64,000 nt of DNA from contig JAFATB010000022.1 of assembly GCA_019244185.1 (NCBI GenBank), positions 64,001 through 128,000 of the forward strand, in the 5' to 3' direction. Below, in pieces: positions 1 to 64,000 of this stretch; the stretch's first letter is position 1, and every line of letters starts with the position of its first letter. The notes under the pieces were generated by a model. That model did not search any database. It was not told the DNA's origin and saw nothing but the letters and a program-made list of their open reading frames with translations. The DNA comes from Acidobacteriota bacterium (GTDB lineage Bacteria > Acidobacteriota > Thermoanaerobaculia > Gp7-AA8). Both the position numbers and the translations under genes were made by a program.

Positions 1-234
1 CTGGATCGCCTTCGGCAGCAGCGCGTTGAAATTCAGATTGCTGCCGACGTAGACCGGCGTGAACGCGACGACGGTGCCGTCGTCTTCGACGGTCAGATAA
101 CGGACGTGCAGCTCGCCCCACAGCGAGCGTTCCATCGCCCGCAGCAGGCCGAACGAGAAATCGAGTCCGGTCGGCAGCGGCGCGAGCTGCGCGGCCCCGA
201 TCTCGTCGATCGACTCATAGACGTGCGCGCGCAT
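1..234 (-). CDS. 5' part of a putative FemAB-like/GNAT acyl- or aminoacyl-transferase (runs off left edge)
   Basis: Not in the ORF track. Manual translation from ATG at 234 gives MRAHVYESIDEIGAAQLAPLPTGLDFSFGLLRAMERSLWGELHVRYLTVEDDGTVVAFTPVYVGSNLNFNALLPKAIQ, open to base 1, and overlaps the 3' end of the kinase gene. The 'LRAMERS...RYLTVEDDGTVVAFTPVY' pattern resembles GNAT/FemAB-like N-termini. Confidence 0.55.
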   Translation of the reverse strand, partial: MRAHVYESIDEIGAAQLAPLPTGLDFSFGLLRAMERSLWGELHVRYLTVEDDGTVVAFTPVYVGSNLNFNALLPKAIQ

Positions 235-1225
235 GGCTCACGACCTTTCGCTGAAAGGCATCGAACGTGTCGCGGGTGTCGGAGGCGAGATCGCCGGCGA
301 GCGCGCGCACGCGTTGCCGCGCGTCGTCGCTCATGTCGTACGCAAACGGACCGAAGCCGCGCGCGGCCAGGAACGTCGCCGTCGCGCGGAACGTGCGCGG
401 CAGCACCGCATCGACCCACGCCGCGTCGGACACGGCGATGGTCCACGTGTTGACCAATTGCTCGATGAACGATAGCGCGGCGTCGACGAGCGCGGGATTC
501 TGCAGCGCGGGGAGCAGCGCGACGGCGATGAGCGTGCCGAGGTCGAAGGCGGGATCGCCGCAGCAAACGCCTTCGAAGTCGACCAGCGCGACCGGCGCGC
601 CGCGGCGCACGAGGAGGTTCTTGCTCCAGAGGTCCGCGTGGATGAGGCACTCGCGATGCGCTTCCATCTCCGCGCGGATGCCGTCCCATTGCTCGGCGAA
701 CACCTGCCGCGCGCCGGGCGCGAGCAGTCCGTCGAACACGATCCTGCGCACGATCGCTTCCTCCTGCGCGGGACGCGGCGACGCCTTGCCGCGCGTGCAC
801 GCGTGCACCGCGCCGAGGCCGCGGCCGAGCGGTTGCGCGGCCTCGAGGAGCAAATCGAAGTCGTCGCGAATGACGTTGAAGAGCACCGCGCGTCCTTCGC
901 CGACGTCCGTCATCGCCAGCGCGAACTCGTCGCGGTCGACGAACAGCACTTCCGGGATCAGCACCTCGCCTCCCGCGAACGCGCGGAACTGCCACAGTCC
1001 CGCGGCCTCGGAGAACACGCGCTCGCGCGGCAGCTTCACCGGCAGACGCTTCGGCTGCTCCGGAATGACTTTGAGGTACAGGCTGCGCCCGTAGACTTCG
1101 ACGCGATAGACGTAGTTGATGTTCGACAGCGCGCCGTCCTCGGTCACGGAGACCGGCGCGTCGTCGCGCAGCTTCAGACCACGGCGGACGATCGATGCGA
1201 CGTCGGCGACGACGGCGGTGGTCAT
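215..1225 (-). CDS. APH/choline kinase/methylthioribose kinase-like phosphotransferase
   Basis: Start MTTAVV at 1225, ATGA overlap with the upstream stop. Motifs NINYVYRV, LYLK, Brenner motif HADLWSKNLL, metal-binding VDFE, GDPAFDLG. Confidence 0.85.
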   Translation of the reverse strand: MTTAVVADVASIVRRGLKLRDDAPVSVTEDGALSNINYVYRVEVYGRSLYLKVIPEQPKRLPVKLPRERVFSEAAGLWQFRAFAGGEVLIPEVLFVDRDEFALAMTDVGEGRAVLFNVIRDDFDLLLEAAQPLGRGLGAVHACTRGKASPRPAQEEAIVRRIVFDGLLAPGARQVFAEQWDGIRAEMEAHRECLIHADLWSKNLLVRRGAPVALVDFEGVCCGDPAFDLGTLIAVALLPALQNPALVDAALSFIEQLVNTWTIAVSDAAWVDAVLPRTFRATATFLAARGFGPFAYDMSDDARQRVRALAGDLASDTRDTFDAFQRKVVSHARARL

Positions 1226-2184
1226 GGGATGGCCTCCGGCAACCCCATGTACGTGAGGCGGCTGTTCTGCATCTCCGTCGACCACGTATGCGCGGCGATG
1301 AGGCGCTCTTCGGGCGTCGTGTCGATGAGCCGCTTGCCCGGCCAGATCTCGTAGTCGCCGACGACGTCCGCGTGCTGCTCGAGCCCCGCCTGGAAGAAGA
1401 GCTCGCGCTTGATGATCACGTCTTGCGTCGGCAGTGTCGCCCACAGCTGGCGCCCGCGCGTGATGATGTCGAGGACGTGCGGCTTCGCCTCGGGATGCTC
1501 GCGAAGATAGTCGCGCACCGTCGAGCTCCCGACCGTGAGGTGGCGGATCTCGTCGATGTTCGCGCCGCGCTCGATCTGCGCCGCGGGTGGATCGAGCAGC
1601 CGCCACTTGCGCTCCGACAATTCCGCCGCCGGCGCGAGCACGCCTTCGACGAGGATCGTGAGGATCACCACGCCGGCGATGAAGTCACGCTGATCGCGGA
1701 TCAGCGGCAGCGCGAAGGCTTCGAGCGGATGCAGGATCGCGCGCGCGTCGTCGCCGCTGATGCGCCAGATCGTGTCGAACAGCTCCTGCTCCGGCACGCC
1801 GAGCTCGAGGAGATGTCCGCGGAAGACGCGCGAATGCCGCGCCTCGTCGATGAGCTGCGTGCCGAAGAACTCCATCGTGTAGACGTCCGGCGCCGCGGCG
1901 ATGATGTACGTGATCGAGCGCGTCGCGATTTCCTCGGCGATGGACCGGAACGCGAACTCGTTCATGATCGCCTCGCGCAGCGGCCCGGCCTCGAGCATGT
2001 ACGCCGGCACGCGCGCGTTCGGCGCGTGGCCGTGCACCATGCCCGCGAGCGTGCCCTGCGGCACGGCCGTGAACCAGTAGTCGAGATCGCAGTCGCGCGG
2101 CGTGAGCTCGAGGCGGCTCGCGCCTTCGATGAGCGTCGGCGCCTCCGTCCAATCCGCCTCGCGCGGAATCGTGGTGGTCGTCAT
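1222..2184 (-). CDS. vlmB: VlmB-like ferritin/HO-like non-heme diiron oxidase (putative azoxy synthase)
   Basis: Two D-E-x-x-H motifs (TQLIDEARH, NIDEIRH) plus EGVLAPAAELSERKW and YEIWPG...DTTPEER, recognised as VlmB-like family features. Adjacent to vlmO-like and vlmH-like genes. Confidence 0.8.
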   Translation of the reverse strand: MTTTTIPREADWTEAPTLIEGASRLELTPRDCDLDYWFTAVPQGTLAGMVHGHAPNARVPAYMLEAGPLREAIMNEFAFRSIAEEIATRSITYIIAAAPDVYTMEFFGTQLIDEARHSRVFRGHLLELGVPEQELFDTIWRISGDDARAILHPLEAFALPLIRDQRDFIAGVVILTILVEGVLAPAAELSERKWRLLDPPAAQIERGANIDEIRHLTVGSSTVRDYLREHPEAKPHVLDIITRGRQLWATLPTQDVIIKRELFFQAGLEQHADVVGDYEIWPGKRLIDTTPEERLIAAHTWSTEMQNSRLTYMGLPEAIP

Positions 2185-2197
2185 CTGGTCAACTCCT

Positions 2198-2662
2198 TTA
2201 CCAAGTGCCGGCGGCCTGGTAGTCGCGCTCGAAGCGGCGATAAGCCTCGTGCTTCACCGGCTCGAAGGCGGTGCCGAACGGCTTGTAGATGTTCCCGAAG
2301 ACGGAGCGGTCGCCGCAGAGATGGATCGGGAACGCGAGCATCGCCCACTCCAGCCGGCCGCCGATCGCGTACCAGATCGCGCAGAACAGCACCGTCGTGG
2401 CGAAGCTGTGGCCGAAGTTGTAGAGCTGGTGGATCACGGTCGGGATCGAGCGGTGCTCGCCCGAGCAGCGGAAGTAGTAGCAGTACAGACCGGGGAACGT
2501 GCCGAGGACGTCGGGCAGCGCGAACGCCCACGCGAAGTGCCACCAGTTCACCTCGCGCACGTGCAGCAGCAGCACGCCGAAGGCGGTGAACATGAGCACG
2601 GCCCAGTCGATGCGCTCGAGCGTGTAGATCGTCGGCGTGTGAAAGAGATTGTGTTTGTCCAT
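2198..2662 (-). CDS. vlmO: VlmO-like (DUF4260-type) small integral membrane metalloprotein, putative hydrazine (N-N) synthase
   Basis: 154 aa with several hydrophobic helices and the D/H/H/D pattern LPD...YNFGHS...IHLCGDRSVFGNIYKPF. Sits between vlmH-like and vlmB-like genes. Confidence 0.72.
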   Translation of the reverse strand: MDKHNLFHTPTIYTLERIDWAVLMFTAFGVLLLHVREVNWWHFAWAFALPDVLGTFPGLYCYYFRCSGEHRSIPTVIHQLYNFGHSFATTVLFCAIWYAIGGRLEWAMLAFPIHLCGDRSVFGNIYKPFGTAFEPVKHEAYRRFERDYQAAGTW

Positions 2663-2680
2663 GGCAGGGGATCCTTTGAT

Positions 2681-3808
2681 TTACGCGACTTGCATCGGCT
2701 TGCCCATGAGGTAGCCGTCGATGGCGGAGGCGACGGAGAGGCGCGACGGCGGATGGAACGCGAGCGCGCGCGCGGCGGCGTAGAGATACGAGACGTCGGG
2801 TGTCTTGATGAAGGCCATGCCGCCGAGGAGCTCGGTGGCGCGGACGGTGACCCGCTCGATGGCCTGCTGCACGGCGAAGCGCACCAGCAGCGACTGCACG
2901 AGGATGCCCTCGCCGCGCTCGCCGGTCTGCATCGCGCGCGCGACGCCTTCGAGCGATGTCATCGCGCCTTCGAGATCGATGGCGAGCTGCATCCGCTCGG
3001 CGATGTCGCCGCGTCCGTGCGTGAAGACTTTTTCCGCGAGCGCGGACGCGACGCCGAGGTACGAGGCGGAGACGAGCAGCTCGAACCAGAGGAAGCCGCC
3101 CGCTTCGACCGCGTCGAGACTCTCCTCGACCTCGGGGAAGAAGAGCTGTTCGTCGGCGATCTGCACGTCGGTGAGGCAGAGCTCCTCGCTCTCCGCGCCG
3201 CGAAGCACGGTGCTGCTCCAGAACGGCTTGCGGGTGATGCCTTCCGCGTCCGCGGGCACGACCGCCACCGCGCGGCGGCTGCCGTTGCCGTTGTTGCTCG
3301 GCACCGAGACGCTCGCGGTGAGGATGTGCATCGAGTTCGACAGGCTGCACGGCTTCTTGCTGCCGTTGATGCGATAGCCGCCGCCGTCCTGCGGCGTGGC
3401 CTTCATCAGCGGATCGAGGATGCTCGTGCCGGTGCGGCCTTCCGCGAACCCCGAGGCGACCAGGAGCTGCCCGCCCGCGATCTGCTGGAGCAGCTCCACC
3501 GTGTAGTCGCCGTAGAAGAGGTACTCGACCAGCGTCGCCACCGAGAAGTTGTGCATCGTCATCGCGATGGCGAGCGACGGCGAGCGCGTGGCCACGGCGC
3601 GGTGGATCTGGATGGCCTCCGCGGGCGTGGCGCCTTTGCCTCCGTGCTCGGCCGGCACGAGCAGCCCCGCGCCCTCGAGCTCGCGGAGGATGGTGAGGCC
3701 GGGATTGCCCGGCTTCTCGATCTCCATGAGCGGGATTTCCTGCAGTTTCGCGTCGAGTGTGGGGAGGAACTTTTCGAGCGTCTCCCGATCCCTTTTCAGG
3801 AAGTTCAT
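2681..3808 (-). CDS. vlmH: VlmH-like flavin-dependent alkylamine N-hydroxylase (acyl-CoA dehydrogenase fold)
   Basis: Start MNFLKR at 3808 with GAGGGG RBS. Motifs GLLVPAEHGGKG, SPSLAIAMTMHNF, ASGFAEGRT, INGSKKPCSLS, WFELLVSASY, ELLGGMAFI, LAFHPP closely match isobutylamine N-hydroxylase as recalled. Confidence 0.82.
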   Translation of the reverse strand: MNFLKRDRETLEKFLPTLDAKLQEIPLMEIEKPGNPGLTILRELEGAGLLVPAEHGGKGATPAEAIQIHRAVATRSPSLAIAMTMHNFSVATLVEYLFYGDYTVELLQQIAGGQLLVASGFAEGRTGTSILDPLMKATPQDGGGYRINGSKKPCSLSNSMHILTASVSVPSNNGNGSRRAVAVVPADAEGITRKPFWSSTVLRGAESEELCLTDVQIADEQLFFPEVEESLDAVEAGGFLWFELLVSASYLGVASALAEKVFTHGRGDIAERMQLAIDLEGAMTSLEGVARAMQTGERGEGILVQSLLVRFAVQQAIERVTVRATELLGGMAFIKTPDVSYLYAAARALAFHPPSRLSVASAIDGYLMGKPMQVA

Positions 3809-3849
3809 GACGTACCCCTCGCTGAATTGTTTTTTGCGCGACCGGTTCA

Positions 3850-3922
3850 TTTATAGAGCTGATCCATAAAAAAGTAAAGATCGAAAAATAGCATTGACAA
3901 GTTCCATAAGGACGCCTATAAA
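3850..3922. promoter_or_regulatory. Back-to-back sigma70-like promoters in the AT-rich divergent spacer
   Basis: + strand TTGACA (3894-3899), N17, TATAAA (3917-3922). - strand TTTACT (3878-3873), N17, TATAAA (3855-3850). The spacer is strikingly AT-rich for this high-GC window. Confidence 0.65.
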
Positions 3923-3976
3923 TGCAGACTCGCAATCCGGTCAGCTGCAGACTTCAGGAGAACCCACGGACTCACT

Positions 3977-6900
3977 ATGGCGACGCCTTCGCTGGTTCAT
4001 CTGCTTCAGGAGCGCGCGGACGAGCTTCCCGGCCACCGCTCGTACACCTTTCTCGCCGGCGGTGAAGAATCGGAGAGCCTGACGTTCGCGCGGCTGAACC
4101 GGCGCGCGCGCGCCATCGCCGCGCGGCTGCAGCGCCTCGGCGCGAAAGGGGAGCGCGCGCTGCTGCTCTATCCGGCCGGCACCGAATACATCGCCGCGTT
4201 TTACGGCTGCCTGGCCGCGGGAACCGTCGCGGTGCCCGGCTATCCGCCGCGCATGAACCGCAACCTCAACCGCCTCGAGTCCATCATCAAGGATGCGGAG
4301 GCGCGCTTCGCGCTGACTACCGACGCCGTCTACCGCCAGCTCAGCGAGCGCTTCGACGAGTCACCGAGCCTCAAACGCCTGCAGTGGGTCGTCACCGATC
4401 CGATCGCGGAAGATGAGGCGGACGGCTGGACCGATCCGAACGCGACGCGCGAGACGCTCGCGTTTCTCCAGTACACGTCCGCATCGACCTCCGCGCCGAA
4501 GGGCGTCATGGTCACGCACGGCAACATCCTCCACAACCAGGTCCTGATGAAGGAGGCGGTGCAGCACGACCGCAACACGATCGCCGTCTCCTGGCTGCCG
4601 CTGTTCCACGACATGGGACTGATCAGCATCGTCCTCTCGTCGCTGTACAACGGCATCCCGTGCTATCTCGTCGCGCCGGTCGATTTCCTGAAGAAACCGC
4701 GGCTGTGGCTCGAGGCGATCAGCAAGTACGGCGCGACGTTCAGCGGTGCGCCCGACTTCGGCTACCAGCTCTGCGTCGAGCGCATCAGCGCCGAGGAGCG
4801 CGCGAAGCTCGACCTGTCGAAGTGGCGGGTCGCGTTCAACGGCTCGGAGCCGATCCGCTCGGACACGCTGCGCCTCTTCACCGAGACGTTCGCCGAATGC
4901 GGCTTTCGTCCGACCTCGATGTTCCCGTGCTACGGCCTCGCGGAGAACACGCTCTTCGCGAGCGGCCGCTTTCACGACGGTCCGACGTCGTTCTCGCGCG
5001 CGAGTCTCGAGCGTCATCGTCCCGCGCCGGCGACGGAAGGTCATTTGGCGCAGCTCGTCAGTTGCGGCAAGGCGCTGCTCGACTCCCGCATCGTCATCGC
5101 CGATCCGAAGACGCGCCGACGCTGCGGCGAAGGTGAAGTCGGCGAGATCTGGCTGGCCAGTCCGAGCGTCGCGCAGGGCTACTGGAATCAGCCGCGGCTG
5201 AGCGAGGAAACGTTCCGCGCGCAGACGCTCGACGGCGACGGTCCGTTCCTCCGCACCGCGGACCTCGGCTTCTTCCACGCCGGTGAGCTCTTCATCACCG
5301 GCCGCATCAAGGACCTCATCATCATCCGCGGACGCAACCTCTGCCCGCAGGACATCGAACAGACGGTCGAAGCGTGCGACGCGGCGATCCAGCCGACGTT
5401 CGTGGCCGCGGTCGCGGTCGACGCGGGCACCAGCGAGCGGCTGGTCATCGTCGCGGAAATCCGGCGCGAGGCGCGACGCGAGCTCGATACCGAGGAGATC
5501 GTGCGGAAGATCCGGAACGCGGTAGCGGCGGAGTTCGCGGTGGAAGTGTCCGCGGTCGTGCTGCTGCGTCCGGGACAACTGCCGAAAACGTCGAGCGGCA
5601 AGACGCAGCGCGCGCACGTGAAGCAGCAGTTCCTCGACGGCCAGCTGAAGACGGCCATGATCGCGGAGTGGCGTGACGAGAACGCGTTCCGCGCGAACGA
5701 TCCCGAGCCGCCGCGCGCGCCGAAACACGCGCCGACGCAGGAGCGCATCGAGAGCTGGCTCGTGCAGCGCATCGCCGCGCAGACGAAGATCCCCGCGACG
5801 CGCATCGACCGCACCGCCTCGCTCCTCGTCTACGGACTCGACTCGGTCGTGCTCGTGGCGATCTTCGGCGAGCTCGAAGACGCGTTCCGCGTCACGCTCG
5901 ATCTCGACCGCATCTTCCACGGCGAGCCGTCGCTGCGCGAAGTCGCGCAACGCGTGCACGCCGCGACGCGCGCGACGGCGGCGACGGCAGATGTTCCCGC
6001 GCCTGCGCCTGTTGCCGCGCCCGCGCGTCCGCAGCCGGTGCCCACCGAAGCGCCGCCCGCGCAACCGGCATCCGTGCTGCCGATCGCGAAGCCGAAGAAG
6101 CTCACGCTCGGCAACACCGACGCGACGGCCGCGTCTCCGACGCCGAAGCCGGTGCTCGCCGCGGTGCCCGACACCAGACACGAAGAACGCGCGCCGAAGC
6201 CGAAGCATCCCTTCCGCACGCACGTCAATCCCGAGCTCGGGCGCGTGCTCGAGCAGATGGCCATGGACAAGTCGTTCGTGCGCGGCGAGGGGAGCTGGCT
6301 TTGGGATGAAGCGGGGCGCCGCTACCTCGATTTCCTCGCGCAGTACGGCGCGCTACCGTTCGGCTTCAATCCGCCGCGTATCTGGTCGGCGCTGAACGCC
6401 GTGCGCGCGACCGCGGAGCCGAGCTTCGTGCAGCCGTCGTATCTCAACGCCGCGGGCGAGCTCGCGAAACGACTGCTCGCCGTCGCGCCTCCGGGCATGG
6501 CGTACGTGACGTACGCGAACAGCGGCGCGGAAGCGATCGAGGCGGCGATCAAGCTCTGTCGCTCGACGACGAAGCGCCACGACATCCTCGCCGCGGGCAA
6601 CGGCTTCCACGGCAAGACGCTCGGCGCGCTCTCCGCGACGGACAAGGAGAAATACCAGAAAGGCTTCGGCGCGCCGGTACCCGGCTTCCACTACGTCCCG
6701 TACGGCGACGCGGACGCGCTGCGGCGCGCGCTCGCCGGCGGCCGCTACGCCGCGTTCCTCGTCGAGCCGATCCAGGGCGAGGGCGGCATCGTTGAGCCGC
6801 CGGCGGGTTACCTCCGGCTCGCGCGCAAGCTGTGCCGCGAGGCGGGCACGCTCTTCGTCGCCGACGAGATCCAGACGGGACTCGGCCGCACTGGCGCGAT

Positions 6901-8839
6901 GTTCGTCTGCCGCGAGCTCGGCATCACGCCCGACGTGATGACCGTCGCGAAAGCGCTCGGCGGCGGTCTCGTTCCGATCGGCGCGTGCCTCGCCACCGCG
7001 GCCGCGTACAACGAAGACTTCGCGCTGAAGCACACGTCGACGTTCGCGGGGAACACGCTCGCATGCCGCGCCGGCATCGCGACGCTCGATCTGTTGGAAG
7101 CCGACAGCGGCGCGCTCGTCGCGCAGGTGAAAGCGAACGGCGCACGATTGAAGGACGCGCTGCTCGCGCTCGCCGATCGCTATCCCGGTCTCATCGCGGA
7201 AGTCCGCGGACGTGGCTACTTCCTCGGCCTGCGCCTCGGGCTCGACCGTCATTCCGTCGACGACGGTCTCCTCGGCTACCTCGGCGAACAGGAAGCGCTG
7301 ACCGCGATCGTCGTCAGCCATCTGCTGCACGTCGAAGGCGTGCGCGTCGGCTTCACGCTCAATCACGGCGGCGTGCTGCGCATCGAGCCGCCGCTCACGG
7401 CGACGTGGGAGGAGTGCCAGTTCTTCCTCGCCGCGCTCGAGCGCGTGCTCGTGCGCATCGACCGCCGCAACCTCGCCGCGCTGACCTCGCAGGTGACGGG
7501 CTTCCGTCCTGCCGTCGCGGCGGAAGTCGTGAGACCCCGCGTGACGGAGCTCCCGCGAAAAGCGCGGCTCGACGTGCGCGCCGGCGATGGACGCTTCGCG
7601 TTCCTCGTCCATCCGCTGGCGTGGAAGGACTACGGCGACATCGACGAGAGCCTCGCGCCGCTCTCCGGCGAACAGCTGGCGAAACTCTCCGGCGCGCTGG
7701 CCGACAACTTCGATCCGATGGTCGTCGGCGAGACGCGTATCACCGCCGAGAACGGCAAGACCGCGTACGGCGAGTTCATTCTCGTGCCGCGCCGCGCCGA
7801 GGAGCTGCGCGCGCTGCCGCCCGAACAGGCGGTGAGCGAGATCCGCGAAGCCGTGCGCGTGGCGCAGAAGCGCGGCGCGAAGATCGTCGGCCTCGGCGCG
7901 TACACCTCCGTCGTCACGCAGGGCGGCCTCTCACTGGTCGGTGAAGGCCTGCCCGCGATCACCACTGGAAACTCCTACACCGTCATTGCCGCGCGGCAAA
8001 CGATCCGTCTCGCGTCGGCTGATCGAGGCTGGCAGCTCCCGCGACGAACCGTCGCGGTCCTGGGCGCCGGCGGCTCGATCGGGCAGGCGCTGTCCGTCCT
8101 CCTTGCGCGCGACACCGGCCGTTTGCTGCTGATCGGGAACCCCGCACATCCCGACGAAAGCCGTGAGCGTCTGCTGCAGGTCGCGGGACGGATCGTTTGC
8201 TCGCTCGATCAATTGAAAGGATTCGCGCCCGGTTCGGTCGCCAGCTGGGTTGCAGAGCTGGCGATCGAGGCGCCGCAGAAGCCGGATCGCGCGACGTTGA
8301 TTCGCCTGGGCGAGGAGTTCATCGCGCGCACGGGCGCCGTGGAGCTCGGCGTCGACGCCGCGCAGTTCCTGCCGCGCGCGGACGTCGTGGTCTGCTGCAC
8401 GAGCACGACCGAGCGCATGGTCACCGAAGAAACGCTGCGGCGCGAAGCGATCGTGTGCGACGTCTCGCGGCCGTCGAACGTCGGCGCGCACGTGCGCGCG
8501 CGGCGCCCGGACGTCCTCGTGCTCGACGGCGGCGTGGTGCGGTTGCCCGGCAGCTCGCAACTCGGCTTCAACGCCGGCATCGGCAAAACGAACGCGTACG
8601 CCTGCATGGCGGAAACGATGATGCTCGCGCTCGAACAGCGCTATCGCGACGCGAGCCTCGGATTCGATCTTTCGCTCGACAACGTGCTGGAGATGGAACG
8701 GCTCGCGGAAGCAACGGGCTTCCGCGTGGTCTCACGGAAACAGGCCCCCGAAGCATTGACAGTGATGCGACTCCTTAGTCGGGAGGAGAACGAGGCGCAA
8801 GTCCTCGAGGGGGCTCCACCGCTTTCCGCGACGTCGTGA
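3977..8839 (+). CDS. Fatty acyl-AMP ligase - ACP - class III aminotransferase - acyl-ACP reductase-like fusion (putative fatty amine synthase)
   Basis: FAAL: AFLQYTSASTSAPKGV, SWLPLFHDMGLI, PCYGLAE, GRIKDLIIIRGRN, LPKTSSGK. ACP: GLDSV. Aminotransferase: NSGAEAIEAA, FHGKT, EPIQGEGG, DEIQTGLGRTG, VAKALGGG. Reductase: FAFLVHP, GLGAYTSVV, TTGNSYT, GAGGSIG, YACMAETM. Confidence 0.85.
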   Translation: MATPSLVHLLQERADELPGHRSYTFLAGGEESESLTFARLNRRARAIAARLQRLGAKGERALLLYPAGTEYIAAFYGCLAAGTVAVPGYPPRMNRNLNRLESIIKDAEARFALTTDAVYRQLSERFDESPSLKRLQWVVTDPIAEDEADGWTDPNATRETLAFLQYTSASTSAPKGVMVTHGNILHNQVLMKEAVQHDRNTIAVSWLPLFHDMGLISIVLSSLYNGIPCYLVAPVDFLKKPRLWLEAISKYGATFSGAPDFGYQLCVERISAEERAKLDLSKWRVAFNGSEPIRSDTLRLFTETFAECGFRPTSMFPCYGLAENTLFASGRFHDGPTSFSRASLERHRPAPATEGHLAQLVSCGKALLDSRIVIADPKTRRRCGEGEVGEIWLASPSVAQGYWNQPRLSEETFRAQTLDGDGPFLRTADLGFFHAGELFITGRIKDLIIIRGRNLCPQDIEQTVEACDAAIQPTFVAAVAVDAGTSERLVIVAEIRREARRELDTEEIVRKIRNAVAAEFAVEVSAVVLLRPGQLPKTSSGKTQRAHVKQQFLDGQLKTAMIAEWRDENAFRANDPEPPRAPKHAPTQERIESWLVQRIAAQTKIPATRIDRTASLLVYGLDSVVLVAIFGELEDAFRVTLDLDRIFHGEPSLREVAQRVHAATRATAATADVPAPAPVAAPARPQPVPTEAPPAQPASVLPIAKPKKLTLGNTDATAASPTPKPVLAAVPDTRHEERAPKPKHPFRTHVNPELGRVLEQMAMDKSFVRGEGSWLWDEAGRRYLDFLAQYGALPFGFNPPRIWSALNAVRATAEPSFVQPSYLNAAGELAKRLLAVAPPGMAYVTYANSGAEAIEAAIKLCRSTTKRHDILAAGNGFHGKTLGALSATDKEKYQKGFGAPVPGFHYVPYGDADALRRALAGGRYAAFLVEPIQGEGGIVEPPAGYLRLARKLCREAGTLFVADEIQTGLGRTGAMFVCRELGITPDVMTVAKALGGGLVPIGACLATAAAYNEDFALKHTSTFAGNTLACRAGIATLDLLEADSGALVAQVKANGARLKDALLALADRYPGLIAEVRGRGYFLGLRLGLDRHSVDDGLLGYLGEQEALTAIVVSHLLHVEGVRVGFTLNHGGVLRIEPPLTATWEECQFFLAALERVLVRIDRRNLAALTSQVTGFRPAVAAEVVRPRVTELPRKARLDVRAGDGRFAFLVHPLAWKDYGDIDESLAPLSGEQLAKLSGALADNFDPMVVGETRITAENGKTAYGEFILVPRRAEELRALPPEQAVSEIREAVRVAQKRGAKIVGLGAYTSVVTQGGLSLVGEGLPAITTGNSYTVIAARQTIRLASADRGWQLPRRTVAVLGAGGSIGQALSVLLARDTGRLLLIGNPAHPDESRERLLQVAGRIVCSLDQLKGFAPGSVASWVAELAIEAPQKPDRATLIRLGEEFIARTGAVELGVDAAQFLPRADVVVCCTSTTERMVTEETLRREAIVCDVSRPSNVGAHVRARRPDVLVLDGGVVRLPGSSQLGFNAGIGKTNAYACMAETMMLALEQRYRDASLGFDLSLDNVLEMERLAEATGFRVVSRKQAPEALTVMRLLSREENEAQVLEGAPPLSATS

Positions 8840-10452
8840 GCGCGCTCGGCGAGCTCGCCGCATGGGCGCACGGGCTGCGTCTCGACGACGTGCCGCCGTT
8901 CGTGCGCGCGCGTGCCGTCGACCAACTGCTCTCGACGCTCGGCGCGATGTACGCCGGCGCCGCGAGCGAGCTCGGTCCGAAGCTCGACCTCTTGTTCGCG
9001 GACGTTGCGCCGGAGACGACGCGCGAGGCCATGCGCATGGCCTCGTGGTCGATGGTGCTCGACTACGACGACGTCATGCTCGGCGGTCACACGAGCCATT
9101 CAGCGGTCGTCGTGCCGCTCGCGTTCGCGGACGGGCATTCCGGCGCGGAGCTGCTGCTCGCGCAGATCGTTGCGAACGAGATCGCCGCGCGCGTGAACAT
9201 GGTCTGCGCCGTCGGCTCGACGCGCGGGCAGATGGCGACGCACCTTCATCTCCTCGCCGCCGCCGCCGCGCGTGCGAAGCTCGAAGGTCTCGATGCCGCG
9301 ACGTTCGCGGATGCGCTGTCGTTCGCGCTCGCGTATCCCGCGCAGGCGCTCTATCCCGCGTTTCTCGGCAGCGACGCGAAGGCGCTCTGCGCCGCGCTGC
9401 CAGTCCGCGCCGGCATCGAAGCGGTCGACGCGGTGCGCGCGGGACTGCGCGCGCCGGGTGAGGTACTCGACGGCCCGCGCGGCTTCTTCGCGACGCATGC
9501 GCGCGTGCCGGTGCGCGATTTTCTCGGCGGACTCGGCACGCGCTGGCACACCGCGACGAACAGCTTCAAGATCTACCCCGTCTGCGGCTATCTCTGCTCC
9601 GCGGTCGACGCGACGCTCGACCTCGTGCGCACGTATGACGTCGACGCGGACGACGTCGCGTCCGTCGACGTGCACGCGTCGCTCTTCACGGTCGGCATGG
9701 ACGCGCATTCCGTTCCCTACATTGACGGCCCGCGCTCACCGATCGCGGCGCTCACGTTCTCGACGCCGTTCGTGATCGCGTCTGCGATCCGCGCGCGTGC
9801 ATTCACGCCGGCGCAGCTCGAACGCGCGTGGATCGAAGACGAGCGCGTGTGGCAGCTCGCCGCGCGCGTACAAACGCGCCACGATCCGCGCCTCACGCGC
9901 GACGCGCTCACCGCGGACATCCCGATCGGCGCCGCGCTACGCCGCGTGAAGAAGTGGCAGGCCGGGGGATTCGCGTGGAGCATTGCCGCGACGGCATTCG
10001 GCCGCGCGGGGCGTCTGCGCCGTCCGGTCGAAACGCTGCGTCTCATCGCGGGACTCACCGCTGCGGCAGGCGATCGCGCGCCGATGGAGTTCGAGCGCGC
10101 GACGAAGCCGATGGGCGCGCGCGTCGCGATGCGTCTGCGCGACGGCCGCACGCTCGAACGCGAGGTGTCGATCCCGCGCGGCTTCGCGGGCGGCATTGAT
10201 GACATCCGCACGCTGATGATTCACAAGTTCCTCGCCGCCGCCGCGCCGGAGCTCGGCAGCGCGCGGGCCGCCACCGCCGCCGTCGCGCTCGAACACTACG
10301 AGTCGCTCTCGCCCGACGGCGTCGCGCGCCTCGTCGACGTGCTCGCGCGCGAGACGCCGCCGTTCACCCGCGCATCAGCCGCGGCGGCAGCATCCACTCC
10401 AGCGATGCGTGGCGGCCGCTCCAGCGAAGGCCGTAGCAGCCGCCTTTCTTGA
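8836..10452 (+). CDS. MmgE/PrpD family protein (VlmK-like lyase/dehydratase candidate)
   Basis: GTGA overlap with the upstream fusion gene. Motifs LDYDDVMLGGHTS, ANEIAARV, LDGPRGF, FKIYPVCGY, FSTPFVIA. The 3' end overlaps sixA on the opposite strand. Confidence 0.8.
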   Translation: MSALGELAAWAHGLRLDDVPPFVRARAVDQLLSTLGAMYAGAASELGPKLDLLFADVAPETTREAMRMASWSMVLDYDDVMLGGHTSHSAVVVPLAFADGHSGAELLLAQIVANEIAARVNMVCAVGSTRGQMATHLHLLAAAAARAKLEGLDAATFADALSFALAYPAQALYPAFLGSDAKALCAALPVRAGIEAVDAVRAGLRAPGEVLDGPRGFFATHARVPVRDFLGGLGTRWHTATNSFKIYPVCGYLCSAVDATLDLVRTYDVDADDVASVDVHASLFTVGMDAHSVPYIDGPRSPIAALTFSTPFVIASAIRARAFTPAQLERAWIEDERVWQLAARVQTRHDPRLTRDALTADIPIGAALRRVKKWQAGGFAWSIAATAFGRAGRLRRPVETLRLIAGLTAAAGDRAPMEFERATKPMGARVAMRLRDGRTLEREVSIPRGFAGGIDDIRTLMIHKFLAAAAPELGSARAATAAVALEHYESLSPDGVARLVDVLARETPPFTRASAAAAASTPAMRGGRSSEGRSSRLS

Positions 10453-10840
10453 GATCGACGTCGCCGCTCATGCCCGTGAGCGAAAGCATGAACGCGGAGA
10501 GCGTCGGCTCGTGGCCGACAAAGTACGCGGCCGGTTCCTTGACGTCGTGCAGGAACTCACGGAACGCATCGGGATCGCTGCCCGGCACGAGCGCATCCGT
10601 GATGTAAAACGCGAGCTTGCCGCCGTATGCCTCCGCCACCCACGCCCCCGTCTCCCGCGCGCGCACCAGCGGGCTGCTGTAGATCGCCTCGGCCTCGGGG
10701 ACGAGGCGCGCGAGCGTCTTCGCGATCTCCTGCATCTTGGCGTTGCCTTCCGCCGTGAGACGGCGTTCGGCATCGGCCTTGTGGCCTTTGTCTTCGGCGA
10801 TGCCGTGGCGGAGGAGGATGAGCAGTCCGTCGCGTTTCAT
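10364..10840 (-). CDS. sixA: Phosphohistidine phosphatase SixA (histidine phosphatase family)
   Basis: C-terminal part of track ORF 10364..13069. Start MKRDGLLILLRHGIAED with ATGA overlap. Motifs RHG, RRLTAEG, SSPLVRARET, VGHEP, LKKGG. Confidence 0.85.
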   Translation of the reverse strand: MKRDGLLILLRHGIAEDKGHKADAERRLTAEGNAKMQEIAKTLARLVPEAEAIYSSPLVRARETGAWVAEAYGGKLAFYITDALVPGSDPDAFREFLHDVKEPAAYFVGHEPTLSAFMLSLTGMSGDVDLKKGGCYGLRWSGRHASLEWMLPPRLMRG

Positions 10841-13800
10841 GACGTCTTGATCGTCTCGTCGGCCGCGGTGATGAGGCCGCAGAGCGTCATGTCCTTCGCG
10901 TACGCGGCGATCTGGTCGACCGCGTACAGGCCGAGGCGGCGGTAGCTCTCGAACTGCGACTCGCTGAAGAACTGATCGCCGGTGGTCTCGTGCGGGAACG
11001 TCGGCGAATTCATGGCGTAGTTCAGCACATCGCGCGGTCCTTTCTTGTAGACCACCGGCTTGATGTAGAGCAGGCGGCCGTTCTCCGCGTCCTCGCCGTC
11101 GACCGCTTTGTAGTTGATGGTGCCGACCGCGCAGTATTTCTCCGGCGTCCGCTTCTTCTTGTCGGGCGGGATGATGCCGATGTCGTCGATGTCGATCGGC
11201 ACGCCGAGGTCGATGCGGATCTTGCGCAGCGCGTTGCCGAGATCGTCGTAGATGTACTTCGGATCGGCGCCCGCGTCGGTGACGACGATGCAGTGGCAGC
11301 GGCGCAGCACCATCTCGTAGATGCCGAGGTTCTCGAAGTGACCGCCGTCGGAGAGGTAGACGTAGCCGTACGTGTCGTCGGAGTTGCCCGTCGCCTCGCG
11401 CAGGAACGGGATGATCGACGAGCGCGGGTTCCGGCGGCGATACGTTTCGAGCGGTCCGTTGCCGGCCAGACCGGGATTGCCGAGCCACCAGCCGAGGCGG
11501 ACGTTGAAGAGCGTCATGAGGAACGCGAGCGCCGGCGACGAGTGGTAGCCCATGTTCGGGCTCGCGGCCGCGCCGGAGATCGTGACCGCGGTGCCGAGCG
11601 AGATCTCGCCGTAGTCGCGCGTGTCGCGGTAGCCGAGGTTGCGGTTGCCCGAGGCGAGCGGCGACACGGTCATCGATTCGGCCTTGCGTTCCTGCCACGC
11701 GAGGTCGGCGCCACTGGTGAGATTGAGCGTGACGTTGATGACGTGCATCGGGCGCGCGTTCGCGAGCGGCTTGAGCGTCCCCGGGAACTTCGCCTCGATG
11801 CGCAGGCGGTTGTCGAGCATGCGATGCACGCCGTCGATCGTGCTCCACGTGAACGGCCGCGCGTCGACGGTGAGGCCGCTGAACGCGGGATCGGTGGCCA
11901 GCGTTTTCGTGGCGATGATCTCGTTCACTTCGCCGAGGAGCGTGAGGCCCGCCTGCGCGAGGAACTGCGCGGCGGGGACGAGGAGATCGTCGGCGCAGAG
12001 CAGCGGCATCGGCGACGGATAGAGGGCGTCGTCGAACGCTTTCTCGATGAAGCGGCGGTTGCGCAGCGGGCGCTGCGCGCGATCGGCGGCGGGCGTTTTC
12101 GGATCGAACTCGCGCGGCAGATCGCGCGTGGCGATGAGCGCATTCAGCGATTGCGAGACAGCGCGCGCCCGCGCCTCGGTCGTCGCCGGCACGTCGGCCA
12201 GCTGCTCTTTCTTCGCCGCCCAGAGAAACGCGAGACGCGTTCCGGCCGCCGCGTTTTTCAGCGCGAGGTACGCGCCGTCGGCGTCGCGGAAGCTGTACAC
12301 CCAGATGTACTCCGGACGGAGGTCGTGCATCTCGAGGTTGTCGTCGGCGTCGAAGCCGGTGAAGGCGTTCGGACGCCGGCTCCAGCGCGAGGCGCCGAGG
12401 TACGCGCGCACGAGGCGGTTGCGATACATCGCGTGCATCGAGAAGACGTTCACGCCGATGAAGCGCGAGATCAGCAGCGCGACCGATGGCAGCCCGAGCA
12501 CGAGCAGCAGCAGCGCCCACGGATCGCTGTTCTGCACGAGGCGGAGGTGTTCGAGCGAGCGGACGCGCGGCACGTTCGCAACCGGCTTCTCGACGATCTT
12601 GGCGGGCAGCTTCGCGACGTTCGCGATGTACGTGCGCGACGCGGCGTCGGCGCGGCGCACGTCGGCCGAGATCGCGCTCGCGTCGACCGGCTTGAATTCC
12701 GGAAACGTTTTCTGCAGCGCCCACGTGGTGCCGGTGGAGATGAGCGCCAGGATCCAGAGGACGAACAGCGGCACGGCGATGGCGAGGCCGAGATTCATCG
12801 CCGTCGACGACGCGGACGCGTCCTCTTTCGACTGGCCGGCGTTCGTCTTCGAGCTGCGGCCGGCGAGGAGCGAGAAGAGGCCCGCGCCGCCGCCCGCGGC
12901 GGAGAGGAGCTTCGGCAGGTGATGGATCGCGACCGGGCCGTAGATCGCGACCGCGCAGAGCACGGCCCAGCCGATGCCGCCGATGAGCACCCAACCGCAC
13001 GCGCGCGCCCACCACTCGCGATCGAAATCGTGGTTCTGCTGGCTGGCGATGCCGACGAAGAGCGCGCATTGGAGAAACAGCACGCAGATGACGAGCGGCA
13101 CGGCGAAGCAGACGTACATCGCCGTCGCGGCGCTGAGCGTGCCAGCGTCGTTGATCGGCCAGCGCACGGCGTCGACGAGCTTCGTCGGCGCGAGCGGATC
13201 ATCGAAGAGGCGCGTGAGCCGCCAGCCGAGGAGGCCGCCGAGCGCGCCCGCGGCGAGCGCCGCGGCAAGCTCGAGGGAGAGCCGGAGCAGCCTGGGCCGC
13301 TTGGGGGTGATCGAATCGCGGCGCGCGGCGACGGCCACACTGAAGTAGCGCGCGAAGAAGACGCCCCACGCGACGAGACAGAGCGCGACGCTGGCGACGA
13401 AGAACCAGCGCGGGCCGAGCTGCCTGCCGGGATTGGCGGCGAGATACCACGCCCACGCGAGCATCAGCGCGAACGTGCCGGCGAGGAACGGCGCGAGGCA
13501 GCGCAGGATGAAGCTGCCGTCCGTCAGCGCGCTCTTCTTCTCCGACGCCGTATCGGCGATCGGCCGTTTCCCCACCTGATACAGCAGCGCCTCGGCGAGC
13601 AGCAGCATGCCCAGGATCGTGACGAACTTCGTGCTCGACACGCCGCCGACGTCCACCGCCGGATGCCTCACCGCGGCGACGACGAGGCGCGGGATCGCGA
13701 GCACGCCGGCGAGCAGCGGGATCAGCACGATCCAGTTCAGCAGCAGGTTGCGCAGATACGTGGCGACGAGCGCCCACGTGTCGGCGGAGAGGATGCCGAG

Positions 13801-14595
13801 CTTCGGCGTGAGGTAGTTGCTGTACGCGCGCAGGTGGCGCAGCGGCAGCGGCTCGGGTTGGAGGCGATCGGCCGGCGCGGCCGTGAGCATCGCCGAGATG
13901 CCGCGGATGCCCCACGGATCGCGGCGCATCCACGACGAGAGCCAGCTGCCGATGTAGCCGCCGCCGGAGACGGTGGAGACGAAGTCGAACTGTTCGAGAA
14001 GGCCGCGTTTCGCGAGCCCCTGCATCACGCCGAGCGCGAACGTTGCGCTGCGGATGCCGCCGCCGGAGATCGACAGCGCGGTGCGCAGTTTCTTCTCCTC
14101 CCGCGCGCGTTTGTGGATGCGCGCGACGACGGTGGCGTAATGCGCGTCGGCGGCCGAGCGCGTGGCGCCGTCGAACAGCAGATCGAACATCTGCCGGTTG
14201 ACGTTGTAAACCTCGTGCGCGTCGTAGTCGCCCGCGTCGCCGGTGCCGTCGTACGGCGCCTTCTTCGCCGAGGCGAAGGCGGGGTGTTCGAAGAGCCAGC
14301 GGCGCGTCTTGCCGTCCTCCGGCGCGAGCGTGTCGAGGATCGCGTTCACCTCCTCGGCGACCGACTTGCGGTCCTTCGGATCGTAGCCTTTGAGGTTGCG
14401 CCAGTTCGCGAAGACGGGCGGGACGTCCTGCTTCGCGTCGAGGAAGCGTTCGGAGAGCCGGCGTGCGAGGTCGCGCGCGTCGGCGACGTCGTCCATCGTC
14501 AGCGTCCAGCGCGACGGCAGCGGATCGGCGGGACCGTAGAGGCGCACGTACTCCTCGTGCAGGATGTCGCCGAGCGACATCGGAAGCGAAGCCAT
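10837..14595 (-). CDS. Large membrane-embedded patatin/cPLA2-like phospholipase
   Basis: Oxyanion motif ISGGGIRSA, nucleophile STVSGG, catalytic LSDGGHFENLG, a multi-helix hydrophobic central region, and C-terminal FPHETTGDQFFSESQFESYR. Confidence 0.8.
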   Translation of the reverse strand: MASLPMSLGDILHEEYVRLYGPADPLPSRWTLTMDDVADARDLARRLSERFLDAKQDVPPVFANWRNLKGYDPKDRKSVAEEVNAILDTLAPEDGKTRRWLFEHPAFASAKKAPYDGTGDAGDYDAHEVYNVNRQMFDLLFDGATRSAADAHYATVVARIHKRAREEKKLRTALSISGGGIRSATFALGVMQGLAKRGLLEQFDFVSTVSGGGYIGSWLSSWMRRDPWGIRGISAMLTAAPADRLQPEPLPLRHLRAYSNYLTPKLGILSADTWALVATYLRNLLLNWIVLIPLLAGVLAIPRLVVAAVRHPAVDVGGVSSTKFVTILGMLLLAEALLYQVGKRPIADTASEKKSALTDGSFILRCLAPFLAGTFALMLAWAWYLAANPGRQLGPRWFFVASVALCLVAWGVFFARYFSVAVAARRDSITPKRPRLLRLSLELAAALAAGALGGLLGWRLTRLFDDPLAPTKLVDAVRWPINDAGTLSAATAMYVCFAVPLVICVLFLQCALFVGIASQQNHDFDREWWARACGWVLIGGIGWAVLCAVAIYGPVAIHHLPKLLSAAGGGAGLFSLLAGRSSKTNAGQSKEDASASSTAMNLGLAIAVPLFVLWILALISTGTTWALQKTFPEFKPVDASAISADVRRADAASRTYIANVAKLPAKIVEKPVANVPRVRSLEHLRLVQNSDPWALLLLVLGLPSVALLISRFIGVNVFSMHAMYRNRLVRAYLGASRWSRRPNAFTGFDADDNLEMHDLRPEYIWVYSFRDADGAYLALKNAAAGTRLAFLWAAKKEQLADVPATTEARARAVSQSLNALIATRDLPREFDPKTPAADRAQRPLRNRRFIEKAFDDALYPSPMPLLCADDLLVPAAQFLAQAGLTLLGEVNEIIATKTLATDPAFSGLTVDARPFTWSTIDGVHRMLDNRLRIEAKFPGTLKPLANARPMHVINVTLNLTSGADLAWQERKAESMTVSPLASGNRNLGYRDTRDYGEISLGTAVTISGAAASPNMGYHSSPALAFLMTLFNVRLGWWLGNPGLAGNGPLETYRRRNPRSSIIPFLREATGNSDDTYGYVYLSDGGHFENLGIYEMVLRRCHCIVVTDAGADPKYIYDDLGNALRKIRIDLGVPIDIDDIGIIPPDKKKRTPEKYCAVGTINYKAVDGEDAENGRLLYIKPVVYKKGPRDVLNYAMNSPTFPHETTGDQFFSESQFESYRRLGLYAVDQIAAYAKDMTLCGLITAADETIKTS

Positions 14596-14652
14596 GAATT
14601 GTCCCCCTTGCTCGTTAGGAGTGCCGTGGCGGAGGGTTTCCCTACCGCCGGG

Positions 14653-17193
14653 TCATGAACTCACGGTAACGCTTTCCGACTCGCGCGCGAGCGCGAGCGC
14701 GCGGCGGAATGCGCCGGCGAGCGTGCCGACGTCGCGGGCGAGCAGCGACTCGTGATCGCCGTCGACGTCGTAGATGTCGAGGCGTCCCACGCCGACGCGC
14801 AGCCAGCCGAGGTCGCGCTCGACGCGGGCGGCGCCCATGCCGTGGCGCGCGCGGAACAGCGAGACCGCGCCGCCGTACGGCTGCAGCGTGAAGCCGCGCC
14901 GCGACGACATGTACGTGTTGTTCGCCTGCTGGAGCATGCGCGGGAGGCGGCGGCGCAGCGCTTTCGTCGGCCGCGTCACGGCCTCGCGCGCGTAGTAGAC
15001 GCCGCGTCGCGGATCGCGGCGCAGCATCACGAAGCGGTTGGCGATGCGCTTCCAGACGGACGTGCGCATGTCGCTCGCGCTCGAGTCGATGAGGCCGATG
15101 AATGCGACGCGCTCGCCGGCGCGCTCCATCTGCCGCGCGACCTCGTAGGCGAGCTGGCCGCCGACGGAGTAGCCGGCGAGAAAGTACGGGCCGTGCGGCT
15201 GGATGGCGCGGATCGCGTCGCCGTAGACGGCGGCGATCGCGGCGTAGGTCACGGGGAACACGCCGCGCGCGAAGCCGTGATGCTGCAGTCCCCAGAACGG
15301 CTGCTCGCTGCCGATCTGCGCGGCGAGATCGCGAAAGACCATGACGCTGCCGCCGCCGCCGGAGACGCAGAAGAGCGGCGGCACGGAGTCGCTGCCACGC
15401 TGCACGAGCACGGCCACTCGGTCGGTGACGGTGGTGCCGCGCAGATAGTCGGCCATTTTGCGGATGGTGTTGAGCTCGAGGAGCAGCGAGAGCGCGATCG
15501 CATGTCCCGTGGCGCGCGCGACCTCGGCGACGAGGTGGGCGGCCACGACGCTCTCGCCGCCGTGATCGTTGAAGAAGTCGTCGTCGACGTGCACGGTCGT
15601 GCCGAGGACGCGCGACCACACTTCGACGAGCTGCCGTTCGATGTCGTTCGTCGCGCCGTGATCCTCGCCGGTCTCGCGGTCGTCGCGCGCGGCGAGCGCG
15701 GCGCGGTCGACTTTCGCGTTGCGCGTCATCGGAATCGCATCGAGCGCGTAGATGCGCTGCGGCACCATCCACGACGGCGCGGTCTCGCGCAGCTTGGCGC
15801 GGATCGCGCGCGCGTCGCAACGCTTGCCGTCGCGCATGACCACGTACGCGACGAGCCGCTGCTCGCCTTCCTCGTCCGTCTTGCCGACGATCACCGCGTC
15901 GCGGACTTCGCCCGTGGCGATGAGCAGCGCCTCGACCTCGGTCGGATCGATGCGGCGGCCGTGGATCTTGAGGCGCGCATCCTTGCGGCCGACGAAGTAG
16001 TGGAGGCCGCTCGCGTCGCGCTTGGCGAGATCGCCGGTGTAGAACGTGCGGCGCTCCGGATCGTCGGGATGGAAGACGAAGCGCTGCGCGGTGAGCTCGG
16101 GATTCTTCCAGTAGCCGTCCGCGACTTCCTCGCTGCGGACGACGATCTCGCCCGGCTCGCCGTCTGGGACGTCGTTGCCGTCTTCGTCGATGAGGCGCAC
16201 GGCGACGTCGGGATATGGATAGCCCATCGGCACGAGCGGACCGGGGATGGGCGTGTCGTGATCGATGCTCCAGCTGAAGACGCGCCCCGACTCCGTCGAC
16301 GCGAAGCCGAGCGCCAGCACGCAGCCGCGCGGGAAGTACTTTTTGTAGGACTCGACGTCGGCGACCGTGATCTTGTCGGCGCCGACGCGCAGCTTCTTCA
16401 CGCTGGAGACGTCGAGGCTCGGCCCCGACGCCGCGATGAGGCGGCGGAAGAGCGACGGCGTGAGGCTGAGCAGCGTGATGCGCTCGCGGCGGATGTAGTC
16501 GGCGAGCGCGGTGAGGCTCTCGCTGCGCACGTCGAACGCGCACATGGTCGAGCCGGTGAGGAGCGAGCCGAAGATGTTGCTGGCCGCGCGCGTGTAGCCG
16601 GGGAGCGCGGTGTAGCTCGCGCGCTCGCCGGGCGCGCGTCCCCAGCGCCGCGACTGCAGCGTCGTTTTTTCGACGAATCTCCGGTGAGACGTCAGGATGC
16701 CTTTCGGCTTCCCCGTCGTTCCGGAGGTGTAGATGACGTAGACGAACGGATGCGGCGCGCGCGCAGGAGGTTTGGCGGTGAGCTCGCGTGAGAAGGGACG
16801 AAGCGTGGCGAAGGGCAGCGCGCGCGCGGACGCCGGCGCGATGAACTCGTCGTCGACCAGACAGGCGCCCGCGTCGGATTCGCGGAGGAGCAGCGCCACG
16901 CGCTCGTCGGGATCGGACGCGTCGATCATCACGAAGAAGTGTCCCGCCTTCACCACCGCCATCGCCGCGGGGACGAGGCTGATGCTGTCGCTCGTGACGA
17001 TGGCCACGGGTCGATCGACCGGCGCGTTCAGCGCGGCGAGATCGGCGGCGATGGCATCGGACCAGCGGTCGATCTCCACGTACGTGTAGACGCGGTTGCC
17101 GGCGGTGAGCGCGGGCGCGTCGGGCGCGGCGTCGACGACCTCGCGGAAGCGCTGCGTGATGGTGACTTCACTGGGCATCGTGTTCACGGACAT
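14653..17193 (-). CDS. Stand-alone NRPS-like enzyme, A-T-TE
   Basis: A domain YVIYTSGTTGKPKG, FYTGDLA, GRKDARLKIHGRRI, NAKVDR. T domain DDFFNDHGGES. TE domain LAGYSVGG and GDHES. Start at ATG 17193 or GTG 17202. Confidence 0.82.
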   Translation of the reverse strand: MSVNTMPSEVTITQRFREVVDAAPDAPALTAGNRVYTYVEIDRWSDAIAADLAALNAPVDRPVAIVTSDSISLVPAAMAVVKAGHFFVMIDASDPDERVALLLRESDAGACLVDDEFIAPASARALPFATLRPFSRELTAKPPARAPHPFVYVIYTSGTTGKPKGILTSHRRFVEKTTLQSRRWGRAPGERASYTALPGYTRAASNIFGSLLTGSTMCAFDVRSESLTALADYIRRERITLLSLTPSLFRRLIAASGPSLDVSSVKKLRVGADKITVADVESYKKYFPRGCVLALGFASTESGRVFSWSIDHDTPIPGPLVPMGYPYPDVAVRLIDEDGNDVPDGEPGEIVVRSEEVADGYWKNPELTAQRFVFHPDDPERRTFYTGDLAKRDASGLHYFVGRKDARLKIHGRRIDPTEVEALLIATGEVRDAVIVGKTDEEGEQRLVAYVVMRDGKRCDARAIRAKLRETAPSWMVPQRIYALDAIPMTRNAKVDRAALAARDDRETGEDHGATNDIERQLVEVWSRVLGTTVHVDDDFFNDHGGESVVAAHLVAEVARATGHAIALSLLLELNTIRKMADYLRGTTVTDRVAVLVQRGSDSVPPLFCVSGGGGSVMVFRDLAAQIGSEQPFWGLQHHGFARGVFPVTYAAIAAVYGDAIRAIQPHGPYFLAGYSVGGQLAYEVARQMERAGERVAFIGLIDSSASDMRTSVWKRIANRFVMLRRDPRRGVYYAREAVTRPTKALRRRLPRMLQQANNTYMSSRRGFTLQPYGGAVSLFRARHGMGAARVERDLGWLRVGVGRLDIYDVDGDHESLLARDVGTLAGAFRRALALARESESVTVSS

Positions 17194-17198
17194 CGCGT

Positions 17199-17957
17199 TC
17201 ACTCTCTCATCTGCCACGGCGCGACGCGCTGTAGCAGCCATTGAATGGTGGCGTTGATGGTGATCCCGATCAGCGAGCAGACGATCACGCCGACGTACAG
17301 ATTCTCGATCCGCATCGTCTGCCACGCCAGCCAGATGATCGACCCGATCCCGCGCGTTGTCACGGTGAATTCGATGGCGATGGTCACCAGCAAGCCGATA
17401 TTCGCGGCGATGCGCACGCCGCTCAGGATCATCGGCAGGCTGCCCGGCAGCAGCACGTGGCGGAACAGCGCCATGCGACTGCCGCCGTAGCTGCGCACCA
17501 CTTCGAAGTAGAGCGGCGAGATGTCGCGCGCGCCCGCGGCGGCGTTGATCAGCGTCGGGAAGAAGACCGTCAGCGCGATCGCGGCGAGCGTCGACCATTC
17601 CGAAACGCCGAAGATCACGATGAAAAGCGGGAAGAGAACGATCTTCGGAATCGGATGCAGCGCGGCCAGGAACGGATCGGCGATGCGGCGCATGCGCGGC
17701 GACCAGCCGACGATGAGGCCGAAGACGATGCCGGGGATGCCTCCGAGCATCGCGCCGCCGAGAAAGCGCATCAGCGTGAGCGAGACATTCTCGAGCAGAT
17801 CCTCGCGCCACAGGCGCGGGAACCCGGCCAGGATGCGCGTCGGCGGCGGGAAGATGGTCGACGAGATCCACTCGTTGCGCGCGGCCAGCTCCCACGCCGC
17901 GAACAGCACGACGGCGATGGCGGCGGCGATGGCGCGGTCTTTCGCGGTCGGCTTCAT
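17199..17957 (-). CDS. ABC transporter permease (SsuC/TauC/NitT type)
   Basis: Start MKPTAKD with ATGA overlap. FPPP, HPIPKIVLFPLF, EAA-like loop 'EVVRSYGGS', LPGSLPMILSG. Confidence 0.88.
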   Translation of the reverse strand: MKPTAKDRAIAAAIAVVLFAAWELAARNEWISSTIFPPPTRILAGFPRLWREDLLENVSLTLMRFLGGAMLGGIPGIVFGLIVGWSPRMRRIADPFLAALHPIPKIVLFPLFIVIFGVSEWSTLAAIALTVFFPTLINAAAGARDISPLYFEVVRSYGGSRMALFRHVLLPGSLPMILSGVRIAANIGLLVTIAIEFTVTTRGIGSIIWLAWQTMRIENLYVGVIVCSLIGITINATIQWLLQRVAPWQMRE

Positions 17958-18727
17958 TGCGGCACCCACAGGCTCTGCCGCACTTCCTCTTCGAGGATGT
18001 CCCAGATGCGGCGGCGGATGTCCGCGGCGTCGCGCGTGTCGAGCACGCCGAGGTCGCGCGGCCGCGCGAACGGCACGCGGATCTCTTCGCGGATGCGGCC
18101 GGGGCGTCCGCTCATCACGAGAATGCGATCGCTGAGCAGGATCGCTTCCTCGATGTCGTGCGTCACGTGCACGACCAGCTTCCGGTGCTCCTGCCAGATG
18201 CGCAGCAGCTCCTGCTGCAGCACGAGCTTCGTCTGCGCGTCGAGCGATCCGAACGGCTCGTCGAGCAGGAGGATCTGCGGATCGGCGACGAACGCGCGGG
18301 CGATCCCGACGCGCTGGCGCATGCCGATCGACAGCTCGTGCGGATGGTGCCGCAGGAAGCGCTCCAGCCCGACCTGCACGATGAAGTGCCGCGCGCGCTC
18401 GCGCGCCTCGGCGCGACCGACGTCCTGAAAGCGCAGGCCGAGGGCGACGTTCTCGTGCACGTCGTACCACGGAAGAAGACCGTGGTCCTGAAAGACGAGC
18501 GACGTGCGCAGCCGCGCGCCGGCCGGATCGTCGAACGCGACGCGCCCCGCGCTCGGCGCGATGAGTCCCGCGATGATCTTGAGGAGCGTGGTCTTGCCGC
18601 AGCCGCTCGGGCCGACGATGGTGAGGAACTCCGCGCCGCGCGCGGCGAAGCTCACGCCGGCCAGCGCGGGAGTTGCGCGGCGGTCGTGGCCGTAGGCTTT
18701 CGCAACCTCATGGAGCGCGAAGCTCAT
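17954..18727 (-). CDS. ABC transporter ATP-binding protein (SsuB/TauB type)
   Basis: Walker A GPSGCGKTT, signature LSIGMRQR, Walker B LLLDEPF, VTHDIEEA. Confidence 0.92.
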   Translation of the reverse strand: MSFALHEVAKAYGHDRRATPALAGVSFAARGAEFLTIVGPSGCGKTTLLKIIAGLIAPSAGRVAFDDPAGARLRTSLVFQDHGLLPWYDVHENVALGLRFQDVGRAEARERARHFIVQVGLERFLRHHPHELSIGMRQRVGIARAFVADPQILLLDEPFGSLDAQTKLVLQQELLRIWQEHRKLVVHVTHDIEEAILLSDRILVMSGRPGRIREEIRVPFARPRDLGVLDTRDAADIRRRIWDILEEEVRQSLWVPQ

Positions 18728-18737
18728 GCAGCCGGCG

Positions 18738-19739
18738 TCAGTGCGCCGCCACCGCCGCGTCGATGTAGCTCGGGTTCCACCAGCGCGACGCCGGGACGTC
18801 CGCGTCGAGGTAGCTGTTCTTCCGCGACCACGCCAGGAAATCGTTCATGGCCGGCACGGAGACGCGCGCGTCGTTCGCGATCGGCTGCCAGCACGCGCGG
18901 CGGATGATGTCCGGCGGCAGCTTCGTGTAGCGGGCCATGATGGCCACGTTGCGGTCGGTCTTGCCCTCGTTGTACTTGCGCGCGCCGCGCAGATACGCGC
19001 GCATGAAGCGGCGCCCGAGCTCCGGATCGTCGTTGAGGAGGCGCTTGCCGAAGAGGATGACGCCGAACTGCACGCCCGGCGCGACCTCGTCCATGCGCGC
19101 GACGACTTTCGAGACGCCCGCGGCGACGTTGTTGCTGAGCGTAGGCTCCTGCGTGTAGCGAATCGCGTCGATCTGCTTGCTGTGCGAGCGGAAGTACTCG
19201 GCGTTTCCGCCGACGCCCTGCGGCAGCTGCGCGAACTCGACGTCGTTGCGCGTGAGGTGCTCGTGCGCGAGGAGGCGGTCGATGAGGTACTCGGTGATGC
19301 CGCCGCGGATGATGGCGAAGCGCTCGCCTTTGAAGCTCTTCGTGCGCGCGATGCGCTCCGCCGTCTCCGGTGTCGCCGCGAACGCCTCCGCCGAGCAGCG
19401 CCCCGGCTCCGCGTGGCCGCGGTCGGCGACGATCTGCATCGGGACGCCTTTGGCCATGAGGTTGAAGAGCCCCGAGCGCACCGGCGTCGACAGCACGTCC
19501 ACTTTGCCGGTGGTCAGCGCGACGAGCGCGGAGTTGACGTCGAGCGGCACGAACTCGACGCGGATGCCCTCGGCCGCGAAGTAGCCTTCGTCGTTCGCGA
19601 CCATCAGCGGACCGTAGCCGAGGTTCGGATTCAGGTTCATGCGCAGCGTGGCCATCGCGGGGCGCTGCGCGGGCTGCTCGTGCCGGCACGCGACAGCGGC
19701 GGCGACCACGAGCAACGCGCCGAGGAGAATGCGTTTCAA
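18738..19739 (-). CDS. ABC transporter substrate-binding lipoprotein (NMT1/SsuA-like)
   Basis: C-terminal 333 aa of track ORF 18738..26135. TTG start overlaps the receptor stop. Lipobox ..AAVAC, GYFAAEGIRVEF, ALTTGKVD, RRFMRAYLRG. Confidence 0.82.
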   Translation of the reverse strand: MKRILLGALLVVAAAVACRHEQPAQRPAMATLRMNLNPNLGYGPLMVANDEGYFAAEGIRVEFVPLDVNSALVALTTGKVDVLSTPVRSGLFNLMAKGVPMQIVADRGHAEPGRCSAEAFAATPETAERIARTKSFKGERFAIIRGGITEYLIDRLLAHEHLTRNDVEFAQLPQGVGGNAEYFRSHSKQIDAIRYTQEPTLSNNVAAGVSKVVARMDEVAPGVQFGVILFGKRLLNDDPELGRRFMRAYLRGARKYNEGKTDRNVAIMARYTKLPPDIIRRACWQPIANDARVSVPAMNDFLAWSRKNSYLDADVPASRWWNPSYIDAAVAAH

Positions 19740-21790
19740 TGCGCGCTCCCGTACGAGGTCGGCATGCGCATGCGGAAGCCCATCGTGAACGCGCGCGGCT
19801 GGCCGTTGCGGAACGAGTTCGGCGTGAGGACGTAGAAGTAGTGTTCGTCGAGCGCGTTCTCGAGCATCGCGTACGCGTCGATCCACGGCCGCAGCGGATG
19901 CGAGACCGCGAGGTCGAGGATGCGGTGCGCGGGCGCGGGGACGACGTTCGCCGGCTCGCCGTACGAGCGGCTCACGACACGCCAGCGCACGTCGGCGCTC
20001 GTGCCGCGCGTGGTCAGGTAGCGCAATCCGAGCGAGCCGTAATGCGGCGCGACGTCGGGCAGCACGTTGCCTTCGATGCTGCGATCGGTCGGGTTGTCGA
20101 CGAGCGTGGAGTCGGAGTACGTGTACCCCGCGTCGACCGAGAATTTCGGCGTGACCTGCACGTCCGTCATCAGCTCGACGCCCTGCGCGCGCGCGCTGCC
20201 GGCGTTGATGTTCTGCACGACGTTGCCGCCGCCGCCCGCCACCGGCACGCGCACCTGCAGGCCCTTGATGTCGTTGCGGAAGACATTGACTTCGACGTGC
20301 GCGCGCGGGTTGCCCCACTCGTAGCCGACCTCCGCGCCGGTGAGCGTCTCCGGCTTGAGGAACGGATTGGCCATGACGGTGCTCTGGCCGGACATCGAGT
20401 TGCGATAGAGCTCGCGCAGCGTCGGCGCGCGGAAGCCGCGGTACGCCGCGCCGCGGATCGCGGAGCTGCCGTTCAGCGCGTAGCGGAGCGAGAGGCGCGG
20501 GTCGAGCTGGCGCGACGTCGTGGACGGATAGACCGTCGTCGCGCCGCCGAGGACGACGTCGGAGGCGCCGGTGTTCGTGAAGTAATCGTAGCGGGCGCTG
20601 AGCAGCGCCTCGAAGCGCGTGACCGGGCGCCAGCTGGCCTGCGAGTACAGGCCGGCGAAACGCTGATGCCCGGTGAGCACGTCGCGCTGCGTCACGCGCG
20701 CGTTGCGATCCATGTTCGTGGTGTGGTCGGTCGCGTCGATGTCGGTGACGTCGACGCCGAACGAGTAGAACGCGAGCGCGCCGGAGCGCTGGCGCGAGTA
20801 GTCGACGGACGCGCCGGTCTCGTTGCCCGGCACCGTGCTGTCGGAGGAGACCCATTCCGCGGCGCGCGCGCCGATGGTCGACGCGGTGGCGATGCGCATG
20901 TTCTCGTGCTGATGGAAGAGCGTCGCGGAGAAGAGTCCCGAGCTGCCGACCGCGGTCTGGAGACCGCTGGAGAAGTCGGCGATCTCGCGCTTCACATACG
21001 AGAGGTGCGTGCCCTGCGAGACGTCCACTTCCGCGGTGCTGCCTTTGACGTACGCGTTGGTCCGGTCGCTCGGGCGGTATTCGGCGCGCGCGGTCGTGAT
21101 CGCGCTGTCGAGCCAGCCCGGCGCGTCGATCGCGCCCGGCGTTGGGACACGGATGGTTCCGTTCGTGTTCCAGCGGTCGTGGCTGAGGCGCACCGCCCAG
21201 CGGCTGCTCAGCATCTCGTCGATCGTCAGCGCCTGCTGCTGCGAGGCGTCGGTGCCGTATGAAGTCAGCACGCGCACCTCGTCTTCGTCGACGGGGCGGG
21301 TGAGGAGGTTGATCGTGCCGCCGACGGCGAAGTTGCCGAAGAGACTCGCGTTCGCGCCGCGCACGACCTCGACCTGCTTGAGCGAGTCGATCGGCACCTT
21401 CTGCCATTCGATCGTGCCGTAATACGGATCGTGAATGGGCACGCCGTCGAGGAGCACGAGCGCGCGCTGGCCGCCCAGGCCGCGCATCGAGACACGGTGG
21501 TTCTGTACGCCGGTGTTCGCCGCGCTGGCGATCGGCATGTTCACGCCGGGGATCGTGCGCAGGATGTCGTCGATCGTATGCGCGGGCGTCGCCTTCAGCT
21601 TCGCTTCCGGCACGACCGTCGTGCTGATCGGCAGCTCGCTCACCGCGCGCTCGCTGCGCGTGGCGGTGACGACGACCGTCTCCTCGACTTTCGGCTTTTT
21701 GTCGGCGGCTTCTTTTTCGCCGGCGGGGGCTTCCTGGGCGAAAACAGGCAGAGCGAGAGCAGTGAGCAGCAGGAGCGCGGAGCGGCGCAA
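19736..21790 (-). CDS. TonB-dependent receptor
   Basis: TTG start with AAGGAG RBS and signal peptide. TonB box ETVVVTATR, plug motifs LVLLDGVP and VEVVRGANASLFG, FRAPTLRELY, NPFLKPE, ENALDEHY. Confidence 0.9.
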   Translation of the reverse strand: MRRSALLLLTALALPVFAQEAPAGEKEAADKKPKVEETVVVTATRSERAVSELPISTTVVPEAKLKATPAHTIDDILRTIPGVNMPIASAANTGVQNHRVSMRGLGGQRALVLLDGVPIHDPYYGTIEWQKVPIDSLKQVEVVRGANASLFGNFAVGGTINLLTRPVDEDEVRVLTSYGTDASQQQALTIDEMLSSRWAVRLSHDRWNTNGTIRVPTPGAIDAPGWLDSAITTARAEYRPSDRTNAYVKGSTAEVDVSQGTHLSYVKREIADFSSGLQTAVGSSGLFSATLFHQHENMRIATASTIGARAAEWVSSDSTVPGNETGASVDYSRQRSGALAFYSFGVDVTDIDATDHTTNMDRNARVTQRDVLTGHQRFAGLYSQASWRPVTRFEALLSARYDYFTNTGASDVVLGGATTVYPSTTSRQLDPRLSLRYALNGSSAIRGAAYRGFRAPTLRELYRNSMSGQSTVMANPFLKPETLTGAEVGYEWGNPRAHVEVNVFRNDIKGLQVRVPVAGGGGNVVQNINAGSARAQGVELMTDVQVTPKFSVDAGYTYSDSTLVDNPTDRSIEGNVLPDVAPHYGSLGLRYLTTRGTSADVRWRVVSRSYGEPANVVPAPAHRILDLAVSHPLRPWIDAYAMLENALDEHYFYVLTPNSFRNGQPRAFTMGFRMRMPTSYGSAH

Positions 21791-21801
21791 GATGTCTCCT
21801 T

Positions 21802-21837
21802 GACGTTGGACGAGTCCGGGACGTTGGACGAGTTCGG
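21802..21837. repeat. 18-bp direct repeat x2 just upstream of the TonB operon RBS
   Basis: GACGTTGGACGAGTCCGG followed directly by GACGTTGGACGAGTTCGG (1 mismatch). Confidence 0.6.
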
Positions 21838-21914
21838 ACGGGGCCAGTATAGCCGCCGCGCCGCGCGAAGCAATCGGCGGACACCGACCGACTTGCCTCC
21901 GTATCTGAGGACGC

Positions 21915-23423
21915 ATGTATGCTCCCGCGACCGTGAACGCAGCCCCTGTCCGCGCTCCGACGACCCGCGCCCTCATGGGCCGCGCCCGCCCGTACGTTTC
22001 CTCGCACTGGGGCACCGCGCTGGCCATGCTCGCCGTGTTGACGGCGTACACCTTCTTCACGAGTAAAGGAACGATGGAGTTCCGTCGCATCCCGTGGGAC
22101 CAGTCGTATTACGCGAGTCTCACCGAGAGCATGCGCTACGGACACGTCTCGCTGATGCAGAGCCCCGACCCGCGGCTCGCGCAGATGAAGAACCCGTACG
22201 ACTACAACGCCCGCGGCGCCGAGAGCATCGACTTCCTGTGGGACCTCAGCTACTTCCGCGGCAAGTACTACCTCTATTTCACCGTCCTGCCGGTGTTCCT
22301 CGTCTATCTGCCGTTCCGCTGGATCGGCGGCGGCTATCCGTCGGACCAGCTCGTGACGCTGCTGTTCTCGGCGTGGTCGTTCCTCCTGCTGGTCGCGTTC
22401 GCGAAACGCGCATTGCGCGGGCGGAAGCTGCACCTGCCGTTCGCGTTGTGGGTGCTGCTGATCGGCTTCGGCAATACGGTCTGCTTCAATGCGACCGAGG
22501 TGCGGATGTACGAGGTGGCGATCGCGTGCGGCATGGCCATGTCGGCGACGTGGGCGTATGCGCTGCTCCGCTTCAGCGAAGAACCGACCATTCGCCGCGC
22601 CGCCTGGATGGCGCTGTGGCTCGCGCTCGCGATCGCGTCGCGGCCGAACTTCGGAGTGCTGCTGCTCGTGGCCGGACTCGCGCTCTGGAAGACCGCGGAT
22701 CGCTGGCGCATCATCCGCGCGGCGCTCGTGCCGCTCGCGGTCGTCGCGATCGCGCTCATGGCGTACAACGTCGCGCGCTTCCGCAAGCCGCTCGAGTTCG
22801 GGGTCACGTACCAGATGACGTTTCCCGACATGCGCCAGCACAAGGTCTGCAGCCTCTGCAAGCCGAACGAGTTCCTGCGCCTCGTCAACAACCTCGTGCA
22901 CTACGAGTTCTGGGCGCCGAGCGTCGGCGGCAAGTTCCCGTTCGTCGACCTGCAGCGCAACCGCCTCGATCCCGACGTCTCGTACGGCGGCGGCGCCGAG
23001 CAGACCGTCGGCGTCGGCGCGCTCGTGCCGATCACGATCCTCGGCTCGCTCTTCGCGCTGCTGTTCGTGCTGCGCCGCGATGCCGGGTCCGATCCGCCGC
23101 TGCGCGGCGCACTGCGCGTCATGGCCGGCGCGTGGCTGATCCTTCTCGGACTGTCCACCTGCTGGTGGGTCACCGCACGCTACACGCTCGACTTCATGAT
23201 GCTCATGACGGCGTCGAGCGCGGTCATCGTCGAATACGGCCTCGATTGGCTCGGCGACCTCGGCATCCGGCTGCGCCCGCTGCGCGTGCTTCTCGTCGCG
23301 CTCGCGTGCTACACGATCGCCATCGGATTCGAAGCCGGCTTCATGGGCGTGAACGGCGCGTTCGCGCGCGTCGCGCCCGACCTCTTCCAGAAGCTCGCAA
23401 AGTACGGCTCGCAGACACAATAG
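21915..23423 (+). CDS. Polytopic membrane protein, possibly GT-C fold glycosyltransferase-like
   Basis: About 500 aa with many TM segments. Loop WDLSYFRGKYYLYF, YEVAIA, ASRPN, YNVARFRKPLEFG, ARYTLDF. Start uncertain. Confidence 0.6.
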   Translation: MYAPATVNAAPVRAPTTRALMGRARPYVSSHWGTALAMLAVLTAYTFFTSKGTMEFRRIPWDQSYYASLTESMRYGHVSLMQSPDPRLAQMKNPYDYNARGAESIDFLWDLSYFRGKYYLYFTVLPVFLVYLPFRWIGGGYPSDQLVTLLFSAWSFLLLVAFAKRALRGRKLHLPFALWVLLIGFGNTVCFNATEVRMYEVAIACGMAMSATWAYALLRFSEEPTIRRAAWMALWLALAIASRPNFGVLLLVAGLALWKTADRWRIIRAALVPLAVVAIALMAYNVARFRKPLEFGVTYQMTFPDMRQHKVCSLCKPNEFLRLVNNLVHYEFWAPSVGGKFPFVDLQRNRLDPDVSYGGGAEQTVGVGALVPITILGSLFALLFVLRRDAGSDPPLRGALRVMAGAWLILLGLSTCWWVTARYTLDFMMLMTASSAVIVEYGLDWLGDLGIRLRPLRVLLVALACYTIAIGFEAGFMGVNGAFARVAPDLFQKLAKYGSQTQ

Positions 23424-23435
23424 AATCGCGCGTCT

Positions 23436-26345
23436 ATGCGCCGACTGTTCTGCGTCCTCTTCTTCGCAAACCTCTTCGCGCTCGCAGCCTCCGCACAACT
23501 CGACCCGTCGCGCTTCGCCGAGATGCGCTGGCGGCACATCGGCCCGTTCCGCGGCGGACGCACCGTCGCCGCCGTCGGCATCCCCTCGCAGCCGCACACC
23601 TTCTACATCGGCGTCAACAACGGCGGCGTCTGGAAGACCACCGACGCGGGCCGCATCTGGACGCCGATCTTCGACGACCAGCCGACCGGCTCCATCGGCG
23701 CGATCGCGGTCGCGCCGTCCGATCCGAACGTGATCTACGCCGGCAGCGGCGAAGGTCTGCAGCGCCCCGATCTTTCCACCGGCGACGGTATCTACAAATC
23801 CACCGACGCCGGCGCCACCTGGACGCACCTTGGCCTCCGCGACGGCCAGCAGATTCCGATGATCGCCGTCGATCCGCGCGATCCGAACCGCCTCTTCGTC
23901 GCGGTGTTGGGACATCCCTACGGCCCGAACGTCGAGCGCGGGATCTTCCGCTCGGTGGACGGCGGCCGCACGTTCGAGCGCGTGCTCTATCGCGACGAGA
24001 ACAGCGGCGGCATCGACGTCGTCATCGATCCGGCGAATCCGCAGCTCGTCTACGCCGCGTTGTGGGACGCGCGGCAGGGTCCGTGGGAGAACGGCACGTT
24101 CCGCGGCACCGGCAGCGGCTTGTACAAGTCGACCGACGGCGGCACGACGTGGCGGATGCTGACCAATGGCTTGCCGACGCCTCAGCAGGGACTCTCGCGC
24201 ATCGGACTCGACCTGGCGCGCACCGACTCGCGCCGTCTGTTCGCTGTGGTCAGCACGTCCGGCGAGGTGAAGGGCGGCGGCCTCTATCGCTCCGACGACG
24301 CGGGCGAGACGTGGACGAACGTCAACGACGACATCCGCCTGTGGGGACGCGACGGCGACTTCAACGAGGTGCGCATCGACCCCGCGAACGCGAACGTGGT
24401 CTACGTCGCGAACATCGTCACGTGGAAGTCGACCGACGGCGGCAAGACGTTCGCGGCGTTCCGCGGCGCGCCGGGCGGCGACGACTATCACCGCATCTGG
24501 CTCAATCCGACGAACCCGAACATTGTCCTCATCGCGTCGGATCAAGGCGCGATCGTCACGCTCAACGGCGGCGCGACGTGGAGCTCCTGGTACAACCAGC
24601 CCACCGCGCAGATGTACCACGTCAACACCGACAACGCCTTTCCGTATCGCGTCTGCGGCGGCCAGCAGGAGAGCGGCTCCGCGTGCGTGGCCAGCCGCGG
24701 CGACGAGGGACGCATCACGTTCCGCGACTGGCGCCCGGTCGGCGTCGAGGAGTACGGCTACGCCGTGCCCGATCCGCTGGATCCCGATGTCGTCTACGGC
24801 GGCAAGCTGACGCGCTGGGATCGCCGCACCGGTCAGGTGCAGGACATCACGCCGCGCCCCCTCGGCGGCGCCGGCTATCGCGTGCTCCGCACGCAGCCGG
24901 TCGTGTTCTCGCCGATCGATCCGCACGTCCTCTACTTCGCCTCGAACACGCTGTGGAAGACGACGAACGGCGGCAACTTGTGGACCGAGATCAGCCCCGA
25001 CCTCACGCGCAAGACGTGGAGCGTGCCGGCGAACGTCGGCGTGTACGCGCCGACCGTGACGCCGAAGCAGCGCGGCGTGATCTACGCCGTCGCGCCGTCG
25101 CCGCTCGACGCGAACCGCATCTGGGCCGGCACGGACGACGGCCTGCTGCACGTCACCACCGACGGCGGCAAAACGTGGAGCGACGTCACGCCGCCGTCGC
25201 TCGTGCCGTGGGCGAAGGTCTCCATCCTCGAGGCCTCGCACTTCGACGCGCGGACCGCCTACGCCGCGATCAACACGTTCCGCCTCGACGACTTGCGCCC
25301 GCACATCCTGCGCACGCGCGACGGCGGCAAGACGTGGAGCGAGATCGTGAACGGCATTCCCGCCGCCGGCATCATCAACGTCGTCCGCGAAGATCCGAAA
25401 ACGCGCGGCCTGCTCTTCGCCGGCAGCGAACGCGAGGTGTACGTCTCGTCCGATGACGGCGAGCACTGGCAGTCGCTGCGTCTCAACATGCCCGCGTCGT
25501 CGATCCGCGACCTCGTGCTGAAGGATGACGATGTCGTCGTCGCCACGCACGGCCGAGGATTCTGGATCCTGGACGACATCGAGCCGCTGCGGCAGGTCTC
25601 GCGCGTCAGCGGCGCCGCGTATCTCTTCGCACCGCAGCGCGCGTGGCGTCTGCGCGGCAACCTCAACACCGACACGCCGCTGCCGCCCGACGAGCCGGCC
25701 GGCGAGAATCCGCCCGACGGCGCCATCATTGATTACTGGCTCGCGTCGAATGCCACCGGCGTCGTGACGCTGGAGATCCTCGACGCGAACAACAACGTCC
25801 TGCGCCGCTACGCGAGCGACGATCCGGTCGAGCCGGTCTCCGACGAAGGCAACGTGCCGCGCTGGTGGATCCGCCCGCGCCGTCCGCTCGCCACCACCGC
25901 GGGCATGCATCGCGTGACGTGGGACATGCACAACACTCCATTGCACGAGGAGCGCGAGAGCTTCCCGATCGCGGCGACGCCGGAAGACACCGCGCCGAAC
26001 GCCGCCGCGGTGTGGGTGCTGCCCGGCACGTACACCGTGCGCCTCACCGCGAACGGTGTGACGACCACGCGCCCGCTCGTCGTGCAACTCGACCCGCGCG
26101 TGAAGGCGCCGCTGTCCGCGCTGCAGCAGCAACACGATCTCTCCATGCGCGTGTACGTTGCGCTGGCAGGGGCGCTGGCGCGCGCGCGCGGCGCGAAGCC
26201 TGCCGCGAGCCCGGCCGCCGCGGACGCTACCGCTAACAATGACAAGGCCGACGCGTTGCGCGGCCTGCTCGAGATCCTGCAGAGCGCCGACGTCGCGCCG
26301 TCGGCGCAGCTCGTCGCGGCCGTCGAGGAGGCGCTGCGGCAGTGA
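23436..26345 (+). CDS. Secreted VPS10/BNR(Asp-box)-repeat glycosyl hydrolase-like protein
   Basis: Signal peptide, WRHIGPFRGGR, and many S/T-x-D-G-G-x-T-W Asp boxes. Confidence 0.85.
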   Translation: MRRLFCVLFFANLFALAASAQLDPSRFAEMRWRHIGPFRGGRTVAAVGIPSQPHTFYIGVNNGGVWKTTDAGRIWTPIFDDQPTGSIGAIAVAPSDPNVIYAGSGEGLQRPDLSTGDGIYKSTDAGATWTHLGLRDGQQIPMIAVDPRDPNRLFVAVLGHPYGPNVERGIFRSVDGGRTFERVLYRDENSGGIDVVIDPANPQLVYAALWDARQGPWENGTFRGTGSGLYKSTDGGTTWRMLTNGLPTPQQGLSRIGLDLARTDSRRLFAVVSTSGEVKGGGLYRSDDAGETWTNVNDDIRLWGRDGDFNEVRIDPANANVVYVANIVTWKSTDGGKTFAAFRGAPGGDDYHRIWLNPTNPNIVLIASDQGAIVTLNGGATWSSWYNQPTAQMYHVNTDNAFPYRVCGGQQESGSACVASRGDEGRITFRDWRPVGVEEYGYAVPDPLDPDVVYGGKLTRWDRRTGQVQDITPRPLGGAGYRVLRTQPVVFSPIDPHVLYFASNTLWKTTNGGNLWTEISPDLTRKTWSVPANVGVYAPTVTPKQRGVIYAVAPSPLDANRIWAGTDDGLLHVTTDGGKTWSDVTPPSLVPWAKVSILEASHFDARTAYAAINTFRLDDLRPHILRTRDGGKTWSEIVNGIPAAGIINVVREDPKTRGLLFAGSEREVYVSSDDGEHWQSLRLNMPASSIRDLVLKDDDVVVATHGRGFWILDDIEPLRQVSRVSGAAYLFAPQRAWRLRGNLNTDTPLPPDEPAGENPPDGAIIDYWLASNATGVVTLEILDANNNVLRRYASDDPVEPVSDEGNVPRWWIRPRRPLATTAGMHRVTWDMHNTPLHEERESFPIAATPEDTAPNAAAVWVLPGTYTVRLTANGVTTTRPLVVQLDPRVKAPLSALQQQHDLSMRVYVALAGALARARGAKPAASPAAADATANNDKADALRGLLEILQSADVAPSAQLVAAVEEALRQ

Positions 26346-27973
26346 CGATTCCGCGCCTCACGCGCTTCCTCACGCAGCTCATCAGCGAGACGAGCGCGCT
26401 CTCCGTCGACGACACGCTCGCGCTCGCGGAGCAGGCGCCGCAGCTCGACGACGACCCGGAGCTCGCGCACGAGATCCGCGACTTCCGCGCGCTCCTCGGC
26501 CGCTTCCGTCTCAACGCCGCGCCGATCGAGTCGCTGCTCGCGCATCCCGTCTCCCGCGCGCTCGAGGCGTTTCTCCTCGCGTTCCCGATTCCCTTTCACG
26601 ACGAGCACATTCACCTCACCGGCTCGCTCGACGCCGAGTTCGTCTGGTCTCGCCTCGGCGCACTGCTCGACGGTCCCGACCGCGCGCTGTACGAGGCCAA
26701 GATCGCGGAGGTCTACGGCCCCGACGCGCTGCCGATCCGCGGCGTCGCCGACGTCGACCGCCTCATCCGCCTGCGCGATGAAGACCGCTTCGATCGCTAC
26801 CTCAAGATCCTCTATCTCCCCAAGCTGATCCTCACGACGCGCGAGGCGCACCGCGCCGCCGCGTACCACATGGCCTCGCGACTCTGGCGTACGTCGAACG
26901 TCGGCTCGCTGCGCCTGAAGTTCACGCTGTTCCGCGAGACCACCGATCCCTCCGAGCAGATCCCCGGCCTCGGCGCGCTGACGCCCGAGGACGTGCTGCT
27001 GGGGCTGTGCGAAGGCTTTCGGGAGTTTCAAGCGGAGCAGCGCGAGTTCCGCTTCATCCTCTCGCCGAGCTTCCGCAAGGAGCCGGGCTTCTACGACGCC
27101 ACGCGCTACGCGTCGAAACGCGAGAGCTTCGACGATCAGGTGCGGCAGATCATCGACCTGCTCAAGAAGCATCCCGAGCTGCGCGACGTGCTGACGGAAG
27201 TCGACACCGTCGGCAACGAGCGCGGCTTCTATCGCAAGGCGCACTTTCAGGAGATGCGCGTCGGCATGCGCAAGCTGCAGGCGTACGGCCTGCGCACGCG
27301 CAGCCATCACGGCGAGACGTGGAACACGCTGCGGCAGGGCGTGCAGGCCGTCGATAACGCGATGAACATCTGGTACGTCGACGCCATCGAGCACGGCCTC
27401 TCGCTCGGCATCAATCCCAACTTCTACTTCCACGCGCTGCTGCAGCGCATCCTCCGCGCGAACCGCCGTGGCGAGCCGATCGCGCCGCACTCGCGCGAGC
27501 TCGCGGAGCTGATGGACATGGACACCAGCGGCCGCGAGGAGATCCGCGAGAAGCTCGTGCGCGGCGAGCCGCTCACGGATTCCGAAGCGACGCTGGCGAC
27601 GAAGACGAAGTTCCACCACGCGCGCGAGGTTGAGCACTACCAGCACGACGTGCTCAATCGCATGATCGACAAGCGCCTCACGCTCGTCTCGCTGCCGTCG
27701 TCGAACAAGAAGCTCACCGGCGCGCTCGCCGACTATGCCGACCATCCGTTTTCCTGGTGGGAGAAAAAAGGCCTCCGCCTCGGCGTCGGCACCGACAACG
27801 ACATCACGCTCTCGACGAGCCTCGTCCGCGAGATGCTGATCCTGCTCTACACCGATCCGCTCGAGCTCAAGCTCGCCAAACTCCTCATCGTCACCACCGG
27901 CGAAACGCGCCGCTCGCACCTGTCGCATCTGCTGTGGGAGATGCGGAAGGGTGGGGGAGCCCAGGGAAACTGA
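26342..27973 (+). CDS. Adenosine/AMP deaminase-like amidohydrolase
   Basis: Metal-binding HIHLTGS, HHGE, IEHG, LPSSN, GVGTDND. GTGA overlap with the upstream gene. Confidence 0.72.
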   Translation: MTIPRLTRFLTQLISETSALSVDDTLALAEQAPQLDDDPELAHEIRDFRALLGRFRLNAAPIESLLAHPVSRALEAFLLAFPIPFHDEHIHLTGSLDAEFVWSRLGALLDGPDRALYEAKIAEVYGPDALPIRGVADVDRLIRLRDEDRFDRYLKILYLPKLILTTREAHRAAAYHMASRLWRTSNVGSLRLKFTLFRETTDPSEQIPGLGALTPEDVLLGLCEGFREFQAEQREFRFILSPSFRKEPGFYDATRYASKRESFDDQVRQIIDLLKKHPELRDVLTEVDTVGNERGFYRKAHFQEMRVGMRKLQAYGLRTRSHHGETWNTLRQGVQAVDNAMNIWYVDAIEHGLSLGINPNFYFHALLQRILRANRRGEPIAPHSRELAELMDMDTSGREEIREKLVRGEPLTDSEATLATKTKFHHAREVEHYQHDVLNRMIDKRLTLVSLPSSNKKLTGALADYADHPFSWWEKKGLRLGVGTDNDITLSTSLVREMLILLYTDPLELKLAKLLIVTTGETRRSHLSHLLWEMRKGGGAQGN

Positions 27974-28152
27974 CGCGCGGCCGCGCGACCGAACGCGCGG
28001 CTCGCAGCGATCTGCGCTCGCACTGCGTTCGACCGACGCCCGAACGCATTCGGTACTTGCCGCGACGCGATCTTCCGGCGCACGGGCGCAGCGTGCCGCC
28101 GTCGCGTGGGATGAACGCGGCCAACGACGGCAGGAATACGACCGCGGTTCGC

Positions 28153-28572
28153 ATGAAAGCCGGAACGCGACGCTTGAAATCCAGAATCGGTCGCACGAAA
28201 GCCAGAATCGGTCGCATGAAATCCAGAACGCGACGCGTGAAATCCAGAACGCGACGCGTGAAAACCAGAATTCATGGCGTGAAATCCAGAATCGGTCGCA
28301 TGAAAGCCAGAATCGCTCGCGTGAAATCCAGAACGCGACGCGTGAAAACCAGAATTCATGGCTTGAAAACCAGAATCGGTCGCATGAAAGCCAGAACGCG
28401 ACGCATGAAATCCAGAACGCGACGCATGAAAACCAGAATCGGACGCGTGAAAACCAGAATTGGACGCGTGAAAACCAGAATCGAACGCGTGAAATCCAGA
28501 ATTGGACGCGTGAAATCCAGAATTGGACGCGTGAAAACCGGAACGCGTCGCGTGAACGCCACGACGCGTCGC
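28153..28572. repeat. Tandem array of 20 degenerate 21-bp units
   Basis: Units such as GTGAAATCCAGAACGCGACGC, ATGAAAGCCAGAATCGGTCGC, GTGAAAACCAGAATTCATGGC and GTGAAATCCAGAATTGGACGC, head-to-tail with no spacers. Confidence 0.95.
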
Positions 28573-28661
28573 GTGCTCGGCTTTTCAATGTAATCGCGCC
28601 AACCGCGAGGCGTACACTCTGGGCAGGCATTCCGGAGCGGATGCCCTGCGTCATCGCTCGC

Positions 28662-28826
28662 ATGCGATCTACCGTGAATCGAATGATGCCTGCGGGGAGC
28701 GCACGGCGCGATTTCGCGGTCGTCGTCGGCGTCCTCCTGCTCGTCCTCGCCGCCGAGGCCTTCTATGTGATCCGGTTCGACCTCCAGGAGCGCAGCGCCG
28801 GTGCCGCCCGGCGCCCTTCGAGATGA
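28662..28826 (+). CDS. Possible short single-TM ORF or gene remnant
   Basis: MRSTVNRMMPAGSARRDFAVVVGVLLLVLAAEAFYVIRFD..., one hydrophobic helix, ending about 50 bp before an attC-like palindrome. In frame with the repeat-derived ORF 27951..28826. Confidence 0.25.
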   Translation: MRSTVNRMMPAGSARRDFAVVVGVLLLVLAAEAFYVIRFDLQERSAGAARRPSR

Positions 28827-28876
28827 CCGATCTCGCGCAGGCGCTCCGCATCGCGCTGGCGTGAGATTCACCGCAT

Positions 28877-28933
28877 GCAGCAAACGCTGCAGCTGACGCG
28901 TCACCGCGCAGCTGAGCGCGCAAGATCAACACG
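28877..28933 (+). repeat. Degenerate attC-like imperfect palindrome, copy 1
   Basis: GCAGCAAACGCTGCAGCTGACGCGTCACCGCGCAGCTGAGCGCGCAAGATCAACACG. The left arm carries two unpaired bases relative to the right. R-box AAC/GTT triplets are not canonical. Confidence 0.5.
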
Positions 28934-28952
28934 CGTTTTCAAGACGGCAGCG

Positions 28953-29252
28953 ATGACGGTTCAAACGCGTTTGTCGATTCTGACTCTCACCTGGATCGTC
29001 GGTGGCTTCACGACGGCGACGCTCGCTCTGTTCGTCTCTCCTTGGTTCTTGTTCGCGACAGCCTTCATCTTGTGCGTGACCGGTGTGCTCATCGAGCGGA
29101 CACGCTGTTCGCATTGTGGTCACCCCTTGCTGCGTCGCCATGTCCGCTTAGGGCCGTTGTCGATCCCGTACTACTGGACTACGGTGCCGGTGAACTGCGG
29201 TCGCTGCGCTTCTAGACAGCCCTCACGCGGCGTGCGTGTCGGTTCATGCTGA
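28953..29252 (+). CDS. Small orphan membrane protein with CxxC...CxxC zinc-ribbon
   Basis: Two TM helices followed by CSHCG...CGRC. Codon usage less GC3-biased than neighbours. Starts 20 bp after the attC-like site. Confidence 0.55.
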   Translation: MTVQTRLSILTLTWIVGGFTTATLALFVSPWFLFATAFILCVTGVLIERTRCSHCGHPLLRRHVRLGPLSIPYYWTTVPVNCGRCASRQPSRGVRVGSC

Positions 29253-29352
29253 CCTCGCCTCAGAATCCCGCGACCGACCACGCACCGTAACGAAGGTTTG
29301 ACCCTCTTCGCGACACTCCATATTGAGGCGACCGCTGGCGCGCGGTCCCGAC

Positions 29353-30741
29353 ATGAGTACTCCCGACGGGAACTTTCAGAGATTCCTGCAGGCGGCACCC
29401 GACGCAATCGTAGTGGTCGATGGTCGCGGTGTGATCGTCGGGACGAACGCGCTGACCGAGGAGATGTTCGGCTACGGGGCGGAAGAACTCCTCGGGCAGC
29501 GGGTGGAGTTGCTGATCCCGCAGCGCTTCCGCCAGGGTCACGAGCACGAACGCGATGCGTATGCGGCGGCGCCGCGCACGCGCCCGATGGGACTCGATCG
29601 CGAGTTGTGGGGACGGCGGAAGTCGGGACAGGAGTTTCTCGTCCAGATCAGCCTCAGTCCGATCGAGTCGGGCGGCGAGACGCTGGTGACGAGCATCATC
29701 CGCGACGTCACGACGCAGCGCGCGGCGGAAGCGCGTTTCCGGGCTCTGCTCGAATCCGCGCCGGACGGCATCGTCGTCGTCGACTCCTACGGCACGATCG
29801 TCATCGTCAACTCGCAGACCGAGCGGCTCTTCGGCTACACGCGTCAGGAACTCGTCGGCCAGCCGATCGAATTGCTCGTGCCCGAACGCGCGCGCGAGCG
29901 GCACACCGGCGAACGCGTCGCCTACGCGGCGGATCCCCGGCTGCGTCCGATGGGCGCGGGACGCGCGCTGAGCGGCCGCACGAAAGACGGGCGCGAGTTC
30001 CCGGTCGAGATCAGCCTCAGTCCGCTCGTCACCGATCAGGGCCGCATGGTGATGAGCATCGTGCGCGACATCACCGAGCGCCGGCATGCCGAGGAGACCA
30101 TCCGGGCGTCGCTGCGCGAGAAAGAAGCGATGCTCCGCGAGATCCATCATCGCGTGAAAAACAACCTGCAGGTCACCTCCAGCCTGCTGCGTCTTCAGGC
30201 CTCCGCCATCGACGATTCCGCGACGCGCCAGATCTTCGAAGAGACGGAGAACCGCATTCGCTCGATGGCGCTCGTGCACGAGAAGCTGTACCAGTCGACC
30301 GATCTCTCGCGCATCGATTTCGCCGATTACATCCGCTCGCTCGGGCTGCTGCTCTTCAACGGCTCCGCGCTGAATCCGGAGAAGATCGTGCTGCGCGTCG
30401 CCGGACCGCCGATCTTCCTCAGCATCGACGACACGGCGGTGCCGTGCGGTCTCATCATCAACGAGCTGCTCTCGAACGCGCTCAAGCATGCGTTCCCCGG
30501 CGGCCGCGCGGGCGAGATCCGCGTCGAGCTGACGGACGGCGCGGACGGTTGGATTCATGTGGTCGTGCGCGACGACGGCGTCGGCCTGCCGCCGGATTTC
30601 GACATGAACAAGGCGGAGACGCTCGGCCTGCGCCTCGTGCAGGGTCTCGCGCAGCAGATCGACGGCCGCGTCGCCGTCGAGCGCGGGCAGCGCGGCGCGA
30701 CGTTCGTCTTCGCGTTTCCGCGGGAACGGGTCCGTACATGA
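29353..30741 (+). CDS. PAS-PAS sensor histidine kinase (HisKA_2 type)
   Basis: Two near-duplicated PAS domains (APDAIVVVD / APDGIVVVD, RPMG), H-box REIHHRVKNNLQ, NELLSNALKHAF, DDGVG, LGLRLV. Confidence 0.9.
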   Translation: MSTPDGNFQRFLQAAPDAIVVVDGRGVIVGTNALTEEMFGYGAEELLGQRVELLIPQRFRQGHEHERDAYAAAPRTRPMGLDRELWGRRKSGQEFLVQISLSPIESGGETLVTSIIRDVTTQRAAEARFRALLESAPDGIVVVDSYGTIVIVNSQTERLFGYTRQELVGQPIELLVPERARERHTGERVAYAADPRLRPMGAGRALSGRTKDGREFPVEISLSPLVTDQGRMVMSIVRDITERRHAEETIRASLREKEAMLREIHHRVKNNLQVTSSLLRLQASAIDDSATRQIFEETENRIRSMALVHEKLYQSTDLSRIDFADYIRSLGLLLFNGSALNPEKIVLRVAGPPIFLSIDDTAVPCGLIINELLSNALKHAFPGGRAGEIRVELTDGADGWIHVVVRDDGVGLPPDFDMNKAETLGLRLVQGLAQQIDGRVAVERGQRGATFVFAFPRERVRT

Positions 30742-32654
30742 CCGCGCGCATTCTCGTCGTCGAAGACGAGACGATCGTGGCGATGGATCTCGCCGCGACG
30801 TTGCGCCGCCTCGGCTACAGCGTCGTCGGCACGGTCGACAACGGGAGCGACGCGATCAATGCCGCGGCGGCGCTGCACCCCGACCTCGTGCTGATGGACA
30901 TCCGCATCAAGGGTCCGACGGACGGCATCGAGACCGCGCGGCTGCTGCACGGCGAACAGTCCGCGCCGGTCGTGTTTCTCACCGCGCACGCGGATGTCGA
31001 CACCGTCGAACGCTCGAAGCTCGCCGCGCCGTACGGCTATCTCGTCAAGCCGTTCGACGAGCGTGCGCTGCACCGCGTCGTGGAGGTCGCACTGCAACGC
31101 ATCGCCGCCGACCGCGCCGAGCGCGAGGAAGCCGCCGACGCGCTCTGGCACAGCGAGCAGCGCTTCCGCCTGCTCGTCGACGCGGTCAAGGACTTCGCGA
31201 TCTTTACACTCGATCCCAGCGGCCGCGTGGCGACGTGGAACGCCGGCGCCGAGCGGCTGACCGGCTACTCCGCGGAAGACGTCCTCGCCAAGCCGATCGA
31301 TCTCATCCGGCCGCGCGACGCCACGCCGCTGGCCGAGATCTTCCCGCGCGTGCACGAAGAGGGAAGCGCGGAATGGGACGGCACCGGCATCCGCAAAGAC
31401 GGCACGCGCTATCTCTTCCACGCGTACTGCACGACCATGAAGACGCGTAGCGGACAGACGCTCGGCTATGTCTTCGTCTCGCGCGACGTCACCGAGCAGC
31501 GCAGCCTCGAGGCGCAGCTCGCGCAGGCGCAGAAGCTCGAGTCCCTCGGCCATCTCGCCGGCGGCGTCGCGCACGACTTCAACAACATGCTGATGGTGAT
31601 CTTCTCGCGCACCGACCTGCTGCTGCGCGAGGTGACGGTCGAACGGCAGCGCCGCTATCTGGGCGACATCCGCGCCGCCGCGGCGAAGAACCGCGATCTC
31701 ACGCAGCAGCTACTCGCCGCCGCGCGCCAGCAGGTGCTCGAGCCACAGATCGTCAATATCAACGAGATCATCGCCTCCGCGGTCCGGCTGCTGCGGCCGA
31801 CGCTCGGCGAGCAACTCGACATCCACGTCGAGCTCGAGGAGCCGCTGTGGAGCGTCTACGCCGACGCCGGCAAGCTGCATCAGGTGCTGATGAACCTCTC
31901 CATCAACGCGCGCGATGCGATGCCGGACGGCGGCACGCTGATGATCGAGAGCCGCAACGTGCGCGTCGACGCGTCGTACTCGCGGCTGCACATCGGATTG
32001 CGCGAAGGCGATTACGTCGCGCTCATCGTCACCGATACCGGCACCGGGATCCCGCAGTCCGTGCGCGAGCGCATCTACGATCCGTTCTTCACCACGAAGG
32101 AACCCGGGCGCGGCACCGGCCTCGGCCTCGCCGTCGTGCGCGGCATCGTCGAGCAGACCGGCGGTCATATCTGGATGTACAGTGAGGAAGGGCGCGGGAC
32201 GACGTTCAAGCTGTTCTTCCCGCGCCACGCCGGCGACGCGCGGCGCGAGCCCGTGCCCGACGACCTCGCGCCCGCGCACGGCGACGAGACAATCCTGCTC
32301 GTCGAGGACGAAGACCTGCTCCGCGCCGTCACGCGCGAGGCGCTCGAGGAGCAGGGCTATCGCGTGCTCGCCGCGCGCATGCCCGCCGAGGCGCTGACGC
32401 TGGTCGAAAACTTCCCGGGCACGATCCACCTGCTGCTGACGGACGTGATCATGCCCGGCATGACCGGCAAAGACCTCGCGGCACGCCTCGTCGCGTTACG
32501 CCCATCGATCCACGTCGTCTTCATGTCCGGCTACACGAGCAGCTCGATGATGAATCACACGAAACTCCCGCCGAGCGTGCGCTATCTCGAGAAGCCCATC
32601 CCGACGACGCTCCTCCTGCGCACGCTGCGCGAGATGCTCGACCGGAAGGAATAG
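30738..32654 (+). CDS. Hybrid REC-PAS-HisKA-HATPase-REC sensor kinase
   Basis: Start MTARILVVEDE with ATGA overlap. DLVLMDI, GGVAHDFNN, NARDAM, DTGTG, PFFTTK, GTGLGL, and C-terminal receiver LLLTDVIMP. Confidence 0.92.
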   Translation: MTARILVVEDETIVAMDLAATLRRLGYSVVGTVDNGSDAINAAAALHPDLVLMDIRIKGPTDGIETARLLHGEQSAPVVFLTAHADVDTVERSKLAAPYGYLVKPFDERALHRVVEVALQRIAADRAEREEAADALWHSEQRFRLLVDAVKDFAIFTLDPSGRVATWNAGAERLTGYSAEDVLAKPIDLIRPRDATPLAEIFPRVHEEGSAEWDGTGIRKDGTRYLFHAYCTTMKTRSGQTLGYVFVSRDVTEQRSLEAQLAQAQKLESLGHLAGGVAHDFNNMLMVIFSRTDLLLREVTVERQRRYLGDIRAAAAKNRDLTQQLLAAARQQVLEPQIVNINEIIASAVRLLRPTLGEQLDIHVELEEPLWSVYADAGKLHQVLMNLSINARDAMPDGGTLMIESRNVRVDASYSRLHIGLREGDYVALIVTDTGTGIPQSVRERIYDPFFTTKEPGRGTGLGLAVVRGIVEQTGGHIWMYSEEGRGTTFKLFFPRHAGDARREPVPDDLAPAHGDETILLVEDEDLLRAVTREALEEQGYRVLAARMPAEALTLVENFPGTIHLLLTDVIMPGMTGKDLAARLVALRPSIHVVFMSGYTSSSMMNHTKLPPSVRYLEKPIPTTLLLRTLREMLDRKE

Positions 32655-32861
32655 CGTCTCGTTCGCCGCACCACGAACGCGCGTAAGATCAACACGTACG
32701 GCGCGGCATCTCACGCGGCGGCGCTGTCATTGACTTGCACCGGAGGGTTGCTGAGCTCAGTGCTGAGCGGGATCGGGCCGTTTGCGAACGTGATGCCCAC
32801 GTTCTTCCCTGGGACGCTTCAGGATGAACTGGAAGCAACAGACAGCGAAGGGCATTGAGTC

Positions 32862-33176
32862 ATGCGGCATCTTCTGGGGATCTTGATCGCTGCGGCTGCG
32901 ACCACCGTCGTTTTAGCGATGGGGTGGTCATGGTTTAGTCGTGCTCGGCGGACGCGCCTCGCTCTGTTCTCCGCAGGGATTGCCTGCGTGCTATGGGTCG
33001 TGGCCGTTGGTATCTGGAGAAATCAGCACGCGGCCGCTTTCCCAGCAATCTATCCGACATGGTTCAACTTCGTGTTGCCAGCATTGGCTGCCGTGCCAGG
33101 TGCCGTCATTGGCGTTGTCATCCTGCTTGCCGGCCGAACCGGGAAAGCTCGGCTGAACAAGCGCGTACATGGTTGA
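32862..33176 (+). CDS. Small orphan 3-TM membrane protein
   Basis: 104 aa, three hydrophobic segments, visibly lower GC than flanks, lying between attC-like remnants. Confidence 0.55.
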   Translation: MRHLLGILIAAAATTVVLAMGWSWFSRARRTRLALFSAGIACVLWVVAVGIWRNQHAAAFPAIYPTWFNFVLPALAAVPGAVIGVVILLAGRTGKARLNKRVHG

Positions 33177-33259
33177 CATGCCTCGGTAACCCGGACGGGT
33201 ATGCACGTGCCGCGGAGTCGGGCGGTGTTGACGCGCAAGAGAGCCTCGCACGACTAGTC

Positions 33260-33310
33260 GCAGCAAACGCGCTGCAGCTGACGCGTTACCGCGCAGCTGA
33301 GCGCGCGCAA
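33260..33310 (+). repeat. Degenerate attC-like imperfect palindrome, copy 2
   Basis: GCAGCAAACGCGCTGCAGCTGACGCGTTACCGCGCAGCTGAGCGCGCGCAA, near-identical to 28877-28923. Confidence 0.5.
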
Positions 33311-33311
33311 T

Positions 33312-33344
33312 CCCGTGTGGCGGCGCGTTGCGCCGCCACACGGG
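33312..33344 (-). terminator. GC-rich hairpin, probable terminator of the minus-strand VPS10 gene
   Basis: Perfect 15-bp inverted repeat CCCGTGTGGCGGCGC-GTT-GCGCCGCCACACGGG, 7 bp past the stop codon. No long U-tract. Confidence 0.6.
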
Positions 33345-33351
33345 CGTCGGC

Positions 33352-36300
33352 CTATTGCGGTGGCCAGGTCGGGATGCGTCCCGGGGTCCATGGCGCGTCG
33401 GCGGCGTTGAGTTGCTTCTCGATGTTCGCCAGGTCGACGGTGATGGTCTGGCGGAGTTTGGCGAGGAACGGGCCGAAGTCGCGCTCGGCGATGGCGAGGG
33501 CTTCGCGGTGCGTCGTGGTCGGGGGTTGGGTGGTGCCGAGGCCGTTGATGGCGGTGTTGATGCGATCGAGGAGGGCGGGGGGGGTGGGCTCGTTGCGGGC
33601 GCGGATGGTGGCGTTGCCGTTGAGCTGCTCGTCGAGGTCGCGCAGGGTGTTGTCGACGGCGTTCACTTTCGCGAGGAGATTCTGGTCGGGACCATCGATT
33701 TGATCGAGGGCGCGGCGGATGTGCTGCACGCGCGTGCGCGCCTCGTCGAGCGCGCCGGCGGCGCCCATGGCGGCCTTCTGCAGGCGTGAGGCTTTCTGCT
33801 GGAACGCGAGGACGTCCTTGCGGTCGGACTCGTTGAACAATGCGAGATAGAGCGGCGTGACGTTCACCGTCTGCGCCTCGCCGATCGGCGTCTCCACGCC
33901 GTCGACGCGCTTCACAAGCCGCACGGTGTACTTGCCGGGCGCGGCGAGCGGGCCGGTGGGCGGCGGCGAGAAGACGTCCGGCTCGCTCGGCTCGAGCTCG
34001 ATGGGCGACGGCGGCGGATAGCGGAGATCCCACGCCACGCGATGGAAGCCCGCGGTCACGGGTCCGGTCACGCGGCGCACGACGTTGCCCTCGTCATCGC
34101 TGACCACCAGCACGATCGCCGGCTCGACCTCGCGCTCCTCGGCGCGCAGTTGTTCCCACGTCGGATACGGCGGCGGCTCGTTGCCGCCGTCCTTCTCGAT
34201 GCGCGCTTCCTCCGCCCAGCGCTGTTTGCGTTTGCTCTTCAGCTCATCGCGCAGGTAGTAGGTGAGCGTCGCGCCGAACGGAGGATTGGGCGCGGTGAAG
34301 TACGTGTCGCCCTGGAACGAGCGGCCGGGGAGTCCGAGCTGCAGGCGTTCGACGTACAGCTCCGCATCGCGCGGCGCGAAGACGGTGGCCTCGTTCTTCG
34401 ACGCGGCCTGCGTCATCGTGCGCAGCGGGCGATAGTCGTCGAGCACGTAGATGCCGCGTCCGAACGTGGCCACCACGAGATCGTTGCGGCGCTTCTGGAT
34501 CCAGAGGTCGCGCACGGCGATCGTCGGCAGTCCGCCCTTCAGCTGAATCCAGTTCCCGCCGCCGTTTTGCGAAAAGTACAGACCGTACTCGGTGCCGGCG
34601 AAGAGCAGGTTCGGGTCGACCGGATCCTCGACGAGCGCGTACGTCGTGCCGCGCTGCGGCAGGTCGCCGTTGATCGAATGCCACGTCGCGCCTCGGTCCG
34701 TGCTCTTGAGGAGATACGGTTTGAAGTCGCCGGTCTTGTGATTGTCGAACGCGGCGTAGACCGTGTTCGCGTCGTGCTGCGAGGCCTCGAGGCGCGAGAC
34801 GTACGTGACGTCGGGCACGCCGGGGAAGTGGTCGACCTTGCGCCAGTGCGCGCCGCCGTCTTCGGTGACCTGCACGAGACCGTCGTCGGTGCCGACGTAG
34901 AGCAGCCCTTCCTGCTTCGGTGACTCCGCGAGCGAGACGATGTTGCCGTAGAACGACGTCGACGAATTCTTCGCCACCGCGTCGATGCCCCACACGCGTC
35001 CCATGACCGACAGCGTGTTGCGGTTGATGTGGCGCGTGAGATCGCCGCTGATCGGCTTCCACGTGTTGCCGCGGTCGTCGCTGCGGAAGAGGTACTGCGC
35101 GGCGAAGTAGAGGCGGTTGCTGTCGAACGGCGAAACAATGAGCGGCGAGTCCCAGTTCAGGCGCAGCGGCTCGAGATCGCCGGTCGGCTGCGGCTGGATG
35201 TCGAGCGCCTCGCCGGTGCGTTTGTCGAAGCGCGCCAGGCCGCCGTTCTGCGACTCCGCGTAGATGATGTTCGGGTCTTTCGGATCGGGGATCGAACGGA
35301 AGCCGTCGCCGCCGATGGTCACGTACCAGTCGGCATTCGTGATGCCGTTGCCCGACGCGGTGCGCGCGGGGCCGCCGACGCTGAAGTTGTCCTGCGTGCC
35401 GCCGTACACGTGGTAGAACGGCTGCGTGTCGTCGGCGCTCACGCGATAGAACTGCGTCAGCGGCAGGTTCGACTTGAACTCCCACGTCGCGGCGCGGTCG
35501 TAGCTCTCATAGAGGCCGCCGTCGCAGCCGATGAGCAGGTGATCGCTGTTCGACGGATCGACCCACACCACGTGGTTGTCGGGATGCTTGGCGTGCTCGT
35601 CGAGCTGCCGCCAGGTTTTGCCGCCGTCGTCGCTGACGCGCATCCAGACGTCGACCGAGTAGATGCGCTCGGCGTCGTTCGGATCGAGGAAGATCTCGCC
35701 GTAGTACTGCGCGCCGGGCGCGGAGTAGGAGCTCATCTTCTCCCAGTTCGCGCCGCCGTCCTTCGAGCGGAAGAAGCCGCCGGTGCGGCGCGACGCTTCG
35801 ATGGTCGCGTAGATCGTCTTCGGCTCCTGCACCGGGATGGCGAGACCAATGCGGCCCATTTGTTCTTTCGGCAAGCCGGTCGTGAGCTTCGTCCACGTCG
35901 CGCCGGCATCGGTCGATTTGTAGATCGCCGATTCGGGGCCGCCGTTGATGAGCGTGAAGACGTGGCGGCGGCGCTGATACGCGGTCGCGTACAGCACGTC
36001 GGGATTGCCGGGCTCGAACACGACGTCGGAGACGCCGGTGTTCTCGCTGATCGTCAGCGCGGCCTTCCACGTCTTGCCGCCGTCGGTGGTCTTGTACAGA
36101 CCGCGATCGCCGCCGGGCGCCCACAGCGGTCCCTGCGCGGCGACGTAGACGACCTTCGAGTCGCGCGGATCGACGACGATCTTGCCGATGTGCTCGGACT
36201 TGCCGAGGCCGACGTTCTTCCACGACTTGCCGCCGTCGACGGACTTGTAGACGCCGTCGCCGATCGAGACCGAGCGCTGGCTGTTGTTCTCGCCGCTGCC

Positions 36301-36681
36301 GACCCACACCACGAGCGAGTCGTTCGGATCGATGGTGACGCAGCCGATCGAGAACGAGCCTTCGTCCTCGAAGATCGGATTGAAGGTCGTGCCGTTGTTC
36401 GTCGTCTTCCAGACGCCGCCGGAAGCCGACGCGATGTACCACGTGCGGCGGTCGCGCGGATCGACGGCGAGGTCGACGATGCGTCCGGAGGTGAATGCGG
36501 GACCGATCGAGCGCAGCTCGAGTCCGGAGAAAAGACCCGAGTCGTATTTCGGTTCGGTGCTGGTGGTGGAGCTCGTTTTCGCCGCAGTGTTTTTCGCGGC
36601 CGTTTTCGGCGGCGCGGCGGCGAGCGGAAGCGAAAGGCAGGCGGCGGTGACGAGGGCGAGACCGAGCGTCGTGCGTTTCAT
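33352..36681 (-). CDS. Secreted VPS10/BNR-repeat glycosyl hydrolase-like protein
   Basis: Signal peptide MKRTTLGLAL, LRSIGPAFTSGRI, many Asp boxes, GGTQDN, VATFGRG, helical C-terminus. Confidence 0.88.
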   Translation of the reverse strand: MKRTTLGLALVTAACLSLPLAAAPPKTAAKNTAAKTSSTTSTEPKYDSGLFSGLELRSIGPAFTSGRIVDLAVDPRDRRTWYIASASGGVWKTTNNGTTFNPIFEDEGSFSIGCVTIDPNDSLVVWVGSGENNSQRSVSIGDGVYKSVDGGKSWKNVGLGKSEHIGKIVVDPRDSKVVYVAAQGPLWAPGGDRGLYKTTDGGKTWKAALTISENTGVSDVVFEPGNPDVLYATAYQRRRHVFTLINGGPESAIYKSTDAGATWTKLTTGLPKEQMGRIGLAIPVQEPKTIYATIEASRRTGGFFRSKDGGANWEKMSSYSAPGAQYYGEIFLDPNDAERIYSVDVWMRVSDDGGKTWRQLDEHAKHPDNHVVWVDPSNSDHLLIGCDGGLYESYDRAATWEFKSNLPLTQFYRVSADDTQPFYHVYGGTQDNFSVGGPARTASGNGITNADWYVTIGGDGFRSIPDPKDPNIIYAESQNGGLARFDKRTGEALDIQPQPTGDLEPLRLNWDSPLIVSPFDSNRLYFAAQYLFRSDDRGNTWKPISGDLTRHINRNTLSVMGRVWGIDAVAKNSSTSFYGNIVSLAESPKQEGLLYVGTDDGLVQVTEDGGAHWRKVDHFPGVPDVTYVSRLEASQHDANTVYAAFDNHKTGDFKPYLLKSTDRGATWHSINGDLPQRGTTYALVEDPVDPNLLFAGTEYGLYFSQNGGGNWIQLKGGLPTIAVRDLWIQKRRNDLVVATFGRGIYVLDDYRPLRTMTQAASKNEATVFAPRDAELYVERLQLGLPGRSFQGDTYFTAPNPPFGATLTYYLRDELKSKRKQRWAEEARIEKDGGNEPPPYPTWEQLRAEEREVEPAIVLVVSDDEGNVVRRVTGPVTAGFHRVAWDLRYPPPSPIELEPSEPDVFSPPPTGPLAAPGKYTVRLVKRVDGVETPIGEAQTVNVTPLYLALFNESDRKDVLAFQQKASRLQKAAMGAAGALDEARTRVQHIRRALDQIDGPDQNLLAKVNAVDNTLRDLDEQLNGNATIRARNEPTPPALLDRINTAINGLGTTQPPTTTHREALAIAERDFGPFLAKLRQTITVDLANIEKQLNAADAPWTPGRIPTWPPQ

Positions 36682-36742
36682 CGCGCGCCATGCTACCGCC
36701 GCCCCGCCGCCGCGAGTACACCGTTTTGCTACGATTCGCACC

Positions 36743-38050
36743 ATGCGCGCGCCGATTTTCTCGCTCGTTCTCTGTCTCGCCGCCGCCGCCGCGTCCGCGC
36801 AGATGCTCGATACCGAGGTCTGGGTCGGGACGCTCGATCAGCATGACGGCGGTTTCGCCGTCGCGAATCTCGAGAACGTGTCGAAGCACGCCGGCTACGA
36901 CAATCAGCCCGCGTTCTTTCCCGACGGCGCGACCCTCGTCTACACCTCCGAGGTCGCCGACGTCGCCGAAACAGGCCTCGGCCTCAACGCGGTGCTCTAC
37001 GAACTGCGCACGCACACCGCCACGCCGCTCCCCGATGCGAAAGGCTTCAGCCCCACCCCCACCTCCGATGGCAAGCAACTCATGCTCCTTCGCCTCGGCG
37101 GCGTGTTCCTCCACGACCGTGCGACCGGCAAGGAAATCGCGCCGCTCACGGACACGAAGACCGCCGGCTACTACAACCGCATCGACGACAAGACGTGGGT
37201 GCTCTTCCTCAACGAAGAGACGCGCGGCATCGCGTTGTACGACCCGAAGACGAAAGCACTGACGAAAGTCGCCACCGGCGCCGTCACCGCGCCGTATCGC
37301 GTGATGGGCAAACGCGCGGTGACGTTCGCCGCGGAAGAGCCGTTCCCCGCGCCGGAGCACGTCGACTCGAAGCTCGTGTTGCGGCAGCTCGATCTCAAGA
37401 CGAAGCAGGTGACGACGCTGGCCACGATTCCGTTCGCCACCGGCGGACATCACGTCTGGATCGCGCCCGACAAACTGCTGATGGCGTCGGGCAACACGAT
37501 CTACGCGTGGAGCCCCGCGCATCCCGACGCGTGGAACGTCGTGCATCGCTTCGACGAGCCCGACCTCCAGGGCATCACGCGCCTCGCGATCAGTCCCGCG
37601 GGCGATCGCATCGCGCTCGTCTCGGTGCCGCGCGCGGAGACGGTGATCCGCGACACGCGCGCGCAATCGAACGCCGCGCTGGCCGCGCATCAGACGGACG
37701 CAGTCGTAAGTCTCATGGCGAAGGATGCGCGCGTCCTCGCCGCGAACGGCGCCGCGTACGACGGGCGCGACGCGATCGTGAAGTCGCTCACCGAGCGCTT
37801 CGCGCAGCACCCCGACGTCGTCTACGTGCGAACTCCCGACGCGATCGAGGTCGCCCGCGACGGCGCGACGGCGGCCGAGCACGGAACATGGACGGCGCAC
37901 TGGACGAAGCCCGCGGGCGCGGCCGAAGCCCGCGGCACGTACCTCGCCTCATGGCGCGGTACGGACGCGGGCAACGGCACGCGCTCGTGGGTCATTCAGT
38001 CGGAGTTGTTCGTGCCGCTCGACTGCAGCGGCGGGGGCTGCAAGCCGTAA
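36743..38050 (+). CDS. Secreted TolB/PD40-like beta-propeller fused to a SnoaL/DUF4440 domain
   Basis: Signal peptide, GYDNQPAFFPDG, ITRLAISPAGDRIALV, then an NTF2-like domain (SNAALAAH...AAEHGTW...GTYLASW). Confidence 0.7.
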   Translation: MRAPIFSLVLCLAAAAASAQMLDTEVWVGTLDQHDGGFAVANLENVSKHAGYDNQPAFFPDGATLVYTSEVADVAETGLGLNAVLYELRTHTATPLPDAKGFSPTPTSDGKQLMLLRLGGVFLHDRATGKEIAPLTDTKTAGYYNRIDDKTWVLFLNEETRGIALYDPKTKALTKVATGAVTAPYRVMGKRAVTFAAEEPFPAPEHVDSKLVLRQLDLKTKQVTTLATIPFATGGHHVWIAPDKLLMASGNTIYAWSPAHPDAWNVVHRFDEPDLQGITRLAISPAGDRIALVSVPRAETVIRDTRAQSNAALAAHQTDAVVSLMAKDARVLAANGAAYDGRDAIVKSLTERFAQHPDVVYVRTPDAIEVARDGATAAEHGTWTAHWTKPAGAAEARGTYLASWRGTDAGNGTRSWVIQSELFVPLDCSGGGCKP

Positions 38051-38066
38051 TGGCTCGTGTCGCTGG

Positions 38067-39572
38067 TCACAGCTGGCACTTGCTCACATCGCCCGACACC
38101 GCGAACGTGCTGGTCGGGGTCCAGGTCGGATTCCAGTAGTCGTTCAGCAGCGCCTTCGCCGACGTCGCGTCGTCGACGAGGAAGCCGTACTCCTGATTCG
38201 ACACCTGCAGGTCTTTGATGTTCTCGATGAGCGTCATCGGATAGACGTTGTGCGAGCCGATGTAGAAGTAGCGGTCGTCGACGATGTAGACCTTCGCGTG
38301 ATTGCCGAGCAGGCGTTTCGTGGTCGTCCACTGATTCGTGTCGACGCCGTCCGCGCCGCGGCGCGCGATGCTGCCGAGGTGCAGCTGCTTGCAGACCTGA
38401 TCGCGCACCGCGTCCTTTGATTTTCCCGACACGCGCGCAACCTCGCTGTGCAACTTTTGCGCGGTTTCGAGCGCGTCGTAGCCCTCGTAGTACGGCGTGT
38501 CGCTGTCGGACTTCGCGCCCTTGTTGGTCATGACGACGTAGACGTCGACGCCGCGGACGATGCTCTTCGCGAGCGCCTCGAAGACGGGGCGGTTTGCGTT
38601 GCCGTTGCGCGAGACGAGGTCCTGCTGCGAGAGGCGGATCGTGCTCTTCGCGTTGTCGAAGAGGAACTGCATCGCGCGATCGCTCCACTGGAACTCCGGC
38701 GTCATCGGGCTGCTCAGCGGAATCAGCCCGAGTCCCGCGCGGCCGACGCCGAGGATGTCGATAGTGCCGTCGCCGGCGGCGGGTTCCTCGGGCTGGTAGT
38801 ACGCGCAGACCGGCCAGCGCTCGCCGGTCGCGCCGATCAGCGTGTCGGCGTACGTCCGCGACGTGCCGAACGTCTCGTGCCACGAGTACGTGCAGGTGTG
38901 CTTCCACAGCGGCGCGGCGAAGTTCGTCGCCGCCTGCGCGGCCGGCCCGACGACGTGCATGGTGAGGTCGTAGATCGGGCGCGGGTTCGCGTAATCGGCG
39001 GGCCAGAGATTGTGTCCGCCGACGATCGCTTCCTTGCCGTCGATGGCCACGATCTTGGCGTGATTGGTCGCGAGAGACGCGTACGCTGGGCAGTCGCTCC
39101 ACGCGCCCGGCATGCACGTCGAGACGGCGCCCATGATGACGTTCACCTCGGAACCTTTGACGATCGGCGCCAGCGTGTCGAGGAACGCGCGGGTGTTCGT
39201 GTTCGTGATGCCGTTGCCGAGGAGGATGCGCACCGTGACCTTCCTATTCTTTGTCACGAGGTCTTTGATGCCGCTGCGGATGTGATTCGCGAACAGTCCG
39301 TCGTCGGGGAGCGGCGCCATCGTGACGATGTCGACGCGCTTCTCGGCGCGGCTGATCAGAAAGCTGATGTCCTGCGCGAGCCGGTCCGCGCCGACGGTGT
39401 CGCTGGTGGCGGAGAGCCAGAAGCCCGGCACCAGGTTGTTGCCGGTGGTGAGGCTCCACATGGTGTCGTTCGGCGAGGCGGGGAGCTGTTGCGCGAGCTG
39501 GCGCAGGAGACTCTCTTCACCGTGCGCGGCAAACGCGAGAACGAGGGCGAGCAGCGAAAGCATGCGTTTCAT
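38067..39572 (-). CDS. Secreted phospholipase D (two HKD motifs)
   Basis: Signal peptide MKRMLSLLAL with AAGGAG RBS. NHAKIVAIDGKEAIVGGHNL and NHAKVYIVDDRYFYIGSHNVY, IRLSQQD, QEYG. Confidence 0.88.
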   Translation of the reverse strand: MKRMLSLLALVLAFAAHGEESLLRQLAQQLPASPNDTMWSLTTGNNLVPGFWLSATSDTVGADRLAQDISFLISRAEKRVDIVTMAPLPDDGLFANHIRSGIKDLVTKNRKVTVRILLGNGITNTNTRAFLDTLAPIVKGSEVNVIMGAVSTCMPGAWSDCPAYASLATNHAKIVAIDGKEAIVGGHNLWPADYANPRPIYDLTMHVVGPAAQAATNFAAPLWKHTCTYSWHETFGTSRTYADTLIGATGERWPVCAYYQPEEPAAGDGTIDILGVGRAGLGLIPLSSPMTPEFQWSDRAMQFLFDNAKSTIRLSQQDLVSRNGNANRPVFEALAKSIVRGVDVYVVMTNKGAKSDSDTPYYEGYDALETAQKLHSEVARVSGKSKDAVRDQVCKQLHLGSIARRGADGVDTNQWTTTKRLLGNHAKVYIVDDRYFYIGSHNVYPMTLIENIKDLQVSNQEYGFLVDDATSAKALLNDYWNPTWTPTSTFAVSGDVSKCQL

Positions 39573-39589
39573 CGTGGTCGTCTCCTTTC

Positions 39590-39997
39590 TCAGTACCGGC
39601 CGTTGTCGATGGGCGTGACGGAGAGCAGCTCGCTGCACCGCGCCTTGATGCCGTTCTGGTCGCGGCATTCGACGAGCCACACCTCGAACGAATGCGTGCC
39701 GAACGTGCCCGCGGTGGTGGCGTCGTTGAAGCGATAGGGCTGGTCTCCGCCGAGGTAGACGATGTCGTAGGTCGGCTTCGAGCGGCGGATCTTCGTCGCG
39801 TACGTATGGAACTCGAACTTCACGCGCGGGCGGTTGGGAACGATGTCGAGGAAGAAGCCTTTGGATGCGTCGCGCGTGCACTTGATCTGCCCGTCCTTGT
39901 CGGGCGGCGCGGTGCATTGAGCGGAATGCTGCGCCAGCGCGGCGGTCGCGGAAGAGAGCGTGAGGATGAGCATCACTGCGAGGTGTCCCGGTCTCAT
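39590..39997 (-). CDS. Small secreted hypothetical protein with 4 Cys
   Basis: C-terminal 135 aa of track ORF 39590..42415. GGAGG RBS and signal peptide MRPGHLAVMLILTLSSATAALA. Ends 17 bp before the PLD start. Confidence 0.65.
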   Translation of the reverse strand: MRPGHLAVMLILTLSSATAALAQHSAQCTAPPDKDGQIKCTRDASKGFFLDIVPNRPRVKFEFHTYATKIRRSKPTYDIVYLGGDQPYRFNDATTAGTFGTHSFEVWLVECRDQNGIKARCSELLSVTPIDNGRY

Positions 39998-40153
39998 GTT
40001 CGTTTGAATCCCTCCGGCATCCTTGGTCTGACGCGCCGCGGAGGTTTTCCATTCGCGAGCGGCGGCGAACGAAAAAAAGCAGGCGCAGCGCGTTCGTGTG
40101 CACGAGCAAATCGCAGGTAGGGATTTGCCTCGCTCCGTCTCTCCTTGGGTGAG

Positions 40154-42259
40154 ATGAGATCGCTGAGAATTCTTCCGACGTTGCTCTTCGTGTCTTCGTT
40201 CTTCGCCTGCTCGCTCGTCGCCCAGTCTCCCGATCCCGACTGCAATCGCCCCGGCCGCCCGCCCGTCAACCCGAAGCTCTGCAAGCACTCCAACTTCTTC
40301 GAGCCCGCGGAGGTGTGGGACCTCCAGACCGATGCGCGCATCTCCAAGTACAAGCCGGCGGGACTCGCGTACGACGCGTATCTGCCGGTCGGCTACGATC
40401 TCGCCAACACGATCGTGCTGATCAACCGCGCCACGAAGGACGTCGTGATCGTCGACACCCTCGGCGACCGCGAGACCACCGCCAGCGTGCTCGCCGAGCT
40501 CGCGCAGAAGCACATCCTTGCGTCGACGACGAACATCCCGTTCCGGTCGCTGATCTACACGCACAACCACATCGACCATACCGGCGGCGTGCAGGGCTTC
40601 CTCGACGCCGCGAACCGTCCGCCGTGCACGGCCGAGAATCCGAGCACGCCCGGCGCCGACGGTGTGTACGACGCCGACGCGCAGAACCCGAATTGCCTTC
40701 CGGTCATCGGTCAGGCGGACATCGTCAACGCCGTCGTCAACACCGGGACCATCGTCGGCACGATCATCAATCAGCGCTCGTCGTACATGTACGGCAGCTA
40801 TCTGCTGCCGAACGGGATCATCAACGACGGCATCGGCCCGCAGGTGAATCCGGGACACTCCGGCTTCCGCATGCCGTCGCGCACGTTCACGAATCAGCTG
40901 CGCGTGCACGCGGGCGGTCTGTGGATGGAGCTCGAGTACGTCCCGAGCGAGACGAACGACGAGCTCATGGTGTTTCTCCCCGACGCGCTGAACCGCGCCA
41001 CCGGCAGCAGCTCGCCGAACGATCCCGCGAGCTGGAAAGGTCCGGGACTGCTGCTCTCCGCGGAAGTGATCCAGGGTCCGTCGTTCCCGAACCTCTACTC
41101 GCTGCGCGGCACGAGCTACCGCAATCCGGCCACGTGGTTCCGCAGCGTGGACGTGCTGCGCAAGTACGACTCGTGGTGCATGCTGCCGAGCCACGGCACG
41201 CCGCTCTGCGGACAGCAGAACATCCAAACCGTGTTGCAGAACTTCCGCGACGCGATCCAGTACACGCACGACCAGACCGTGCGCTATCTCAACAAGGGGA
41301 TGACCATCGAGGAGCTGCCGCAGCACATCCACATGCCGCAGTACCTCATCGACGATCTGGCGCCGGTCGAGACGGCGAAGCCGCCCGCGATCACCGATCC
41401 GCGCGACTACCTCACGTTCTTCTACGGCTCGGTCCCGCAGGCCGTTCGCGAGATTTACTTCGGTTACCTCGGCTGGTTCCAGGGCGATCCGGTCGCACTC
41501 GATCCGCTGCCGCCGGTCGAGAATGCGAATCGCACGGTCGCGCTGATGGGCGGCGCCGCGCACGTCGTTGACGAGGCGTCGAAGGCGCTGAAGACCGGCA
41601 CGATGAAAGAGGTCCAGTGGGCGGCGCAGCTCGCGTCGCTGGTCATGCAAACGGACACGGTCGACGCCACGACGCGCGAGAGCGCGGTGAAGATCAAGGC
41701 ATCCGCGTATCGCCAGCTCGCGCCGCCGCAGACGAATCCGAACTGGCGCAACTGGTATCTCTCGTCCGAGCGCGAGCTGAATCACCTGATCCCGAACGCC
41801 GCGATCAATGGCGGCCTCACGTCGCGCGACATCGTCATCAATCTGCCGGCCGAGGCGTGGGTGAACGAGTGGACGATGCGCCTGAAGGCCGACGAGACGA
41901 TGCAGCGCAACGTGCACAGCAATCTGGGCATCTGGATCAGCGGCGACAACGACGGCTTCGGGCCGCAAGGCTTCCTGCTGCGCATCCGCCGCGCGATCTG
42001 CGAGTTCACCGCGGTGGGCAACAACGGTCCGGCCGTCGCCGCGGGCGCGCAGCTCATCCTGTCGATGGACCGCCCGACGCTGAACGAGCTGATCGCGGCG
42101 GACGTGGTGAATCACCCCGGCTCGTTCGACGCCGCGCTGACGAAGCTCATCGCGGACGGCAGGATCACGGTGACGGGCGGCGGCGCGCCCGACGCGATCG
42201 CGTTCTTCGCGAACTTCGATCCGGCGCCGACGCAGGCCATTCGTCTCAGCAGCAAGTGA
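40154..42259 (+). CDS. Secreted alkyl/aryl sulfatase (SdsA1-like metallo-beta-lactamase fold)
   Basis: THNHIDHTGG, SETNDEL, FPNLYSLRGTSYR, PSHG, HDQTVRYLNKG, YLGWFQGDP, NWRNWYL, SCP2-like C-terminus. Confidence 0.85.
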   Translation: MRSLRILPTLLFVSSFFACSLVAQSPDPDCNRPGRPPVNPKLCKHSNFFEPAEVWDLQTDARISKYKPAGLAYDAYLPVGYDLANTIVLINRATKDVVIVDTLGDRETTASVLAELAQKHILASTTNIPFRSLIYTHNHIDHTGGVQGFLDAANRPPCTAENPSTPGADGVYDADAQNPNCLPVIGQADIVNAVVNTGTIVGTIINQRSSYMYGSYLLPNGIINDGIGPQVNPGHSGFRMPSRTFTNQLRVHAGGLWMELEYVPSETNDELMVFLPDALNRATGSSSPNDPASWKGPGLLLSAEVIQGPSFPNLYSLRGTSYRNPATWFRSVDVLRKYDSWCMLPSHGTPLCGQQNIQTVLQNFRDAIQYTHDQTVRYLNKGMTIEELPQHIHMPQYLIDDLAPVETAKPPAITDPRDYLTFFYGSVPQAVREIYFGYLGWFQGDPVALDPLPPVENANRTVALMGGAAHVVDEASKALKTGTMKEVQWAAQLASLVMQTDTVDATTRESAVKIKASAYRQLAPPQTNPNWRNWYLSSERELNHLIPNAAINGGLTSRDIVINLPAEAWVNEWTMRLKADETMQRNVHSNLGIWISGDNDGFGPQGFLLRIRRAICEFTAVGNNGPAVAAGAQLILSMDRPTLNELIAADVVNHPGSFDAALTKLIADGRITVTGGGAPDAIAFFANFDPAPTQAIRLSSK

Positions 42260-42263
42260 CGCG

Positions 42264-45248
42264 ATGAAGCTCATCGCGGCGTTGCTCCTTCTTTTCAGCA
42301 CGACTCTTCTCGCGCAAACGACGGCGTCGCTCAGCGGCGCCGTCACCGCGGGCGGCGCGCCGCTCGCCGGCGTCGAGGTCGCGATCGCGTCGCCCGCGCT
42401 GCAGGGCATGCGCACGACGACGACCGGCGAGGCAGGCGTGTATCATTTCGCCGCGCTGCCCCCGGGCGCGTACACCGTGCGCTTCACGCGCGGCGGCTTT
42501 CAGCAGGCGGCGCTCGTCGTGACGCTGCGCCTCTCGCAGCCCGCACGCGCGGACGCGGCGATGCAACCCGCGGCGGGCGAGTCGATCATCGTCACCGCTT
42601 CCGCGCCCGCCGTGCTCGAGTCGCCGCAGGTCTCGACGAACCTGCCTTTCGCGGAAGTCGAGCGGCTGCCGGTGCAGCGCAATCAGCTCGCGACCGCGCA
42701 GCTCGCGCCCGGCGTCACGGTGAACGGCGTCTCGAACGGACAGCTGCAGATCTCCGGCGGTCCCGGCTACGACAACCTCGTCCTCGTCAACGGCGTCACG
42801 GTCACGGAGAACACGCGCGGGCAGATCCGCCCGATGTACGTCGAGGATGCGATCCAGGAGACGACGGTGCTGACCGGCGCGATCTCCGCGGAGTACGGCC
42901 GCTTCAGCGGCGGCGTCGTCAGCACGATCACGAAAGCGGGCGGCAACGACTTCACCGGCTCGCTGCGCGACTCGCTGAGCAGTCCGGCGTGGTCCGCGCA
43001 AACGCCGGCGCGCGAGGCGCGCGAGGGTCCGCTCAGCCACGTCTGGGAAGGAACGCTCGGCGGCTTCATGCTGCGCGACCGGCTCTGGTTCTTCGGCGCC
43101 GGACGCTGGGCGAAGAACGACACGGCGCGGCAGACGGTCGCGATTCCGGCGTTCGCGAATCCCGCGTCGGCGGCCGGGCCGGCGTTCAGCTACAACGAGG
43201 GCAACGATCAGAAGCGCTTCGAAGGAAAGCTGACCGCGCAGGTGACGCCGAGGCACAGCGTGGCGGCGTCGTACTTCAAGATCGACACGCACGGGACCGA
43301 CGTGCGCTTCAACAACAACATCTACGACGAGGCGAGTCTCACCACGCGCGACGATCCGGAGTCGCTGCTGGCCGCGCATTACGAGGGGATGTTCGCCGCG
43401 AACGCGATGTCGGAAGCGTACTACTCGGGGCGGAAGTTCTCGGATCGCACGGGCGGCTTCGCGACCGACCTCGCCGGCGGCACGGTGCTGCTCGACCGCT
43501 CGAACAACAACACGCGCTTCAATGCGCCGACGCTGTGCGGCGCGTGCGACGCGGAGCACCGCGACAACGCCGACGTGCTGCTGCGCGGGCACGTGTTCTT
43601 CGACGGCGGACGCGCGGGCGCGCACGACCTCGTCGCCGGCGTCGACCGCTTCACCGAGCGGCGCTACGCGAACAACCATCAGTCGGCGAGCGACTTCTCG
43701 CTCTTCGTCACGCGCGTGCAGTACGCGGACGGCGTCATCTATCCGGTCGTCACCCCGTCGAACGCGAACGGCGGCGGGTCGTTCATCCGCTGGAATCCGG
43801 TCCTCGTCGCCGCGAACGACGACGAGCTGCGCACCGACTCCGCGTTCCTCAACGACGTCTGGTCCGCCGGCCGCTGGCAGTTCTCCGGCGGTCTGCGCTG
43901 GGACCGCAATCACGCCGTCGACGCCGACGGTGCCGTCGCCGCGGACGACCGCAAGCTCTCGCCGCGCCTCGGCATTCAGTACGACCTGCACGGCAACGGA
44001 CGGCAGCGCGTCAGCGCCTCGTACGCGGAGTACGTCTCGCGCATCGCCGACAGCATCGCGTCGTCGAATCAGGCCGCGGGCAACGCCGCCGCGATCGACT
44101 TCGCGTACCGCGGCCCCGCCATCAACGACCGCGCGCTGACGACGCCGCTCGCCGACGTCATCCGCATGGTCTTCGATTTCTTCAACACCACGCAGGGCGG
44201 CACCGCGAACCGCGCGCCGAACAACCTGCGCGCGAACGGCGTGCGCACCATTCCGGGCTACACGTCGTACTTCGACGGCACGCTCGCGTCGCCGTCCGTG
44301 CGCGAGGTGACGCTCGGCTACGGCGCCGAGCTCGGGAGCAGCGGCTACGTGCGCGCGGATGCGATCGCGCGCGACTGGCGCGACTTCTACGCGTCTAGCG
44401 TCACCACCGCCACGAGCCACACCGACACGCCGCTCGGCATCCCGGTCGACCTCGCGCTGCTGCGCAACAGCAACCACGTGCGCCGCCAGTACCGCGCCGT
44501 GCAACTGCAGGCGCGCTGGTCGCCGCGCCGCTTCGACACCGGCGTCTTCTACACGCTGGCCACGCTGCGCGGAAACGACGAGAGCGACAATCCCGCGAAC
44601 GGCGCCGTCCCGAACGTCGATCCGTCGCTCTATTACCCGGAGTTCTTCGCGTACGACCGCGCGGCGCCGGTGGGAAATCTGCCCGGCGATGAGCGCCATC
44701 GCATGCGCGCGTGGGCGGGCTACACGTTCGATCTGCGCCCCGTGCTGCTCTCCGCGTCGGTGCTGCAGAGCTACGACTCGGCGTTGCCGTACTCGATCGC
44801 CGCGCCGATCAACCTCACGCGCTACAACGGCGCGCCCGCGAATCCCGGCTACGCCACGGTGCCGAACGGCGTCTACTACTTCAGCGGACGCGGCGCGCTG
44901 CGCGTCGACGACATCCAGTCGACCGACCTCGCGCTGCGCGCGTCGCTCCGCTTCGGCGCGCTCGAATGGTTCGCGCAGGGCGACCTGCTCAACGCGTTCA
45001 ATCGCGACGGCGTCGCCGATCCGCAGCGCATCAGCACGACCGTGAACACGGCCGCGAACTCGACGGCCTTCGCGCCGTTCGATCCCGCGCGGCAGACGCC
45101 CGTCGCATGTCCGCAAGGCGCCGCGGCGTCGGTCTGCACGGCGATGGGCGCGAACTATCAGCTCGCCGCGAACTTCGGACAACCGCTCAACGATCTCGCT
45201 TACCAACGACCGCGCACGCTGCGCCTGTCCCTCGGCTTCCGCTTCTGA
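42264..45248 (+). CDS. TonB-dependent receptor, Oar-like with N-terminal carboxypeptidase-regulatory-like domain
   Basis: Signal peptide, LPPGAYTVRF, SAEYGRFSGGVV, LRDRLWFF, SPRLG, C-terminal YQRPRTLRLSLGFRF. Confidence 0.88.
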   Translation: MKLIAALLLLFSTTLLAQTTASLSGAVTAGGAPLAGVEVAIASPALQGMRTTTTGEAGVYHFAALPPGAYTVRFTRGGFQQAALVVTLRLSQPARADAAMQPAAGESIIVTASAPAVLESPQVSTNLPFAEVERLPVQRNQLATAQLAPGVTVNGVSNGQLQISGGPGYDNLVLVNGVTVTENTRGQIRPMYVEDAIQETTVLTGAISAEYGRFSGGVVSTITKAGGNDFTGSLRDSLSSPAWSAQTPAREAREGPLSHVWEGTLGGFMLRDRLWFFGAGRWAKNDTARQTVAIPAFANPASAAGPAFSYNEGNDQKRFEGKLTAQVTPRHSVAASYFKIDTHGTDVRFNNNIYDEASLTTRDDPESLLAAHYEGMFAANAMSEAYYSGRKFSDRTGGFATDLAGGTVLLDRSNNNTRFNAPTLCGACDAEHRDNADVLLRGHVFFDGGRAGAHDLVAGVDRFTERRYANNHQSASDFSLFVTRVQYADGVIYPVVTPSNANGGGSFIRWNPVLVAANDDELRTDSAFLNDVWSAGRWQFSGGLRWDRNHAVDADGAVAADDRKLSPRLGIQYDLHGNGRQRVSASYAEYVSRIADSIASSNQAAGNAAAIDFAYRGPAINDRALTTPLADVIRMVFDFFNTTQGGTANRAPNNLRANGVRTIPGYTSYFDGTLASPSVREVTLGYGAELGSSGYVRADAIARDWRDFYASSVTTATSHTDTPLGIPVDLALLRNSNHVRRQYRAVQLQARWSPRRFDTGVFYTLATLRGNDESDNPANGAVPNVDPSLYYPEFFAYDRAAPVGNLPGDERHRMRAWAGYTFDLRPVLLSASVLQSYDSALPYSIAAPINLTRYNGAPANPGYATVPNGVYYFSGRGALRVDDIQSTDLALRASLRFGALEWFAQGDLLNAFNRDGVADPQRISTTVNTAANSTAFAPFDPARQTPVACPQGAAASVCTAMGANYQLAANFGQPLNDLAYQRPRTLRLSLGFRF

Positions 45249-45270
45249 CAGAGAAACAAGGAGGAGATGT

Positions 45271-45597
45271 ATGGCTGGTCAAACATGGTCCGTGATGATC
45301 GTCGCCGGCAGTCCGTGCGCGTCGTTCGTGCCCGACGTCTACGGCACCACCGGCTCCACGCTGAAGGCGCAGACGAACGACGTCGTCTGCTGGAACAATC
45401 AGACGAACGAGGAGCATCAACCGTGGCCGCTGACGGACGGTGAGCCCGATGCGAGCGGTCCCGGACTCAGCGATCCGATCGCGGCGTATCGCTCGTCGTC
45501 GCCCGCGTACGTCGTGCAGACGGCGGCGGGGCAGACGATCGACTACTGCTGCCGCTTCCATCCCGACGAGCGCGGCGCGATCGAGGTGGTCGCATGA
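45271..45597 (+). CDS. Small cupredoxin-like protein
   Basis: Strong AGGAGG RBS. VCWNN...H and C-terminal YCCRFHPDERGAIEV (C-x2-H-P-x-E). ATGA overlap with the oxidase gene. Confidence 0.6.
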   Translation: MAGQTWSVMIVAGSPCASFVPDVYGTTGSTLKAQTNDVVCWNNQTNEEHQPWPLTDGEPDASGPGLSDPIAAYRSSSPAYVVQTAAGQTIDYCCRFHPDERGAIEVVA

Positions 45598-48032
45598 AGC
45601 GCGCGGCCTGGTTCCTTTCCGCCGCGTTGCTCGCGCCGGGTCTGTTCGCGCAAGCGAACTCGATCCCGTGCGGCGACGGCATCACCGGCGCGCCGCTGCA
45701 GCGCGTGCCGGAGATCGTGCGCACGGACGACGGCGTGCTGCGCGGCACGCTGTACACCGTCTCCGAACAGCAGCGCTTCCCCGACACGATCGCCGGCAAG
45801 ACACCGACGCCGACGTGCTATCCGCAGTGGGTGCGCGCGTATCGCCGCGATCCGCCGGCGTCGTGGAATCCGTCGTCGCAGGCGCCGCTCACGAACCCGA
45901 TGCCGGGACCGACGCTCCGCGCGCGCGTCGGCGACGTCGTCGAGCTGACGTTCCTCAACATGATCGACGCGAACAAGTTCCCCGGCGTCGATGACAATCA
46001 GTGCGACCAGAGCTCGGTCTATCCCGGCACCGGCGCGGGCGCGGACACGTATCCCGACTGCTTCGCCGGCTCGGTGTTCACGAACGTGCACTTCCACGGC
46101 ACGCACGTGAATCCGAACTCCACCGGCGACAACGTGTTCCTGCAGATCCGCCCGTCGCCGCGCAAGACCGACGGCACGAACGAACCGGTCGTCACCGCCG
46201 CAAGCGTCGAGAAGCCGTTTGACGAGTTCTTCGCCGCGTGCCGGCAGCAGCTGATGGCCACGCCCGGTCCGAAGATCTGGCCGACGACGTGGAGCGAGCT
46301 GCCGGCCGACTACACGAATTCGCAGCAGGCGCTGCTCAAGCAGTACGCGCCCGACTGGTTCGCCGCGAACGAGCACCTGCGCGCGCAGGGCAACTGGCCG
46401 CAGTACTACGTGGCCGCCTATCCGTACTGCTACCGCATCCCGGCGTACGAGTCGACCGAGCCGCTCAAGACGGACAACGCCGCGGTGCACACGCCGCATA
46501 CGCACGGCGCGGGATCGGCGGAAGTGAACGAGGCCGAACAGCCGAACCGTCCGCTGATCATGGGACAGGCGCCCGGCACGCACTGGTATCACGCGCACAA
46601 ACACGGCTCGACGACGATCAACGTGTCGAACGGCATGACCGGCGTCTTCATCATCGAAGGCGCATACGACGACGAGATCAACGCGGTCTACGGCAAGGGC
46701 TGGACGCGCACGCAGCCGGTGCTCGTGCTCAATCAACTCGGCTCGATCCCCGCGCTCGTGTCGGGACAGAAGGGCGCCGGTCCCGGCCCCGACTTCGCCG
46801 TGAACGGGCAGATCCGCCCCGTGCTGAAGATGAAGGGCAACGAGGTGCAGATGTGGCGCATCGCCAACACCTCGTCGCGCGCCGGCGCATACTTCCTCGC
46901 GCCCACCGGCCTGCAGTGGATGCAGCTCGCGCAGGACGGCGTGCAGTTCCGGGACGAGAACTATCAGCAGACGAAGAACATCGAGTTCCTCCTCGCGTCG
47001 GGCAACCGCGCGGACCTTCTCGTGAAGGCGCCGAAGTACAATCGCGGCGGCAACAACACGTACGACGTCTACGTCTACAACACGGTCGATCCGTCCGACC
47101 GCCCGCCGCAGAAGCAGCCGGTCGCGAAGCTGACGCTGCTCAAGGTGCAGGTCGAGCCCGACGGTCCGGACATGCAGTTCCTCGCGAAGGCGCCCACGTT
47201 CCCGCCGTTCCTCGACGATGTGACCGACGCGGAGATCACCGGCACGAAGGTGCTGACGTTCGCGTCCACCTCCCTCGGCGCGGGCTTCCCCGCGCAGCAC
47301 ACGATCGACGGCAAGAAGTTCGACGGCGAGCTCGGCGCCGTAGTCGCGCTCAATCGCGCCGAGGAGTGGAAGATCGTCAATGAGACCTTCGGCCCGGCGA
47401 CCGGAAATCAGATCGCCCATCCGTTCCACATCCACGTCAATCCGTTCCAGGTGACCGAGACGTTCGATCCGAACGCGCTCATCTCGAGCACGAAAGGCAG
47501 CGGCACGGTGACCACGACCGCGAACGTGCTGACCGTGACCGGCACGAACACGGACTTTCAGAAGGAGATCCACGTCGGTGACGTGATCTCGATCGATGGC
47601 CTCGCGCCCGCGACGGTCGTGTCGATCGAGAGCGCGACGTCACTCACGCTGGAGACCGGCTACGGCACGAAGGCGGTCACGGACGCGCCGTATCACATCG
47701 GCGTGCCGCTCTACACGATCGAGAAGGTCGGCGCGCGGCCGGGACAGTGCGTGCTCGATCCGAAGGTTCCCGCCACGTGGAGGCCGTGCACGCCGACCGA
47801 GCCGGTGAAGAACCGCATCTGGTGGGACGTCTTCCCGATCCCGTCCGGCAACATCTTCACCGCCGCGGACGGGACGCAGTACCCGATCCCCGGCTCCTTC
47901 AAGATGCGCAGCCGCTTCGTCGATTACTCCGGCTACTTCGTCCTGCACTGCCACATCCTCGCGCACGAGGACCGCGGCATGATGACCGTCGTGGAGGTGG
48001 CACCGCTGCAGACGCCGTACTCGCACCATTAA
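45594..48032 (+). CDS. Secreted multicopper oxidase
   Basis: All four copper motifs: NVHFHG, HWYHAHKHG, HPFHIHVN, LHCHILAHEDRGMM. Signal peptide present. Confidence 0.9.
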   Translation: MKRAAWFLSAALLAPGLFAQANSIPCGDGITGAPLQRVPEIVRTDDGVLRGTLYTVSEQQRFPDTIAGKTPTPTCYPQWVRAYRRDPPASWNPSSQAPLTNPMPGPTLRARVGDVVELTFLNMIDANKFPGVDDNQCDQSSVYPGTGAGADTYPDCFAGSVFTNVHFHGTHVNPNSTGDNVFLQIRPSPRKTDGTNEPVVTAASVEKPFDEFFAACRQQLMATPGPKIWPTTWSELPADYTNSQQALLKQYAPDWFAANEHLRAQGNWPQYYVAAYPYCYRIPAYESTEPLKTDNAAVHTPHTHGAGSAEVNEAEQPNRPLIMGQAPGTHWYHAHKHGSTTINVSNGMTGVFIIEGAYDDEINAVYGKGWTRTQPVLVLNQLGSIPALVSGQKGAGPGPDFAVNGQIRPVLKMKGNEVQMWRIANTSSRAGAYFLAPTGLQWMQLAQDGVQFRDENYQQTKNIEFLLASGNRADLLVKAPKYNRGGNNTYDVYVYNTVDPSDRPPQKQPVAKLTLLKVQVEPDGPDMQFLAKAPTFPPFLDDVTDAEITGTKVLTFASTSLGAGFPAQHTIDGKKFDGELGAVVALNRAEEWKIVNETFGPATGNQIAHPFHIHVNPFQVTETFDPNALISSTKGSGTVTTTANVLTVTGTNTDFQKEIHVGDVISIDGLAPATVVSIESATSLTLETGYGTKAVTDAPYHIGVPLYTIEKVGARPGQCVLDPKVPATWRPCTPTEPVKNRIWWDVFPIPSGNIFTAADGTQYPIPGSFKMRSRFVDYSGYFVLHCHILAHEDRGMMTVVEVAPLQTPYSHH

Positions 48033-48037
48033 CGTTG

Positions 48038-48167
48038 ACGACCGGGAGCGCCTCCGGCGGGCCGGCGCGGCCGGCTGCGCTTAGGGCCAAGCCTAGACGC
48101 ACGTGAAGATAGGCTAGGCCCTTAGCGCAGCCGGCCGCGCCGGCCCGCCGGAGGCGCTCCCGGTCGT
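48038..48167. repeat. 130-bp near-perfect palindrome (REPIN/MITE-like)
   Basis: 44-bp perfect arms 48038-48081 and 48124-48167, two further 6-bp stems each after a single mismatch, and a 14-nt loop. Lies between convergent genes. Confidence 0.85.
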
Positions 48168-49963
48168 TCCCACGTCACTGTCGTCACACGTAATGCCAAC
48201 GTGCGTGTGTCATCCGGGAAGCCGTGGTCGGCCGGACGGAGGGCGGTATCGACGTCGATGCGCAGTTCATTCGGGGCGTCGTTACGGGAGGGCAGCAGGA
48301 TGGATGCGCGCATGTGCGGGGAAGTGCAGAGCAGGCGATCCACCGGGACGCCGTTCCAGCGCAGCGTGACGATTGGCGTGTGCGGCAGGAGCTCGCGCGG
48401 CGGGATGTCGAAGGTCAGCGTGAGGATGCCCTCGGGGGGAAGCGGGGGGAGGAGCGCGGTCGATGACGGCTGCATCCAGATCCACGCGCCGGTGGCGTCG
48501 TGCTCGGCGGAGTACCAGCCGTCGCCGAAGCGGATCATGCGCTCGAGTGGGATGAGCGTGGTCTCGAGATAGATCGGCCGCGCGAGCTCGCGGAGGCGCG
48601 CGTCGTCGTCGAAGCGGAAGAGCTGCGCGTCCGGCTGCATGGCGAAGCCGTCGTAGAGGAAGACGTTTCCCGGCGCGTAGGCGGTTGCGGGGATGTTCGC
48701 GTTTTCGAAGACGAGCTTCACGCGGTAGTCGGGGAGGAGATGCGTCGCGTGCTGCTCGAGCGAGTTGTCGACGTAGACGGTGCGGCCGCGCGGCACGTGC
48801 GTGCGCACCCACTGCATGGCCGCGGCGGGAGGGGAAAGCTGCGTGCGTGCGGTGCGGAGCGCGGGCGCGGTCCAGCGCGCGAGCAGGATCGTGAGGACGA
48901 GCGTGGCGGCAACGACGATGGCGTCGTTGCGTGTGAGATCGCCGAGGACGGCGAGGGCGTGCGCGGCGAGAAAAGCGTAGAGGGGAGCGTAGGCGAGGGC
49001 GTAACGCGTCAGCGCGGTGGCGTCGAGCATCAGCCAGCTGAAGACGGCGATGGGGACGAACATCAGTAGAAGCACGAGCACCGCGGCGCGGCGGCGCAGG
49101 AGCGCGTCGAGGAGGGCGAGTGCGCCGAGGATGAGGAGGATGCGGGAGGAGATGCCGCCGCCGAACGGCGTCAGGAAAAAGTGTGGCGCGAGCGTGCGGA
49201 GCGAAGGACGCGCGGGATTGCGATACGAGTCGGTGGCGGTGACGCGCGTCTCGATGTTGCGCGTCGCGACGAGGAAGCCGCGCACGCTCGAGGAGCTCAG
49301 CGCTGCGCCGCCGTAGGCGAGACCGACGACGACGACGAAGGCGGCGACGCCGGCGGCGAGCTGCCGCACGCGCAGGTTGCGCAACGCGAGCAGCGCGGGA
49401 ACGGCGGCGACGAGCACGAGGTGGGGGCGGATGGCGGCGGCGAGGCCGCAGACGAGCATCCCCGCGATGAACGCGCGCGGGTCGCGTGCGCCGCGCAGCA
49501 GCAGCGATGACGCGCAGAGGATCAGCGCGAGCGCGGGGATGTCGCTGAGCGCGGTGCCGCCGTAGTACCAGACCGACGGCAGGAACGCGAGCAGCGTCGC
49601 GGCGGCGAGCGACGGCGCGAAGCGGAAGCGCAGCTCGCGCGCGAGCGTGAACGCGGCGGGGAAGAGCAGGATCGCCGCGAGCGTCACGACCGTCTGCAGC
49701 GCGCGAAACTCCGGCCGCACGACGAGATGCACGAGCTTCGCGGCGGCGATGAACAGCGGATAGCCGGGCGGATGCGGGTGGTGGAGGACGACATCGTAGG
49801 ACCGCACCGCGGTCGCGAAGATCGACTCGTCCCAGTCGAGCGGCGCGCGCGCGCGGGACAGAAAGCGCGTCAGCGTGACGACGAGAAAGACGGCCAGCAG
49901 CGCGAGGCGCTCGCCGCGGCGGAGCGGCGGGGGAGGAACGCGCAGCGCGTCGAGCCAACGCAT
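48122..49963 (-). CDS. GT-C/PMT-like membrane glycosyltransferase with periplasmic C-terminal domain
   Basis: DWDE...HHPHPPGYPLF, ALSDIP, AIRP, about 10 TM helices, C-terminal GWYSAE...W...DTRTLALRV. Start could be at 50008. Confidence 0.68.
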   Translation of the reverse strand: MRWLDALRVPPPPLRRGERLALLAVFLVVTLTRFLSRARAPLDWDESIFATAVRSYDVVLHHPHPPGYPLFIAAAKLVHLVVRPEFRALQTVVTLAAILLFPAAFTLARELRFRFAPSLAAATLLAFLPSVWYYGGTALSDIPALALILCASSLLLRGARDPRAFIAGMLVCGLAAAIRPHLVLVAAVPALLALRNLRVRQLAAGVAAFVVVVGLAYGGAALSSSSVRGFLVATRNIETRVTATDSYRNPARPSLRTLAPHFFLTPFGGGISSRILLILGALALLDALLRRRAAVLVLLLMFVPIAVFSWLMLDATALTRYALAYAPLYAFLAAHALAVLGDLTRNDAIVVAATLVLTILLARWTAPALRTARTQLSPPAAAMQWVRTHVPRGRTVYVDNSLEQHATHLLPDYRVKLVFENANIPATAYAPGNVFLYDGFAMQPDAQLFRFDDDARLRELARPIYLETTLIPLERMIRFGDGWYSAEHDATGAWIWMQPSSTALLPPLPPEGILTLTFDIPPRELLPHTPIVTLRWNGVPVDRLLCTSPHMRASILLPSRNDAPNELRIDVDTALRPADHGFPDDTRTLALRVTTVTWERPGAPPAGRRGRLR

Positions 49964-50001
49964 CGAGAGAGCGAGTCTATGACGGCGCGCGAAAAAAGTT
50001 C

Positions 50002-50044
50002 TTGCCATCGCGGCGCTCGCGACTTAGTCTTACATGCGTAAGAC
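50002..50044 (+). promoter_or_regulatory. Promoter with overlapping BlaI/MecI/CopY-type operator
   Basis: TTGCCA (50002-50007), N17, TAGTCT (50025-50030). Palindrome GTCTTAC-ATGC-GTAAGAC (50027-50044) contains TACAtgCGTA, one mismatch from the TACAnnTGTA box. Confidence 0.7.
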
Positions 50045-50051
50045 ATCAGCC

Positions 50052-50453
50052 ATGAAAAAGAATCTGCACGAGCTCACCGATCTGCAGCTGGCCATCATGC
50101 AGGAGGTCTGGAGTCGCGGCACCGCCAGCGTCACCGACGTCCACGAGGCGCTGCTCGACGAGACCGGTCTCGCCAAGAAGACCGTCGGCACGATGATGGC
50201 GCGCCTCGAGAAGCAGGGCTTTCTCGCGCATTACGCCGACGGACGCGAGTTCATCTACGAGCCGACCGTGACGCGTTACGAGGTCGGCCGCGCCAAGATG
50301 CGCAACGTGCTCGACCGGCTCTTCTCCGGCAGCCTGCCGGCGCTGGTCAGCCATGCCCTGGAAGCGAAGGACGTCGCGCCCGGCGACGTCGAGCGCGTCC
50401 GCGCGCTCGTGTCGGAGTGGGAAAAGAAAGACAGGAAGAAGGAACGCCGATGA
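50052..50453 (+). CDS. BlaI/MecI/CopY family transcriptional repressor
   Basis: LTDLQLAIMQEVW, TVGTMMARLEKQG, GREFIYEP, LDRLFSGS. Confidence 0.9.
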   Translation: MKKNLHELTDLQLAIMQEVWSRGTASVTDVHEALLDETGLAKKTVGTMMARLEKQGFLAHYADGREFIYEPTVTRYEVGRAKMRNVLDRLFSGSLPALVSHALEAKDVAPGDVERVRALVSEWEKKDRKKERR

Positions 50454-52315
50454 TCGCCTCGCTCACTGCCTGGAGTGTGACGTACCTCGTCCACAGCACG
50501 CTGTTCGTCGTCGTGGCCGCGCTCGCCGCGCGCTGGATCCGTTCCGCGTCCGCGCGCGACACGCTGTGGAAGCTTGCGCTCGCCGGCGCGCTCGTGACCG
50601 CGACGCTGCAGTCGTCGCTGCCGCCCGAGCGCGTGCTGCCCGCGCGTGCGCCGCGCCGCATCACGATGCCGGTGCCGGCGGCGCTCGCGCCCGTCGCGGA
50701 GCGAGTCTCCGCGGCGCCTTCGCAGCGTGCGCAGTCGCAGCCCGCGCAATCGCAATCCGCAGCGCCGGTCACGCGACCCGTGTCGCCGCAGCCGCAATCC
50801 GCGCGTGCGACTTCCTTCTCCCTCCTCGCCACCTTCTGGATCGCCGGCGCGCTCCTGTTTCTCGGCCGCATCGTTCTCGGACGCGCGCGTTTCCTGCGCG
50901 CGATCGGCGATCGCGTCGAGCTCGTGGCGGGGCCGGAGCGCGAGCTGCTCGATCGTCTCTCCGGCGTCGCGTTGCGCGCGCGTCCGGTGCGGCTCACCGA
51001 GTCGCGCGCGATCCAGTCGCCGATCGCGATGATCGGCTGGGAGATCGTCCTTCCCGCGGGCGTGTTTCCGCGCCTCAGCGACGAGCAGCGCGAGACGATC
51101 CTCGCGCACGAGCTCGCGCACTTGCTGCGCCGCGATCCGCTCTGGCTCACGATCGCGGAAGTGATCAAGGCCCTGCTGTTTTTCCAGCCGCTCAACTGGC
51201 TGGTGCAGGCGAAGATGAAGGAAACCGCGGAGTTTTTGTGCGATGACGCGGCGGTGCTGCAGACGGGCAACGGCAAGGCGCTCGCGGAGACGCTGGCCGA
51301 GCTCGCGGCGCACGTCGTGCCGACGACGCCGGCCGTCGCGGCGATGGCCGAGGGTGGGTCGAATCTCATTGCGCGCGTCACGCGCGTCTTGCGGTCGGCG
51401 CGGCCGGATCGTCCGCTGCGATTGCACGTGCATGCGGCGCTCGCGCTCGGATTGCTCGCGCTGATGGCGCTCTTCGCGCCCGCGTGCGTGCCGGCGCTGA
51501 CGTCCGCGGTGGCGTCGCCGCGCGTGCAGGTGTTGACCTCGATGACGACAGCCGCTGCGACGCCGCGCGTCGTGCTGGAAACGAGCACGCCGCAGATTGC
51601 GCTCGCACAGCCGGTCGCGACCACGCGTCACGCGACGTCCACGCGCACGCTCGACGCGGCACACGCGAACCACTTCTCCGACGCCGAGCTCTCGCACACG
51701 TACGACGGCAGCGAAGGACACGCGCACATCCTCTTCCGCGCGCACGACGCGTGGATCGCGCTCGACGGTTCCGACGTCGAACTCGAGGATTCCGGCGCGT
51801 ACGTGCGCGTGCGCTACGACTCCGAGCGCGGCCCGGGGCGCACGGTCGACATCACGCGCGACCGCCGCGGCGACCTCGTCCGCCATTACACGATCGACGG
51901 CGACGAGCAGCCGTGGTCGCGCGACGCGGAACGTCTGCTCTCCGCCGCGTTCCACACCACCAACATCGACTTCGCCGCGCGCGACGACGGGCGTCCGCCG
52001 CTGAGCACCTGGAACGCGAACGTCGAATACGAGGGGACGCGCGACGGACAGCCGGTCTACATCCGCGTGCAGGCGACGAACGTGAAGTTCGACGACGCCA
52101 CCGGCGCGATCGACACGCGCGACAGCGGCGCGATCTTCGTCGAGGAACGCCTCGGCGGGCGCGATCGCACCTACAGACTGGAAGACGGCCGCGCCGAATG
52201 GCACTGCTCCGAGGGCAACTTCACGCCCGGCGAGCGCGCCGACTGGCTGCGCGTGCTCCTGCGGCACAACACGGATTTGCCCGCGAGCGTGATCGACAAC
52301 CTGGCGCGGCGCTGA
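50450..52315 (+). CDS. M56 family (BlaR1/MecR1-like) membrane metallopeptidase/antirepressor
   Basis: ATGA overlap. LVHST, ILAHELAHLLRRD, FFQPLNW, EFLCDD, and a non-PBP extracytoplasmic C-terminus. Confidence 0.88.
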   Translation: MIASLTAWSVTYLVHSTLFVVVAALAARWIRSASARDTLWKLALAGALVTATLQSSLPPERVLPARAPRRITMPVPAALAPVAERVSAAPSQRAQSQPAQSQSAAPVTRPVSPQPQSARATSFSLLATFWIAGALLFLGRIVLGRARFLRAIGDRVELVAGPERELLDRLSGVALRARPVRLTESRAIQSPIAMIGWEIVLPAGVFPRLSDEQRETILAHELAHLLRRDPLWLTIAEVIKALLFFQPLNWLVQAKMKETAEFLCDDAAVLQTGNGKALAETLAELAAHVVPTTPAVAAMAEGGSNLIARVTRVLRSARPDRPLRLHVHAALALGLLALMALFAPACVPALTSAVASPRVQVLTSMTTAAATPRVVLETSTPQIALAQPVATTRHATSTRTLDAAHANHFSDAELSHTYDGSEGHAHILFRAHDAWIALDGSDVELEDSGAYVRVRYDSERGPGRTVDITRDRRGDLVRHYTIDGDEQPWSRDAERLLSAAFHTTNIDFAARDDGRPPLSTWNANVEYEGTRDGQPVYIRVQATNVKFDDATGAIDTRDSGAIFVEERLGGRDRTYRLEDGRAEWHCSEGNFTPGERADWLRVLLRHNTDLPASVIDNLARR

Positions 52316-52322
52316 GCCGCCG

Positions 52323-52386
52323 GAGCGTGATCGAAGACCCGGCGCGGCGTTCGCCGCCGCGCCGGCGCCTGTCACGCTCATTTTTC
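52323..52386 (+). terminator. Probable intrinsic terminator
   Basis: Inner stem CCGGCGCGGCG/CGCCGCGCCGG (52339-52365) within outer GAGCGTGA/TCACGCTC, followed by ATTTTT. Confidence 0.5.
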
Positions 52387-52426
52387 TGCAGCAAGTCTCA
52401 CGCGTGTAAGAAAGGATTCACTCACG

Positions 52427-55015
52427 ATGCGCTTTGTCGCGCTCCTGCTCCTGCTGTCCTCATCCGTTCTCGCGCAGACGCCGCCGCAGACGTACCGCGC
52501 CGTGCGCGCCGCGAAGCCGCCGGTCATCGACGGCGATCTCTCCGATCCCGCGTGGGCGAACGCGCCGGAGATCACCGGCTTCATCCAGCGCGATCCGGAA
52601 GAGGGGAAGCCGGAGTCGGAGAAGACGGTGGTGAAGGTCGTGTACGACGACGACGCGATCTACTTCGGCGCGTACCTGCACGACTCGCATCCCGTGACCT
52701 CGCTACTCGGGCGCCGCGACACGACCATCGAATCCGACTGGTTCCGCGTCTACCTCGACCCGCACCTCGACCACCGCTCCGGCGCGACGTTCCAGGTCAA
52801 TCCGGCGAACGTGCAGTACGACGCCGCCTTATCGAGTGACTCTCTCTCCGACGTGAACTGGGACGCGGTGTGGTCGTCGGCGACGAAGATCGTGAGCGAC
52901 GGCTGGATCGCGGAGCTCGCCATTCCGTACTCGCAGCTGCGCTTCCCCGACCGCGCGTCGCATACGTGGGGCATCAACCTCGGCCGCGCGATCTCGCGGC
53001 GCGGCGAGCTCTCGCGCGTCGTCTACATCCCGAAGCGCGACGCCGGCTTCGTGTCGCGCTTCGCGCTGCTGACCGGCATCGACGGCATCAAGCCGCGGCG
53101 CGGACTGGAACTGCTGCCGTACACGTCGGCGCGCGTCGACAGCGATGCGCGCGCCATCGGCGATCGCACGGACACGACCGGCAGCGCGGGGCTCGACGTC
53201 AAGTACGCGCTCACGAGCAACCTCACGCTGACCGGCACGATCAATCCCGACTTCGGGCAGGTCGAGGTCGATCCCGCGCGCGTCAATCTCTCGGCCTACG
53301 AGCTGTTCTTCCCGGAGAAGCGGCCGTTCTTCGTCGAAGGGGCGAGCCTCTTCGAGCCCGACATCGTTTCCAATCACGTCTTCAGCTTCAACTTCGATCA
53401 GCCGGTGCTCTTCTACTCGCGGCGCATCGGACGCTCACCGCAGGGCACCGCGTTTCTCGGCGCCCTCGGCGCTCCCGACCAGACCACGATCCTCGGCGCG
53501 GCGAAAGTGACGGGGAAGACCGCCAGCGGCTGGACGCTCGCTCTGCTCGATGCCGTGACCGAGAACGAGAAAGGGAGAGTCGATCCCGGCTCCGGACCGC
53601 GCGAGGAGTCGGTCGAGCCGCTGACGAACTACCTCGCCGCGCGCATGGCGAAGGACTTCGGCACGAAGGCGGGGGCGGGGCTGCGCATCACCAGCGTGAA
53701 CCGCAGTCTCGACGATCGTCTCGATCCGCTGCTGCGCAGCGCCGCGTACAGCGCGTCGGCGGACGGCTACCGCGTCTTCGGTGACAACACGCACGTGCTG
53801 CAATGGTCGGCGAGCGGCACGCGAGTGGAAGGCTCGCCCGCGGCGATCCTGCGTACGCAGCGCTCGTCCGCGCGTTACTACCAGCGCCCCGACGCCGATT
53901 ACCTCACGCTCGACGCCTCCCGCACGGCGCTCGACGGCTTCGGCGGCAGTGCGCTCTTCGCGAAGCACGCGGGGCACTGGCAGTACAACCTGCAGGCCGA
54001 GGCGTACTCGCCCGGCTACGAGGTCAACGACGTCGGCTTCCTGCCGCGCACCGACATCATCACCACGCACGCGGTGCTGCTGTACGTCGATCCCGATCTG
54101 CGCAAGTACACGCGCCGCCGCAATTTCTGGATCGGCAAGTTCCAGCACATGAACTTCGGCGGCGACGTGATCGAGAACGGCCTCTGGTACGACAGCAACA
54201 CGACGCTGACGAATTACTGGCGCGGCTACGCGTGGGGCGGCGTGGAGCTGTCCACGATCGACGACCGCGCCACGCGCGGCGGTCCGGCGATCCGCAAGCC
54301 GCGCCGGCAGTGGTCGGGCTTTCAGATCGGCAGCGACACGCGCAAGCCGCTCTCGTTCGATGCGTGGACGGAGCTCCTGCAATACCAGGGCGGCGGCTCC
54401 GACAACGTCGTCGCGCTCAGCGCCACGTATCGGCCGACACCGCGGCTCTCCGTCAAGGTGACGCCGTCGTATCGCACGTCGCGTCTGCCGCAGCAGTACG
54501 TGATGACGCAGAGCGACGCGACGGCCACCGCGACGTACGGCGCGCGCTACGTCTTCGCGGCCATCGACCAGAAGGTGCTCGATCTCGCCACGCGCGTCGA
54601 CTGGACGTTCACCTCGCGCCTCTCGCTGCAGTTCTACCTGCAGCCGTACATCGCGACGGGCGACTATCACGACTTCAAGGAAGTGGCGCGTCCGCGGTCG
54701 CTCGCGTTCCATCGCTACGACGCGCTGAGCTACGACGCGACGAACGACGAATACACGGTCGATCCCGACGGCCGAGGTCCGGCGCGGGCGTTCTCGTTCG
54801 GCGATCCCGACTTCAACTTCCGCAGCATCCGCGCGAACGGCGTGCTGCGGTGGGAGTTCCGCCCCGGCTCCGCGCTCTACTTCGTCTGGAACGAGAGCCG
54901 CGAGGACGAGCTGCCGATCGGCGACTTCCGCCTCCACCGCGACGTGCGCGAGAGCTTCGAGGCGCCCTCGCGCGACGTCGTGATGGTGAAGTTCAGCTAC
55001 TGGTTCGGTACTTGA
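52427..55015 (+). CDS. CBM9-like + DUF5916 outer-membrane protein
   Basis: PVIDGDLSDPAW, WDAVW, AELAIPYSQLRF, TINPDFGQVEVD, FFPEKRPFFVEG, FYSRRIG, aromatic C-terminus KFSYWFGT. Confidence 0.85.
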   Translation: MRFVALLLLLSSSVLAQTPPQTYRAVRAAKPPVIDGDLSDPAWANAPEITGFIQRDPEEGKPESEKTVVKVVYDDDAIYFGAYLHDSHPVTSLLGRRDTTIESDWFRVYLDPHLDHRSGATFQVNPANVQYDAALSSDSLSDVNWDAVWSSATKIVSDGWIAELAIPYSQLRFPDRASHTWGINLGRAISRRGELSRVVYIPKRDAGFVSRFALLTGIDGIKPRRGLELLPYTSARVDSDARAIGDRTDTTGSAGLDVKYALTSNLTLTGTINPDFGQVEVDPARVNLSAYELFFPEKRPFFVEGASLFEPDIVSNHVFSFNFDQPVLFYSRRIGRSPQGTAFLGALGAPDQTTILGAAKVTGKTASGWTLALLDAVTENEKGRVDPGSGPREESVEPLTNYLAARMAKDFGTKAGAGLRITSVNRSLDDRLDPLLRSAAYSASADGYRVFGDNTHVLQWSASGTRVEGSPAAILRTQRSSARYYQRPDADYLTLDASRTALDGFGGSALFAKHAGHWQYNLQAEAYSPGYEVNDVGFLPRTDIITTHAVLLYVDPDLRKYTRRRNFWIGKFQHMNFGGDVIENGLWYDSNTTLTNYWRGYAWGGVELSTIDDRATRGGPAIRKPRRQWSGFQIGSDTRKPLSFDAWTELLQYQGGGSDNVVALSATYRPTPRLSVKVTPSYRTSRLPQQYVMTQSDATATATYGARYVFAAIDQKVLDLATRVDWTFTSRLSLQFYLQPYIATGDYHDFKEVARPRSLAFHRYDALSYDATNDEYTVDPDGRGPARAFSFGDPDFNFRSIRANGVLRWEFRPGSALYFVWNESREDELPIGDFRLHRDVRESFEAPSRDVVMVKFSYWFGT

Positions 55016-56026
55016 CTACTTGGCGGGATTGGCGGCGAAGAGCTTCGCGAACGCGCCCGTCGCTTCCGCGAGCACGGCGTCGGCCGCGGCGCTGTACGCC
55101 TCGTTCGTCGTCTCCGCCGCGTTGAGCCACTTCTTGCTCTTCGAGTCGGGACCGGTGAGGTTGATGACGCGGCCGCTCTTCTCGTCGACCTTGCGCATCG
55201 TTGCGAACTCGACGTCGGTGTCGAGCGTCTTCGTCATCGCCAGCGCGCCGTCGTCGCCCTTGAAGACGATGCCGCCGTAGCGGGTCTGCTCGGCGCGCAC
55301 GACGCGCGTGTTGAACGTGGGGATGCTCATCGCCAGCGAGGCGCTGACTTCGGCGCTGCGCTGAATGAGGCCGCTGTGATTGCCGCTCGAGCCCATGTGC
55401 GCGAAGTCGACGACGATCTGCGGCGCGATGGTGATCGGCGCCTGCAGGCTCTCGGACATCTGGTTGAACGCGCGCATGTTTTTCTGGCCGAGGCCCGCGT
55501 CGCCCCAGGCGTCGCCGACCTGCCACCAAAGCGGAAGACCGGCCGGCGAGAACGCCTTGCCGCGCAGAGGACCGGTGTTGACGTCCTGCGGAACGGTCGC
55601 GACTTTGAACGCGGTGAACGCGCCGGGCGTGACGACTTCGCGTCCGGCGGCTTTCAGCTGCTCGACGAAGCGCTGGTACGCGCGGTCGGTGATGGCCTGC
55701 AGCGTCGCGTCGTCGACGCCTTTCAGATCGACTTCCATCTTCGAGCGCGCGGAGCCGGTCTCGACGCCGCCGGGGAGATACGTCGCGCGCACCATGGCGT
55801 GCGCCTCGTTGTGCGTCACGTAGACGACGCGGAAGCCGGCGATGGCGACGCGGTTCGTCTTCGCGAACGCGGTGACGGTCTTCGCGCCGAACGTGCCGCC
55901 CATCTTTCCGTCGAACCATTCCGACGGATTGAGGTCGGGGAGCGTGATGGCGGCCGGCTGCTGCGCGAGCGCGGCGGAGGCGAGAGCGAGCAAGGCAAGA
56001 GCGGACAGTCGATGGACGATTCTCAT
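55016..56026 (-). CDS. Secreted hypothetical protein
   Basis: Signal peptide and typical codon bias. No family recognised. Confidence 0.7.
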   Translation of the reverse strand: MRIVHRLSALALLALASAALAQQPAAITLPDLNPSEWFDGKMGGTFGAKTVTAFAKTNRVAIAGFRVVYVTHNEAHAMVRATYLPGGVETGSARSKMEVDLKGVDDATLQAITDRAYQRFVEQLKAAGREVVTPGAFTAFKVATVPQDVNTGPLRGKAFSPAGLPLWWQVGDAWGDAGLGQKNMRAFNQMSESLQAPITIAPQIVVDFAHMGSSGNHSGLIQRSAEVSASLAMSIPTFNTRVVRAEQTRYGGIVFKGDDGALAMTKTLDTDVEFATMRKVDEKSGRVINLTGPDSKSKKWLNAAETTNEAYSAAADAVLAEATGAFAKLFAANPAK

Positions 56027-56059
56027 ACATGAGATCGCGCAAAGCGGCGCGGAACTCCG

Positions 56060-57880
56060 TCAGGGACGGTTGCCGCGCTGTTCCTGCTTGCGCACCGCGC
56101 GTCCGCCCTGGCCGGCCAGGCTGAGCGCGGCGTTCATCAGCGCGACGTGCGTCAGCGCCTGCGGGAAGTTGCCGAGGAACGCGCCGCTCTCGACGTCGAT
56201 CTGTTCGGGGAGGAGGCCGACGTCGTTCGCGCGGCTGCAGAGTTTCTCGAAGATGCGGAGCGCCTCGTCGGTCTCGCCGGCGAGCGTGAGCGCCTCGACG
56301 AGCCAGAAGCTGCACGCGAGGAAGGCGCCTTCGCCGGGCGGCAGGCCGTCGTTCGTGCGGACTTCGTAGCGGTACACGAGATCGTCGTGGCCGAGCGTTT
56401 TGCGGATCGCGGAGATGGTGCCGAGCATGCGCGGATCGCGTGGGTCGAGGAAGCCGACGCGCGCGGCGTAGAGCAGGCTCGCATCGAGCTCGCTGCCGCC
56501 GAGGATGCTCACGAAACTTTGCAGCTGGTCGTTGAAGCCGTGCTCGAGCACCATCCGGCGGATGCCGTCCATCTCGCGCCTCCACAGCGCGACGTCGCCG
56601 TCCATGCAGCCGTGCTCGACGAGTCGGCACGCGGTGTCGAGCGCGGACCACGCCAGTATTTTCGCGTGCACGTGCTGGTGGCGCCCCGAGCGTTTCTCCC
56701 AGATGCCGCTGTCCGGCTCGCGCCACTGATGAACCACGACGTCGAGCAGGCGCCGCAGCAGGTGCTGGACGTTTTCAGGGATGCGCACGCCCTCCGTGAA
56801 CTGGCCGCCGCGCTCGATGTGCTCCTCGACCGCGGCCACGACTTCGCCGTAGACGTCGAGCTGAAACTGATCGTGCACGGCGTTGCCGATGCGCACCGGA
56901 CGCGAGTCGCGGTAGCCGGAGAAGGTGTCGAGGATGCGCTCGTCGACGCGCGTGCCGCCGGTGACGTCGTAGAGCACGTCGACGTCCGGCTCGGTGACGC
57001 GCGCGGCGTCGATCATCCAGTCGACGAACGCCGCGCCTTCGTCCTCGAAGCCGCAGTTGTCGAGCGCGCTCACGGTGAAGGACGCGTCGCGCAGCCAGCA
57101 GAAGCGATAGTCCCAGTTGCGCACGCCGCCGATGTGCTCGGGCAGCGACGTCGTGAGCGCGGCGACGAGCGCGCCGGACGGGCGGTAGGTGAGGAGCTTG
57201 AGCGCGAGCGCGCTGCGCAGCACCATCGCCTGGTGTGGGCCGTCGTACGTCAGCTGCGCGGCCCACGTGCGCCAGAAGTCGATCGTGCGTTCGATCTCCG
57301 CGTCGATCGTGCCTCCGTCGATGCGAACGTCATTCGCGTCCGCGAGCGCGAGCCAGCGCGTCTCGCCCTTCTTCAGCGCGAACGTTGCCGCGGCCTGTTG
57401 CGTCTCGCACGTGAGCTCGACGTTGCCGTGGAGGCACAGACGCAGCGTCGCCGACTCGACGTACACCTCGCCGTCGTCCGCGCGCAGTCGCGGCGCCTCG
57501 GATGCATAACCGGGCCGCGGCGCGAAGAGCACGCGCAGGTTCATGCTGCCGTCGAGGCCTTCGACTTTGCGGATGAGCATCGGCGCGTCGCCGTCGACGC
57601 GCATGAGATCGAGAAGGCGCGCGGAGCCGGTGGATGTGGTGAAGGTCGTCTCGAGGACGTTCGTCGCGTCGAGGTAGCGGCGCGTCGCCGTGAAGTCGCC
57701 GTCGGGCGCGAGGCGGAACGTGCCGCCGCGCGTGGTGTCGAGGAGGCTGGCGAAGATCGACGGGCTGTCGAAGCGCGGCCAGCAGAGCCAGTCGATGCCG
57801 CCTTCGCGGGAGACGAGCGCCGCCGAGCGCATGTCGCCGATCGCGGCGTAGGCTTCGATCGGAAGATAGCGTTCGGTCAC
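56060..57880 (-). CDS. Glycoside hydrolase family 15 (glucoamylase/trehalase-like)
   Basis: IDWLCWPRFDS, TTSLPEHIGGVRNWDYRFCWLRD, QLDVYGE, DSGIWE, EGAFLACSFW, GNFPQALTH. Confidence 0.92.
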   Translation of the reverse strand: MTERYLPIEAYAAIGDMRSAALVSREGGIDWLCWPRFDSPSIFASLLDTTRGGTFRLAPDGDFTATRRYLDATNVLETTFTTSTGSARLLDLMRVDGDAPMLIRKVEGLDGSMNLRVLFAPRPGYASEAPRLRADDGEVYVESATLRLCLHGNVELTCETQQAAATFALKKGETRWLALADANDVRIDGGTIDAEIERTIDFWRTWAAQLTYDGPHQAMVLRSALALKLLTYRPSGALVAALTTSLPEHIGGVRNWDYRFCWLRDASFTVSALDNCGFEDEGAAFVDWMIDAARVTEPDVDVLYDVTGGTRVDERILDTFSGYRDSRPVRIGNAVHDQFQLDVYGEVVAAVEEHIERGGQFTEGVRIPENVQHLLRRLLDVVVHQWREPDSGIWEKRSGRHQHVHAKILAWSALDTACRLVEHGCMDGDVALWRREMDGIRRMVLEHGFNDQLQSFVSILGGSELDASLLYAARVGFLDPRDPRMLGTISAIRKTLGHDDLVYRYEVRTNDGLPPGEGAFLACSFWLVEALTLAGETDEALRIFEKLCSRANDVGLLPEQIDVESGAFLGNFPQALTHVALMNAALSLAGQGGRAVRKQEQRGNRP

Positions 57881-57889
57881 TGCATCCGT

Positions 57890-58273
57890 TCAGATCGACG
57901 GGACGACGCGCGCTTTGCTGATGAGCAGCTTCCAGGAGTCGTCGCGGCGGACGAACATGCCGAGGCAGCGGAAGGAGCCGTTGTAGCTGCTGCGCGAGTA
58001 GCGGGCGCGGAAGGTGAGGTCGGCATGGACGCGCACCGCGTCGTCGAGCACCTGCAGGTCGATCGAGTCCGCGTCGATGGAGTGAAACGCGAGCTCGCCG
58101 CTGGCGAGATCGGCGAGCCACTGCGACTTGCTCACGATGACGCCGGAGGCGTCGAAGCCGGTGAAGTCGTCGTCGAGCAGCCGCGCGACGGTGGCCGCGT
58201 CGCGCTGGATGAGCGCGCGCGAGAGCTCCCGCATCGCCTCGCGGACTTCGGTCTGCGTTTCGTGGGTCAGCAC
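57890..58273 (-). CDS. DUF4440/SnoaL (NTF2-like) protein
   Basis: ALIQRDAATVARLLDDDF...SKSQWL...FVRRDDSWKL. Start GTG 58273 or ATG 58234. Confidence 0.72.
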   Translation of the reverse strand: MLTHETQTEVREAMRELSRALIQRDAATVARLLDDDFTGFDASGVIVSKSQWLADLASGELAFHSIDADSIDLQVLDDAVRVHADLTFRARYSRSSYNGSFRCLGMFVRRDDSWKLLISKARVVPSI

Positions 58274-58329
58274 GGGGAGAGCGTCATTCAAGGCTGATGC
58301 CGCTACGAGTGACGCTCTCCCGTCGAGGC

Positions 58330-59487
58330 TCACGGACAGGGGCGCGGCACTGGGTTCGGTGGATCGAAGTAAACGGGATCGTTCACGGGATCGAGATGAA
58401 TCCCTCCGGCTTCGATCTGCTCGACGATGAGCTTCGCGACCGTGCTTCCGACCAGCTGTCCGAAGGTGTGGTCGCTGCGCCAATGCACGCCCGCCCACAG
58501 TCGCGCCATGCCCGTGTTGTCAGCGAGCCGGCGCAACTCCTCGGTGTACTGCGGGAAGAAGGCGATGAGGAGCGTCGCCGCGGCGGCCGAGTACGTGCTG
58601 TGTCCGGATGGATACGCGGGATGACGCGGCGTGCCTGGCGTCGGCTGACTCGGATCGGTCGTGAGAAGGTCCGCCACGAACGACTCCGGCACCTGTGGTT
58701 CCGGACGATTTGCAGGCGACGGCAGCGGCTGCGCGCCGAACGGAAGCGCACGCCGTTCGCCGTCCGCGGAGTTCGTGCTGTTCGGCACGCGGTCAAACAG
58801 CACGTCTAGCTTCTCGTAGCACTCCCACGGCCGAGGCCGGAACTGCACGCCCGGACCGCCGCGCCATTTGAAGTACCACGCCGCCTGCAGCGCACTGTAG
58901 ATCGCCGTGTCGAGGGCCGCCCACACCAACGCCTGCCGCGGCGGCGACCAGAGCGTCTCGCGGATCATGTAGTTGAGCGCATGCCGGAACTGCAGCCCGG
59001 GCGTTTCCGACTCGAAATAGCGCGCGAGCTCGCGACCGGAGTTGATGACGGGGAACGCGCCGTCGCGCGCGGTGTTGACGACGGCACCGAGCGGCTGCGG
59101 ACGGAGTTGCAAAAACGGGCTCAGTGGCAGGCGGTCGCGCTGCGGCTCCTGCTGCGGGGTCATCGTGGCGCGATGGGAGACGGCGGCCGCTTCGTCGCGA
59201 AGGCGCGCCAGCATGATCAGCTCTTCGAGCTCGATGCGCAGCGTATCGACGTCGGTCGGATACTGATTTGCGGAGGGATCTACCCGGCTCAGTAGCTCAT
59301 CGAGCGTCACGGGCCGGGGGAACGGACACAGATCGCCGCCGGCCCCGCGGCACTCGATCCACCAACTCGCCTGCGGGTCCACCTGCGGACCCTTCAACGC
59401 ATACTTGTCGTTTTTCTTGCAGGTCAGTTTCTCGTTCGTCGGTTTACCTGAGTCTGCACGTAACGCATGAGGAGAAATCTCGACCAT
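58330..59487 (-). CDS. Vanadium-dependent haloperoxidase / PAP2 superfamily protein
   Basis: AWYFKW...RP, PRHPAYPSGHS, ARLWAGVHWRSD. ATG 59487 has an AGGAGG RBS. Confidence 0.78.
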   Translation of the reverse strand: MVEISPHALRADSGKPTNEKLTCKKNDKYALKGPQVDPQASWWIECRGAGGDLCPFPRPVTLDELLSRVDPSANQYPTDVDTLRIELEELIMLARLRDEAAAVSHRATMTPQQEPQRDRLPLSPFLQLRPQPLGAVVNTARDGAFPVINSGRELARYFESETPGLQFRHALNYMIRETLWSPPRQALVWAALDTAIYSALQAAWYFKWRGGPGVQFRPRPWECYEKLDVLFDRVPNSTNSADGERRALPFGAQPLPSPANRPEPQVPESFVADLLTTDPSQPTPGTPRHPAYPSGHSTYSAAAATLLIAFFPQYTEELRRLADNTGMARLWAGVHWRSDHTFGQLVGSTVAKLIVEQIEAGGIHLDPVNDPVYFDPPNPVPRPCP

Positions 59488-59546
59488 GTCGCCTCCTGGA
59501 GCGGCGCTGCCGCTCATTCATAGGAGTGACGCCGGGACGTTTTTCC

Positions 59547-61046
59547 TTACGGTCGCCGCCGTCTGCGCCGGGCGTTGCCGGAGGGAGAGGCGGGGGAGGT
59601 GGACGTGTCGGGACGTGATGGGCGCGGCGAGTGGGCGTCGCCGCGCGGCGCGCTGTTCGTGCGCGAGGCATTGCCGTGCATGGCGTTCGTGCGCGGCGCA
59701 CTCGCGTTGCGCGGCGCGTTCGCCTGCGTGCGTGGCGCGCTCGCGTTGCGCGGCGCGTTCGTTTGCGTGCGCCCCGCATTCGCCTGCCCCCGCCCGCCGC
59801 CCGGCTGCGCCTGGGCGCGGCGTTCCGCTTTCGCGGCGGCGCGGGCGCGGTCTTCAGCCTTCTTCGCGCGGATCGCCGCGATGCGCTCGTGGATCGGGAT
59901 CTCGAGCTTCTCGGCCGGCTTTCGCGTGTAGTCGAAGTCGGGCACGGTCACGCGCGGCAGGCGCTTGTTGATGGCGCGCTCGATGGCGCGCAGGTCGTTC
60001 TCCTCGTCCGGCGCGACGAACGTGATCGCGTCGCCGGTGAGCTCCGCGCGCGCCGTGCGCCCCACGCGATGGATGTAGTCCTCGGGGATGTTCGGCACGT
60101 CGAAGTTCACGACGTGCGAGAGCGCCTCGACGTCGATGCCGCGCGCGGCGATGTCCGTCGCGACGAGGATGCGGTACTTGCCCGACTTGAAGCCCGCCAG
60201 CGCTTCCGTGCGCTGCAGCTGGCTGCGGTTGCCGTGGATGCGCGCCGCGTTGACCTTGCTCCGTTCGAGCTGTTCGAAGACGCGGTTTGCGCGATGCTTC
60301 GTGCGCGTGAAGACGATCGCGCTGCGGATCTCGCCGCGGTCGAGCAGCGTCTCGAGCAGCGACATCTTCAGCTCCTGCGACACCGGAAAGACCGACTGCG
60401 TGATGCCGACCGCCGGCGCGGCCTTCCGCTCGATGGCGATCATGGCCGGGTTCTTCAGCATCTCGCGCGAGAGCTCGACGATCGGCGGCGGCAGCGTCGC
60501 GGAGAAGAAGAGCGTCTGCCGCTTCACCGGCAGATGCTTGAGCACGCGGCGGATGTCGGGGAGGAAGCCCATGTCCAGCATGCGATCGGCTTCGTCGAGT
60601 ACGAGGATCTCCAGCGCGTCGAGCTTCGCGTACGGACGCTGGAAGTGATCGAGCAGGCGCCCGGGCGTCGCGACGAGCACGTCGACGCCGCTGCGGAACG
60701 CGTGCTCCTGCGGCCCCATGCCGACGCCGCCGTAGATCGCCGCGCCGGAGAGCGGCGTGTGCACGGCGAGATCGCGCAGGTGCTCGTCGATCTGCGCCGC
60801 GAGCTCCCGCGTCGGCGTGAGGATCAGCGCGCGCGTCGTGCCGCGTTTCTTGCCGATGAGGCGCTGCAGGATGGGCAGGAGAAACGCGGCCGTCTTGCCG
60901 CTGCCGGTGGCCGCGGCGGCGAGGACGTCGCGTCCTTCGATCGCCGGAGGGATGGCGTCGCTTTGAATCGGCGTGGGGCGCGTGAAGCCGAGCTCTTTGA
61001 CTCCACGCAGCAAATCGGGGTGCAGACCAAATGCAGTGAATGGCAT
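59547..61046 (-). CDS. rhlE: DEAD-box RNA helicase (RhlE-like)
   Basis: Q motif PTPIQ, ATGSGKT, PTRELA, TPGRL, DEAD, SAT, ARGID, HRVGRTAR, and a basic low-complexity tail. Confidence 0.93.
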   Translation of the reverse strand: MPFTAFGLHPDLLRGVKELGFTRPTPIQSDAIPPAIEGRDVLAAAATGSGKTAAFLLPILQRLIGKKRGTTRALILTPTRELAAQIDEHLRDLAVHTPLSGAAIYGGVGMGPQEHAFRSGVDVLVATPGRLLDHFQRPYAKLDALEILVLDEADRMLDMGFLPDIRRVLKHLPVKRQTLFFSATLPPPIVELSREMLKNPAMIAIERKAAPAVGITQSVFPVSQELKMSLLETLLDRGEIRSAIVFTRTKHRANRVFEQLERSKVNAARIHGNRSQLQRTEALAGFKSGKYRILVATDIAARGIDVEALSHVVNFDVPNIPEDYIHRVGRTARAELTGDAITFVAPDEENDLRAIERAINKRLPRVTVPDFDYTRKPAEKLEIPIHERIAAIRAKKAEDRARAAAKAERRAQAQPGGGRGQANAGRTQTNAPRNASAPRTQANAPRNASAPRTNAMHGNASRTNSAPRGDAHSPRPSRPDTSTSPASPSGNARRRRRRP

Positions 61047-61097
61047 CGCGGCGGATGGTCTCACATCGCGGCGCGCGCGCCACGTAGAATGCGTTCC

Positions 61098-62357
<1,260 letters not shown>

Positions 62358-62456
62358 CCTTCAACAACTCGCGTGTTGCCAATCGGTTACGAAAGTAGGC
62401 CCGAAACTCGCTTTTGGTGGTGACGCTACCACGAGGAGCAGGAGGAAAAGGCTTCC

Positions 62457-64000
62457 ATGCAAGCACGCGCCAACGGGTCCCGAGTTCTGGCCTGGTTCTT
62501 TGTCGTCACGATCATCGCGGGCAGCGCCTTCGCGGCCACGACGCCGGCGAGCGGCACGCTCTCCCCATCCAACCCGACGCTCAGCTTCAGCGGCGGACCG
62601 TATTCGATCTCGAACCCGTCGGCCGCCACGGGCGAAACGCCGCCGGTGTGCACGGACGCCACGTGCGGCGTGTACACGCTGACGGTCAACATCCCGTCGA
62701 CCGACTTCAACTCGTACAAGGCCGCGATCTCGGTCGGCTGGACGAACAGCGGCACGACGACGCAGGGCGCGACGACGAGCGACTTCGACGTCTACGTCTA
62801 CTCGCCCGATTTCAGCGGCACGGAGGTCGGCAGCTCGGCGAGCGCACTGAATCCGGAGTCGACTTCCTTCCCGGTGACGAACGGCACGTACACGATCTAC
62901 GTGGCGCCGTTCGACGTCTCGCCGAGCGTCACCTTCAACGCGACGCTCACGCTCTCGCGCGTCACGCAGACGACGTGGCCGTCGCCGTCGCCCGCGCCGC
63001 CGCTGCCCGCCGGCACGCCGCGCTTCTTCAACTACCACGCGCCTCCGGGCGTCGCCGAAGACGCGGGCGAGCCGTCCATCGGCGTCAATCGGAAGACCGA
63101 GAAAGTCTTCGGCGGCATCCCGAACGGCGGCACCGTCAACTACTTCGGCGGCTTCCTGCCGTACATGCTCAGCGTGACGTTCGACGATCGCACGACGCCC
63201 GCCACCACGACGTGGAATCAGGTGCCGCTCGTCCTCGCGAACGCGGCGCGCGTCTTCGGCGATCCGATCCTCTTCACCGATCGCGACACCGGCCGCACCT
63301 TCGTCTCCCAGGAGCTCGGCCTCACGCCGCTCGGCAGCACGATGGAGTTCACCGACAACGACAACGCGCCGCTCATGCCGAGCATGGGCTCGGGCGCGCC
63401 GTCGGGCGTCGATCACCAGACCGTCGCCGGCGGCCCGTACCACGCGCCGATCCCGACGGGCGTCAATCCGCTCTATCCGAACGGCGTCTGGTATTGCTCG
63501 CAGGCGATCGCGTACGCGGTCTGCTCGATCAGTCTCGACGGCGGCGTGACCTTCGGCCCCGCGGTGCCGATGTACGGCGTGCAGGACTGCGCCGGCATCC
63601 ACGGACATCTGAAGATCGGGCGTGACGGAACGGCGTATCTCCCGAACCGCGCCTGCGGCGGCGATCTGCCGTATCACCCGAACGGACATCCCGCGCTCAT
63701 CGTCTCGGAGAACAACGGCATCACCTGGTCGATCCGCCCGCTGACGCAGGCGACCACGATGGACGATCGCGATCCGTCCGTCGCCGTCGCCGAGGACGGC
63801 ACGGTGTACTTCGCGTATCAGGCCGCGGACGGCCACTCGCACGTCGCCGTGTCGAAGGACAAAGGTCTGACGTGGATCCGCGACACCGACGTCGGCGCGT
63901 CGATGCACATCGAGAACGCGCTCTTCCACGCGGCGGTGGCCGGCGACGGCAACCGCGCGGCGGTCGCGTACTTCGGCACGGAGACCGCGGGCGCGTACAG
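62457..64000 (+). CDS. Secreted sialidase-like/Asp-box protein with N-terminal PPC-like domain (runs off right edge)
   Basis: Not in the ORF track. Manual translation from ATG 62457 (AGGAGG upstream) gives MQARANGSRVLAWFFVVTIIAGSAFAATTPASGTLS..., DFDVYVY, GEPSIG, and Asp boxes SLDGGVTF, SENNGITW, SKDKGLTW. Confidence 0.75.
   Translation, partial: MQARANGSRVLAWFFVVTIIAGSAFAATTPASGTLSPSNPTLSFSGGPYSISNPSAATGETPPVCTDATCGVYTLTVNIPSTDFNSYKAAISVGWTNSGTTTQGATTSDFDVYVYSPDFSGTEVGSSASALNPESTSFPVTNGTYTIYVAPFDVSPSVTFNATLTLSRVTQTTWPSPSPAPPLPAGTPRFFNYHAPPGVAEDAGEPSIGVNRKTEKVFGGIPNGGTVNYFGGFLPYMLSVTFDDRTTPATTTWNQVPLVLANAARVFGDPILFTDRDTGRTFVSQELGLTPLGSTMEFTDNDNAPLMPSMGSGAPSGVDHQTVAGGPYHAPIPTGVNPLYPNGVWYCSQAIAYAVCSISLDGGVTFGPAVPMYGVQDCAGIHGHLKIGRDGTAYLPNRACGGDLPYHPNGHPALIVSENNGITWSIRPLTQATTMDDRDPSVAVAEDGTVYFAYQAADGHSHVAVSKDKGLTWIRDTDVGASMHIENALFHAAVAGDGNRAAVAYFGTETAGAY

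Follow-up and report, generated by a model that had tools for sequence, protein, structure and literature searches.

Aliphatic azoxy compounds (valanimycin, the elaiomycins, KA57-A and the azodyrecins) and the VlmO/VlmB chemistry are described from actinomycetes only in the literature cited here (PMC9379638, PMC11705231, PMC13755311). In the valanimycin pathway, VlmJ and VlmK set the precedent for phosphorylation and dehydration, as outlined in PMC13755311. The account of azodyrecin biosynthesis in PMC9379638 assigns the VlmA family to PF09924, offers in Ady1 a precedent for the formation of a methyl ester, and already proposes that a fatty acid is reduced and transaminated to supply the long-chain amine. 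As reported in PMC9594044, TamA (adenylation-ACP) and TamH (transaminase-thioester reductase) convert fatty acids to amines in vitro.

The same azoxy core can now be seen, at the gene level, in Acidobacteriota, at this locus and at no fewer than ten related ones. The window analyzed here, a 64,000-nucleotide stretch of contig JAFATB010000022.1 from an Acidobacteriota bacterium, carries at positions 1-10452 two operons. The leftward (minus-strand) one encodes, in order, a VlmH-like flavin monooxygenase, a VlmO-like protein, a VlmB-like diiron enzyme, an APH-fold kinase and a FemAB-like transferase, and extends past the left edge of the window into a thioester reductase/hydrolase gene; the rightward (plus-strand) one encodes a 1620-aa FAAL-ACP-aminotransferase-acyl-ACP-reductase fusion followed by a PrpD-family protein. 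Neighboring genes in both operons share 4 to 20 nt or are separated by gaps of 13-18 nt, which points to an operon-like organization. The gene order and identities claimed for this region in the original prediction were borne out, and the locus is likely to be an "aliphatic azoxy" biosynthetic gene cluster, akin to those for valanimycin and azodyrecin, operating by the pathway proposed below. The impression that the flanking genes look acidobacterial is confirmed by RpoB: over the C-terminal half of this protein, identity is 97% and 94% to two Thermoanaerobaculia metagenome-assembled genomes, 70-77% to other Acidobacteriota and (first segment) 61% to Kitasatospora. By RpoB sequence, the host genome is placed in Thermoanaerobaculia, and the host appears to be a soil acidobacterium with a complete-looking gene set for a fatty azoxy compound.

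For comparison, loci were gathered around VlmB homologues, 10 from Acidobacteriota and 70 others, mostly from actinomycetes; in the latter 70, a match was counted when it covered at least half of the query. The VlmB-like non-haem diiron enzyme (1222..2184, minus strand, 320 aa) is a near homologue of a protein with a solved structure, "Putative VlmB homolog" (PDB 6d9f/8wvr; E 2.4e-106, residues 4-319 of 320), and its relatives are named "VlmB-like protein" at NCBI. Residues E84, E114, H117, E180, E212 and H215 are invariant in 81/81 aligned sequences and are putative diiron ligands, read from the E, ExxH, E, ExxH pattern and not from a structure. The VlmO-like hydrophobic membrane protein (2198..2662, minus strand, 154 aa) has four residues, D51, H85, H114 and D118, that are invariant in 77/77 homologues. 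These columns number D51, H82, H110 and D114 in the Kitasatospora and Streptomyces homologues (loci L059, L074, L022 and L012), the numbering of the VlmO residues found essential by mutagenesis (PMC11705231). This protein is 34-47% identical, over about 150 residues, to the VlmB-adjacent gene product in 66 of the 70 non-acidobacterial loci. Its match to Pfam DUF4260 (PF14079) is insignificant (E 0.11, 12.9 bits; cut-off 27), and the match of Ady6 to the same domain is termed "weak" in the azodyrecin paper (PMC9379638).

The VlmH-like protein, an ACAD-fold (group D) flavin monooxygenase, is encoded at 2681..3850 (minus strand) by a longest open reading frame of 389 aa, with a likelier start at 3808 (375 aa), at conserved MNFL codons. 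It contains Pfam Acyl-CoA_dh_M/N domains, and its best matches are DszC-type monooxygenases (NCBIfam DszC, 2.1e-16; PDB 3x0x, 1.1e-13), which, judging from these scores, it resembles more than acyl-CoA dehydrogenases. Identity to the monooxygenase gene product found in 62/70 non-acidobacterial loci is 41-50% over about 380 residues, a figure that refers to cluster homologues, the comparison set containing no named VlmH sequence. The alternative that the three proteins are ordinary, unrelated enzymes that do not co-occur elsewhere was not borne out: homologues of all three are found side by side in most of the 70 other loci, and the VlmH-, VlmO- and VlmB-like assignments stand.

An AT-rich divergent intergenic spacer (3851..3976, no strand) lies between the two operons, with a GC content of 0.43 versus 0.65-0.70 in the flanking 2-kb bins. 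Its description as an AT-rich spacer with back-to-back sigma70 promoters thus holds for the composition and only in part for the promoters, which are promoter-like hexamers recognized by eye: rightward, TTGACA (3894-3899) and TATAAA (3917-3922), and leftward, TTTACT and TATAAA, each pair 17 nt apart. A consensus promoter scan of 3700-4100 returned 0 promoter-like sites; both hexamer pairs break its rule requiring T at position 6.

The megasynthase (3977-8839, plus strand) is a single protein with the domain order A-ACP-TA-TR. Its FAAL domain (aa 1-580, 3977..5716, plus strand; PF00501, 8.9e-66) matches the NCBIfam models for fatty-acid--AMP ligase (1.7e-130) and FadD32 (1.4e-118), both under the curated cut-offs, and is followed by an ACP domain (aa 594-660, 5756..5956, plus strand; PF00550, 1.4e-10) whose translation shows a GLDS motif. 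The class III PLP aminotransferase (TA) domain (aa 767-1158, 6275..7450, plus strand) matches PF00202 (1.9e-85) and the aminotransferase part of PigE (1.4e-154). The C-terminal acyl-ACP/thioester reductase (AAR) domain (7547..8839, plus strand) is of the PigE N-terminal and cyanobacterial acyl-ACP reductase type, with matches to NCBIfam PigE (positions 50-191, E 1.2e-39), AcACP_reductase TIGR04058 (1.2e-22), PDB 4ppm (2.9e-23) and PDB 6jzq (1.4e-16). This architecture fits the TamA plus TamH logic of turning a fatty acid into an amine (as set out in PMC9594044) and supports the suggestion of a fatty-acid-derived amine. The MmgE/PrpD-family protein (8836..10452, plus strand, 538 aa; PF03972, 4.5e-22; PF19305, 1.8e-18), whose start overlaps the megasynthase stop by 4 nt, scores 29 bits against the model of true PrpD (2-methylcitrate dehydratase), with a cut-off of 950, and is 32-41% identical to PrpD genes in 36 of the 70 non-acidobacterial loci.

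The window edge cuts the gene for the FemAB_like (PF04339) tandem-GNAT transferase, whose first 78 codons fall at 1..234 (minus strand); the complete gene (G000:C7:63095-64234) encodes 379 aa with matches to PF04339 (E 4.7e-10) and Acetyltransf_6 (3.3e-07). A sequence search of PDB with this protein gave no match. A Foldseek search with its AlphaFold2 model (pLDDT 94.2) returned as the nine best distinct PDB chains (ranks 1-10) only aminoacyl-tRNA-dependent transferases, led by FemX (7z6a, E 2.8e-13, TM 0.61/0.69) and followed by Sbb17/Sba18, L-PGS and MprF. Acetyl-CoA-dependent tandem-GNAT acetyltransferases score nearly as well as FemX (2wpw, E 2.2e-11), so that aminoacyl-tRNA is a candidate donor for the enzyme. 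PF09924 is present inside the coordinates of loci L059, L022 and L012 and is absent from the cluster, the hits in this genome being confined to contigs C2 and C5; a search of the L005 genome for PF09924 found none. With PF04339 here and PF09924 elsewhere, the transferase could at most work as VlmA does and falls outside the VlmA family.

The APH-fold kinase (215..1225, minus strand, 336 aa; PF01636, E 1e-14) starts at 1225, sharing 4 nt with the end of the preceding gene, and has as its best NCBIfam match the lanthionine-synthetase kinase LxmK (1.5e-09, far under the cut-off). PF19279, the YegS/DAGK-type family of VlmJ, matches inside locus L022 and is absent from the cluster, with the hits in this genome (C23, C4 and C7:321076) all distant. 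The original prediction of a transferase and a kinase in the VlmA and VlmJ roles is therefore upheld for analogues and fails for homologues: judging from the predicted FemX/MprF-like fold, another family, PF04339, appears to stand in for VlmA, and an APH kinase, by analogy, appears to stand in for VlmJ. As neither is homologous to its valanimycin counterpart, both assignments draw on fold, position and analogy.

To the left of base 1 lie the remainder of the Fem-like gene, a gene for a thioester-reductase/alpha-beta-hydrolase (TR), an ICMT-family methyltransferase and a DinB protein; the flavin reductase, seryl-tRNA synthetase and exporter that had been expected there are not among them. The single PF01613 gene of the genome, the candidate flavin reductase (VlmR), is on contig C14 and hence not linked to the cluster, and the genome has no extra seryl-tRNA synthetase, its single gene being on contig C13, so that two vlm features are missing. 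The ady cluster, as presented in PMC9379638, is likewise without a synthetase. Domain searches of the cluster revealed no amino-acid decarboxylase. The locus encodes two reductases of the aldehyde-forming kind, one as the AAR domain and one as the separate TR gene, a doubling that the scheme proposed below leaves unexplained.

In the 10 acidobacterial loci, the H, O and B genes are found in all 10, the kinase, FAAL and TA in 9 each, the Fem-like transferase, TR and AAR in 8 each, and PrpD and ICMT in 7 each. Some of the absences are due to truncation, as L008 is a 3.7-kb contig and L006 stops inside the AAR domain. In L038, H, O, B, the kinase and ICMT are present and the Fem-like, TR and PrpD genes have no match within 10 kb. 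The amine module is divergent in L005, L007, L010 and L011, co-directional in L004, L009 and L014, and, in L014 and L038, divided between one gene for FAAL-ACP and another for TA-AAR. Among the 70 other loci, an aminotransferase was detected in 65, and partial TR matches (26-31% identity over about 230-280 residues) in 10, whereas the Fem-like transferase and the APH kinase were found in 0/70. Recurrence of the gene set in 10 acidobacterial loci argues against a chance assembly; most or all of the architecture, as judged from gene content, is common to ten Acidobacteriota genomes, and the cluster is shared among at least four acidobacterial lineages.

According to the proposed pathway, the FAAL domain would adenylate a free fatty acid and pass it to the ACP in cis, acyl-S-ACP would be reduced to the free aldehyde by the C-terminal acyl-ACP reductase domain, and the class III transaminase domain would turn this aldehyde into a primary fatty amine, following the TamA plus TamH logic within one protein. 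The VlmH-like monooxygenase would then N-hydroxylate the amine, with reduced flavin supplied by an unlinked reductase, and the FemAB-like enzyme would acylate the hydroxylamine oxygen with an amino acid, serine (from seryl-tRNA) being the likeliest. The N-N bond would be formed by the VlmO-like membrane enzyme, rearranging the O-aminoacyl ester to an N-alkyl-N'-amino-acid hydrazine that the VlmB-like diiron enzyme could oxidize via azo to azoxy. Phosphorylation of the seryl (or threonyl) side-chain hydroxyl by the APH kinase and elimination of the phosphate by the VlmK-like PrpD-family protein would yield a 2-(alkyl-azoxy)acrylate, whose carboxylate is probably methyl-esterified by the ICMT-family membrane methyltransferase encoded just left of the window. 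On the best reading of the gene content, the predicted product is an azoxy amino-acid lipid with a long alkyl chain that has probably been dehydrated and methyl-esterified. The narrower proposal, that the PF04339 protein belongs to a second family that was recruited independently for aminoacyl-tRNA-dependent O-aminoacylation of hydroxylamines and that the product is a long-chain 2-(alkyl-azoxy)acrylate methyl ester, is tentative and is held with slightly less than even confidence.

Since the aminoacyl-tRNA specificity of the Fem-like enzyme is not fixed by these sequences and there is no dedicated aminoacyl-tRNA synthetase, the core N-N chemistry could be kept while leading to another end product, through a non-serine amino acid or a halt at a hydrazine or azo lipid. 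Threonine would give an azoxy-crotonate, and alanine would be used as in azodyrecin, which draws on alanyl-tRNA (as described in PMC9379638); in the case of a halt, the kinase and PrpD-family protein would act on some other substrate. Three of the 10 acidobacterial loci, including one truncated contig, have no PrpD in their flanks. We regard such an outcome as unlikely, given that valanimycin biosynthesis is known to dehydrate its seryl unit with just such a pair of kinase and PrpD-family protein (as laid out in PMC13755311) and that the pair is linked in 7/10 acidobacterial loci; the full conservation of the VlmB ligand-type residues, in turn, argues for oxidation past the hydrazine.

Two further explanations were considered. 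The megasynthase and the vlmH/O/B operon might be mere neighbors with separate functions, the amine ending up in a membrane lipid or aminolipid and the azoxy genes drawing their hydroxylamine substrate from elsewhere, and the occurrence of TA-AAR didomain proteins in many other lineages (at about 50% identity in Streptomyces, Singulisphaera, Symbiobacteriaceae and Limnochordales) suggests that the module is not azoxy-specific. However, in 9 of the 10 acidobacterial loci FAAL and TA are no more than 10 kb from VlmB, the linkage persists whichever of two gene orders is found and whether the module is fused or split, an aminotransferase adjoins H in 65 of the 70 other loci, and no amino-acid decarboxylase is seen in the cluster, all of which makes separate functions very improbable. 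It is likewise very improbable that no N-N bond is formed, the VlmO- and VlmB-like proteins having diverged to some other oxidative lipid modification that yields, for example, an N-oxygenated or hydroxamate-type lipid. The acidobacterial members are known from sequence alone, and O is only 34-47% identical to its homologues in the other loci, but neither the four essential VlmO residues nor the six ligand-type residues of the diiron enzyme vary in either phylum, and the full enzyme context (hydroxylase, aminoacyl-transferase-like enzyme, O and B) is kept. The preferred reading remains an aliphatic azoxy pathway fed by a fatty amine.

Acidobacteriota are abundant in soil, hard to culture and chemically almost unexplored. 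Our literature search found no publication on the acidobacterial cluster and no N-N bonded natural product of Acidobacteriota; if the PF04339 transferase and the azoxyacrylate ester are as proposed, the product would be, as far as is known, the first such compound from this phylum. The cluster also offers a candidate self-contained, one-protein fatty-acid-to-amine catalyst, and it suggests what one subfamily of the little-understood FemAB_like proteins may do. Its apparent natural stand-ins for VlmA and VlmJ, which are non-orthologous to them, would help define the truly essential parts of the pathway. Genome mining in actinobacteria, as described in PMC9379638, was anchored on PF09924 plus VlmH, a strategy that would miss the acidobacterial clusters.

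Compared with the valanimycin (vlm) cluster of Streptomyces viridifaciens and Kitasatospora setae, the locus has in common a VlmH-type hydroxylase, a VlmO-type protein with the same four residues, a VlmB-type enzyme and the kinase plus PrpD-family pair for dehydration. It differs in its acidobacterial host, in having no VlmR, VlmL or VlmD, in its transferase (PF04339 rather than PF09924) and kinase (APH-fold rather than PF19279/YegS-type), and in its predicted source of the amine, which comes from valine decarboxylation in valanimycin and would come here from a fatty acid via the FAAL-ACP-TA-reductase fusion. The azodyrecin cluster (ady/azd, BGC0002805; Streptomyces) shares, in the proposed pathways, a long-chain amine made from a fatty acid, the VlmH/VlmA/VlmO/VlmB-type steps and carboxyl methylation. 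There, however, reductase (Ady2/AzdP) and transaminase (Ady4/AzdQ) are encoded by separate genes, whereas here they belong to a fusion of four domains that brings its own FAAL and ACP along; a PF09924 transferase and alanine stand against a Fem-like transferase, a kinase plus PrpD and a predicted dehydrated serine; and a PF04072-type methyltransferase (Ady1) and a desaturase stand against an ICMT-family methyltransferase. The Fem-like enzyme shares the predicted tandem-GNAT fold with FemX, the MprF C-terminal domain and Sbb17 (Foldseek E 2.8e-13 to 1.8e-11, query TM 0.53-0.61) and is set apart from them by sequence identity of only 11-16%, by its Pfam family, PF04339, and by the proposed acceptor, a hydroxylamine oxygen. 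Finally, TamA plus TamH (tambjamine YP1) and PigE (prodigiosin) have the same adenylation-ACP and transaminase-thioester-reductase domains, the reductase domain here matching the N-terminal part of PigE and cyanobacterial acyl-ACP reductase, and the two-gene amine module of L014 and L038 is TamA/TamH-like. In the cluster described here, by contrast, the four domains reside in one protein, the adenylation domain is of the FAAL type, and the amine, which is joined to a bipyrrole in the TamA plus TamH system, would enter the proposed azoxy pathway.

The genes at window positions 1 to 10452 make up two divergent operons; judging from sequence comparisons, their core belongs to the VlmH/VlmO/VlmB system. 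The source genome (GCA_019244185.1; 5.3 Mb in 26 contigs, the window being C7:64001-128000) has a GC content of 0.65 to 0.70 around this locus, with many spurious open reading frames (ORFs), so real genes were told from such ORFs through codon-position GC. The minus strand carries five overlapping or nearly abutting genes that encode an ACAD-fold protein (the VlmH-like protein H; 2681-3850, with the conserved start more likely at 3808), a hydrophobic 154-aa protein (the VlmO-like protein O; 2198-2662), a 320-aa protein with E...ExxH...E...ExxH motifs (the VlmB-like protein B; 1222-2184), an APH kinase (215-1225), and a FemAB_like/GNAT protein of the PF04339 family (Fem-like), which runs leftwards from position 234, is cut by the window edge, and comprises 379 aa once the DNA left of the window is added. 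The same operon continues, with a GTGA overlap, into a gene whose 679-aa product joins an NAD_binding_4 thioester reductase to an alpha/beta hydrolase (TR); farther left lie, in convergent orientation, genes for a membrane methyltransferase of the ICMT/PEMT family and for a DinB_2 protein. The plus strand encodes a four-domain megasynthase of 1620 aa (3977-8839), consisting of FAAL, ACP, class III aminotransferase, and a C-terminal reductase that matches the N-terminal part of PigE and the cyanobacterial acyl-ACP reductase (AAR), followed by an MmgE/PrpD-family protein (8836-10452) that falls outside PrpD proper (29 bits versus the cut-off of 950). As read from ORFs and domains, this is the gene order put forward in the original prediction. 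With the DinB and ICMT genes at one end and PrpD at the other, the cluster measures roughly 14.6 kb (C7:59.8-74.5 kb). The 126-nt spacer between the operons has a GC content of 0.43; of the back-to-back sigma70-like promoters proposed there, the hexamers are visible by eye but miss the rule of the promoter-scanning tool, which found no sites in this region. An Rfam search of positions 1-12000 returned no family at the gathering score.

Homologue searches and residue conservation bear out the predicted Vlm-like nature of all three core proteins. B aligns over its whole length with the structures 6d9f/8wvr, deposited in PDB as “Putative VlmB homolog” (E value of 2.4e-106), and is matched by 1507 database proteins (E ≤0.001), some of which carry the NCBI name “VlmB-like protein”; none of its six presumed iron ligands varies among the 81 sequences compared. 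According to a passage in a review (PMC11705231), VlmO requires D51, H82, H110, and D114. A 77-protein alignment of O shows no variation at D51, H85, H114, and D118 (numbered as in the window protein), and in the Kitasatospora and Streptomyces rows these positions number exactly D51, H82, H110, and D114. A 19-residue Kyte-Doolittle scan of O detected no segment at 1.6; with 15 residues, hydrophobic stretches were seen at 21-35, 43-57, and 87-101, positions similar to those in the Kitasatospora griseola homologue (21-36, 40-54, and 84-109). As for H, it has DszC-type flavin monooxygenases, rather than acyl-CoA dehydrogenases, as its nearest curated and solved relatives.

A scan for VlmB relatives, with one genome per species, confirmed 299 of 403 candidate stretches, and the best 80 of these (loci L004-L083) were searched by tblastn with all cluster proteins, counting matches that covered at least half of the query. 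By their titles, 10 of the 80 loci belong to Acidobacteriota and 70 to Streptomyces, Kitasatospora, other actinomycete genera, and Actinomycetota MAGs. The expected co-occurrence of the core proteins is evident in the 70 non-acidobacterial loci among these best 80 of 299, with H present in 62 (41-50% identity) and O in 66 (34-47%). The aminotransferase was matched in 65 of the 70 (33-41%), the PrpD protein in 36 (32-41%), FAAL in 2 (24-30%), and the APH kinase, Fem-like protein, ACP, AAR, ICMT, and DinB in none; matches to TR, found in 10 of the 70, were partial (26-31% identity over ∼230-280 residues). The ten acidobacterial loci, titled as Pyrinomonadaceae, Thermoanaerobaculia, Bryobacterales, Holophagales, “Ca. 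Angelobacter,” and Acidobacteriota, all encode H, O, and B; the kinase, FAAL, and aminotransferase are found in nine loci each, the Fem-like protein, TR, and AAR in eight each, the PrpD protein and ICMT in seven each, and DinB in five. Some of the missing parts reflect truncation, because the contig of locus L008 spans just 3.7 kb and L006 stops within the AAR domain. Locus L038 truly lacks matches to the Fem-like protein, TR, and PrpD in its flanks (within 10 kb), which leaves its aminoacyl-transfer step unaccounted for. Relative to the operon, the amine module runs divergently in some acidobacterial loci and in the same direction in others, so the linkage has outlived rearrangement. Three of the eight TR-bearing loci (L004 13191-14348, L007 13127-14173, and L014 13167-14315) lack the alpha/beta-hydrolase half of TR, and this domain is therefore either dispensable or supplied elsewhere. 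In a sample of 400 other genomes of the same phylum, none had a VlmB match at an E value of 1e-30, so the cluster is rare among the genomes searched, a count that is silent on function.

TamA and TamH, the fatty-amine enzymes of tambjamine YP1, are described in PMC9594044 as converting fatty acids to amines in vitro; the megasynthase follows the same logic in one fused chain. Among the best 120 relatives of its aminotransferase-reductase half, 68 (the window protein included) also have an AMP-binding domain, the named ones coming from Terriglobia, Pyrinomonadaceae, and Acidobacteriota MAGs. Two acidobacterial loci that are more distant, L038 and L014, have the module split in a TamA/TamH-like manner into FAAL-ACP and aminotransferase-reductase genes; the split module and the exporter genes beside it are at L038 391-3358 and 3564-8185 and at L014 3402-8189 and 16973-18172. 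Aminotransferase-reductase didomain proteins of ∼890-1000 aa with ∼50% identity (P0445-P0505), some of which carry a TubC_N docking domain (PF18563), are also encoded in Streptomyces, Singulisphaera, Symbiobacteriaceae, and Limnochordales, a spread that suggests a wide distribution of TamH-like fatty-amine modules.

VlmA is assigned to PF09924 and the VlmJ/VlmK pair to PF19279/PF03972 in an excerpt of PMC9379638. Loci L059, L022, and L012 each include a PF09924 gene within their coordinates, an assignment that is certain for L022 (a single chromosome) and, for the other two, assumes a contig match from coordinates within the locus ranges; L022 also contains a PF19279 gene. No PF09924 gene was found in the genome of locus L005 or near the cluster in the source genome, where the copies are confined to contigs C2 and C5, and no PF19279 gene was found near the cluster either. 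Thus, the places of VlmA and VlmJ in the actinomycete clusters are taken in the acidobacterial one by a PF04339 protein and an APH kinase, which, belonging to neither family, are analogues. The Fem-like protein represents a narrow subfamily, with three full-length clusters at 45-81% identity among 1.84 billion representatives and the next full-length matches at ≤33%; a sequence search of PDB gave nothing meaningful (best E value of 0.044, phage baseplate proteins). In a fold search with its AlphaFold2 model (pLDDT of 94.2, pTM of 0.92), the top solved structures were the aminoacyl-tRNA-dependent transferases FemX, Sbb17/Sba18 peptide synthases, L-PGS, and MprF. Acetyl-CoA-dependent tandem GNATs come close behind, and the predicted fold therefore supports a VlmA-like role without proving it.

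The flavin reductase, seryl-tRNA synthetase, and exporter expected to the left of base 1 are absent from the DNA left of the window, and profile searches of the genome revealed no flavin reductase and no second seryl-tRNA synthetase linked to the cluster. Only in L038 and L014 do MacB/HlyD-type exporter genes adjoin the cluster (MacB/FtsX in both, plus an ABC ATPase and HlyD in L038). A FAD_binding_3 flavoprotein accompanies the cluster (plus strand, C7:55104-56675 of the source genome, or 9104-10675 of the stretch L003); it is 64-76% identical in L004, L005, L007, L009, and L010, and its gene is directly upstream of the FAAL gene in L004 and L009, both from Pyrinomonadaceae. This protein may be a tailoring enzyme or may belong, with the neighbouring ABC1/UbiB kinase, to unrelated quinone metabolism. 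On the right, convergent to the PrpD gene, minus-strand genes encode a 1252-aa protein with a short patatin-like match only (10837-14595) and a 1080-aa NRPS-like adenylation-PCP-thioesterase protein (14653-17895). Both were rejected as cluster members: they are conserved in no related locus, where the weak A_T_TE matches are cross-matches to the FAAL domain, and therefore appear to be a pair of their own, perhaps concerned with lipids. The remaining window genes look ordinary and unrelated to the cluster; they code for Sortilin/BNR-repeat proteins, CarboxypepD_reg-type and classical TonB-dependent receptors, a PAS histidine kinase, an alkyl-sulfatase-like protein, and a multicopper oxidase (23424-26345 and 42174-45248 on the plus strand, 33352-36837 and 19736-22108 on the minus strand).

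The flanking genes are acidobacterial, as originally proposed. In its C-terminal half, RpoB shares 97% and 94% identity with the proteins from the L010 and L007 genomes (Thermoanaerobaculia MAGs), respectively, and 70-77% with those from other acidobacteria, with the Kitasatospora protein matching in two separate segments (61% and 73%). Non-cluster flank genes (for the ABC1 kinase, the FAD_binding_3 protein, and an Na/H exchanger) are syntenic with Thermoanaerobaculia loci. In the maximum-likelihood tree of VlmB, the window protein groups with four Thermoanaerobaculia rows (99/98), nested within a nine-row acidobacterial clade (99/99). The genome contains two rpoB matches, a full one (C19:48957-53105; 1397-aa open frame) and a second one (C16:57926-60235; 796-aa open frame, model positions 3-669) that could stem from contamination (a level of 1.54% is given), from duplication of a fragment, or from a break in the assembly. 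Seven DNA sequencing runs cover the stretch wholly or in part, three of which may be its source; no RNA run containing it is listed.

In the literature covered, which includes few subscription journals, no publication joining Acidobacteria with azoxy or VlmB terms and no aliphatic azoxy cluster outside actinomycetes were found. The antiSMASH class “azoxy-crosslink” had one occurrence, in a table. The diiron protein already bears the NCBI label “VlmB-like,” and a specialist would probably recognise the cluster core.

For the mechanism as a whole, we infer that the megasynthase would convert a fatty acid, through acyl-AMP, acyl-S-ACP, and the aldehyde, to a primary amine that would be N-hydroxylated by H; the Fem-like enzyme would then transfer an amino acid from aminoacyl-tRNA to the hydroxylamine oxygen, O would rearrange the ester to a hydrazine, and B would carry out a four-electron oxidation to the azoxy group. 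The APH kinase and the PrpD protein would phosphorylate and then eliminate the side-chain hydroxyl in the manner of VlmJ/VlmK, for which phosphorylation and elimination are outlined in a part of PMC13755311. It is this kinase/PrpD pair, and nothing else in the cluster, that points to serine as the likely amino acid. Members of the ICMT family act on lipid-anchored carboxylates, and the one encoded here would probably methylate the carboxyl group. The expected product would be a valanimycin-azodyrecin hybrid in the form of a long-chain 2-(alkyl-azoxy)acrylate methyl ester.

Follow-up and report, generated by a model that had tools for sequence, protein, structure and literature searches.

A predicted single-chain fatty acid-to-fatty amine synthase in a putative azoxy-type gene cassette of an Acidobacteriota bacterium

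A single open reading frame (ORF) in the 64,000-nt stretch of Acidobacteriota DNA analyzed here (the window) encodes four domains in one chain of 1620 aa and is likely to be a self-contained synthase for the conversion of free fatty acids to primary fatty amines, in which a TamA-like FAAL-ACP part is fused to a TamH-like transaminase-reductase part. As judged from sequence, fold and gene neighborhood, the amine would feed a VlmH-like N-hydroxylase and the surrounding cassette would turn it into an N-N lipid; the most likely role of the ORF would be fatty amine supply for N-hydroxylation and N-N bond formation. For the cluster as a whole, a long-chain azoxy (N=N-O) lipid is the probable product, made in a bacterium of soil type. 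The features of the locus are the following (window coordinates):

1..234, minus strand: start of the gene for the FemAB-like/GNAT transferase P0123, 379 aa, which continues upstream of the window (L083:9095-10234, minus strand)
215..1225, minus strand: APH-family kinase, 336 aa (PF01636, 8.6e-15)
1222..2184, minus strand: VlmB-like diiron oxygenase P0122, 320 aa, ExxH motifs at 114 and 212
2198..2662, minus strand: VlmO-like small membrane protein P0121, 154 aa (37% over 153 aa, E 1e-30)
2681..3850, minus strand: predicted VlmH-like ACAD-fold flavin-dependent N-hydroxylase, 389 aa (44% over 383 aa, E 8e-102)
3851..3976, no strand: AT-rich intergenic region between the divergent genes, with TTGACA-N17-TATAAA oriented toward the four-domain ORF, read from the sequence
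3977..8839, plus strand: four-domain ORF P0001, 1620 aa, FAAL-ACP-linker-class III aminotransferase-AAR-like reductase
3977..5674, plus strand: FAAL domain, residues 1-566, P-loop YTSASTSAPKG at 166-176, A10 motif PKTSSGK at 536-542
5756..5956, plus strand: ACP, residues 594-660, phosphopantetheine Ser623 in GLDS (PF00550, 1.4e-10)
5966..6256, plus strand: Pro/Ala-rich linker, residues 664-760, recognized by composition
6275..7450, plus strand: class III (omega) aminotransferase domain, residues 767-1158, PLP Lys992 (PF00202, 1.9e-85)
7592..8725, plus strand: AAR-like thioester reductase domain, approximately residues 1206-1583, GxxGxxG at 1363-1369, Cys1543
8836..10452, plus strand: VlmK-like MmgE/PrpD protein, 538 aa (PF03972, PF19305)

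The frame of the four-domain ORF is unbroken from the ATG at 3977, which is the earliest start codon downstream of the preceding in-frame stop, to the stop codon ending at 8839, and the promoter-like sequence in the divergent intergenic region is a candidate promoter for it. Pfam profiles recognized AMP-binding (PF00501, residues 11-403, 8.9e-66), AMP-dom_DIP2-like (residues 446-559), PP-binding and Aminotran_3 domains in the protein and neither a KS nor a C domain, while the linker consists of 21% Pro and 20% Ala as compared to 6% and 13.5% in the whole chain. These results are in accordance with the original prediction, which had described four domains in one ORF with a Pro/Ala-rich linker after the ACP and without KS or C domains; the motifs that it had listed, GLDS (620-623), VAKALGGG (990-997), GAGGSIG (1363-1369) and YACMAE (1541-1546), were each found at their place.

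The N-terminal domain aligned end to end (residues 6-566, including 330-365) with the PDB FAAL chain 7r7g (1.5e-156), followed by the FAALs 3kxw, FadD32 and FadD23, and almost all of the top 15 PDB matches were FAALs, the closest being those of PKS loading modules. The fused PP-binding domain with its GLDS motif is the predicted acceptor of the acyl group activated by this domain, and its Ser623 is kept in 64/64 four-domain homologues, as are the PLP-binding Lys992 of the aminotransferase domain and Cys1543 of the reductase domain. For the predicted model of the transaminase-reductase part (886 aa), the best Foldseek matches were the PigE transaminase (4ppm, 6.5e-37) and YgjG (4uox); since the top 50 comprised transaminases only, with no reductase match, the reductase domain was folded and searched alone.

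By sequence, the C-terminal 458 aa matched the reductase (N-terminal) portion of the PigE model (1.5e-39), the TIGR04058 acyl-ACP reductase model (1.5e-22) and the PDB chains of PigE (4ppm, 3.8e-23) and AAR (6jzq, 1.7e-16), and in the PDB alignment Cys1543 lines up with the cysteine of both AAR and PigE (YACMAE as compared to FACFAE). The AlphaFold model of this domain had a pLDDT of 89.9. A Foldseek comparison with AAR had been proposed as a check along with the original prediction, and cyanobacterial AAR chains indeed occupied all of ranks 1-7 (E 4e-22 to 4e-18), with target-normalized TM scores of 0.78-0.82 and Foldseek identities of 21-23%. The curated NCBIfam cut-offs were missed throughout: the PigE equivalog NF053554 scored 516.5 bits against a cut-off of 850, the AAR equivalog TIGR04058 80.3 bits against 449.7, and the FAAL models, despite E values of 1e-111 to 1e-130 on the N-terminal domain, all fell below theirs (e.g., PRK05850, 436 bits against 775). 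The protein is therefore to be regarded as a relative of each of the named families and not as a member.

Following this, we propose that the FAAL domain would adenylate a free fatty acid and load it onto the Ser623-bound phosphopantetheine of its own ACP, which, on its long Pro/Ala-rich tether, would hand the acyl group over to Cys1543 of the AAR-like domain, where reduction of the thioester by NAD(P)H would release a fatty aldehyde. The class III aminotransferase, with PLP on Lys992 and an amino acid as donor, would then convert the aldehyde to the primary amine, on which the VlmH-like N-hydroxylase encoded by the divergent gene would presumably act. The other members of the cassette, i.e., the FemAB-like transferase, the VlmO-like and VlmB-like proteins and the kinase with the VlmK-like lyase, might carry the amine on to an N-N lipid (first a hydrazine, then an azoxy compound) whose head group would be a dehydrated amino acid.

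The four-domain architecture is not confined to the window. An architecture search, also proposed beforehand, showed that 64 of the best 120 database matches, the protein of the window counted, are proteins of 1500-1850 aa with PF00501, PF00550 and PF00202; most of them derive from metagenomes, the few that carry a taxon name belong to Acidobacteriota, and the proteins are only 40-90% identical. Moreover, all four domains are contiguous and in one frame in five genome loci. Because of these two observations the fusion can be regarded as genuine and not as an assembly artefact. A FastTree phylogeny built from the last 880 residues of each of the 120 listed proteins, calculated with no outgroup, placed 56 of the 64 four-domain proteins together with one ACP-AT-AAR protein of 1032 aa (split support 0.978), and the other eight among shorter forms; a single fusion event is therefore not borne out by this tree. 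A phylum-wide search returned mostly paralogous aminotransferases, and among the sampled genomes a full-length transaminase-reductase match was present in G000 only, the match in G124 being cut by the contig end.

The neighboring genes resemble those of a Streptomyces valanimycin-type locus, which was recognized from its annotation and is distinct from the vlm cluster as published. The matches of the VlmH-like and VlmO-like genes are an ACAD-family gene in the VlmH position and a gene in the VlmO position of this locus, the VlmK-like gene is 40% identical over 454 aa (E 3e-74) to its MmgE/PrpD gene, and the order H-O-B in the window is that of the Streptomyces locus. tblastn with the VlmB-like protein found matches in 13/13 plasmid records, all from Streptomyces, with 49-53% identity and annotated as 'VlmB-like protein'. 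It was via this search, followed by pairwise BLASTP, that the VlmO link was made, as a word-indexed search with the 154-aa membrane protein returned close relatives only and no Streptomyces VlmO. Residues D51, H85, H114 and D118 of the VlmO-like protein, counterparts of the published essential residues D51, H82, H110 and D114 of VlmO, are kept in 115-117 of 118 homologues. Start and stop codons overlap inside both operons: the kinase ATG overlaps the VlmB-like stop codon (ATGA), and the VlmK-like start (8836) overlaps the stop of the four-domain ORF (8839).

Conservation of this cassette was seen in related loci. The VlmH-, VlmO- and VlmB-like genes as well as the FemAB-like gene accompany the fusion in all five related genome loci; the kinase and VlmK-like genes are present beside it in four of the five. 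The identity of the VlmH-like protein is 81-85% in L001, L002, L036 and L048 and 60% in L003, that of the FemAB-like protein 74-81% in four loci and 50% in L003, and that of the VlmK-like protein 57-66% in four loci; the kinase is 56-61% identical in L001, L002, L036 and L048 and was not found in L003. Also conserved in the cluster are genes for an ICMT-type methyltransferase, for a DinB_2 protein and for a protein in which a thioester-reductase domain is joined to an alpha/beta hydrolase. In the database, the longest source contigs of 15 four-domain and 15 VlmO-like matches are identical in length, which hints indirectly at a shared contig. The patatin-like gene at 10837-14595 and the A-T-TE gene at 14653-17895 were rejected as cluster members since neither accompanies the cassette in the five related loci.

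At the level of the enzyme, the proposed function has to be weighed against two other readings. The FAAL domain could be inactive through its TSAST P-loop, so that the ACP would be loaded in trans and the protein would not be self-contained. The glycines of the canonical TSGSTGxPKG are indeed replaced (YTSASTSAPKG), as the original prediction had remarked in noting TSAST rather than the usual TSGST; the variant is real but not an oddity, as it occurs in at least 52 of the 64 four-domain homologues. TSAST is the conserved state of the clade and therefore gives no hint of inactivity. Furthermore, the adenylation motifs FHDMGL, YGLAE, GRxKD (here GRIKD) and PKTSSGK are conserved in the four-domain homologues, with the final Lys of the A10 motif kept in 64/64, and a dead domain would not hold its motifs under selection across proteins of 40-90% identity, which makes an inactive FAAL very improbable. 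Even less credence is given to the reading in which the C-terminal domain acts like the TAD of carmabin, so that the acyl chain would leave as a primary amide, with the aminotransferase supplying the nitrogen or having another role. TAD chains are the second-best structural matches of the predicted model (E approximately 1e-15), ahead of generic dehydrogenases (6e-6 or higher), and TAD and AAR have the fold, the catalytic Cys and the NAD site in common. However, AAR matches better than TAD, with TM scores of 0.78-0.82 as compared to 0.63-0.68 and identities of 21-23% as compared to 15-16%; the sequence is nearest to PigE and the architecture nearest to TamH, both tied to aldehyde formation, TAD activity itself has not been reconstituted, and an amide product would leave the fused omega-transaminase without evident use.

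With conversion of fatty acid to primary amine as the preferred function of the ORF, the fate of the product is to be considered. Tentatively, we propose that the fused synthase may be the entry module of a pathway to long-chain alkyl-azoxy (valanimycin-like) lipids that belongs to an undescribed family, one that would be widespread among uncultured Acidobacteriota and the first of its kind outside Actinobacteria, and in which the FemAB-like protein would stand in for VlmA as aminoacyl donor transferase and the APH-type kinase for VlmJ, and the product may be carboxyl-methylated by the membrane ICMT-type enzyme. The azoxy route is less secure than the amine-forming step because the cluster holds no VlmA-family gene (PF09924, DUF2156; profile matches in the genome only on contigs C2 and C5) and no flavin reductase gene (VlmR, PF01613; sole genome match on contig C14), and because, by BLASTP, the DUF2156 gene found in the Streptomyces locus and the FemAB-like protein showed no similarity. 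The latter protein matched PF04339 (4.7e-10) and PF13480 (3.3e-07) and had neither a PDB match by sequence nor an NCBIfam match; its role as a VlmA substitute therefore rests only on family and position. The absence of VlmA-family and flavin reductase genes would also fit a fatty amine, or only an aldehyde, made for a non-azoxy product such as a hydroxamate, nitrone or hydrazine lipid derived from an N-hydroxy-alkylamine, or an N-acyl amine, the Vlm-like neighbors then performing a related but different N-oxidation. The kinase, which belongs to the APH family and not to the VlmJ family PF19279 named in PMC9379638, points the same way, as do the thioester-reductase/hydrolase fusion, the ICMT-type methyltransferase and the DinB_2 protein, which are without counterpart in the Streptomyces locus. 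Nevertheless, we consider a non-azoxy product unlikely: both VlmO and VlmB, reported as the pair behind N-N bond and azoxy group formation, have homologues here, the counterparts of the essential VlmO residues are conserved, and the VlmK homologue and the kinase form an operon pair around the core.

If the amine synthase and its cassette act as proposed, several consequences follow. A single chain leading from free fatty acids to primary fatty amines would make a compact biocatalyst; ATP, NAD(P)H, PLP, an amino donor and a phosphopantetheinyl transferase are all that it is predicted to need. It would also lend itself well to studying how a single tethered ACP can serve two domains that are arranged non-colinearly. 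In Acidobacteriota, whose natural products are, to our knowledge, almost unexplored, the fixed association with VlmH/O/B homologues might serve as a simple marker for finding N-N lipid clusters in genomes. Moreover, the cluster points to a transferase unrelated to VlmA, tRNA-dependent or other, in azoxy-type chemistry.

In comparison to known systems, stand-alone AAR (6jzq, 6jzu, 6jzy, 6jzz) has the fold (TM approximately 0.8 to target), the Cys and the nucleotide-binding motif in common with the C-terminal domain of the ORF product. Its aldehyde goes to a deformylating oxygenase and not to a transaminase, and its identity to the domain is 21-23%. Carboxylic acid reductases (A-PCP-R) likewise use ATP and NAD(P)H to convert acids to aldehydes on a carrier domain, and in engineered cascades an omega-transaminase follows; their reductase, however, belongs to the SDR type and is not known to form a covalent Cys intermediate, and the experimenter supplies the transaminase as a separate enzyme. 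The carmabin TAD (PDB 9e4s) resembles the domain studied here in that its fold derives from AAR and its Cys lies next to NAD and is fed by a carrier protein, but it ends NRPS modules and an amide is its proposed product (bioRxiv 10.1101/2024.10.28.620694).

The Streptomyces azoxy clusters (valanimycin vlm, azodyrecin ady/azd, KA57-A and elaiomycin) contain VlmH/O/B/K-like genes as the window does (PMC9379638; bioRxiv 10.1101/2023.10.13.562208; PMC11705231). Compared with them, the locus lacks VlmA, VlmJ and VlmR, with the FemAB-like protein at the place of VlmA, the APH-family kinase at that of VlmJ and no replacement for VlmR. Amine supply differs as well: a decarboxylase provides it for valanimycin, and a separate reductase and a separate transaminase are proposed for azodyrecin-type pathways (Ady2/Ady4, AzdP/AzdQ), whereas a fused synthase is predicted here, and an AAR-like domain was found in 0/13 of the Streptomyces plasmids with a VlmB-like gene (E 1e-10 or better). 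For the azodyrecin pathway, knock-outs led to the proposal that a VlmH homologue N-hydroxylates a fatty amine. The putative nocuolin A (noc) cluster of Nostocales follows the same logic in unfused form, with FAAL and ACP, acyl-ACP reductase, aminotransferase and N-monooxygenase encoded by adjacent separate genes with predicted roles; the cluster is proposed to make an N-N-O lipid, a 1,2,3-oxadiazine (PMC5333925).

Closest in sequence is PigE of the prodigiosin MAP branch (PDB 4ppm; NF053554), the best-scoring match for both the reductase and the transaminase domain, which reduces a thioester and transaminates the aldehyde, and in which an AAR-like reductase, with Cys296 equivalent to AAR Cys294, is fused to a class III transaminase (PMC8341465). 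In contrast to the ORF, PigE has the reversed domain order (reductase N-terminal), is without adenylation or carrier domain and acts on a different substrate. The same four domains in the same order are found in PtTamA and PtTamH of the tambjamine YP1 pathway of Pseudoalteromonas tunicata, including an AAR-like reductase with GxxGxxG and a catalytic Cys. According to the published description (PMC9594044), the two proteins convert C12 acid, ATP, NADH and L-Glu to C12 amine in vitro, an aldehyde appears when the amino donor is omitted, the reductase requires acyl-ACP and not acyl-CoA, and the series of steps comprises adenylation, ACP loading, Cys-dependent reduction to the aldehyde and transamination to the primary amine. 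On the basis of this description, the difference is that PtTamA and PtTamH are two proteins in a bipyrrole pathway, whereas the window encodes one 1620-aa chain with a Pro/Ala-rich tether in an azoxy-type cassette; the protein of the window is a natural head-to-tail fusion of TamA-like and TamH-like proteins. The initial proposal of a primary alkylamine synthase feeding a VlmH-like hydroxylase is thus supported by domain assignments from profile, sequence and predicted fold, by the TamA/TamH precedent and by the 44% identical VlmH-like neighbor, whereas its domain logic and acid-to-amine chemistry were already known from TamA/TamH and PigE. Since TamA and TamH already demonstrate the reaction, what is gained is not new chemistry but the single-polypeptide architecture, its distribution and its genomic context.

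A single open frame on the forward strand, running from the ATG at 3977 to the stop at 8839, encodes a protein of 1620 aa in which Pfam detected the following domains and neither a ketosynthase nor a condensation domain:

residues 11-403, AMP-binding
residues 446-559, AMP-binding C-terminal subdomain
residues 594-660, PP-binding
residues 767-1158, Aminotran_3

The linker between the ACP and the transaminase consists of 21% Pro and 20% Ala, and residues 6-566 align with the solved FAAL chain 7r7g (1.5e-156), the next PDB matches being other FAALs. The C-terminal 458 residues gave weak Rossmann matches in Pfam, whereas NCBIfam gave hits to PigE, within the N-terminal reductase portion of that model (1.5e-39), and to TIGR04058 for cyanobacterial acyl-ACP reductase (1.5e-22), and the sequences of solved structures gave PigE 4ppm (3.8e-23) and AAR 6jzq (1.7e-16); the Cys of YACMAE aligns with that of FACFAE in AAR and of GCMAE in PigE. 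The original prediction had described four domains on one ORF lacking KS and C domains, a Pro/Ala-rich stretch after the ACP and five motifs (TSAST, GLDS, VAKALGGG, GAGGSIG and YACMAE), all of which were found in place, so that this observation is confirmed in full.

Two structural models were built, each from a homologue alignment of 52 rows. The model of the transaminase-reductase half (pLDDT 89.8, pTM 0.86) had the transaminases PigE and YgjG as its best Foldseek matches. For the reductase domain alone (pLDDT 89.9, pTM 0.89), the seven top-ranked matches were without exception AAR chains (E 4e-22 to 4e-18, 21-23% identity, TM 0.78-0.82 normalised to the target), so that the proposed AAR-like nature of the C-terminal domain stands; carmabin's putative terminal amidation domain came next (about 1e-15, TM 0.63-0.68), with ordinary dehydrogenases appearing only at 6e-6 or worse.

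A homologue search with the reductase domain as the sole query scored 7993 candidates, 262 of which reached an E-value of at most 0.001. Of the best 120 of these 262, 64 (the window's own protein included) were 1500-1850 aa long with PF00501, PF00550 and PF00202, while the shorter forms comprised TamH-like transaminase-reductase proteins of about 900 aa and proteins of about 1000 aa, some with an ACP; in three others, about 1400 aa long, an adenylation domain was found but no PP-binding match. When aligned, the four-domain proteins all (64/64) retained four residues, namely the ACP Ser, PLP Lys, reductase Cys and last Lys of the A10 motif, and the nucleotide motif fitted GxxGxxG in all 63 variants shown. 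Judged by these homologues, the fusion is real and its catalytic residues are under selection. The P-loop had been flagged as unusual: TSAST is indeed present, but as a departure from the usual TSGST it is the rule within the clade, being carried by at least 52 of the 64 proteins as compared to at least six with TSGST (lower bounds, since six variants fell outside the display), and it is thus best read as a clade mark and not as damage.

In a FastTree phylogeny of the C-terminal 880 residues of these best 120 proteins, one split with a support of 0.978 brought together 56 of the 64 four-domain proteins and one ACP-AT-AAR protein of 1032 aa, the other eight grouping among the shorter forms; the window protein lies within the large, stable four-domain group. 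Because the tree has no outgroup, it accommodates one fusion with later losses and several independent fusions equally. Fusions of an AAR-like domain with a transaminase were also present on 27 plasmid records (Paraburkholderia, Leisingera, Ralstonia and others), none of them from Streptomyces. On one of them, a Leisingera thetidis plasmid (L098, 7600-11787), a protein of 1395 aa annotated only as class III aminotransferase carries the AAR-like domain in mid-chain and adjoins an MMPL transporter, an aminodeoxychorismate synthase gene and an adenylate-forming enzyme; by its sequence, it arranges the reductase-transaminase module in a third way. A Pyrinomonadaceae contig (L030, 10001-19240) encodes a FAAL and, some 5 kb further downstream, a transaminase-AAR-like protein on its own gene, with 27-33% identity to the window domains; this layout resembles that of TamA/TamH, without fusion, and lies within the same phylum.

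The gene downstream of the four-domain ORF starts in overlap with its stop codon. On the other side, an AT-rich gap of 126 bp with TTGACA-N17-TATAAA separates the ORF from a divergent operon; the view was widened with DNA upstream of the window (locus L083), and the genes are, in operon order:

2681-3850, minus strand, ACAD-fold protein
2198-2662, minus strand, membrane protein of 154 aa
1222-2184, minus strand, protein of 320 aa with two ExxH motifs
ATG at 1225 overlapping the stop codon of the 320-aa gene, minus strand, APH-family kinase
start at 234 and running past the left window edge, minus strand, FemAB-like/GNAT protein (P0123)
upstream of the window, minus strand, thioester-reductase domain fused to an alpha/beta hydrolase
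near the operon, plus strand, ICMT-type methyltransferase and DinB_2 protein

The 320-aa protein matched 13 of 13 plasmid records in tblastn, all from Streptomyces, at 49-53% identity and annotated as 'VlmB-like protein'. One of these loci carries the full valanimycin gene set as recognised by annotation: diacylglycerol-kinase-family, MmgE/PrpD, serine--tRNA ligase, DUF2156, ACAD-family, small hypothetical protein, flavin reductase, VlmB-like protein and PLP decarboxylase genes. Pairwise BLASTP against this locus aligned the ACAD-fold protein in the VlmH position (44% over 383 aa, 8e-102), the membrane protein in the VlmO position (37% over 153 aa, 1e-30) and the MmgE/PrpD protein in the VlmK position (40% over 454 aa, 3e-74). 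In the membrane protein, D51, H85, H114 and D118 are shared by 115-117 of 118 homologues; for VlmO, a review names D51, H82, H110 and D114 as iron ligands that are essential (PMC11705231). According to the azoxy-pathway papers, VlmH/VlmR N-hydroxylate the amine, VlmA contributes an aminoacyl group taken from tRNA, the hydrazine is formed by VlmO and the azoxy group by VlmB, and phosphorylation and dehydration of the serine part fall to VlmJ and VlmK. The VlmA family (PF09924) and the flavin reductase family are absent from the cluster and occur in the own genome only on contigs C2 and C5 and on contig C14, respectively. The FemAB-like protein showed no BLASTP similarity to the DUF2156 gene of the Streptomyces locus, no sequence relative in the PDB and no NCBIfam match, and the APH-family kinase differs in family from VlmJ.

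Three genes about 0.9-4.2 kb upstream of the window start (L083:5844-9095) are kept beside the cassette in related loci, namely the thioester-reductase-alpha/beta hydrolase fusion (677 aa), an ICMT/PEMT-type membrane methyltransferase (213 aa) and the DinB_2 protein (205 aa). They may serve in head-group tailoring, for which a methyl ester as in azodyrecin, made via an unrelated methyltransferase family, is one possibility. Further upstream, an ABC1/UbiB-type kinase (L083:2736-4793, minus strand) is 58-65% identical in the related loci L002, L036 and L048, and a FAD-dependent monooxygenase (L083:1104-2675, plus strand) was matched only in L001 (72%).

Among 79 loci kept from representative genomes, the four domains were contiguous in five (two Pyrinomonadaceae and three Thermoanaerobaculia; 52-70% identity). 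All five carry VlmH-, VlmO- and VlmB-like as well as FemAB-like genes, and four also the kinase and the VlmK-like gene, which were not found in L003. For 15 four-domain and 15 VlmO-like hits the longest contigs are of identical length, which indirectly suggests that they share contigs. In 301 sampled genomes of the phylum, the own genome and five of the same family included, a full-length transaminase-reductase match was found only in the own genome; in G124 the match was broken by a contig end, and the remaining genomes had aminotransferase paralogues only (G152, G024 and G049, flagged as unpublished, were counted in this tally only). The four-domain gene is sporadic.

A very large patatin-like ORF (1252 aa, Patatin match only at residues 174-226) and an adjoining single-module A-T-TE protein (1080-aa ORF, adenylation from residue 250) at 10837-17895 on the minus strand were considered as cassette members and rejected: the five related loci carry the cassette without either of them, so that the two appear to form a small pathway of their own. 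The A-T-TE gene adjoins a predicted uptake system (17199-22090, minus strand) of ABC permease, ABC ATPase, NMT1/THI5-like binding-protein region and TonB-dependent receptor. The window also encodes two large Sortilin/Vps10-type BNR-repeat proteins (23436-26345, plus strand; 33352-36744, minus strand) and a hybrid sensor kinase in which a PAS domain, an HATPase domain and two receiver stretches were matched (29298-32654, plus strand). At a G+C content of about 68%, very long spurious ORFs lie opposite or off-frame to real genes (e.g., 18738-26135 and 4361-6223, both minus strand), and because their translations even appear 'conserved' against related loci in tblastn, neither the length of an ORF nor similarity in another frame is a reliable guide in this DNA.

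Following homology, we propose that the FAAL domain would adenylate a free fatty acid and load it on Ser623 of its own tethered ACP, from which the acyl chain would move to the reductase-domain residue Cys1543; the thioester would be reduced to the aldehyde by NAD(P)H and the transaminase, with PLP on Lys992, would form the primary amine, to be N-hydroxylated by the VlmH-like enzyme before the remaining cassette enzymes build and tailor an N-N lipid. The four-domain protein probably performs the amine-forming step. An azoxy end product is less well supported because PF09924, flavin reductase, the FemAB-like protein and the kinase misfit the azoxy template, and it is favoured here only slightly.

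The amine-forming reaction is already known from TamA/TamH, whose domains recur in the same order in the window protein but on one chain, and the predicted fatty acid to fatty amine assembly line is supported. In that system, PtTamA (adenylation-ACP) and PtTamH, whose class III transaminase is joined to an AAR-like reductase (GxxGxxG, Cys887), turn C12 acid into C12 amine, for which ATP, NADH and L-Glu are required; leaving out the amino donor reveals the aldehyde, and acyl-CoA does not serve as a substrate (PMC9594044). PigE is described as having both activities in reversed order (PMC8341465), the putative nocuolin A cluster as having FAAL/ACP, acyl-ACP reductase, aminotransferase and N-monooxygenase on adjoining separate genes (PMC5333925), and the fatty amine of azodyrecin has been proposed to arise by two distinct proteins, one a reductase and the other a transaminase. 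The open-access literature searched, these papers among it, yielded no account of all four domains on one chain. New, as variations on known systems, are the joining of the domains in a single protein, the distribution of this form among uncultured Acidobacteriota and its link with a variant azoxy-type cassette.
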